This document shows, piece after piece, positions 1-25,741 of a stretch of 25,741 nt of DNA. This DNA is from Candidatus Thorarchaeota archaeon (GTDB taxonomy: Archaea > Asgardarchaeota > Thorarchaeia > Thorarchaeales > Thorarchaeaceae). The position numbers and the translations under genes are program-made. Where the stretch lies: NCBI GenBank assembly GCA_038893995.1, contig JAWAQK010000035.1, forward strand, positions 1 to 25,741, given 5' to 3'. The notes below the pieces were generated by a model. That model was not told where the DNA came from. It saw only the letters and a list, made by a program, of their open reading frames with translations, and searched no databases. Within the stretch, counting starts at the first letter, position 1. Each line of letters starts with the position of its first letter.

Positions 1-60
1 GAGCTGTTGGAGCATCGTCACGTGACCACTGTCGATGAGGCCGACGGGAGAATGCCGTGA
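1..60 (+). CDS. possible 3' end of a convergent gene entering from the left edge (ELLEHRHVTTVDEADGRMP*)
   Basis: Frame 1 is open from base 1 to TGA at 58-60 and converges on the oxidoreductase stop at 105. Too short to identify. Confidence 0.25.
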   Translation, partial: ELLEHRHVTTVDEADGRMP

Positions 61-104
61 AGCTCCGAGAGGGACTGATGGCAGCGGACGTGGGGTCGGA
101 GGTC

Positions 105-1466
105 TCACAGTCGGAGTCTCTTTCTCGCTGCATCAGCGCTAGTGACAAGCGGGTCCCACGTATCACACACCGCAGGGGCATAGCAGTTCTCAAAGTCGAA
201 CAGACCATCTGCTCTGAGCCCGGTCTGGATACCTAGCGTGAGAACGTTGAGACGCATGGCCGCATCCTCAAGGCCGACCACCTGACCACCAACGAGCTTC
301 CCACTCTCACGGCTGAAGTAGGACTTCACTCGGATCTTGGTCCCACCAATGTAGTAGGGAGGTTTCGTGAGTCCCATGACGGAGCCCACGACGAGATCAA
401 TGCCATACTTCTTACCCAGCTCCTCCGTGAGACCCGTGCTACCAATCTCAAGTCCAAAGAGCTTTGTGACCTTCGCACCGACGATACCGGGGAACCTTGC
501 CTCACCGCCAGCTGCGTTGATCCCAGCAACTCGTCCCTGACGTACCGCCACGGTACCAAGGCCTGCAACAGTGGGTCTACGAGTGACGAAGTCGACATGC
601 TCTGCACAGTCACCACATGCGAAGACCCCATCCAAATTGGTCCTCATCATATCGTCCACCACGATCCCGCCCGTAGTACCCACATTGACACCGATTGACC
701 TCGCGAGATCGACATTGGGTCGTACTCCCGTCGCGACAACCACTGCATCGGCCGGAATCTCGGAGGTCTCTCCAGTCACTCTGTGCTTGACAAGGACAGA
801 TCTTGGTTCCGCATCGCCAAGGACCTCCATTGCAGCAGTATTCGTCATTATGTGCAGTCCGTGTTCGGTGCAGTGCTTCTCAATCATCTCAGCCACATCG
901 GGGTCGACCATCGCAAGCAACACATTGGGTAGAAACTCGACCACGGTGACATCAATACCGCGTTCCTTCAGGGCCTCAGCGGTCTCCATTCCGATCAGAC
1001 CACCTCCAATCACGACCATGCGTCTTGCCCGTCCAACCTCCTGTGCAAGAGACTTTGCATCATCTATAGTCCTGAGTCTGTAGATGCGTCTCTTGTCCAG
1101 GCCTATCACGGGGGGATCCACGTTGGAGGCGCCTGTCGCAAACACTATGGTTCCGTACTCGAGTCTGTCTTCTCCACCTGGGCCGACAACTGTCAGGATG
1201 TGTGACCCTGAATCAATGCCCGTGACCCATGTGCCCAAGAGCGCACGAATCTTCAGTGTCGACCAGTTCTCAGGAGGCGTCAGGACGAGATCGCGAAAGT
1301 CTCTCACTCTGCCTGATATCGTGTAGGGAAGTCCGCATCGTGAGTATTGTGAGTGCGGTTCTGCATCTATTACCGTGATATCGATGTTCCTGTTGAACTT
1401 CCTCGCCTGCATGGCCGCTGTCGCCCCAGCAGCTCCGCAGCCTATGATCACAATTCCTTCTGTCAA
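105..1466 (-). CDS. FAD-dependent pyridine nucleotide-disulfide oxidoreductase, CoA-disulfide reductase / NADH oxidase / NSR-like family
   Basis: Motifs: FAD-binding GCGAAG, redox Cys in YSRCGLPY, ATG motifs, NADH-type GGGLIGME followed by VVEF, FACGDC, and a C-terminal YAP..WDP dimerisation motif. TTG start with GGTGAG Shine-Dalgarno just upstream. Confidence 0.92.
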   Translation of the reverse strand: MTEGIVIIGCGAAGATAAMQARKFNRNIDITVIDAEPHSQYSRCGLPYTISGRVRDFRDLVLTPPENWSTLKIRALLGTWVTGIDSGSHILTVVGPGGEDRLEYGTIVFATGASNVDPPVIGLDKRRIYRLRTIDDAKSLAQEVGRARRMVVIGGGLIGMETAEALKERGIDVTVVEFLPNVLLAMVDPDVAEMIEKHCTEHGLHIMTNTAAMEVLGDAEPRSVLVKHRVTGETSEIPADAVVVATGVRPNVDLARSIGVNVGTTGGIVVDDMMRTNLDGVFACGDCAEHVDFVTRRPTVAGLGTVAVRQGRVAGINAAGGEARFPGIVGAKVTKLFGLEIGSTGLTEELGKKYGIDLVVGSVMGLTKPPYYIGGTKIRVKSYFSRESGKLVGGQVVGLEDAAMRLNVLTLGIQTGLRADGLFDFENCYAPAVCDTWDPLVTSADAARKRLRL

Positions 1467-1618
1467 TCGGACTCACCATCTGGGGAGGGTGACAAGTGTC
1501 GTGCGGAAGGAGAAAATCAATCTTTGGGACGTGTCAACCATGAGGACCGCGTCTATGCTGTCCGGTGTCCCGGGACTGATTCGTGACCGACTCACGAGTC
1601 CTGGATGCGACTCAGTCT

Positions 1619-3070
1619 TCATTGACTCCCTGTGGTATCGGAGTCCCCAGTCCTGGTAGTTGGCTCAGCTGCAGGTCCTGTCTCTGCACCGGAGTCAGCC
1701 TCTGTCTCCGTACTCTCCCCAGGTGTTTCATGAGGATGTTCCTCAATAGTGACCCTGAGTTTCTGGATCTGGGTCTTTCGGGCGAAGAACAGTGAGACCA
1801 TCACGGCAACGGAGAGCACTGCACCGACAAATGTGAGCGTGGTCTGGAACGAGCTTGCAGCACCCCCCAGTAGCTGTTGCCATGTCAGGATGAGAAACAT
1901 GAGCCCAGCGCTGTTGGTCACAAAGCCCCTGAACGGGGTCTCAACCTTGGTGATCTCAGTCAGTCCAGTGTCCACCATCGCAGCTCCGACAACCCCTGCG
2001 TTGTACTGACTCAGCTTTGTGGCCTTTGAGAGCCGCTTTATCGAGAGGGCCTTCTTCTTGTCCAACACCCTGATTGCCTGCGGACTCTTGGAGATCAGAT
2101 ACTCTGCGTACATCTGCGAGGCCTCAGTGAGACTGATGTGGCACTTGGTGCACTCTGTCAGCTCTCTGTGCCACTTTGCCTTGCACTTGGGACATTTCTT
2201 CCGTGGAAATACATCAGGAGCGACCTCGCGAAGACGCTGGTTGAGTCGAAACTCGCTCACCCCGTCAGATGACTTCTTCTTGCCCTTCTTCCCGCCTCCA
2301 CCGGTCAGCGTGACAGCCGTCAGCGAGAACAGAGCGGGGAGTGCCCCTATTACCGTCAGGTTTGGTAGAGTTCGGAGTTCGCCTGCCTTCTTCTGAATGC
2401 TCCGAATCTTGTGAGCAGTAGATAGTCCGTCCAGCAGGGCCTTGAAGTTGATGGCAACACCACTCACAGCACCGACTGTGGCGACGGTCGTGACTGCACC
2501 TACAACGGACGTCACTACATCTAACAGATTGCCAGGGGGAATCAGGACGAAGAACACTCTATTGAAGGTGCGTGGTGACTGGGTCGCGGGGTCATCCCCA
2601 TCGAGATAGTAGTAGAAGTCTACTGACGTCTCGTATATCCCGGTGACAGCTGAGATGGACAGCGTGCCCACCTGAGTCGTCAGTATCTCTGCCAGGTTGA
2701 GCTCAGCGTCGACCTCGGGAAGCGATGTGTTGGGAGGGATCATGTACTCCCCAAACGCCTGCCGGATGTCGATAGTAAACACCTTGAAGCCCTGATAGTG
2801 GAAATTGATCGCACCAGTGAAATTGTAGACGGCCACACTACTGGTCACGTTGACTCTCAGAGTCAGTAGAGTGGGCCGGCCCGTATTGATCTCGATGGGA
2901 TTAGTCTGATCTGCAGTGGTGATACTACGATTGTCGACTGCGAGGTAGATCTTGATATTGGCATCGCCAAACCAGTCACCTGGTGTCAGCGCGGTAGCAG
3001 CAGTAGTGTCACAGCCGGCCACGACAACCAACAACTGCAGAACGAGAATGAGGTGAACTAGTGTGCGCAT
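1619..3070 (-). CDS. uncharacterised multi-pass membrane protein: signal peptide with lipobox-like VAGC, extracellular beta-rich domain, TM helices, Zn-ribbon, putative winged HTH, two C-terminal TMs, acidic tail
   Basis: 483-484 aa ORF with a hydrophobic N-terminus ending VVVAGC, CPKC-x10-CTKC at 2141-2194 and hydrophobic stretches. AAGGTGG SD precedes TTG(3073)/ATG(3070). Confidence 0.8.
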   Translation of the reverse strand: MRTLVHLILVLQLLVVVAGCDTTAATALTPGDWFGDANIKIYLAVDNRSITTADQTNPIEINTGRPTLLTLRVNVTSSVAVYNFTGAINFHYQGFKVFTIDIRQAFGEYMIPPNTSLPEVDAELNLAEILTTQVGTLSISAVTGIYETSVDFYYYLDGDDPATQSPRTFNRVFFVLIPPGNLLDVVTSVVGAVTTVATVGAVSGVAINFKALLDGLSTAHKIRSIQKKAGELRTLPNLTVIGALPALFSLTAVTLTGGGGKKGKKKSSDGVSEFRLNQRLREVAPDVFPRKKCPKCKAKWHRELTECTKCHISLTEASQMYAEYLISKSPQAIRVLDKKKALSIKRLSKATKLSQYNAGVVGAAMVDTGLTEITKVETPFRGFVTNSAGLMFLILTWQQLLGGAASSFQTTLTFVGAVLSVAVMVSLFFARKTQIQKLRVTIEEHPHETPGESTETEADSGAETGPAAEPTTRTGDSDTTGSQ

Positions 3071-3112
3071 CAAATGCCACCTTCAGGTCAGAGTGAGGTT
3101 GTGTTCATTCTC

Positions 3113-3126
3113 TGTTAAGCATTTTG
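3113..3126 (-). promoter_or_regulatory. putative BRE/TATA element (AAAATGCTTAAC on - strand) for the 484-aa membrane protein
   Basis: AT-rich island in a GC-rich background, ~45 nt upstream of the start codon. Confidence 0.35.
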
Positions 3127-3206
3127 TGTCTCTCTAGGTTGGGGTACGAAAGCGTGAGGGATGATGCAGCCCTGTCGATGACCCGCTCTCGAATGCGCAG
3201 GGACCA

Positions 3207-3221
3207 GGAACGTCTTTAAGT
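3207..3221 (+). promoter_or_regulatory. putative BRE/TATA (AGGAACGTCTTTAAG) for the NlpC/P60 gene
   Basis: TTTAAG at 3215-3220 preceded by purines. AAGGTG SD at ~3246-3251 and TTG start at 3258. Confidence 0.5.
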
Positions 3222-3257
3222 CGGATTGTACAATGATGGCAGACAAGGTGCCGACGC

Positions 3258-4442
3258 TTGAACAGAGGAAAGGGTCTGTTCCTGGTAATACTGACCGCAT
3301 TCATGCTGGTCGTGGTGTCAGCACCACCGGCGTCGGTATCGGCATTCGCCAGTGATGGCGTGAATCAGGTGAGCTATAACGGCGCATTGCCCGGGGACAT
3401 CATCGTTCTCGGCACACCTGGATCGTTCTTCGACTATCTCATACCAGGTCAGTTCCAGCACACGGTGATCTACTGTGGGCTGGTGCAGCCTGGAGAACAG
3501 ATATGGGACCGCACGAACAAGGTCTGGATGGCTGTTGGCACACCGTACTGCATCCATTCCACCAAGAGTGACGTGCAGGGAAACGGTCTTGGATATGACA
3601 CCTGGTACACGGCCGTCAACGCTCACGCAGAAGATGCACTCGTTCTGAGAGTGCTCAAGCCAAATGGATCCCCCTTGACATCCTCAGAGAGAGCGGCTGT
3701 CGTCAATTTCCTCAAGTCCCAGCTGTCTGGCGGAACTGACGGATACCCCGTTGGACCCGCGTACGACTGGGGCTGGACGAGCAAGCAGGTCTATGCCAGC
3801 GAGACAAACCCCCTCTCCGGCGTGGCTGGCTACTACTGCTCTGAGGCGGCATGGGCCGCATACTACCAAGTGCTGGGCATCGATCTCGACAGCGAGACAA
3901 GCCCACTAGGTCTTGGAGTATCTCCCGACGACCTCCTTCACAGTCAGTATACATCCGTGATCGCTGGAGAGATAGGCGCTTCCACGTGGTCTGCATCAGC
4001 AGGCCTATACAAGCTGACCGTCTATCTCTACGAGATATACTACGACAACGACTATGACCCATGGCCGTTGGGTGCTGGTGAGATGTACGTGAAGAGCTTC
4101 TCCGGTGACGGGATCTTCCCAACCGAACAGGGCTATCCGGGCAGCGGTAAGATAGGCCTCACCCCGGACGGCTACTGGTCACGTGACGGAGCAGGTCCGC
4201 TCGTATGGAACAAGTACTTCTACACCATCATCAACTACGGACGGGATGCGAAGGTCCGGATCGAGGCATGGGAGGACGACGATATTGACAGTGACGATCA
4301 GTATCCAGTCTGGCAGTGGTACTGGTCGCCATCGACGTGGCATCAATACATCAATGCTGGATGGTACTGGTCTGGCTCCAGGGTCGATCTTGGCGATTGT
4401 CGATACACGGTCTACTTCAGAATAGATTCAGTGACCTGGTAG
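3258..4442 (+). CDS. secreted permuted papain-like NlpC/P60 enzyme (YiiX/YaeF/LRAT-like) with C-terminal C2-like domain
   Basis: Signal peptide, then PGDIIVL, QHTVIY (His, 3459), GPAYDW, YYCSEAAWAAY (Cys, 3837) and VSPDDL. His before Cys is the circularly permuted order. The C-terminal region shows D-x-D..G..YV...WN..F...IEAWEDDDIDSDD. Confidence 0.85.
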   Translation: MNRGKGLFLVILTAFMLVVVSAPPASVSAFASDGVNQVSYNGALPGDIIVLGTPGSFFDYLIPGQFQHTVIYCGLVQPGEQIWDRTNKVWMAVGTPYCIHSTKSDVQGNGLGYDTWYTAVNAHAEDALVLRVLKPNGSPLTSSERAAVVNFLKSQLSGGTDGYPVGPAYDWGWTSKQVYASETNPLSGVAGYYCSEAAWAAYYQVLGIDLDSETSPLGLGVSPDDLLHSQYTSVIAGEIGASTWSASAGLYKLTVYLYEIYYDNDYDPWPLGAGEMYVKSFSGDGIFPTEQGYPGSGKIGLTPDGYWSRDGAGPLVWNKYFYTIINYGRDAKVRIEAWEDDDIDSDDQYPVWQWYWSPSTWHQYINAGWYWSGSRVDLGDCRYTVYFRIDSVTW

Positions 4443-4465
4443 GGTGACTGCCCCTCCAGGCCCAC

Positions 4466-4471
4466 TTTTTT
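4466..4471 (+). terminator. oligo-T archaeal terminator candidate
   Basis: T6 run 24 nt after the NlpC/P60 stop codon. Confidence 0.45.
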
Positions 4472-4488
4472 CAGGCCACGAGCGGTGG

Positions 4489-4496
4489 TTAAGTAA
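4489..4496 (+). promoter_or_regulatory. putative TATA box (TTAAGTAA) for a near-leaderless SSB transcript
   Basis: Lies ~25 nt upstream of ATG 4518, the canonical archaeal spacing. No SD is visible. Confidence 0.45.
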
Positions 4497-4517
4497 TGTT
4501 CTACATTCAAGAGAAAT

Positions 4518-5012
4518 ATGATGAAACCGGACGAACTCTCGTGTACGGCGCCCGTCGATGATGTCGCATCAGTCAGGATAGTGGACCTTCCGAGGACCAG
4601 AGGACTGGTCAGTCTGGTGTTCAGAGTCGTTTCGAAGGAGAGGCCCCGGATCGTCTTCTCAAGGAGGATGGGCAGGAGACTGCTTGTCACGAATGTGAAG
4701 ATTGCGGACCCGACAGGTCAGATGACTATGGCACTGTGGAACGAGGATGCCGCCGAGGTGGAAGTCGGGAGCACTTATAGGCTCACTGCAGGATATGTCA
4801 GAGTCCGAGATGAGTGCATGATACTGAACAGATCTCGTCGCGGCTGCCTGATCAGACTCACAGACATGGAGATTGCGACCGCAGACTCTCCGGACATAAG
4901 TGAGCCTCTGTTCGGGAAGAGGAGGAGAGTATCAATGCCTTTGTCCGTCAGACTGTTCGACGGAACGACCGGGCCAGCTCATGGGGAACGTTCTGATCAA
5001 CGAGAGTTCTGA
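4518..5012 (+). CDS. single OB-fold nucleic-acid-binding protein (crenarchaeal SSB / RPA-like)
   Basis: I.DL......V.L..RV......R.V..R.......V....IAD.TG.M...LWNE.A..VEVG..Y.L..GYV pattern typical of Sulfolobus-type SSB/RPA OB folds, plus a flexible tail. Confidence 0.8.
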   Translation: MMKPDELSCTAPVDDVASVRIVDLPRTRGLVSLVFRVVSKERPRIVFSRRMGRRLLVTNVKIADPTGQMTMALWNEDAAEVEVGSTYRLTAGYVRVRDECMILNRSRRGCLIRLTDMEIATADSPDISEPLFGKRRRVSMPLSVRLFDGTTGPAHGERSDQREF

Positions 5013-5068
5013 CTGATGACCGCAAGTCCTTTCTTGGGGTAGATCCCTATGGACCAGGGGTCTGTCGA

Positions 5069-5965
5069 GTGAGGATCCAAGTCGATGGTGTAGAGATACC
5101 ATACCCAGACATGGTACTGAGGGCGAGACTGAGACTCGCAGGCCTACGGTCCCTAGACATAGAAACGATCATCAGCAGCATCATTGCGGACTCGGACAAG
5201 ATACTCGACGAGCCACAGATTGTTGGCAAGACGGTATCACTTGCGAGGAACATCGTGAGTGACGCAGACGTTCTAGCTCGAATCGAGGTCGTGTTCGGAT
5301 TCTATGCAAAACGACTGGGGAGAAGGACCCAGCCCATAGTCCTGCTGCTGGAGGGTGCGTCGGCCACGGGGAAGTCACTTCTTGCAGTAGAGTTGATACA
5401 GGACCTGGCAGCCACCCGCGTCGTGACCACGGATACGGTCAGACAGGTGCTGAGGACGATCATGGACGAGGAGACCTATCCCGAACTGTTCTGCCATACC
5501 TATCAGGCCTACCAGAGACGACTCGCGGGCCCAGAGGAACTAGACCCCATGGTCAGAGGGTATCTGGCCCAGACCCGTGTCGTGATGCCATATGTGCTTG
5601 ACACAGTCGAGAGGATCGTCAGAGAGGGAGCCGACGCAGTTGTCGAGGGTGTACACATCGTTCCTGGCGATGCAACTGAGCTGGTGCCAGGCGTAATTGA
5701 GGCAGTCATAGACCCACCAGAAGATGTTCACCGAGCCATGTTCATAGACAAGAGCAGGAGCAGTGGCCTGAATACAGTCACACAGGACTCTGCCGAGAGG
5801 ACCCGCGAGTGGGAGGCCGCGAGGAGCATACAGAAGTATCTCGTTGATGTGGCCGTTCAGAGAGGCGTTCCCGTGATCCCACTCAGGGACTACGACACTG
5901 CAATCAATGAGTTGAGAGGACTCGTGATAGCAAGGATGAGGGAGCTGGCCTCTCTGACAGACTAG
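5069..5965 (+). CDS. 2-phosphoglycerate kinase-family P-loop kinase
   Basis: Walker A LLEGASATGKS, TTDTVRQVLR, HTYQAY, GYLAQ and VVEGVHIVPG. The N-terminal region resembles a degenerate ATP-cone. GTG start. Confidence 0.82.
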   Translation: MRIQVDGVEIPYPDMVLRARLRLAGLRSLDIETIISSIIADSDKILDEPQIVGKTVSLARNIVSDADVLARIEVVFGFYAKRLGRRTQPIVLLLEGASATGKSLLAVELIQDLAATRVVTTDTVRQVLRTIMDEETYPELFCHTYQAYQRRLAGPEELDPMVRGYLAQTRVVMPYVLDTVERIVREGADAVVEGVHIVPGDATELVPGVIEAVIDPPEDVHRAMFIDKSRSSGLNTVTQDSAERTREWEAARSIQKYLVDVAVQRGVPVIPLRDYDTAINELRGLVIARMRELASLTD

Positions 5966-6093
5966 AGATGGACATGGGGCCTCGGGGCCTGTGCGAGACA
6001 CGAACCTGCGATGTGTGGCACATGGCGTCCAGTCACGGCATCCCCAGGGAGGGTGACACTCCTGCTCACACGACGGGGGTCGATCCTCATGGT

Positions 6094-6906
6094 CTACGGG
6101 CCAGGGCTCAATACGAGAAACCTGTACTCGTCCTTGTGATGCCTGAGCGGGAGTTCGGAGGGGTCTCTGTAGATGCTCACACTGCCATGGCGGGGGGCCA
6201 CCTCCACTGCCTCGAGAATGATGAACCCCGCCGCCCTGAGGAGGCTTACGTTGTCGAGCGGATATAGAAGGCCGGGTTGTGTCACTATCAGTGTCGAACT
6301 GTCGGCCATCACTCTCTGGATCTCTCTGAGGCACTCCATCACACCATCGTGCATGCAGTAGTACTCACTGAGGAAGCCTATCACGTCGTTGTTCATGATT
6401 CCAACATCGAACACGCCAGCCGGTATCGACAAGTGTGCCTCAATGTGAGTGTCGAGTGCATTCCAGCTGGCTGGACGATCGCTGCCTGTCACAGCAGGAG
6501 GTCCAGTGATGCGTGCCGACTTGCTCATGGACTCCAACTTCGCATGCACAGTCCTGAACCCATCAAGGATGCCCTCTTCCATGAGCCGTGATGTGAGCCC
6601 CTCGAGTCGTAGCTCGTGCGAATCGATGCAATATACGACAGGACGAGGTCGTAGCTGCGGGCTGATACAAGATAGAAAGAAGATGGGCACACTTGCATTC
6701 TCACCAGATGCAAAGTCTGCTACTAGCAGATGGTTGCCACGACTGCTGAATATCCTCTGTCGTATGGTGGGACTGCGAAGGATCCAATCAAGATGGGTTG
6801 TGGTAGTCTTCCGACCCTTTCCCGAATGAGACTCTATCGAGCTGTTCATCAGACCCATCAGGTCGATTGCTGACTTGGATTTTAACTCCATGCTGACTTG
6901 ACGCAT
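6094..6906 (-). CDS. class I SAM-dependent methyltransferase-like protein
   Basis: Motif I-like LLVADFASGEN, YCIDS, FDVGIMN and CLREIQRVMADSSTLIV (variant of 'l.ei.RvLkpgG.l'). The start may be ATG 6891. Confidence 0.7.
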   Translation of the reverse strand: MRQVSMELKSKSAIDLMGLMNSSIESHSGKGRKTTTTHLDWILRSPTIRQRIFSSRGNHLLVADFASGENASVPIFFLSCISPQLRPRPVVYCIDSHELRLEGLTSRLMEEGILDGFRTVHAKLESMSKSARITGPPAVTGSDRPASWNALDTHIEAHLSIPAGVFDVGIMNNDVIGFLSEYYCMHDGVMECLREIQRVMADSSTLIVTQPGLLYPLDNVSLLRAAGFIILEAVEVAPRHGSVSIYRDPSELPLRHHKDEYRFLVLSPGP

Positions 6907-7238
6907 CAGGACACGAGCCGGGGGGAAACTGGATGCGTGTGCGAGATGATTCTGAAGGAGAGTGCTACTGGTGACTACGACGACGCTTAGGTCTCAATGG
7001 GGGCCCCAATCAAGACAACGCGGGACATCTAGTCTCAGGATAGATGAGATGAGACGTGGGGAGAACGTCGACAGACTGCTCCCACCGACCGGGGTAGCAC
7101 CGGCCCACGGTGTCGAGCGGAGGTCGTAGGGGGCAGCCATCGAGGCCCACCAGACAAAGAACTGACGTTTCAGCAGCCCGGTCAGACCCCCGAAAGACAA
7201 ATATCCGTACCAGAGCCCTGACCAGCACGGTCATTGCA

Positions 7239-10200
7239 ATGCACGCTCATCGCTGTTTATTCCTAATAGTTGTCATGCTTCTTGTGTCATCCACAGCAAT
7301 AGTCAACGCGGCATGGTCAGTTGACAATGCATCTTCTGTTGAAGAGAGCAGTGGAGTCTCAGACCAGGTGGCCCATCCAGCGGACAGCCATGGGTATGGA
7401 GACCGTCCACTGGTCGACAACGTCATTCCGACGGGCAACTTCGAGGAATGGTTGTCTGCATCGCAACCCCGTGACTGGGGTGTTATCGCGTCACCAACCA
7501 GAAGAACGGCGTTCAACTACACTGCTGAGACCCATTCGGGTATGTATTCTGCGTGGATGCTGACTCGAGGAACTCTAAGCGCTTCAATGAACATATTGTT
7601 TCAGACGTACACCAGTCAGATACCGGGCGCCCCACTGCTGTCTGGGAGGCTGTATCTTGAGTACTGGTGGAAGGTCACTAGCGTCCCGCAGCCAATCGTA
7701 GGTGGAGTTCACTGGATGGTCGTATTGATCTCGAGGTCCGGTCTGGAATACGGCCTCACTTACCACCTGTTGTTTAATCAGGTGGGTGATTCCAACTCAT
7801 CACAGTATGGCTATCTGCTCTTGAACTCGACCATCAACACCTGGAATCGATTTGGCAGAAATGTCACCTATGATTTTGAACAGGTGTTCGGCATTCCGGT
7901 GGCTGATGCCAGGATCACATCAGTATGGTTCTATGCGTCATATACACCATCTTCTACCACGGATCCGGTCGAGATACTGATTGATGACTACAGTCTCAGG
8001 GACTACACACTGACAGAGTACGCCATGAATGGGGGCTTTGAGTCAGGGACTGATGCCGGCTGGGACACCTACGAACAGAGCGACCCTGGTTCAATAAGAC
8101 AGTCGACCATGAGAGTCCAGGGTGAATTCGCGATGAACATGACTGCAGCCATATCAGGTGGTACGAGCTCATCCGTGCTCGTGTCTAAGGACTTTGGGTA
8201 CCTATACGGATACTTCCCCACTGCCGGCAATGTGGGCCACCTGAAGCTATGGTACTGGTACGGTGACACCAGACCAGCAGCAGGAACCGCATTTGCCTAC
8301 CTGCAGATCTCCTTCCGGAACAGCACGTACCAGGTAAACGTAGGTATGTATTTCGGTGCCAGTTCGGAAGATGTCATCCCGGGCAACTACAGCTCTCCGA
8401 CCTACGCTGCGTTCAATATCAGGGCACCGAACTTCGATCGGCGCGAAGTCTGGAACTACGTCTCTCTCAATATGTCACAGCTACTCGCGACTGCAGGAGC
8501 CACCACAGGCTTTCTCACGTCGATACGGTGTTACGTGTTCTGCAGCACGCCAAGAGTCGACCATGCAACACTCATTCTAGACGATCTCCAGTACCTTGAC
8601 TACCACACGAGAGACCCCGGATTTGAACAGGACTGGATGCCCGAGTCTGCGGACCCACAGCCCGGATGGCTGGCTGATTCTTACCCCAAAGTCTGGCGTT
8701 CGACCAATGCACACAGTGGTCAGTATTCAGCAGGCATCACAGCTGTGTCGGAACTGAACATTATCTACACCTCGATGGAGCTCCACCGAAGTCGTAGCGT
8801 GTTCTTTGGACTCAACTACCTTGTGAACAGCATACCACCGTCCCCAGAAGCATACCACGCAATCGCCTTGATCTCCTTCGATGCAGCAAAGAGTCTGGGA
8901 TATGTGCTGTCTACTGACGACAAGTCGAGATATGCCAATGGGACCTCCACGTACTACTTCGTGGCGCCGACGTACAACCAGACTGGAACATGGCTAGGTA
9001 TCATGCGCAACGTCACAGAGGACTACAGGGTGGCATTTGGAGACCACGCATGGAGGGCCGGTGTCGTATACCTGGTTGTCTGGAGTAGCACCAGCTCGGC
9101 CGCCCAGGTGCTGTTTGACGATGTCCACTTCTATGATCGAGAACCACCAACAATACTCTCCGTTGAGCGACTGACCTCAGTCCCTGTCTACGATGAGGCT
9201 GTCCGTGTGAGAGTGACAGTGGCTGATGCGCGTCCTGGAGTCAGTACAGTGAGGGTCTACCACGGCACTGGGGGAATGTTCGCGTACGTGGACGGAGTAA
9301 TAATGAGTCCAGGGGTCTACGAGGCTGAAATACCTGCCTACCCTTGGAACACGGAGGTCCAATGGTACGTGTACGCCGAGGATGGCTCGGGTAACTGGTA
9401 TGTCGACAACAATGGTGGAGCAATGTACACATACATCGTTCAGGACAACGTGCCTCCGATTGTCAAGATAACTGAACCGGCGGGCCCTGTAAACGCGACC
9501 GGTACCCTGCACATTATCGTTGATGCATCGGACGCGGGAAGCGGCATCGACCACATTGAGCTGCGCATCGACAACGAGTTCGTCGCGAGTGTTGGTGAAC
9601 CCCCATACGAGTTCTTCTGGAACAGTTCCACTGTGAAGGACGGGGTTCACACTGTAACGTGTCGGGCCTATGACAGAGAGATGCTATGGTCGGAGGACAG
9701 TGTGCAGGTCCGCACCCGAAACGACCTCGACCCACCCTATATTGGATCGATTGAGAGAGTGCCTCTCTGGCCGGAGTACTGGCAGTCAGCGACAGTCATC
9801 GTAGAGGTGAGTGATGCCACCGGCATCAAGAACGTGACACTCTGGTACCGGGCGGCCGGGGGTGCATGGACACCTGTGAACATGAGCGTCGCTAGTCCAG
9901 GGTACTACTCTGGTGTCATCCCAGCCATGCCGTACGGCACAGTCGTGGAATACTACATCCTGGCGTTCGATATCTATGAATACATGAACTATGTGGGATC
10001 GCCAGCGTCTCCGTACGTCTACACGGTCACCGACTATGTCAAGCCGGTTCTTGAAGTGACCGCGCCTCCGACATCGCAGGTCATCTCTGGAAACCTGTCT
10101 ATTGCAGTGACTGCGACTGACGAGGGGAGTGGGATTGCCTTTGTGGTGTTCTATGTGGACGATGTCCTACTGGCCAACTACACCCAGGTATCCTGCTCAT

Positions 10201-10415
10201 TCACCTGGGACTCCACATCTGTGGCGGACGGGACCCACACAATCCGGATCGTGGCCTACGACAACGCTGGGAACAATCTCTCTGTGAGTCTCACATACAC
10301 GACCTCCAACCGTGCACTGGACTACAATCTCATCCTAGCAGTCTCTGCCATTGGTGTCGTGGCACTGATCATCGTACTGAGACGGTCCAGAGTTCCCAAG
10401 GGAACCAGTGAGTGA
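7239..10415 (+). CDS. large membrane-anchored surface glycoprotein: 3 CBM4/9-like jelly-roll repeats + alternating Ig-like domains + C-terminal TM
   Basis: ATG 7239 gives a signal peptide (MHAHRCLFLIVVMLLV..), preferred over the ORF-track start 7110. Three repeats begin GNFE/NGGFE/DPGFE and end IDDY/LDDL/FDDV. These are followed by an A-B-A-B array (SPG.Y...IPA.P..T.V domains and Big_7-like P.V.IT.P..DG.HT domains), many N-x-S/T sequons, and a TM + RRSR tail. Confidence 0.85.
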   Translation: MHAHRCLFLIVVMLLVSSTAIVNAAWSVDNASSVEESSGVSDQVAHPADSHGYGDRPLVDNVIPTGNFEEWLSASQPRDWGVIASPTRRTAFNYTAETHSGMYSAWMLTRGTLSASMNILFQTYTSQIPGAPLLSGRLYLEYWWKVTSVPQPIVGGVHWMVVLISRSGLEYGLTYHLLFNQVGDSNSSQYGYLLLNSTINTWNRFGRNVTYDFEQVFGIPVADARITSVWFYASYTPSSTTDPVEILIDDYSLRDYTLTEYAMNGGFESGTDAGWDTYEQSDPGSIRQSTMRVQGEFAMNMTAAISGGTSSSVLVSKDFGYLYGYFPTAGNVGHLKLWYWYGDTRPAAGTAFAYLQISFRNSTYQVNVGMYFGASSEDVIPGNYSSPTYAAFNIRAPNFDRREVWNYVSLNMSQLLATAGATTGFLTSIRCYVFCSTPRVDHATLILDDLQYLDYHTRDPGFEQDWMPESADPQPGWLADSYPKVWRSTNAHSGQYSAGITAVSELNIIYTSMELHRSRSVFFGLNYLVNSIPPSPEAYHAIALISFDAAKSLGYVLSTDDKSRYANGTSTYYFVAPTYNQTGTWLGIMRNVTEDYRVAFGDHAWRAGVVYLVVWSSTSSAAQVLFDDVHFYDREPPTILSVERLTSVPVYDEAVRVRVTVADARPGVSTVRVYHGTGGMFAYVDGVIMSPGVYEAEIPAYPWNTEVQWYVYAEDGSGNWYVDNNGGAMYTYIVQDNVPPIVKITEPAGPVNATGTLHIIVDASDAGSGIDHIELRIDNEFVASVGEPPYEFFWNSSTVKDGVHTVTCRAYDREMLWSEDSVQVRTRNDLDPPYIGSIERVPLWPEYWQSATVIVEVSDATGIKNVTLWYRAAGGAWTPVNMSVASPGYYSGVIPAMPYGTVVEYYILAFDIYEYMNYVGSPASPYVYTVTDYVKPVLEVTAPPTSQVISGNLSIAVTATDEGSGIAFVVFYVDDVLLANYTQVSCSFTWDSTSVADGTHTIRIVAYDNAGNNLSVSLTYTTSNRALDYNLILAVSAIGVVALIIVLRRSRVPKGTSE

Positions 10416-10458
10416 CAGAGTGGGACCTCAGCCATAGCTCGAGATTGATGTCCTTGAC

Positions 10459-10482
10459 GACCGGGGGCGACCGTCCCCGGTC
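10459..10482. terminator. GC-rich hairpin between convergent genes
   Basis: GACCGGGGGC-gacc-GTCCCCGGTC, a 10-bp stem including one G-U pair, in the 10415-10655 convergent gap. Confidence 0.4.
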
Positions 10483-10654
10483 ATGCCCTCCCCTGAGCCA
10501 TCATCCCGACGCACAGACGAAACAGAGCACGCCTCTATCGTTGTCTAGACATGCTTCGCTACTTGCACAGTCTTGTCACAGACCGGTACGTGCACTGAAC
10601 TGCGCAACTACCGGGCCCATCTCCAAGAGGAATCACTCGGCCTCCCTGAGGACA

Positions 10655-12964
10655 TCATGCCCTCCTTCTGAACTTCTTGACAGACGCTGACAACACCACC
10701 CCCAGACCGACTAATATCGCCGACGCCAGCAGGAGGGTCTGTCCGTCAGTCGTCGGGTGGCCGGATGCAAGAACAGTCACGAACACAGTGTCGCTGACCC
10801 AGTTTCCGTACGCGTCATAGACAATGATGGTATACTCGTAGATGCCAGGAGTGAGACCATCAATGCTGACTGCTATCTGCGAGCCATCCCAGTCACCTGA
10901 ATCAACAAGGGAACCGTTCCTGTAGACCTCATATCTTGAGGGGTGATAGTCCCACACAGTCCATACAATGAGGTGTCCCGTTGTCCCCTGCAGGTATTGA
11001 ACGTCCTCCGGACTGTCTATCACCGGAGGTGTCGTATCTACTACGATCACGAGGACCGTGTCACGTGCCCTGTTGTTGTAGATGTCGTTGAGCACCGCTG
11101 TGTAGTTGTAGGCACCCGGAGATAGCCCGTCGACACTGACCTGGATATTCGAACCGTTCCAGTTGTCAGACGCGACAAGCGAGCCATTCCTGTAGACCTC
11201 ATATCTCAGGGGATGAGGGTCCCATGCCTCCCATACGAGGATGTGCCCTGTCGTACCAGACTCATACTGCATGTCGTCCGGGCCTACTATGACAGGGGAC
11301 GTCGTATCCACAACGATCACGTACACCATGTCACTGGCCCAATTCGCATAGGTGTCGTAGACGATGACTGTGTAATTGTACACACCCACTGGGAGACCAT
11401 CTACCACGAGCACAATCTTGGAACCATTCCAATAGCCGGACTCGACAGTCGAACCATCTCTACGGATCTCATAGCGATCCGGGTTTGAGTCGTAGGGGGT
11501 CCACACTATGGTATGCCCAGTGGTACCAAACTCGTACTCAAGGTCGGCAGGATGGTCCAGGACTGGAGGGGAGATGGCACAGGCGACTGGATAATGGTCC
11601 ACACTTCCAGCGGAGCCGGGTATTGAGTAGGTTCCGGTTCCCTGGTAGTCGTCCCAGCAGTTTCCCACAGACACACCGTCGTCCCAAGAATTGGAGCTAC
11701 CGTCGTCCCAAGCATTCTCGACTCCGTTGTGGTAGAACTCGTTCATGTAGATAGTGAGACCGGAACAGGCATCAACGAGGACACCGTAGTGGTCATTGTC
11801 CGTGACGCTGTTGCGGACCAGCGTACTATAGGACGACTGACTTAGCATCATGCCAAACCGGTTGGCCCGAACGGTGTTGTCAGCAACGTGACACGAGGGG
11901 GAATACCACATGGCAATTCCACTTCGGAAGTTATTGGTGGCGTTGTTACCAGTTGAGACAGTCTGTGCAGAGTGATCTATGCTGAACCCGTCGTAGTCAT
12001 TTCCAACGGCCGTGCAGTTGTGGAGGGCACACGACACCGACCCATAGAGATAGAAACCATAGATACCGCCGAGCACAGTGACGTTTGTCAGCACACAGCC
12101 CTGAGAGAAGCCCAGCTGCACCCCAATGGAGGTGTGTTCAAGGACAGCATCTCGGACAGTGACATCTGAGCAGTCTACAAGAACGATCTGACCGTATTGC
12201 GAGCCATCCAGGGTCACGTTGGTGAGACCAACTAGATACCCCAGCTGCTTGCCGTTGACGAGGTTGTCCGACATGTCGTGCGACCAGTGAGCAACATTGT
12301 CTCCGACGATGATGACCCCGCCATTGGTCAGTACATTCTCAGCCAGATTGCACGAATTGGACTCAAGTAGGTAGATAGCACTGTCGACCAGGGTGTTGTT
12401 GACCAGGGAGCAAGAACTTGAGAGGTACAGGATGAAGCCCCTCCTGCACCGAGTGAGAGTATTGTTGGTCAGTACTGTGCCTGGCGAGTCATAGACATAC
12501 ACACCATCATAGTGTCGTTCAACAATGTTATTGCGAACTACACCATTGGCCACATCGACCAGGACAATTCCACTCTTCGACGAGGAATATGTAGACGATA
12601 TCAGGCAATCCCTGATCTCGAAGTGTGCCGTTGTACCAGAGATACTGATACAGGTCTCGTCGGACGTTATGTTCAGTCCTGCTATCACATAGGGATCATC
12701 TATGGTGCCAGCCCCAGGCCAGCCCTGCGCGCTGAAGTCTTCATTGGATGATATCGCAATCGGTGCGTGCGGTGTATACGACACATCGTGCATGCGCACA
12801 CGTATCGAGTCGCAGTCAGCTCCTGGGGCGCTGACGACTGGGAATGTCGGAAATGATGTGAGGACGACAAGGATCAGAGCCAACGGCAAGTACTCTCTTC
12901 TGCACAAGGTCGTTCCCCGGTGAAGGGGTCTATGAGGGTAATAAGCATTCATGCCATCGAGCAC
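10655..12964 (-). CDS. right-handed parallel beta-helix (NosD/PbH1-like) surface protein with three ~90-aa Ig-like repeats and C-terminal TM anchor
   Basis: PHAPI.I.SN.DF..QGWPG.GT..DPY.I N-cap, NNT repeats, NGK..GY..GQI insert, WDDG...GN.W.DY C-cap, three DTT.P..D..Y..GTTGH.I.W repeats and a TM + KKFRRRA tail. The true start may be TTG 12907. Confidence 0.88.
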   Translation of the reverse strand: MLDGMNAYYPHRPLHRGTTLCRREYLPLALILVVLTSFPTFPVVSAPGADCDSIRVRMHDVSYTPHAPIAISSNEDFSAQGWPGAGTIDDPYVIAGLNITSDETCISISGTTAHFEIRDCLISSTYSSSKSGIVLVDVANGVVRNNIVERHYDGVYVYDSPGTVLTNNTLTRCRRGFILYLSSSCSLVNNTLVDSAIYLLESNSCNLAENVLTNGGVIIVGDNVAHWSHDMSDNLVNGKQLGYLVGLTNVTLDGSQYGQIVLVDCSDVTVRDAVLEHTSIGVQLGFSQGCVLTNVTVLGGIYGFYLYGSVSCALHNCTAVGNDYDGFSIDHSAQTVSTGNNATNNFRSGIAMWYSPSCHVADNTVRANRFGMMLSQSSYSTLVRNSVTDNDHYGVLVDACSGLTIYMNEFYHNGVENAWDDGSSNSWDDGVSVGNCWDDYQGTGTYSIPGSAGSVDHYPVACAISPPVLDHPADLEYEFGTTGHTIVWTPYDSNPDRYEIRRDGSTVESGYWNGSKIVLVVDGLPVGVYNYTVIVYDTYANWASDMVYVIVVDTTSPVIVGPDDMQYESGTTGHILVWEAWDPHPLRYEVYRNGSLVASDNWNGSNIQVSVDGLSPGAYNYTAVLNDIYNNRARDTVLVIVVDTTPPVIDSPEDVQYLQGTTGHLIVWTVWDYHPSRYEVYRNGSLVDSGDWDGSQIAVSIDGLTPGIYEYTIIVYDAYGNWVSDTVFVTVLASGHPTTDGQTLLLASAILVGLGVVLSASVKKFRRRA

Positions 12965-13131
12965 TTAGCCTCAGAAACCTAGGACCGACGAATCTGGACA
13001 AGATACTGCGAAGCGACATGAACAGGAGCTGCAGTCAGGGTCCCAACCATGCGTACGGAAACGCTCGACTGCAGTTCCCGCTCCGGTCATGTTATGGTCG
13101 TGTCACCAGACTGTGCTCAGGCAGGCCGTGA

Positions 13132-13166
13132 CACCAGTGCAGGTGAAGGTATGACCCGCACTGGTG
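13132..13166 (-). terminator. stem-loop just downstream of the 1136-aa gene
   Basis: CACCAGTGC(a)GGT...ACC(c)GCACTGGTG inverted repeat, 20 nt past the stop at 13186. Confidence 0.4.
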
Positions 13167-13185
13167 CTCAAGTCAGTCTTGAGTC

Positions 13186-16100
13186 TCACGGGCGCTTTCT
13201 CAGCTGAGGCCTCACCACGAACACTACCACAACGACTCCAACAGCGAATGCAATGATCCCCAGAGCCGCAATCATTGTCATGTCTTGTGAAAGCACAGTC
13301 ACGAATACTGTATCACTGACCCAGTTTCCAGATGTATCGTAGACCACAATAGTGTAGTTGTAGATGCCGACAGCGAGGCCGTCAATGTTGACGGTGATGT
13401 CTGAGCCATCCCAGACGCCAGAGTCGACCAGCAGACCATCCCTGTAGACCTCATATCGTTCGGGGTTCAGGTCGCTGGGGTTCCACCTGATGCTGTGGCC
13501 TGTAGTGCCGAGCTCGTACTGCAGATCGTCCGGACTGTCAATCGTGGGAGCAGTGGTGTCCACAACTGTCACGAGGACCATGTCGTTGGCCTGGTTGTCA
13601 TAGGCATCAAAGACAACCAACGTGTAGTTGTACGTACCAGGAGCAAGACCGTCTACGTTCACGACTATCGTTGGACTCGTCCAGCCACCAGAACTGACGA
13701 GTGAGCCATTCCGATAGATCTCGTATTGCTGGGGATGTGGATCTGATGCGATCCAAGTGATGAGATTGCCAGTCGTACCACACTCATACTGCATGTCGTC
13801 TGGACCGGTGACCAGCGGAGCAGTGGTGTCTACTACTCTCACAATGACCGTGTCACGAGCCCAGTTGCTATAGGCATCAAAGACGAGCAGCGTGTAGTTG
13901 TAGGTGCCAACATCAAGGCCGCTAACTCCCACAGTGATACCAGAACTATTCCACTGACCAGACGCGACTAACGAGCCATCCCTGTAGATCGAGTAGTTGC
14001 CGGGGTGATCATCTTCCGGGAGCCAGTAGATCATATGACCAACAGTACCAAACTCGTACTCGATGTCTGGAGGACCCTCGATCCTCGGCGGTCGTATGTC
14101 AAGGACATTGGGGTAACGATCAACGCTGCCAGCAGCGCCCATTATCGGATAGGTGCCTGTGCCAGAGTAGTCGCTCCAGTAGTTGCCTTTTGATACGCCG
14201 TCGTCCCATGTGTTGGAACTGCCATCATCACGCGCGTTCTTCAGGATGTTGTAGCCGATCCTGTTTTCGTACAGTACGCACCCTGAGCTCCAGCCGATGG
14301 CGATGCCGTAGTGAAGGTTGTCGGTAGCGGTACTGAGCAGGACTGTACACTGACTCGAATACAGTATCCCAAGCCCAATGCTTGACCAGGATACTATGTT
14401 GTTGACCAGAGTGACCTTGTCCGAGTACTCCACGACGATGCCCCACGACACGTTCCGTGTGGCATTGTTGTCATTGACGATGCAGTTTGATGAGAAGTAG
14501 ACACGAATTCCAGCATTCTGGTTAAGGCTCACTGTATTGTTCGTCAATGTGCAGTACGATGAGAAGCCCACAGAGATCCCCACTGACGCCCATGAGAAGA
14601 CGCCGTTGCTGACACTGACATTCGTACAGTTGGCGAGGATCACCTGACCGTACAGCGAACCGTCCACAGTGCCTCCTGTGAGGTTCTTGAAGTATCCGAG
14701 CGGCTTGCCATTCACGGTATTCCCAGTCATGGTGTGCAACCACTGGGTGATAGATACCCCATCAATGAAGAGACCAGAACCCGAGAATGTGTTGTTTGTC
14801 AGGACACAAGATGGTGATCGGTATAGATAGACCCCACGCTCGCCCTCGATGATGGTGTTGCCAAGTAGTGATATGGCGTTCGACAGATACACGTAGAATC
14901 CGTTCTGTACGTTCCTGTAGGCGATGTTCTTGCTCAGCGTGAGGGAGGTGCATTGCTCCAAGAAGAACCCATAGGCTGATTTGGATGCATAATTGTTCTC
15001 AAACGTAAGGGACTGTGACAGGAACACGTAGAAACCAGCGGACGTGATATCAATGGCGGAATTGTGACTCAGCACACAGAATCCTGACATATATATCCTG
15101 AACCCGACTACGCTCTCAGTCGATGTGTTGTTCGTGAGGGTGGTGAACGCCGAGTCGTATAGATAGAACCCAGCCTGAGCATGGCCCACTGCCAGGTTGT
15201 TCGTCAAGAGACATGATGGAGACCCTTGGAGATAGAACCCAATTTGTTCATTTCGGAATGCTGTATTGTTCGTCAGAGTACAGGATGTAGAAGACCTCAG
15301 GTAGAATCCCCAGTATGACTCACTTGAAGTGTTGTTGCTCAGAGTACACGTAGAGGAGAAACCCACGGAGATCCCGACTGACGCATGCGGGAAGACACCA
15401 TCTTTGACAGTTACATCCGTGCAGTTGGCGAGGATCACCTGACCGTACAGCGAACCGTCCACAGTGCCTCCTGTGAGGTTCTTGAAGTATCCGAGCGGCT
15501 TGCCATTCACGGTATTCCCTGTCATGGTATGGGACCACTGCGACAGGCTCGATCCGAAGAGCATCACACCTGAGTCGATGAACGTGTTGTCAGTCGCATT
15601 ACATTGGCTCGAGAGATAGATCTGCAGACCGTGTCTGTTGTACTCAGCAACATTCCCATACAGAGTGCAGTCGTCAGACTGGGCCACATAGAACCCTGTC
15701 TCAATGTTGCCAGCGGCTGTGTTGTTGATCAGCGTGGCCGATTCACACGCTGAGATCTCGAAGCCGTTCTGGCCATTGTAGCTAGCATTGTTGCCAATAA
15801 GGACTGGAAACCTCGAGGACAAGTAGAAACCTGTCCCGTACGATCCAATGGCCAGATTGCCTCTGAGCTCACAGGACATAGACTGGAGGATGTAGAAACC
15901 GTACTCATCATCGCCATCACTGGTGTTATTGGTCAGAGTGGAGAAAGACGACTGGAACAACGAGAATCCAAGGGAGTTGGCCCTTGCCTCGTTGCTCAGC
16001 AGTGTAGCAGTACCGGACACTTGGAGTGAGAACCCGCAATGAGTGTTGTACGATGCTGTATTCCTCATCAACGTGATGCCGGGCGAGTTCAAGAGCAGGA

Positions 16101-16521
16101 CACCGTCGTAGTGATTCTCAATGATACAGTGGTGAATGGCTCCGTTGATGACATTGTCCAGTTTGATACCCGGATTGTTTGACTGGGGGTTAGACGAGAT
16201 GAGACATCCCCTTATCTCAAAGTAGGCAGTGGTATCCCGTATAGAGATGCATGTCTCAGTGCTAGTTATGTTGAATCCCTGGATGATGTATGGATCGTTC
16301 ACCGTACCGCTACCTGGGAAGCCCTGACTTGCAAAGTCAGAGTTGGACATTATCACAATCGGTGCATGGGGGACGTACGAGGTCATCACTGACATTGTGA
16401 TTGCGGCTGACGATGCTCCATCAGATCGAGAATTAGCAAGGTCAGCAATCGGGATACACAATGACAAGATCATGACAGACGCAAACAGTGCACACAAAAC
16501 ATGACGTGGGAGTACAGACAT
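13186..16521 (-). CDS. paralogous, longer beta-helix (NosD/PbH1-like) surface protein with internally duplicated beta-helix, three Ig-like repeats and C-terminal TM
   Basis: Same architecture as 10655-12964 but with two NGKPLGY..GQVIL inserts. ATG 16521 is chosen over 16596 because a TATA box sits ~27 nt upstream and a signal peptide follows. Confidence 0.88.
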   Translation of the reverse strand: MSVLPRHVLCALFASVMILSLCIPIADLANSRSDGASSAAITMSVMTSYVPHAPIVIMSNSDFASQGFPGSGTVNDPYIIQGFNITSTETCISIRDTTAYFEIRGCLISSNPQSNNPGIKLDNVINGAIHHCIIENHYDGVLLLNSPGITLMRNTASYNTHCGFSLQVSGTATLLSNEARANSLGFSLFQSSFSTLTNNTSDGDDEYGFYILQSMSCELRGNLAIGSYGTGFYLSSRFPVLIGNNASYNGQNGFEISACESATLINNTAAGNIETGFYVAQSDDCTLYGNVAEYNRHGLQIYLSSQCNATDNTFIDSGVMLFGSSLSQWSHTMTGNTVNGKPLGYFKNLTGGTVDGSLYGQVILANCTDVTVKDGVFPHASVGISVGFSSTCTLSNNTSSESYWGFYLRSSTSCTLTNNTAFRNEQIGFYLQGSPSCLLTNNLAVGHAQAGFYLYDSAFTTLTNNTSTESVVGFRIYMSGFCVLSHNSAIDITSAGFYVFLSQSLTFENNYASKSAYGFFLEQCTSLTLSKNIAYRNVQNGFYVYLSNAISLLGNTIIEGERGVYLYRSPSCVLTNNTFSGSGLFIDGVSITQWLHTMTGNTVNGKPLGYFKNLTGGTVDGSLYGQVILANCTNVSVSNGVFSWASVGISVGFSSYCTLTNNTVSLNQNAGIRVYFSSNCIVNDNNATRNVSWGIVVEYSDKVTLVNNIVSWSSIGLGILYSSQCTVLLSTATDNLHYGIAIGWSSGCVLYENRIGYNILKNARDDGSSNTWDDGVSKGNYWSDYSGTGTYPIMGAAGSVDRYPNVLDIRPPRIEGPPDIEYEFGTVGHMIYWLPEDDHPGNYSIYRDGSLVASGQWNSSGITVGVSGLDVGTYNYTLLVFDAYSNWARDTVIVRVVDTTAPLVTGPDDMQYECGTTGNLITWIASDPHPQQYEIYRNGSLVSSGGWTSPTIVVNVDGLAPGTYNYTLVVFDAYDNQANDMVLVTVVDTTAPTIDSPDDLQYELGTTGHSIRWNPSDLNPERYEVYRDGLLVDSGVWDGSDITVNIDGLAVGIYNYTIVVYDTSGNWVSDTVFVTVLSQDMTMIAALGIIAFAVGVVVVVFVVRPQLRKRP
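14627..14724. repeat. 98-bp perfect direct repeat, copy 1 (copy 2 at 15422-15519)
   Basis: cagttggcgaggatcacc...ggtattccc is identical in both copies. The offset is 795 nt (265 codons). Confidence 0.92.
15422..15519. repeat. 98-bp perfect direct repeat, copy 2
   Basis: Identical to 14627-14724. Confidence 0.92.
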
Positions 16522-16543
16522 GGCGAACATGTGCGAGGTTCTT

Positions 16544-16555
16544 CTTATAAATATT
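16544..16555 (-). promoter_or_regulatory. TATA box (AATATTTATAAG on - strand) for a leaderless beta-helix gene transcript
   Basis: Strong TTTATAAG centred ~27 nt upstream of ATG 16521. Confidence 0.65.
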
Positions 16556-16696
16556 GGTAGGGGACAAGACAGAGTAGGTCTGTGTGAATTGGCCATGGCT
16601 GTACGATCTCACCTCCGACGACCGATCGGGACCGGAACGACAGGACCCCCAGGATCATCTCTGCGGAGGCCGCAATGCGGAGCTGTCGGAGGAAGC

Positions 16697-18196
16697 TCAG
16701 GGGTAGTGGACCGAGGCCGCCAGAACAGCCCAGTCATATACAGGACCAAATACTGTCCCTGCGGCCACCACCACGACAACTGCAGCAATCAAGACCAGCC
16801 TTGTTGTCCTCGGAACACGGATCTGCACAGAAGCTGTTGATTCCACGAAGTAGCAGTGACGCACCACCCTCAGGTAGTACCCCAGGGAGTAGAGCGTGTT
16901 CACGACACCCGCTACCACTAGCCACAGCAGACCTGCTTCGAATGCACTCAAGAAGAGTGCGAACTTCGACAGGAAACCGACCGTGAATGGCATACCCGCC
17001 AGCGCAAGGACGAGTACAGAGAGACAGGCAGCCAGTATCGGAGAACGTCGGGCAAGACCCGAGAGGTCATCGTAGGTCACCGTCTTGGAGAGTTCTGCGC
17101 CCAGTGTCCATACGGCGATGAATGCAGCGCTCTTGGTCACAGCATGCGCAAATGCCGTATATAGCGCAGCAGCCAGACCTGATGCTGTTCCTGCGGCAAG
17201 ACCCATGAAGAGGTATCCCATCATGGCAATGCTCGAATATGCCAACATCCTTGCTATGCGTCTCTCCGCAAGCGCCAGCACGTTGCCTATCGTCATGGTC
17301 AGCACTGATACCACTGCAAGAACGGCGCCCAACAGTGTCAGCTGAGCGACCACAGGGAATACCATGAATATCCTTACGAGTGCTCCGATTCCTGTCTTCT
17401 TGCTGGCTCCTGCAAGATAACCCGCAACGCTGCCGTCTGCAGTACCGTAGGCATCGGGTACCCACATCCAGCCGGGGAAGATTCCTATCTTGAATCCAAA
17501 CGAGACAATCAGCAGGACAATGGCAACCAGAAGCGAATACGTTCGGTCGTCAATGGGACCAGACCATATCCCAGACACGGCCAGGCCAACTGCATGAAGC
17601 TCGGTCTCGCCCGTTGCGGCATAGATGAGCGTTATACCCAGCAACATCAATGCAATCGAGAGAAGACCCATGATGAAGTACTTCGTTGCCCCGTCAATCG
17701 CGCCCCTGTTCTCGCTCAGTGCGACAAGCACGTAGGTCGGAGTGGCCATGAGCTCAAAGGCCACAAATATCGCGATCAGGTCGTTGGCCATCACGACGAG
17801 GATCGCACCTGCGAACGACACTAGGAACATGAAGTTGTAACAGCCAAGATACTGATGGTGAGCCCTCGATGCGACCAGTACCATGACGCTCACAACAAGG
17901 ACTATCATGATGAAGAAATCCGAGTACACATCTCTGATGTACAGCCGCCCATAGCATTGGAGCGGATAGCTCGAGCTGTCAGTCAGAAGGCATGCCACCG
18001 CTGCCAATACTACACCGAGCACACTGAATGGGAGGGGGTCGCGGTGCAGACCGACACCCAGTGCGAGCAGGGCGAAGAGTACCAGTATGATCACTGGTAG
18101 AAGTCCTATGGCGGCTGGTGTCAGATATGACGAGGCAATTGCCCTGAGCCATGCGATGGCTGAGATGATCGGATCAAGAGGGGACTGCAACATCAT
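16697..18196 (-). CDS. nuoN: complex I-like antiporter subunit N (NuoN/FpoN)
   Basis: FVAFELMA (TM5 Glu), ATKYF, GFKIG..P..MWVPDAY, ASKK, RMLAYSSIA and GMP...GFLSKF (TM12 Lys). ATGA overlap with nuoM. Confidence 0.93.
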   Translation of the reverse strand: MMLQSPLDPIISAIAWLRAIASSYLTPAAIGLLPVIILVLFALLALGVGLHRDPLPFSVLGVVLAAVACLLTDSSSYPLQCYGRLYIRDVYSDFFIMIVLVVSVMVLVASRAHHQYLGCYNFMFLVSFAGAILVVMANDLIAIFVAFELMATPTYVLVALSENRGAIDGATKYFIMGLLSIALMLLGITLIYAATGETELHAVGLAVSGIWSGPIDDRTYSLLVAIVLLIVSFGFKIGIFPGWMWVPDAYGTADGSVAGYLAGASKKTGIGALVRIFMVFPVVAQLTLLGAVLAVVSVLTMTIGNVLALAERRIARMLAYSSIAMMGYLFMGLAAGTASGLAAALYTAFAHAVTKSAAFIAVWTLGAELSKTVTYDDLSGLARRSPILAACLSVLVLALAGMPFTVGFLSKFALFLSAFEAGLLWLVVAGVVNTLYSLGYYLRVVRHCYFVESTASVQIRVPRTTRLVLIAAVVVVVAAGTVFGPVYDWAVLAASVHYP

Positions 18197-19689
18197 GGTA
18201 CAACTCCTGCAATGTCAGACACTGCTTCTGAGATGATGACAAGTATCAGGTCGGGCCACACGCCCAGTGCCACCACAAACACTAGCATCACGGCTGGAGC
18301 CACGAGGTCGCTTAGCGATGCATCAGACATCGCACGGTCCTCCCGACCCTCACTATAGACCATGCGATTGAGCGTCCATAGGAAATAGCCAACCGTCACG
18401 AATATGCCGAACGCGATCAGTCCGGACCAGACGAAGACCTGGATCGAGCCAAAGAGGATCAGGACCTCCGCGACAAACCCGCTGAGCGTGGGGAGCCCGA
18501 ATGCCGCAAGCGATGCAAGTACAAACACCCCTGACAGACGGGGTGCACGTGAGCCTAGGCCTGACACCTCATCGATCATTCGAGATCCAGCAGAGTGCTT
18601 CAATAGACCTGCGACTATGAACAGGACCGAGATGATGGCCCCGTGAGAGAACATCATGAAGACAGCACCAACGATGGCGAGCTGAGACCCTGCGGCGACC
18701 CCCAGCAACACCCATGCCATGTGGTTGATCGACGTATATGCCACCAGTGACTTGAGGTCACCCTGTGCCATTGCAGTGAAGGCCGCGTAGATGCAGGTGA
18801 ACACCGCCAGTAGGGCGAACGGGACTGCAAGACGGAAGAATGCTCCTGCGTTAAGCCAGAGGCCCAGACGTACAAAGGCATAGCCACCCATCTTGAGAAG
18901 AATACCAGCCAGGACGACAGAACCCGGCGTGGGCGCCTTCACATGAGCGTAGGGAAGCCAATTGTGAAACGGCCAGACGGGCAACTTGACTCCGGCACCG
19001 AGGAACACTGCTATCGCAAACAGTACCTGGATCTCGAGTGGCACAGTTGACATGAGTGTCCTGAGTCGCAACATGTCCAGAGAGCCAGCGGTGACAAAGA
19101 CTGCGAAGAATCCGATCAGCATCGCCAGCGAACCGATCTGTGTGTATACGAAGAACTTCACAGCAGCATGTTGAGCCCCCTCCTCGCCCCATTCTCCAAT
19201 CACGAAGAACATTGGAATCAGTACTAGTTCCCAGAACAGGAAGAAGCCTATCAGATTGGTCGAGATGAAGACGCCGACGAGTCCTGTCTGAAGTAGGAGC
19301 ATCAGAGAATAGAATGACTTCTGAGAATGCTCTATGTGACTGGCCGAGAGGATTGCGACAAACATGACCAGGTTTGCAAGCAAGACCAGCACCACCGAGA
19401 TACCATCGACCCCAAGAGTGATGGCAATGGGCTCAGACATGATAGTGCCCATCACCAGGACTGTGTACGTGACCGCCTCATAGGAGTCCAGAGCAGGGTC
19501 AAACACAGACAGCATTGCAAGCGATAGGATCAGCTCAACAAGAGTCGCAGCGACCCCCACGTATCTTGCACGATGCTCCCCTGACATGAAGGCGACAATT
19601 GCACCGAGGAGTGGTAACAACAACAGGAAGGGGAGTGTTCCCATTGGGATCATGTTCAGGAGGTCACGTAGGACTGTTGTCGATTGCAT
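18193..19689 (-). CDS. nuoM: complex I-like antiporter subunit M (canonical copy)
   Basis: LGVDGIS, FWELVLIPMF, AAVKFFVYT, VKLPVWPFHNWLPYAHVKAPT.GSVVLAGILLKMGGY, AYTSINHM and GLP.LSGFVAE. TGATG overlap with nuoL. Confidence 0.94.
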   Translation of the reverse strand: MQSTTVLRDLLNMIPMGTLPFLLLLPLLGAIVAFMSGEHRARYVGVAATLVELILSLAMLSVFDPALDSYEAVTYTVLVMGTIMSEPIAITLGVDGISVVLVLLANLVMFVAILSASHIEHSQKSFYSLMLLLQTGLVGVFISTNLIGFFLFWELVLIPMFFVIGEWGEEGAQHAAVKFFVYTQIGSLAMLIGFFAVFVTAGSLDMLRLRTLMSTVPLEIQVLFAIAVFLGAGVKLPVWPFHNWLPYAHVKAPTPGSVVLAGILLKMGGYAFVRLGLWLNAGAFFRLAVPFALLAVFTCIYAAFTAMAQGDLKSLVAYTSINHMAWVLLGVAAGSQLAIVGAVFMMFSHGAIISVLFIVAGLLKHSAGSRMIDEVSGLGSRAPRLSGVFVLASLAAFGLPTLSGFVAEVLILFGSIQVFVWSGLIAFGIFVTVGYFLWTLNRMVYSEGREDRAMSDASLSDLVAPAVMLVFVVALGVWPDLILVIISEAVSDIAGVVP

Positions 19690-21905
19690 CAGAACACCCC
19701 CATCGCGATGAGACCCAGGATGACTATGAGACCTAGACCGAAAACCATCACAGCCGCATAGTCGTTGACGTGGCCAGTCTGTATTCTCTGTCCCCGTCTC
19801 GAGGCTTCGACGCTCGACGAGGCGATCTCCTCTGCAAGGCCATCGACCACGTGGTCGTCAAACCATCTGATCCGACGTGAGATGGACTTCCCTGCAGATG
19901 CCATTCCCATGTCTATGCCGTCGATTATTGAGTTGTCGACACGCACTCTCCACCACTCGGCAAGGGCCAGGAACTTCCCGACCACCCAATAGTAGAACTC
20001 GTTGATGTACCACCTGTGCCTCAGGAACGTGTACAGGCGTCTTAGAGGTCCGTGATCGGGAATCAGCCTCGGACGCTCATCGGCTCGTCTGACATAGATA
20101 GCGTAGGCTGGAACACCTCCTATAAATAGGGCCAGCATCGTGGCCCCAAAGGGCACGACTCCTGAGGCAGAGAACTTCACAGCCACAGCATCATAGAGTA
20201 GTGAGAGGTAGGCATCGGGTGTCAATGGGCCCGAGTGCTCCAGCAGGGACTGGATGAACGGGAACACTGCAATCGCAATGACTGTGAATGCGGCAAGTAT
20301 GTATAGTGGGACCATCATTATTGGACCTGGATCGTGGGGACTGTCATGGGCACTGTCTGGACTGGACCCATGATGTACGGTCTCGTGCGTGTCTTCGTGG
20401 ACCAACTGTTCACGTCCGTAGAACACCAGACCCATGAGGCGTACGGAGTAGAACACAGTACATCCAGCAGCCAAGACAGACAGGAGGAACAGGATGGTCC
20501 CAATGGGTTCGTGGAGCGCAAGCTCGTATGTGTACTCGATGATCGAGTCCTTCGACCAGAAGCCTGAGAGGGGTGGGACGCCTGAGAGAGCCAAGACCCC
20601 TATCCACATGACCACAAAGGTGCGTGGCATGTACCTTCTCAGTCCTCCCATCTTTGTGACATACTTGGTGTGGACCGCATGAATGACTCCGCCTGCGGCC
20701 AGGAAGAGCAGGGCCTTGAACGCACCGTGACTGACTACATGCAGAACTCCACTCACAAGGGCTGGTTCGTAGTGGGCTGCTAGGAGTCCTCCTGTACCGA
20801 TTGCCAGCATCATGTAGCCGAGCTGGCTCAGGGTCGAGAATGCCAGGATCTGCTTGAGCTCATTGGACACCATGCCCATTGTCGCGGTCATGAACGCAGT
20901 CAGGGCACCGACGACTGCCACGATCATGAAGAATACTGACACTGTCTCGAGTCCGTACAGCTGCAGGGGGACATAATGCTCACCAGACCCACCACCAGAT
21001 GATGCTCCAGCCATAGTGAGCAGGAGCCTGGCGGTCATATACACACCCGCCTTCACCATCGTCGCTGCATGGATGAGTGCGGACACCGATGTTGGACCGG
21101 CCATCGCCTCTGGCAGCCACACCTGCAGAGGCACCTGACCGGACTTGCCCATTGCACCCAGAAACACTAGAACAAGCATCGGGACGAGGATGCCCATCGA
21201 GGCCATCGACTGGAACCAGCCATTCTCCGGGTCTGCGAGCCCTCCTGTGCCGGTGAAGGAGAAGGTACCAGCAAATGAGAACAGGAGCAGAATACCTGCC
21301 AGCATGAACGCATCTCCGAACCGAGTGACCATGAAGGCCTTCGTCCCGCAGTGCGTGTTGTAGTGTCCCTCCGTCCTGAACTGCAACAGGGGATTCTTGT
21401 AGACGACTGGGTCTGCCTCACTCTCCGGTGGGTTCCTCTTGTCGTTCCAGAATCCAATCAGGCCAAAGGAACAGAAGCCCATGATCTCCCAACCCACAAA
21501 GGCAATCAGCAGGTTGTTGCTCAGGACCAGCGTCAGCATCCCGCCTCCAAAGGCCAGCATCAGGAAGAAGAACCGGTCTCGGTCGCCCTCATGAGCCATG
21601 TACTCGACGCTATACACGTAGATCAGAAAGCAGAGCGTGCTCGAGAGCACGGCCATGATCACGGAGAGTGGGTCGAGGAGTACCTCAAACTGGAGACCCA
21701 GTGACGGTATCCATATCCAGGAGGTGGGACCGGTTGGAGAGCCTATCTCTACCAGCAGGGACCAGCAGAAGACCATTGTCACACCCATGATGATGGCTGG
21801 AGTCCAGTCTCTGAGCCCCTGATTCACTCTACCTATCAGGGGGATCAATACGGACCCTGCCAACGGCAAGACGATGATGAGATAGTAGGGTAGTCCGAGC
21901 AGCAT
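19689..21905 (-). CDS. nuoL: complex I-like antiporter subunit L with elongated lateral helix
   Basis: DPLS, GWEIMG, RFGD, GKSGQVPLQVWLPEAMAGPTSVSALIHAATMVKAG, HGAFKALLFL, GFWSKD, WYINEFY and QTG. True start is ATG 21905 after a GGAGGTGA SD. The ORF-track extension to 22223 overlaps the upstream gene. Confidence 0.95.
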   Translation of the reverse strand: MLLGLPYYLIIVLPLAGSVLIPLIGRVNQGLRDWTPAIIMGVTMVFCWSLLVEIGSPTGPTSWIWIPSLGLQFEVLLDPLSVIMAVLSSTLCFLIYVYSVEYMAHEGDRDRFFFLMLAFGGGMLTLVLSNNLLIAFVGWEIMGFCSFGLIGFWNDKRNPPESEADPVVYKNPLLQFRTEGHYNTHCGTKAFMVTRFGDAFMLAGILLLFSFAGTFSFTGTGGLADPENGWFQSMASMGILVPMLVLVFLGAMGKSGQVPLQVWLPEAMAGPTSVSALIHAATMVKAGVYMTARLLLTMAGASSGGGSGEHYVPLQLYGLETVSVFFMIVAVVGALTAFMTATMGMVSNELKQILAFSTLSQLGYMMLAIGTGGLLAAHYEPALVSGVLHVVSHGAFKALLFLAAGGVIHAVHTKYVTKMGGLRRYMPRTFVVMWIGVLALSGVPPLSGFWSKDSIIEYTYELALHEPIGTILFLLSVLAAGCTVFYSVRLMGLVFYGREQLVHEDTHETVHHGSSPDSAHDSPHDPGPIMMVPLYILAAFTVIAIAVFPFIQSLLEHSGPLTPDAYLSLLYDAVAVKFSASGVVPFGATMLALFIGGVPAYAIYVRRADERPRLIPDHGPLRRLYTFLRHRWYINEFYYWVVGKFLALAEWWRVRVDNSIIDGIDMGMASAGKSISRRIRWFDDHVVDGLAEEIASSSVEASRRGQRIQTGHVNDYAAVMVFGLGLIVILGLIAMGVF

Positions 21906-21913
21906 GTTGACCG

Positions 21914-23440
21914 TCACCTCCAGGGTAGTATTCCACTGATGATCTCGACGAGGGGCTTTATGACATCGACCGCCAGCGCTGGAAAGACTCCGAAGATCAG
22001 TGTCAGGACAGCAAGGACGGTCATCGAGAGTGTCATGGAACGGGGAGCCTCGTGGACCTCCTCGAGATCCTCGGGGTGGGGTCCGAGGAACACAGTGGTG
22101 AAGAAGCGCAGCATATATGAGGCACTGAGAATGATACTGGATATTGCCACCACTGAGAGTACCAGGAAGGGAGTATTGCCGGTGGACTCGTACGCATGGA
22201 AGCCCCCGAGAAACATGAGCCACTCACTGGCGAATCCTGCCAGCGGGGGCGAGCCTGCAATGCTCATCGCACCCACAGCTGCCGCGAAGGCCGTCACTGG
22301 CATCTTGTTCGACAGCCCGCCCATTGCGCCTATGTCCCTCAGTTGTGTCTGGTGGATGACGGCGCCAGCACACATGAAGAGGAGACCCTTAGAGAGAGCA
22401 TGACTGACGAGATGAAACAGACCTCCCGTGACGCCTGACACGGTGAATACTCCAATCGCAAAGAGGACGTATCCCATCTGAGAGACCGATGAATAGGCCA
22501 GCAACCTCTTGATGTCTCTCTGTGCGAGAGCCATGATTCCGCCATAGAACATGGTCAACACACCAAGCATGGCGACCCAGAACGACAGGTCTATGGCAAC
22601 TGAGCTGAGGATGATTGTGTTGAATCTGACCATTGCATAGGCACCGGTCTCGATCATTGCACCAGACAGCAGGACGGATATTGGAGTTGGAGCCTCTGCG
22701 TGGACGGGTGGCAACCACCAATGTAGTGGAAAGACGGCCATCTTGACAAGGAACCCCGCAGCAAGAAGGACGTAGATGACCTTCAACGTGGTCAGAGAGC
22801 CAGTCAGGGCTGGAACGACAGTCTGGATGACCTGCATGTCGAGTGTGAGTGTACCTGTCTGAACGGACACTAGGTACGCGATCATACCGAATCCAATCAG
22901 TATGGTCACAGCACCTGCCTGTGTATACAGCCAGAACTTGATCGCAGTCCGTGTCCTCGTCTCGGGGACTCCCCAGAACAGGATCAGGAAGTACGTTGGA
23001 ACCAGCATGATCTCCCACGCGATAAAGAACTCCACCAGGTTCGTGGCCAGTGTGACCCATTGCATGCCCATGAGGAAGAAGAGATGGTTCGCAAAGAACG
23101 TGGGCCTGTTCTCAGCATGCTCGGTATAGCCCACTGCGTAGGTCACCGACGTCAGCCCGAGGACCACCACTGCGAGCGTCACTGGAAATGAGATGCCGTC
23201 TAGTCTGAGCCCAAACTCTCCAAGGATGGTTGACCATCTCAGCCCCTCGTAGGCAGTGCCTCGTTCCACCATGACACGGAAGAACGGAGGGACCATCAGG
23301 AACGTTGCGATGAGCGAGACCGTACTCGCAACAACTCCACAACCATGTCCCAGACGACCCTTGGCGAGGTATATCCCGAGCCCTCCCAGGAATAGCACTG
23401 CCAGTGACAGACCCATGAATGGTATCTCGACCAGCTGCAT
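21914..23440 (-). CDS. nuoM: second NuoM-like antiporter subunit (M'; NuoM/MrpD/HyfB-type)
   Basis: LRLDGIS, FIAWEIMLVP, AIKFWLYT, VKMAVFPLHWWLP..HAEAPTPIS, KRLLAYSSVSQMGY and PPLAGFASEW (M-type TM12 Glu). Start ATG 23440 via TGATG overlap with nuoI and a GGAGG SD. Confidence 0.88.
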   Translation of the reverse strand: MQLVEIPFMGLSLAVLFLGGLGIYLAKGRLGHGCGVVASTVSLIATFLMVPPFFRVMVERGTAYEGLRWSTILGEFGLRLDGISFPVTLAVVVLGLTSVTYAVGYTEHAENRPTFFANHLFFLMGMQWVTLATNLVEFFIAWEIMLVPTYFLILFWGVPETRTRTAIKFWLYTQAGAVTILIGFGMIAYLVSVQTGTLTLDMQVIQTVVPALTGSLTTLKVIYVLLAAGFLVKMAVFPLHWWLPPVHAEAPTPISVLLSGAMIETGAYAMVRFNTIILSSVAIDLSFWVAMLGVLTMFYGGIMALAQRDIKRLLAYSSVSQMGYVLFAIGVFTVSGVTGGLFHLVSHALSKGLLFMCAGAVIHQTQLRDIGAMGGLSNKMPVTAFAAAVGAMSIAGSPPLAGFASEWLMFLGGFHAYESTGNTPFLVLSVVAISSIILSASYMLRFFTTVFLGPHPEDLEEVHEAPRSMTLSMTVLAVLTLIFGVFPALAVDVIKPLVEIISGILPWR

Positions 23441-23871
23441 CACCTGAACCTCCTTCCACGCCACCTGAGAGGCTCGCGATCAAGCGTCGCCATCCTATCA
23501 GGCCCGTAGACCAGGTCCTCACGTTCACCCTCACTCAGGTCGGTGACCGGTGTGTGGAACAGTGCATTGAACCTACAGGCCTGAACGCAGAGCCCGCAGA
23601 AGATGCACCGAGTGTAGTCAAAGTACAGGGCGGCGTCCTTCTCGAACTTCCGGTCGCTCTTGTCAATCCGAATTGCGACGTTGGGGCAGGCACGTACACA
23701 CTGGGCGCAGGCCGTGCAGTTCTCCCTGATATGTATGTGCCGTCCTCTTGTACGAGCAGGGTAGTAACGGTCCTCGTACGGATAGAGATTCGTGATGGGC
23801 CGCTCGAATATCTGACGGAATACGTGCCTCAGGACATGAAATATGTCGCCCAGTGCCTTGAAGAACGTCAA
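23440..23871 (-). CDS. nuoI: complex I-like subunit I, 2x[4Fe-4S] ferredoxin
   Basis: T.LYPYE...P.R.RG.H, CTACAQCVRACP and CIFCGLCVQAC. TTG start after a GGAGGTGGGTGA SD. Confidence 0.93.
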   Translation of the reverse strand: MTFFKALGDIFHVLRHVFRQIFERPITNLYPYEDRYYPARTRGRHIHIRENCTACAQCVRACPNVAIRIDKSDRKFEKDAALYFDYTRCIFCGLCVQACRFNALFHTPVTDLSEGEREDLVYGPDRMATLDREPLRWRGRRFR

Positions 23872-23874
23872 TTC

Positions 23875-25029
23875 TCACCCACCTCCTGTCACAATGGCGA
23901 TCAGCCACGGATTGTAGGCAAGCACCAACAGAGTCACGGCGAGGTTCAGGATTGAGAGCGGAAACAGGTATTTCCAGGAGTAGTAGACGACCTGATCCTG
24001 TCGGATCCTGAAGAATGAGGACGTCAGTATCACAAAGAAGAACATCACTATGAGGGTCTTCACCATGAAGTTCACCACGGGCGGCAGAAAAGGCAGTCCG
24101 TAGGAGCCACCCAGGAACAGTGCCACGGTCATGGCTGAGAACAGGAACTGCTTTGCAAATTCAGCAAAGTACGTCAGGGTGAAGTAGATCCCCGAGAACT
24201 CGGTTCGCCACCCGAAGATGATCTCCGAGTCAGCAACCGGAGCATCGAAGGGAACCAGTCCGGTGACAGCCTCTGCGCTGACCAGAAACGTGACGCAACT
24301 CACAGGCAGAAGGAACACGTACCAGACGTTGCTCTGGGAGGCTGAGATGTTCATCAGGCTCAGACTACCAGCCAACAATGCGGGCCCCACTGCCGAGAGA
24401 ATGAGGGGGATCTCTGCGGCAAATTGGTTGTTTGCGGCCCTGAAGCCCCCGACGACCGTATACTTGGAGCCACAGAACCAACCTGACAGCAGGGAGACTA
24501 CGGGTACAGCCGTCAGAAACGCAAAGACCAGTAGGAGACTCACTGAGAGGTCAGCAATGTACCACTCATTGTCCCAGGGGATGAAGGCAAATGGGATCAG
24601 GACGACCGCGAGGAGCATTGACGGTAGAAGTCGATACATCCACCGCCTTGCACCAACGGGGATAATGGTCTCCTTTGACACAAGCTTGATGGCGTCCGCG
24701 AATAACTGCAGACCGCCGAACTTGCCCATGTGATATGGTCCGCGTCTTGCCTGGATCCGACCCCAGAGCTTTCTCGTGAACCAGACTGCATAGATTATCC
24801 CCAACACGATGAATACCAGACCTGGGAACACTATGGACTTGAACAGGAACCAGAAGTTGTCGATGGCGAGTCCCCAGATCCAGACGAATACGCCCCAGGC
24901 CCAGACGAAGACTCCGTGGAGGACCGAATACAGCCACGTTATGATCCCCCATATCCAGTCTGGAATGCCACGCAGCCACTGAAAGATGTCAAACTGAAGT
25001 GGTGCCATGCTCTGAATACCGTCCGTCAT
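23875..25029 (-). CDS. nuoH: complex I-like subunit H (NuoH/FpoH) with Trp-rich N-terminal extension
   Basis: VFPG, RK..GRIQ.RRGP, GGLQLFADAIKL..KE, SKY...GGFRAA, PFD...SEI..G..TEFSG and FRIRQDQ. ATG 25029 overlaps the nuoD stop (ATGA). Confidence 0.92.
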   Translation of the reverse strand: MTDGIQSMAPLQFDIFQWLRGIPDWIWGIITWLYSVLHGVFVWAWGVFVWIWGLAIDNFWFLFKSIVFPGLVFIVLGIIYAVWFTRKLWGRIQARRGPYHMGKFGGLQLFADAIKLVSKETIIPVGARRWMYRLLPSMLLAVVLIPFAFIPWDNEWYIADLSVSLLLVFAFLTAVPVVSLLSGWFCGSKYTVVGGFRAANNQFAAEIPLILSAVGPALLAGSLSLMNISASQSNVWYVFLLPVSCVTFLVSAEAVTGLVPFDAPVADSEIIFGWRTEFSGIYFTLTYFAEFAKQFLFSAMTVALFLGGSYGLPFLPPVVNFMVKTLIVMFFFVILTSSFFRIRQDQVVYYSWKYLFPLSILNLAVTLLVLAYNPWLIAIVTGGG

Positions 25030-25741
25030 CTGTCCCACCATCCTGGATATGGGTCTAGGCTACCGAAGATAACGATAAAGTCTGCAAATCTGGCCCCAGG
25101 CACTAGGTGTTTCAGCGCGTAGTATGAGTTGAAACAGGGTCCTCTGACCTTGGCCCGGTACGGAGTCTGTGCCTTGTCAGTCGTCTTGAGCCAGACTGTG
25201 GTGATACCTCTTGTTCCCTCGACCCGCCCATATGCCTCGCCCGCAGGAAGTCTGTTGGTCTTGGCTCGGGCCTTGGGGTCCACTATGGGTCCACTCGGGA
25301 GTTGACGCAGTAGCCCTCTGATGATCTGGATTGAGGTCTCCATCTCCAAGAAGCGCTGCACCATCCTGTCATATGCATCACTCTCGCCAGGATGCTCTGG
25401 GCTCTCAACCACTGGCACCTCCCAGTCGACCATGTCGTAGGCAAGATTGGGGTCAGGGGCGTCCTTCCGGAGGTCCATGGGAATGCCACAGGCCTTTATG
25501 TTCGGGCCACTTAGACCCAGCCTGAGAGCCTGCTTTCCACTGAACTGTCCCACGCCCTTTGTCCGGAGGCGGAAGGTCGGACTGCCCATCAGCATGTCGC
25601 GGAACTTGGGAAGCCTCTCCTCGAGACGAGAGACCGCCTGCTCGAGCCTTGCCACCGACTTCTCGGTGAAGTCATACCTGACGCCGCCAGGAGTGCTGTA
25701 GGACACTGTGTGCCGAGACCCAGTCAGCTCCTCGAAGGCAT
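25026..25741 (-). CDS. nuoD: complex I-like subunit D (NuoD/FpoD; hydrogenase large-subunit homolog), 5'-truncated by window edge
   Basis: The frame is open to the window end (AFEELTGSRHTVSYSTPGGVRYD). Motifs: RTKGVG, GLSGP..KACG..MDLRKD, DAYDR...RFLEM..S, GEAY..VEG.RG, PYR.KVRGP and ADFIVIFGSLDPYPGWWDR. Confidence 0.9.
   Translation of the reverse strand, partial: AFEELTGSRHTVSYSTPGGVRYDFTEKSVARLEQAVSRLEERLPKFRDMLMGSPTFRLRTKGVGQFSGKQALRLGLSGPNIKACGIPMDLRKDAPDPNLAYDMVDWEVPVVESPEHPGESDAYDRMVQRFLEMETSIQIIRGLLRQLPSGPIVDPKARAKTNRLPAGEAYGRVEGTRGITTVWLKTTDKAQTPYRAKVRGPCFNSYYALKHLVPGARFADFIVIFGSLDPYPGWWDR

Follow-up and report, generated by a model that had tools for sequence, protein, structure and literature searches.

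What kind of enzyme is encoded where complex I genes and four antiporter-like subunits stand in a row in a Thorarchaeota genome? The question was raised by contig JAWAQK010000035.1 (GCA_038893995.1), the whole of which, 25,741 nt, is the window analysed here. Seven genes of the locus lie in the window, all on the minus strand, and the contig end falls inside D:

25026-25741 (-): D, C-terminal part, 237 aa; Complex1_49kDa 2.9e-57; remainder on contig C21 of the same genome
23875-25041 (-): H, 388 aa; NADHdh 4.5e-82 over residues 75-370
23440-23871 (-): I, 143 aa; TIGR01971 NuoI 3.3e-25 and Fer4 families; two 4Fe-4S motifs
21914-23464 (-): M', 516 aa; Proton_antipo_M 3e-69; NDH_I_M 304 bits (cut-off 264); archaeal NuoM type
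19689-21905 (-): L, 738 aa; NDH_I_L 461 bits (cut-off 407), and Proton_antipo_N
19773-20015 (-): lateral helix HL of L, residues 631-711
18193-19689 (-): M, 498 aa; NDH_I_M 420 bits; canonical NuoM type
16697-18196 (-): N, 499 aa; NDH_I_N 281 bits, under its cut-off of 333; last gene of the operon

Layout of the operon and its host

The original prediction had described a coupled seven-gene operon, D-H-I-M'-L-M-N, with four full-length antiporter-like subunits, and both points were borne out by the strong family matches and by junctions of -16 (D/H), +3 (H/I), -25 (I/M'), +8 (M'/L), -1 (L/M) and -4 nt (M/N), with a GGAGG-like site ahead of each of the six. Tight translational coupling from D to N was confirmed. 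N was placed within the N clade in trees, and H carries an N-terminal extension of ~65 aa. The longest frame of L (22223-19689, 844 aa) shares 310 nt with M', and homology begins at the ATG at 21905, which gives the protein of 738 aa; M' may alternatively start at the ATG at 23440, giving 508 aa and a 1-nt overlap with the stop of I.

The frame of D is unbroken when the contig end is joined directly to the start of C21, and the operon continues there without a gap. Retrieval of the upstream genes (A, J, K, C and a fused B) from C21 gave a full order of 13 genes, (FAD-oxidase::NuoB fusion)-x1-A-J-K-C-D-H-I-M'-L-M-N, in which J and K lie upstream of C, not between I and L, and x1 is a 4-TM protein. 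All 11 of the 11 core subunits are encoded in the operon together with a fourth antiporter-like subunit; neither NuoEFG nor FpoF is present in the cluster. The window is the distal half of this operon, which is found in many Thorarchaeota; the same gene order occurs at ~20 Thorarchaeota loci, and an ortholog of M in 55 of 85 genomes from the host's own family. The host, earlier called a probable Asgard archaeon, is supported as a member of the Thorarchaeota by the 52-80% identity of every operon protein to proteins of Thorarchaeota-labelled MAGs. We consider that the operon probably encodes a four-pump, membrane-bound relative of complex I that operates without NuoEFG.

Two NuoM-type subunits

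Channel residues are conserved in all four pump subunits, and M' retains the TM5 Glu, TM7 Lys and TM12 Glu. In trees, M' and M both fell inside the NuoM family (97% support), which ruled out a MrpD, MrpA or HyfB/F identity for M' and agreed with the earlier view of M' as NuoM-like rather than MrpD-type; MbhH is absent from these trees and scores like NuoM in sequence searches. The phylogeny of M', M and L thus upheld the family assigned to M' but not its role, as it is M', and not M, that matches the M of three-pump archaea. M' grouped with the single M of the three-pump relatives in Nitrososphaerales and Hermodarchaeota (87% support), where the gene orders are K-M'-L-N and K-L-M'-N, respectively, while M, encoded between L and N, fell in a clade with NuoM of E. 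coli, Legionella and M. avium (100% SH-aLRT). The best solved match of M' was MBS chain X (6u8y, 203 bits), and that of M a NuoM chain (266 bits). A single clade of Thorarchaeota M' and M was rejected by the AU test (lnL difference 88.7, p-AU 5.8e-8).

Judged from these trees, M' and M represent two old, separate NuoM lineages and not recent or lineage-specific duplicates. M' had been put forward as an extra subunit beside canonical L, M and N, and the trees instead make it the archaeal sole-M type. Because M' groups with the sole M of three-pump archaea and M with bacterial NuoM, the canonical-type M is the likelier added subunit. One short-helix Nitrososphaerota genome has only three antiporter-like genes genome-wide.

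The lateral helix of NuoL

The HL of L holds two copies of the motif D-x-x-[IV]-[IV]-D-G, at residues 657-664 and 683-690 (about 19836-19937), with an offset of 26 residues; solved NuoL and NdhF chains have a single copy, to which either L copy aligns. Measured from anchor to anchor, HL spans 78 residues here and 78-79 in 24 Thorarchaeota L proteins, as against 50-53 in a three-pump set comprising E. coli, one Bacteroidales locus, four Hermodarchaeota and five Nitrososphaerales, and the NuoL helix is therefore longer by one 26-residue module. The extra module and the fourth pump gene occur together for 24 of 24 Thorarchaeota L proteins, and the nearest three-pump relatives are devoid of both. 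Two Promethearchaeota loci (L033 and L034) form an exception, having four pump genes but two extra HL modules. An AlphaFold2 model of L (pTM 0.80) predicted helices at residues 620-629, 632-694 and 702-708, followed by TM16 at 713-734, with low confidence in the HL stretch (pLDDT 40-60). With a fourth subunit of the NuoM family and a repeat of 26 residues in HL of NuoL, the locus shows both traits described for '2M' complex I, in keeping with the '2M'-like label first given to it.

Redox core and membrane carrier

NuoB retains GCC...C...CP, the complex I motif that supplies the tandem-cysteine ligands of cluster N2. The C-terminus of D reads DPYPGWWDR and contains no NiFe cysteines, nor any cysteines at all, and at the level of sequence the NiFe site of D is shown to be lost. 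D has a Met at the position of the quinone-ligating Tyr87 of T. thermophilus Nqo4. However, D of Nitrososphaerales, which are aerobic respirers, is likewise without a Tyr87 equivalent, and thus this loss does not exclude quinone use.

Neighbouring the operon are genes for a MenA-like prenyltransferase, a prenyl diphosphate synthase and a geranylgeranyl reductase; the MenA-like gene scores above its cut-off and lies at most 26 kb from the operon in all five genomes examined. In the present genome, which is 91% complete, a search for the naphthoquinone head-group pathway found no MqnA/D, no MenD and no MenB above its cut-off, nor was a quinol-oxidising membrane subunit of the NrfD or NarI/HdrE type found.

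A flavoprotein domain fused to NuoB

The N-terminus of NuoB is fused to a D-lactate-dehydrogenase-like FAD-linked oxidase domain, and NuoB was found only as this fusion in the Thorarchaeota genomes examined. The fusion gene lies in the upstream half of the operon, outside the window. The fusion occurs in ~48 protein clusters, none below 70% identity, and nearly all the named ones are labelled Thorarchaeota; on this distribution it appears to be Thorarchaeota-specific. It is the most unusual part of the operon. A gene for an HdrD/GlcF-like Fe-S protein is divergently transcribed; it is adjacent at 12 loci, and four further genomes have it within 10 kb. Prediction of a complex between the fusion's FAD domain and this protein gave an ipSAE of 0.90, against 0.00 for the best control. 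Of 80 solved complexes, 58 came up to that mark, as did 2 of 110 mismatched pairs; runs shared at least 93% of contacts, and the pLDDT of the partner was 91. The FAD domain is thus predicted to bind the HdrD-like protein, and this pass may be owed in part to solved single-chain fusions of FAD and Fe-S parts, such as 9ojn. In its nearest unfused relatives the FAD domain is often joined to Fer4 or CCG domains, and among solved structures the domain matches LctD of the lactate dehydrogenase/Etf complex best (7qh2). The canonical EHGxG motif is missing from the domain, with P-H-S-T-G in its place. Pairs of Dld and HdrD are also on record from other lineages of Asgard archaea (PMC9723677).

Proposed function and alternatives

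In the reading that we favour, M', L, M and N would lie together in one membrane arm beneath the longer helix, an arrangement already suggested for 2M complex I. We also infer the ion stoichiometry, the donor and the acceptor: the four pumps and the E-channel would translocate about five ions per two electrons, the likeliest donor would be reduced ferredoxin at NuoI, by analogy with similar enzymes without NuoEFG, and the likeliest acceptor would be a prenylated membrane carrier, since the three prenyl-related genes adjoin the operon. The extra ion would be paid for by the larger redox span from ferredoxin. The FAD domain and the HdrD/GlcF-like protein would form a second site of electron entry or exit at the base of the peripheral arm, and the four-pump state would have originated when two old NuoM lineages were brought together, rather than through recent duplication.

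Alternatively, the NuoB-tethered flavoprotein-HdrD module could itself be the true electron outlet, or the inlet in reverse, making the complex an ion-translocating ferredoxin:2-oxoacid/2-hydroxyacid (or disulfide) oxidoreductase in which a bound prenylated carrier only shuttles between N2 and the CCG clusters and a quinone pool is unnecessary. Run in reverse, such a closed circuit would use the ion gradient to drive ferredoxin reduction from a 2-hydroxyacid. The restriction of NuoB to the fusion, the predicted binding of the HdrD-like partner, the match to LctD, the Dld-HdrD pairs of other Asgard lineages, the missing Tyr87, and the failure to find either a quinol-oxidising membrane partner or a head-group pathway are all consistent with this. 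However, the genome is just 91% complete, the Tyr is also missing in aerobic Nitrososphaerales, the FAD domain is without EHGxG, and the adjacent MenA-like cluster favours a real lipid-soluble carrier, and we regard a closed circuit as rather unlikely. It is more doubtful still that M' and M substitute for one another as middle subunits, in the manner of the cyanobacterial NdhD paralogs, with three pumps per complex and the longer helix holding another part such as x1. Both belong to the middle (NuoM) type, either one serves as sole M in some three-pump complex, and helix length and pump-gene number do not match in L033 and L034; yet L separates M' and M within a single translationally coupled operon, each of the two retains all channel residues, and the extra module accompanies the fourth gene throughout the Thorarchaeota set.

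A ferredoxin-driven reductase of sulfane sulfur or polysulfide, similar to MBS or MBX, in place of a membrane-carrier reductase, is suggested by the best solved match of D, MbsL (6u8y_L, 199 bits, full length), by that of M', and by the first cysteine of the N-terminal NiFe motif, kept in D (R-L-C-M) as in MbsL (R-I-C-V). This seems very improbable, as D scores almost equally against NdhH (195 bits) and Nqo4 (187 bits), the tandem cysteines of NuoB follow the complex I motif, and the cluster contains NuoA, J, K, N and an HL-bearing NuoL but none of the Mrp-type small subunits of MBS and MBH. The F420 input envisaged in the original prediction was unsupported. One FrhB/FpoF-family gene does occur in the genome, on contig C79, and could supply an Fpo/Fqo-type F420H2 dehydrogenase with a subunit encoded elsewhere; however, the Fpo models scored far under their cut-offs (NCBIfam; FpoD 148/600, FpoH 215/475, FpoI 62/180, FpoL 312/1050), and neither FpoF nor FpoO was found in or near the operon at any locus examined, which makes such an enzyme extremely unlikely.

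Comparison with known systems

According to papers that cite Chadwick, Hemp, Fischer & Orphan (2018, ISME J 12:2668), namely PMC9040806, PMC7117926, PMC7300363 and bioRxiv 10.1101/2021.05.03.442362, a fourth pump of the NuoM family and a ~26-residue HL insertion in NuoL mark the '2M' complex I of Nitrospira, Chloroflexi and others, for which an extra ion per reaction cycle has been proposed. The citing papers also describe 2M enzymes without NuoEFG in archaea: Nitrososphaerales, heterotrophic marine Thaumarchaeota and Ca. Angelarchaeales. Compared with these descriptions, the Thorarchaeota operon is alike in its fourth pump, its HL insertion and its lack of NuoEFG in the cluster, but it differs in the order M'-L-M-N in place of L-M1-M2-N, in M genes of two old, separate lineages rather than neighbouring duplicates, in having A, J and K ahead of C, and in the fusion of NuoB to the FAD-linked oxidase. 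The four-pump design and the longer clamp helix are already known from other microbes; what is added here is the fusion of NuoB to a flavin dehydrogenase.

The 11-subunit NuoABCDHIJKMLN loci of Nitrososphaerales (L035-L039 and L047) supply some of the closest relatives outside the Asgard archaea for M' (~40% identity) and for L. They share M' before L, the lack of NuoEFG and a D without a Tyr87 equivalent, but have three pump genes in the operon, an HL of normal length (span 53, or 52 when counted by hand) and a free-standing NuoB. MBS, the membrane-bound sulfane sulfur reductase of Pyrococcus furiosus (6u8y), provides the best solved matches for D (chain L) and M' (chain X), but the Thorarchaeota operon is devoid of Mrp-type small subunits and does encode NuoA, J, K, N and an HL-bearing NuoL. 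In YdiJ-type single-chain enzymes (9ojn, 1042 aa) and LctD (7qh2), a GlcD/Dld-family FAD domain and a CCG/HdrD-family part are fused in one chain, whereas in Thorarchaeota the FAD domain, with P-H-S-T-G replacing EHGxG, is fused to NuoB and its CCG partner is encoded by a gene of its own, transcribed divergently. Complex_I_3 of Ca. Manganitrophaceae (PMC9040806), in which two MrpD-like subunits replace NuoL, likewise combines extra pump subunits with a 26-residue helix insertion, but is bacterial, has five pumps and is without a flavoprotein fusion. The Promethearchaeota-labelled loci L033 and L034 have the order B-C-D-H-I-J-K-M'-L-M-N, with the pumps arranged as in Thorarchaeota and a canonical-type M that is sister to Thorarchaeota M (95% support). 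In contrast to Thorarchaeota, however, they have the canonical gene order, a free-standing NuoB and two extra HL modules (span 106), and their L, M' and N group with Nitrososphaerales proteins.

A complete complex I-like cluster on two contigs

The original prediction of a seven-gene operon encoding four antiporter-like subunits was confirmed by strong family matches and tight gene junctions. Family searches matched D to Complex1_49kDa (2.9e-57), H to NADHdh (4.5e-82) and I to NuoI (3.3e-25), while four proteins matched Proton_antipo_M with values from 3e-69 to 4.8e-54. The junctions from D to N measure -16, +3, -25, +8, -1 and -4 nt, with a GGAGG-like site before each. The longest frame of L overlaps M' by 310 nt; homology starts from the ATG at 21905, giving an L protein of 738 aa. 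The principal genes of the cluster and its divergent neighbour are as follows:

16697 to contig end, minus strand: seven genes, D (C-terminal 237 aa), H, I, M', L, M and N
Contig C21 of the same genome, first gene of the cluster: FAD_binding_4/FAD-oxidase_C::NuoB fusion, 646 aa
Divergent from the fusion gene: HdrD-like Fe-S protein, 407 aa, with two 4Fe-4S motifs and two CCG domains

The host genome (2.33 Mb, 91% complete), of which the window is one entire contig (C35, 25,741 bases), belongs to Ca. Thorarchaeota, a lineage placed by NCBI in the Asgard kingdom Promethearchaeati. Using the proteins of a locus on a complete Thorarchaeota chromosome (L024) as tblastn queries, the upstream half of the operon was found at the start of C21, and the D frame is unbroken when the end of C35 is joined directly to it. 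Window and C21 together give the complete order fusion-x1-A-J-K-C-D-H-I-M'-L-M-N, in which the 11 core subunits (A, B, C, D, H, I, J, K, L, M and N) are clustered together and no E, F or G (NuoEFG) is encoded. The second gene, x1, specifies a conserved 4-TM protein that has no Pfam or NCBIfam family match and for which Atlas scores were all <0.9. The same gene set and order recurs in about 20 loci from MAGs labelled Thorarchaeota, at identities of 52-80%, and an ortholog of M is present in 55 of 85 genomes from the family to which the window belongs. On this sequence evidence, the assignment of the cluster to a four-pump, 2M-type relative of complex I lacking NuoEFG is well supported; we did not find a four-pump complex I described for Thorarchaeota in the literature searched. 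NuoH (window 23875-25041) carries an N-terminal extension of ~65 residues before its family match.

Two NuoM lineages in one operon

Papers citing Chadwick et al. 2018 (PMC9040806, PMC7117926, PMC7300363, bioRxiv 10.1101/2021.05.03.442362) give two marks of 2M complex I, an extra NuoM and ~26 residues inserted into HL, the amphipathic lateral helix of NuoL, and describe the second M as the product of a nuoM duplication, the pair being neighbours in Chloroflexi. The Thorarchaeota complex resembles the enzyme so described in that a fourth NuoM-family subunit is encoded alongside nuoL, nuoM and nuoN and L has an HL insertion of ~26 residues. In contrast, however, the Thorarchaeota order is M'-L-M-N, and its two M proteins are not recent duplicates of one another.

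All four pump subunits retain the TM5 Glu and the TM7 Lys, and the TM12 position is occupied by Glu in M' and M and by Lys in L and N. The NDH_I_M model gave scores of 304 bits for M' and 420 bits for M. In each of two IQ-TREE trees, of which the second included named NuoL/M/N, MrpA/D and HyfB/D/F references, M' and M fell inside the NuoM family (97% SH-aLRT), apart from MrpD, MrpA/NuoL, NuoN and HyfB/F. On this placement, M' as an MrpD-type subunit was set aside. Compared with MBS/MBX, the best solved matches of D and M' are MBS chains (chain X for M', at 203 bits, followed by MrpA, MbhH and NuoM at ~175 bits), whereas the operon is devoid of Mrp-type small subunits, no member of the MnhB, C, E, F or G families being found among its genes. 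The best solved matches of M are NuoM chains, at 266 bits.

Within the NuoM family, M clusters with NuoM of E. coli, Legionella and M. avium (100%), while M' forms a group (87%) with the sole M of three-pump archaeal operons, namely those of Nitrososphaerales (K-M'-L-N) and Hermodarchaeota (K-L-M'-N-like). A tree forcing Thorarchaeota M' and M together was rejected with a lnL difference of 88.7 and a p-AU of 5.8e-8, for a group that was named after the tree had been seen; recent duplication of one into the other was set aside on this result. M' had been proposed as the extra subunit and M as a canonical one, and the trees reverse this labelling. Since M' groups with the single archaeal M and M with bacterial NuoM, it is M' that represents the archaeal M already in place, and the gene lying between L and N, of canonical type, was more likely the one added. 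Assembly from two old NuoM lineages would mean that the four-pump design was reached by another route, through combination and not duplication.

Two loci from MAGs labelled Promethearchaeota (L033 and L034) have the order B-C-D-H-I-J-K-M'-L-M-N. Their M is sister to Thorarchaeota M (95%); L, M' and N of these loci fall with Nitrososphaerales proteins.

Lengthening of the NuoL lateral helix

In L, the motif D-x-x-[IV]-[IV]-D-G is present twice, spaced by 26 residues, and each copy aligns with the single copy of solved NdhF or NuoL chains. When the HL span was counted from the R-W-Y anchor to Q-T-G, the following values were obtained, those of 50-53 residues belonging to three-pump relatives.

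HL span of NuoL-type proteins, in residues
E. coli: 50
A Bacteroidales locus: 52
Four Hermodarchaeota and five Nitrososphaerales loci: 53
Thorarchaeota L proteins (24 of 24): 78-79

In the one Nitrososphaerota genome searched, whose helix is short, a genome-wide count gave just three antiporter-like genes. An AlphaFold2 model of L alone (pTM 0.80) places helices at 620-629, 632-694 and 702-708, followed by TM16; confidence in this stretch is low, and so the model was used solely for secondary structure. The HL of L033 and L034 contains two extra modules of 26-27 residues, for a span of 106, yet their operons hold four pump genes. The length of HL thus does not always equal pump-gene number. 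Given these two extra modules and the grouping of L, M' and N of the same loci with Nitrososphaerales, lengthening of HL has probably happened more than once in archaea.

A flavoprotein-NuoB fusion and its predicted HdrD-like partner

The first gene of the cluster fuses NuoB to an FAD-linked oxidase of the GlcD/Dld family, comprising FAD_binding_4 and FAD-oxidase_C domains. The glcD model scores 138 bits over its full length on the FAD domain, which among solved structures is matched best by LctD and mitochondrial D-lactate dehydrogenase. The canonical motif E-H-G-x-G of the C-terminal domain is catalytic in D-lactate and D-2-hydroxyglutarate dehydrogenases; the FAD domain is without it and reads H-G-G-H-P-H-S-T-G. 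Six more FAD-linked oxidase (GlcD/Dld-like) paralogs are encoded in the genome, on contigs C9, C25, C26, C6, C36 and C7, and E-H-G-I-G occurs in one of the seven, the C36 copy.

The fusion is represented in ~48 protein clusters at 70-80% identity, of which the named ones are nearly all labelled Thorarchaeota, and most of these proteins are annotated merely as NuoB in public records. Relatives of the FAD domain at <70% identity are either unfused or fused to Fer4/CCG domains. No free NuoB for this complex was found in the host genome (91% complete), and in three further Thorarchaeota genomes the fusion likewise lies near the operon. Free NuoB is present in the genome of L033 and in a Nitrososphaerota genome. 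Our literature search did not find a flavoprotein-NuoB fusion described in Thorarchaeota. At the Promethearchaeota-labelled loci (L033:5407-12167 and L034:5448-12175), NuoB is free and an HdrD-like gene lies directly downstream.

The divergently encoded 407-aa protein resembles TfrB, LdhH, GlpC, GlcF and HdrD. Its divergent arrangement with the fusion gene is seen in 12 loci, and the two genes lie within 10 kb of each other in four more genomes. A complex was predicted from residues 1-450 of the fusion (the FAD domain, with FAD) and the HdrD-like protein. The pair gave ipSAE values of 0.90, 0.91 and 0.90, the best control scoring 0.00; 58 of 80 solved complexes attain this mark, as do 2 of 110 mismatched pairs. 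The model may have benefited from a solved single-chain relative of 1042 aa (9ojn), like folds having been solved as fusions. The runs share at least 93% of contacts, with a partner pLDDT of 91, and in the modelled interface residues 13-88 of the partner, its ferredoxin-like N-terminus, lie against the FAD-binding domain. The model thus supports a putative binding of the HdrD-like protein to the FAD domain of the fusion.

Redox sites, carrier and proposed electron route

The N2-cluster ligands of NuoB, including the tandem cysteines, are invariant in 19 fused NuoB proteins as G-C-C, C and C-P (C512, C513, C577 and C607). D ends in D-P-Y-P-G-W-W-D-R, without the NiFe cysteines, and its N-terminal motif R-L-C-M keeps one cysteine, as in MbsL. 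The equivalent of His38 (T. thermophilus Nqo4 numbering) is kept in D as S-A-H-G, and the Tyr87 equivalent is Met (E-R-L-C-M-L) in all Thorarchaeota D proteins, leaving the pair of quinone head-group ligands incomplete. NuoD of Nitrososphaerales (L035-L039 and L047), presumably quinone-using aerobes, is also without the Tyr87 equivalent, with the motif E-R-S-S-L-T-D.

Beside the operon on C21 (L070:5485-11467) are genes for the HdrD-like protein, a MenA-like prenyltransferase, a prenyl diphosphate synthase and a geranylgeranyl reductase. The MenA-like protein matches TIGR00751 at 107.7 bits against a cut-off of 102.15, and its gene lies <=26 kb from the operon in all five Thorarchaeota genomes examined. 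MqnA/D and MenD were not found in the host genome, which is 91% complete, nor was MenB over its cut-off, and with no Men or Mqn head-group pathway found the organism may prenylate an unfamiliar or salvaged aromatic head group. Nor were membrane subunits of the NrfD type or the NarI/HdrE type found in this 91% complete genome.

F420 had been suggested as an electron input. The FpoD, FpoH, FpoI and FpoL models, however, score far below their cut-offs on the operon subunits, and this input was set aside. FpoF is absent from the cluster, a single FrhB-family gene lying elsewhere in the genome. These scores, together with the lack of FpoF in the cluster, speak against an F420H2 dehydrogenase (Fpo/Fqo) identity.

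We propose that ferredoxin would serve as donor and a prenylated carrier as acceptor, with ~5 ions moved per two electrons, the fifth ion being hypothetical for all 2M enzymes. The flavoprotein-HdrD module could provide a side entry for electrons. A bolder scheme, which we think improbable, would make the complex a self-contained ion-translocating ferredoxin:2-oxoacid/2-hydroxyacid (or disulfide) oxidoreductase. In such a scheme electrons would leave through the flavoprotein and its HdrD-like partner in place of the quinone pool, or enter through them whenever ferredoxin reduction is powered by the ion gradient, and having a fourth pump would adjust the ion count per electron pair to a small redox span at low membrane potential.

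Asgard archaea are the nearest known prokaryotic kin of eukaryotes, and energy conservation in their anaerobic lineages is still debated from gene lists. On the evidence of this operon, many Thorarchaeota carry a complex I relative that would be built for high ion yield. The NuoB-flavoprotein fusion and its HdrD-like partner, hidden under the public annotation 'NuoB', offer a concrete candidate for electron entry or exit, and open a direct test of what donates and what accepts electrons in a respiratory-type enzyme of Asgard archaea.

Other loci and neighbouring genes

Two other complex I/hydrogenase-like loci were noted in the host genome. One (C65:5777-10435) comprises NuoB-, D-, H- and I-like genes and a divergent antiporter-like gene, and the other (C6:59909-61788), where the contig ends, a NuoC-like gene together with an antiporter-like one. 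In the window, five ORFs of 164-484 aa at 1619-6906 matched no Pfam family at 1e-5. Region 7110-16596 encodes three putative surface proteins of very large size; one (1101 aa) has Big_7 domains, and the other two (769 and 1136 aa), directly downstream of nuoN, are NosD/beta-helix proteins with TcfC-like E-set domains. A pyridine nucleotide-disulfide oxidoreductase of 453 aa is encoded at 105-1466.

What the first reader, a model, noticed from the sequence alone, without database searches (positions are those of the whole stretch)
19785..19940. Exact 26-residue tandem duplication in the NuoL lateral (HL) helix: a molecular ruler for one extra pump
Seen: VDNSIIDGIDMGMASAGKSISRRIRW followed directly by FDDHVVDGLAEEIASSSVEASRRGQR. 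These two 26-aa units match at D2, D7-G8, A14-S15 and S21-R22-R23. The distance from WYxN to QTG is ~78 aa here, versus roughly 50 in ordinary NuoL/Nqo12 (from memory). Established: 26 helical residues is ~39 A, about the width of one antiporter subunit. Inference: the helix was lengthened by duplicating one 'DxxxIDG' period to clamp the fourth subunit. This is independent evidence that M' is built into the membrane arm, and the duplication mechanism is still readable.
Basis: partly seen in the sequence, partly recalled or inferred. Interest (0 to 1): 0.82.

Follow-up and report, generated by a model that had tools for sequence, protein, structure and literature searches.

The report
Lengthened NuoL clamp helix, four pumps
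In a Thorarchaeota (Asgard) genome, the long side helix of complex I subunit NuoL is one 26-residue module longer through an old tandem duplication, and the operon also encodes a fourth pump-like subunit; this is a new example of the published "2M" complex I design, not a new kind of machine.

Summary
NuoL (19689-21905, 738 aa) carries two in-register 26-residue units: residues 656-681 and 682-707. The distance from the WYIN anchor to QTG is 77 residues. It is 51-53 in ordinary NuoL, including solved Paracoccus NuoL.

Both units align to the same single segment of solved NuoL/NdhF chains, so there is a net one-unit insertion that looks like a duplication. It is old: DNA identity is 34/78, and only the xDxx(I/V)(I/V)DG head plus one Ser are conserved across 107 Thorarchaeota orthologs.

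The operon is nuoA-J-K-C-D-H-I-M'-L-M-N, with four antiporter-like subunits. In Asgard relatives, helix units track the pump count:
- 0 units with 2 pumps: 3 loci.
- 1 unit with 3 pumps: 26 loci.
- 2 units with 4 pumps: 19 loci.

The rule is not general. NuoL with 2 or 3 units also occurs in L-M-N-only operons, including one Asgard genus with only three such genes in the whole genome. Helix length therefore agrees with a built-in M' but does not prove it.

The 26-residue HL insertion with a second NuoM is published (Chadwick 2018; Yu 2022). This scan has also noted the same duplication several times on other DNA.

The parts
19689..21905 (-). nuoL, 738 aa from ATG 21905 (MLLGLPYY...). The longer GTG ORF that runs to 22223 overlaps M' and is not used.
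   Evidence: Pfam Proton_antipo_N + Proton_antipo_M. NCBIfam TIGR01974 NDH_I_L scores 462.6 bits against a cut-off of 407.5. Foldseek top hits are NuoL/ND5/NdhF chains with TMt 0.75-0.85.
19989..20012 (-). WYINEFYY anchor motif (residues 632-639) at the start of the long lateral helix
   Evidence: Aligns to WYFDEIY of solved NuoL/NdhF. Conserved in all orthologs.
19791..20048 (-). Lateral helix HL (residues 620-705)
   Evidence: AF2 model ma6dc85e2fa4a has helices 620-629 and 631-705, the latter 75 residues without a break. pLDDT falls to 43-72 over residues 660-710.
19863..19940 (-). HL unit 1, VDNSIIDGIDMGMASAGKSISRRIRW (residues 656-681)
   Evidence: Aligns to 'VDYNVVDGV' of NdhF 6hum_F and to 647-660 of Paracoccus NuoL 8qby_L.
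19785..19862 (-). HL unit 2, FDDHVVDGLAEEIASSSVEASRRGQR (residues 682-707)
   Evidence: Aligns to 563-625 of M. smegmatis NuoL 8e9g_L and to 647-695 of Paracoccus NuoL 8qby_L, the same segment as unit 1.
19773..19781 (-). QTG motif (residues 709-711) in the loop between HL and TM16
   Evidence: Q709 and T710 are nearly invariant and G711 is invariant in alignment A1. AF2 places a loop at 706-712.
19704..19769 (-). TM16, the C-terminal anchor helix (residues 713-734)
   Evidence: AF2 helix 713-734.
21914..23464 (-). M', the extra NuoM-like antiporter subunit (516 aa). Its start overlaps the end of nuoI.
   Evidence: PF00361, 3e-69. TIGR01972 NDH_I_M scores 304 bits against a cut-off of 263.8. 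It is 31% identical to M over 477 aa and closer to M than to N or L.
18193..19689 (-). nuoM (498 aa). Its start overlaps the nuoL stop codon.
   Evidence: TIGR01972, 419.7 bits. Sequence at 19689-19700.
16697..18196 (-). nuoN-like gene (499 aa)
   Evidence: The best NCBIfam match is TIGR01770 NDH_I_N at 281 bits, below the cut-off of 332.6. PF00361.
23440..25741 (-). nuoI (23440-23871), nuoH (23875-25041) and the 3' part of nuoD (25026-25741, cut by the contig end)
   Evidence: Pfam NADHdh and Complex1_49kDa. The nuoI ORF has two CxxCxxC-type motifs. The 5' part of nuoD plus nuoC-K-J-A lie at the end of contig C21.

Best explanation
This is the C-terminal lateral (HL) helix of NuoL in a complex I-like enzyme with four antiporter-like subunits ('2M'-type) from a Thorarchaeota (Asgard) archaeon. 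The helix consists of the canonical WY.NE..Y start followed by two in-register 26-residue modules of the type xDxx(I/V)(I/V)DG...S...R, where ordinary NuoL has one. The QTG turn and the TM16 anchor follow.

The extra module arose by an old in-frame tandem duplication of 78 nt. That event predates the split of Thorarchaeota from the Heimdall-like and other Asgard lineages that share the M'-L-M-N arrangement.

Inferred mechanism: 26 helical residues add about 39 A, roughly the width of one antiporter-like subunit. HL can then run past three neighbours (M', M, N) instead of two, and TM16 can still dock at the proximal end. This would clamp a longer membrane arm that could move one more ion per cycle. 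Each module probably repeats the same contact on successive homologous subunits.

Shown: the duplication-like repeat, the net insertion, the fourth gene, translationally coupled operon conservation, and the clade-level co-occurrence.
Inferred: physical incorporation of M', its position in the arm, and the extra ion pumped.
For: Repeat statistics:
- 8/26 identical residues and BLOSUM62 score 34; no shuffle of 100,000 reaches it.
- It is the best tandem repeat in the protein (score 35, next best 16).
- At clade level the profile z-score is 4.1.

Net insertion:
- Both units align to one and the same segment of solved NuoL/NdhF chains.
- Anchor-to-QTG is 77 residues here and 53 in Paracoccus NuoL.
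- In 122 scored representatives the distance falls into classes near 25, 51, 77 and 103, that is, in steps of 26.
- Near-identical recent duplications of the same module occur in other lineages (P0141, P0147, L059, L060), so this is a recurrent way to lengthen HL.

Structure: AF2 gives a 75-residue continuous helix at 631-705, followed by a loop and then TM16.

Fourth subunit and operon:
- M' passes the NuoM subfamily cut-off.
- The genes overlap or abut one another.
- The order A-J-K-C-D-H-I-M'-L-M-N with a two-unit NuoL is kept in the Thorarchaeota genomes fetched (16 untruncated loci) and in 3 further Asgard genomes.

Co-occurrence:
- The NuoL core tree, built with HL removed, puts the window in a clade of 26 sequences with support 95. 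All have two units, and every one with known context has four pumps. The nearest archaeal clades in the tree are mostly one-unit, three-pump clusters.
- Untruncated Asgard clusters: 0 units with 2 pumps in 3/3; 1 unit with 3 pumps in 26/26; 2 units with 4 pumps in 19.

Literature: a 26-aa HL insertion together with a second NuoM defines the published 2M complex I (PMC9040806, PMC6606698, both citing Chadwick 2018).
Against: - Helix length and pump number are uncoupled elsewhere. Two units occur with L-M-N only in Asgard loci L061-L064, and genomes G054 (93% complete, 10 contigs) and G015 hold just three PF00361 genes. The same is seen in bacterial operons P0156/L070 and P0178.
- Three units occur with L-M-N only in P0183/L005, and three units with four pumps in L044.
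- PMC9040806 reports the same mismatch in Ca. Manganitrophaceae.
- Within the clade, the co-occurrence is probably a single evolutionary event, so the many loci are not independent.
- The similarity between the units is mostly an 8-residue motif. The A14-S15 and R22-R23 matches are not conserved across orthologs.
- AF2 confidence over the distal HL is low (43-72), and the model is a monomer.
- No experimental data exist for any Asgard complex.
Confidence: 0.7

Rival explanations
1. The helix extension is real, but it is not what accommodates M'. Two-unit HL is a widespread variant that three-pump complexes tolerate: the extra length holds something else or is slack. Its presence beside M' in this clade is historical coincidence or pre-adaptation.
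For: Two- and three-unit NuoL occur with only L-M-N in several unrelated lineages. There are at least 29 changes of unit number on the NuoL tree. PMC9040806 notes HL insertions in one-nuoM complexes.
Against: In the archaeal part of the tree the series 0/1/2 units with 2/3/4 pumps has few exceptions (L031/L033/L040, L044 and L059). One of them, genome G061 (locus L031), does hold four antiporter-like genes in total. A four-subunit arm with a one-unit HL was not seen in any locus examined. Geometry also needs about 39 A more to reach past a fourth subunit.
Confidence: 0.2
2. The two units are not a duplication. An unrelated 26-residue insertion converged on the xDxxVVDG motif because each stretch of HL must make the same contact with a homologous subunit.
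For: Only the 8-residue head and one Ser are conserved between the units across orthologs. DNA identity is 34/78. Amphipathic helices share composition.
Against: The spacing is exactly 26 with no indel in about 115 orthologs. Lengths are quantised in steps of 26 across the family. Clearly recent, nearly identical duplications of the same module exist in other lineages. Both units align to the same canonical segment.
Confidence: 0.07
3. M' belongs to a different complex or is a redundant paralogue, and the enzyme works with three pumps.
For: No direct evidence. M' is only 31% identical to M. A first-reader note (e1-5620407, not checked here) reports a Lys-to-Glu change in its TM8.
Against: M' sits inside the operon between nuoI and nuoL with overlapping ends. 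It is conserved at that position in all 19 untruncated clusters of the clade.
Confidence: 0.03

Closest known systems
2M complex I (Chadwick, Hemp, Fischer & Orphan 2018, ISME J 12:2668), as described in PMC9040806, PMC6606698, PMC7117926 and PMC7300363. The primary paper was not available in the library.
   Same: The nuo cluster has a second NuoM-like gene, and NuoL is lengthened by about 26 residues in helix HL. No NuoEFG genes lie in the cluster. The proposed role is an extra pumped ion per cycle.
   Different: The host is a Thorarchaeota/Asgard lineage. The gene order is A-J-K-C-D-H-I-M'-L-M-N. NuoB is supplied as the C-terminal domain of a FAD-oxidase fusion protein encoded upstream. Whether this clade is one of the published 2M clades could not be checked. 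The citing papers I could read call the extension an 'insertion', not a tandem duplication.
Canonical NuoL/Nqo12/ND5 of three-pump complex I (for example P. denitrificans 8qby_L, E. coli 7p61_L, T. thermophilus 4he8)
   Same: Same fold (TMt 0.75-0.82), same domains, the same WY.DE anchor, one xD..VIDG module, the QTG/QSG turn and TM16.
   Different: The canonical protein has one module (53 residues from anchor to Q in Paracoccus). This one has two (77 residues).
One-nuoM complexes with a lengthened HL (Complex_I_1 and Complex_I_2 of Ca. Manganitrophaceae, PMC9040806; also loci L005, L070 and L061-L064 here)
   Same: The same 26-residue module is repeated two or three times in HL.
   Different: Those operons encode only L, M and N. 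Here the fourth subunit is present, so helix length and pump number match.
Ca. Manganitrophaceae Complex_I_3 (PMC9040806)
   Same: A further 26-aa HL extension goes with an added pump subunit.
   Different: That complex has five pumps, the HL lies on an MrpD-like subunit, and it is a bacterial hybrid.

Membership tests
NuoL (NDH-1 subunit L / ND5 family) | Proton_antipo_N plus Proton_antipo_M domains, scoring above the curated NuoL subfamily cut-off | tested here: met
   PF00662 and PF00361. TIGR01974 scores 462.6 bits against a cut-off of 407.5.
NuoL (NDH-1 subunit L / ND5 family) | C-terminal extension with a long lateral helix and a final TM anchor | tested here: met
   AF2 helices 620-705 and 713-734. 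Foldseek top hits are all NuoL/ND5/NdhF chains.
2M complex I | A fourth antiporter-like (second NuoM-type) gene inside the nuo cluster | tested here: met
   M' at 21914-23464: PF00361, and TIGR01972 at 304 bits against a cut-off of 263.8. Conserved in 19 related clusters.
2M complex I | NuoL helix HL lengthened by about 26 residues relative to three-pump NuoL | tested here: met
   77 residues against 51-53.
2M complex I | Placement in one of the published 2M clades | not testable with these tools
   Chadwick 2018 is not held in the library, so no reference sequences were available. In my tree the window's clade holds only Asgard sequences where names exist.
2M complex I | The fourth subunit is physically built into the membrane arm and raises the ion/electron ratio | not testable with these tools
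   This needs a structure or biochemistry. To my knowledge it is also unproven for the published 2M enzymes.
Internal tandem duplication of the HL module | Two adjacent, equal-length, in-register units more alike than chance | tested here: met
Internal tandem duplication of the HL module | Both units are homologous to the single unit of relatives | tested here: met
   HMMER aligns both units to 8qby_L 647-660/647-695 and to 6hum_F 596-650. The individual E-values are weak (0.08-0.3) because the pieces are short.
Internal tandem duplication of the HL module | Repeat detectable at the DNA level | tested here: not met
   34/78 identical bases. If it is a duplication, it is an old one.
HL as a strict ruler of pump number | Unit number equals the number of antiporter-like subunits minus two, in all lineages | tested here: not met
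   Exceptions are L005, L044, L061-L064, L070 and P0178.

The most novel reading that the evidence does not exclude
HL length in the NuoL/MrpA-like family changes in 26-residue quanta (0 to 3 or more modules) through recurrent tandem duplication and loss. In the Asgard lineage of this window, the step from one to two modules went together with recruitment of M', giving a natural series of 2-, 3- and 4-pump arms. The frequent mismatches elsewhere would then mean that helix lengthening can precede or outlast pump gain, that is, pre-adaptation or a relic. The Thorarchaeota enzyme would in addition be fed through a FAD-oxidase-NuoB fusion, not through NuoEFG.
Probability: 0.35. Interest if true: 0.55.

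Novelty: new member of a known kind. Interest (0 to 1): 0.35.

Why it matters
It adds an Asgard (Thorarchaeota and related) clade to the enzymes that follow the four-pump '2M' complex I design. It shows that the published '26-residue insertion' is a copy of the neighbouring helix module. It also sets a limit on a tempting shortcut: a lengthened NuoL helix alone cannot be used to infer a hidden fourth pump, because the two features are uncoupled in several lineages. This matters for energy-budget estimates of Asgard archaea, since ions moved per electron pair depend on the pump count, but only once the complex is characterised.

Tried and rejected
- Chadwick 2018 could not be read by DOI or PMC id. 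I used citing papers instead.
- The plus-strand reading of the given coordinates contains stop codons, so the feature is on the minus strand.
- The DNA-level repeat is only 34/78 identical and does not count as evidence for a recent duplication.
- I looked for a conserved extra membrane gene between nuoL and nuoM in the two-unit, three-pump genus g27. L064 has a 235-aa ORF with no Pfam hit. L063 instead has an opposite-strand gene at that place. The gene is not conserved, so this was rejected as a filler subunit.
- P0168, P0216 and P0253 lie on contigs too short to count pumps.
- Complex prediction was not run. L plus M' exceeds 1000 residues, and an HL fragment would be expected to dock on any antiporter-like subunit by likeness to solved complex I, so a pass would not discriminate.
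- The script machine failed and the structure machine. The tree had been saved and was analysed. It is a FastTree run on a sample biased toward query-like sequences.
- A literature search for a Thorarchaeota NuoB/GlcD fusion found nothing relevant.

Full report
**Observation.** The coordinates 19785-19940 read through stop codons on the plus strand. They lie near the C-terminus of a NuoL gene. I take this gene as 19689-21905 (738 aa, starting MLLGLPYY), because the longer GTG ORF overlaps the upstream gene.

In this numbering, unit 1 is residues 656-681 and unit 2 is residues 682-707. QTG is 709-711 and the Trp of the WYINEFYY anchor is residue 632. None of 100,000 shuffles reached that score. 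A scan of the whole protein for tandem repeats of any period from 10 to 59 puts this pair first by a wide margin (35 against 16). At the DNA level only 34 of 78 bases agree, so 'exact' describes length and register, not sequence.

**What the gene and its surroundings are.**
- Pfam, NCBIfam and Foldseek all identify NuoL: PF00662 plus PF00361; TIGR01974 at 462.6 bits against a cut-off of 407.5; top structural hits are NuoL/ND5/NdhF chains with TMt 0.75-0.85.
- On the same strand the window holds nuoD (cut by the contig end), nuoH, nuoI, an extra NuoM-like gene M', nuoL, nuoM and a nuoN-like gene (best match TIGR01770, below its cut-off), with overlapping or abutting ends. M' is 516 aa and scores 304 bits on TIGR01972 against a cut-off of 263.8. 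It is 31% identical to M and closer to M than to N or L.
- The window is a whole contig. The 5' part of nuoD with nuoC, K, J and A sits at the end of contig C21. The operon is therefore nuoA-J-K-C-D-H-I-M'-L-M-N.
- The nearest NuoL homologues (60-70% identity) are all labelled Candidatus Thorarchaeota where a name is given, apart from single 'Lokiarchaeota' and 'Promethearchaeota' labels.

**Is there a net insertion, and is it a copy?**
- HMMER against solved structures aligns unit 1 to the 'VDYNVVDGV' segment of cyanobacterial NdhF and unit 2 to the 'VDDKAVDG...QVQTG' segment of M. smegmatis NuoL.
- With the C-terminal 143 residues alone, both units align to the same stretch of Paracoccus NuoL (8qby_L 647-660 and 647-695) and of NdhF (6hum_F 596-650). 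The E-values are weak because the pieces are short, but the pattern is what a duplication predicts.
- In Paracoccus the anchor Trp to the Q of QSG is 53 residues. Here it is 77.
- Of 144 full-length NuoL among 150 representatives of 50%-identity clusters, 122 had both anchors recognised. In those, the distance is quantised: about 25 (5 proteins), 49-53 (42), 76-82 (65) and 102-105 (9). These are steps of 26.
- Several lineages carry nearly identical neighbouring modules (P0141, P0147, L059, L060). Tandem duplication of this module is therefore a recurrent and sometimes recent event.
- In about 115 Thorarchaeota orthologs the two xxDG motifs lie 49 and 23 (or 50 and 24) residues before QTG, always 26 apart.
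- At clade level the in-register profile score of unit 1 against unit 2 is 17.6, against -20 +/- 9.2 for column shuffles (z = 4.1). The signal comes from the xDxx[IV][IV]DG head and one Ser. The A-S and R-R matches of this particular protein are not conserved.

I conclude that this is an old in-frame duplication of one HL module. A converged unrelated insert is a weak alternative.

**Structure.** AF2 was run with a 60-sequence alignment (mean pLDDT 86.3). It gives helices 620-629 and 631-705, the latter 75 residues without a break, then a loop containing QTG, then TM16 at 713-734. Confidence over the distal helix is low (43-72), as expected for a monomer model of a helix that normally lies on partner subunits. 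By standard helix geometry (1.5 A per residue), twenty-six residues add about 39 A. This is roughly the width of one antiporter-like subunit; the width figure is from my own knowledge of complex I structures and was not measured here.

**Co-occurrence with a fourth pump.** I searched 151 genomes of the same phylum with NuoL and fetched 60 regions of up to 20 kb. I annotated them by BLASTP against the window's own subunits and measured the helix class. In untruncated clusters:
- 0 modules went with 2 antiporter-like genes (3 of 3).
- 1 module went with 3 genes (26 of 26).
- 2 modules went with 4 genes in the order M'-L-M-N in 19 clusters: 16 from Thorarchaeota and 3 from other Asgard families.

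A FastTree of NuoL cores with the helix removed places the window in a clade of 26 sequences with support 95. All of them have two modules, and every one with known context has four pumps. Named members are Thorarchaeota, 'Heimdallarchaeota' and 'Asgardarchaeia'. The neighbouring archaeal clades are mostly one-module, three-pump clusters.

**Limits of the ruler.** The same survey shows that the rule is not general.
- Asgard loci L061-L064 have two modules but only L, M and N. Genomes G054 (93% complete, 10 contigs) and G015 contain just three PF00361 genes in total. The gene between nuoL and nuoM there is not conserved.
- L044 has three modules with four pumps.
- P0183/L005 has three modules in a plain nuoA-N operon with a single nuoM.
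- Bacterial two-module NuoL P0156 and P0178 sit in L-M-N operons.
- The tree needs at least 29 changes of module number.
- Yu et al. (PMC9040806) report the same for Ca. Manganitrophaceae, where HL insertions occur in one-nuoM complexes.
- Earlier notes of this scan report the same mismatch in several bacteria and one Asgard genome. My own data agree with them.

The helix extension is consistent with M' being part of the arm. It is necessary on geometric grounds, but it is not independent proof.

**Comparison with what is known.** A second NuoM together with a NuoL lengthened by about 26 residues in helix HL defines the '2M' complex I of Chadwick et al. 2018. That paper is described in PMC9040806, PMC6606698, PMC7117926 and PMC7300363; the primary paper is not in the library. 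The window meets both sequence criteria. I could not test whether it belongs to one of the published clades. I also found no paper that describes this arrangement in Thorarchaeota. The texts I could read call the extension an insertion, not a duplication of the neighbouring module. That reading may be a small addition, but I cannot exclude that the primary paper makes it.

**Verdict.** This is a new member (an Asgard clade) of a known kind. Interest is moderate to low for the finding itself.

**Side observation.** A 616-aa protein that fuses a GlcD-like FAD oxidase to a C-terminal NuoB domain lies just upstream of nuoA. It is conserved at 73-81% identity in 17 other genomes of the family and lies upstream of the nuo operon wherever both genes share a contig. 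I did not follow it further.

Noticed in passing
Own genome contig C21, locus L068:1411-3261 (-), upstream of nuoA (L003:1848-2291): A 616-aa protein combines FAD_binding_4, FAD-oxidase_C (GlcD/D-lactate dehydrogenase-like) and a C-terminal NuoB (Oxidored_q6) domain. The operon has no free-standing nuoB. The fusion is conserved full-length (73-81% identity) in 17 other genomes of the family and lies upstream of the nuo operon wherever both are on one contig. It may be a direct electron-input module replacing NuoEFG. I found no paper on it.
   Followed up: partly
window 25026-25741 and L003:2-430: The nuo operon is split over two contigs inside nuoD. Its gene order is unusual, nuoA-J-K-C-D-H-I-M'-L-M-N, with J and K moved ahead of C. 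This order is conserved in Thorarchaeota relatives.
   Followed up: yes
Loci L005, L070, L061-L064, L044; proteins P0183, P0156, P0178: NuoL with two or three 26-residue HL modules occurs in operons with only L, M and N. Asgard genomes G054 and G015 have just three PF00361 genes in total. L044 has three modules with four pumps. What the extra helix length does there is unexplained.
   Followed up: partly
Proteins P0141 and P0147; loci L059:8806-10884 and L060:6098-8122: These carry nearly identical neighbouring HL modules, for example LE(L/I)GIIDHINYVIAELFK repeated in P0141. The duplications of the same module are recent and independent.
   Followed up: no
L005:15116-21618 and L070:13398-15303: In two bacterial metagenome contigs, a nuo operon with a multi-module NuoL is followed directly by an ATP synthase operon that begins with an ATPase_gene1 (AtpZ/AtpI-like) gene.
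   Followed up: no
window 20940-21440 (NuoL residues about 157-188 and 300-320): NuoL has two lineage-specific insertions relative to solved NuoL chains. One follows the GFW motif (DKRNPPESEADPVVYKNPLLQFRTEGHYNTHCG). The other is a Gly/Ser-rich loop (GASSGGGSGEHYVPLQ) with low pLDDT.
   Followed up: no
Own genome contigs C65:5831-10258 and C6:60823-61710: The genome holds further antiporter-like genes. On C65 a NuoB-like gene lies about 3 kb from one of them, probably a separate Mbh/Mrp-type complex.
   Followed up: no
window 7110-16596: Three very large predicted surface proteins lie directly downstream of the nuo operon. Two have NosD/right-handed beta-helix, PKD and Ig-like domains (1136 aa and 769 aa), and the third has Ig-like domains (1101 aa).
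   Followed up: no
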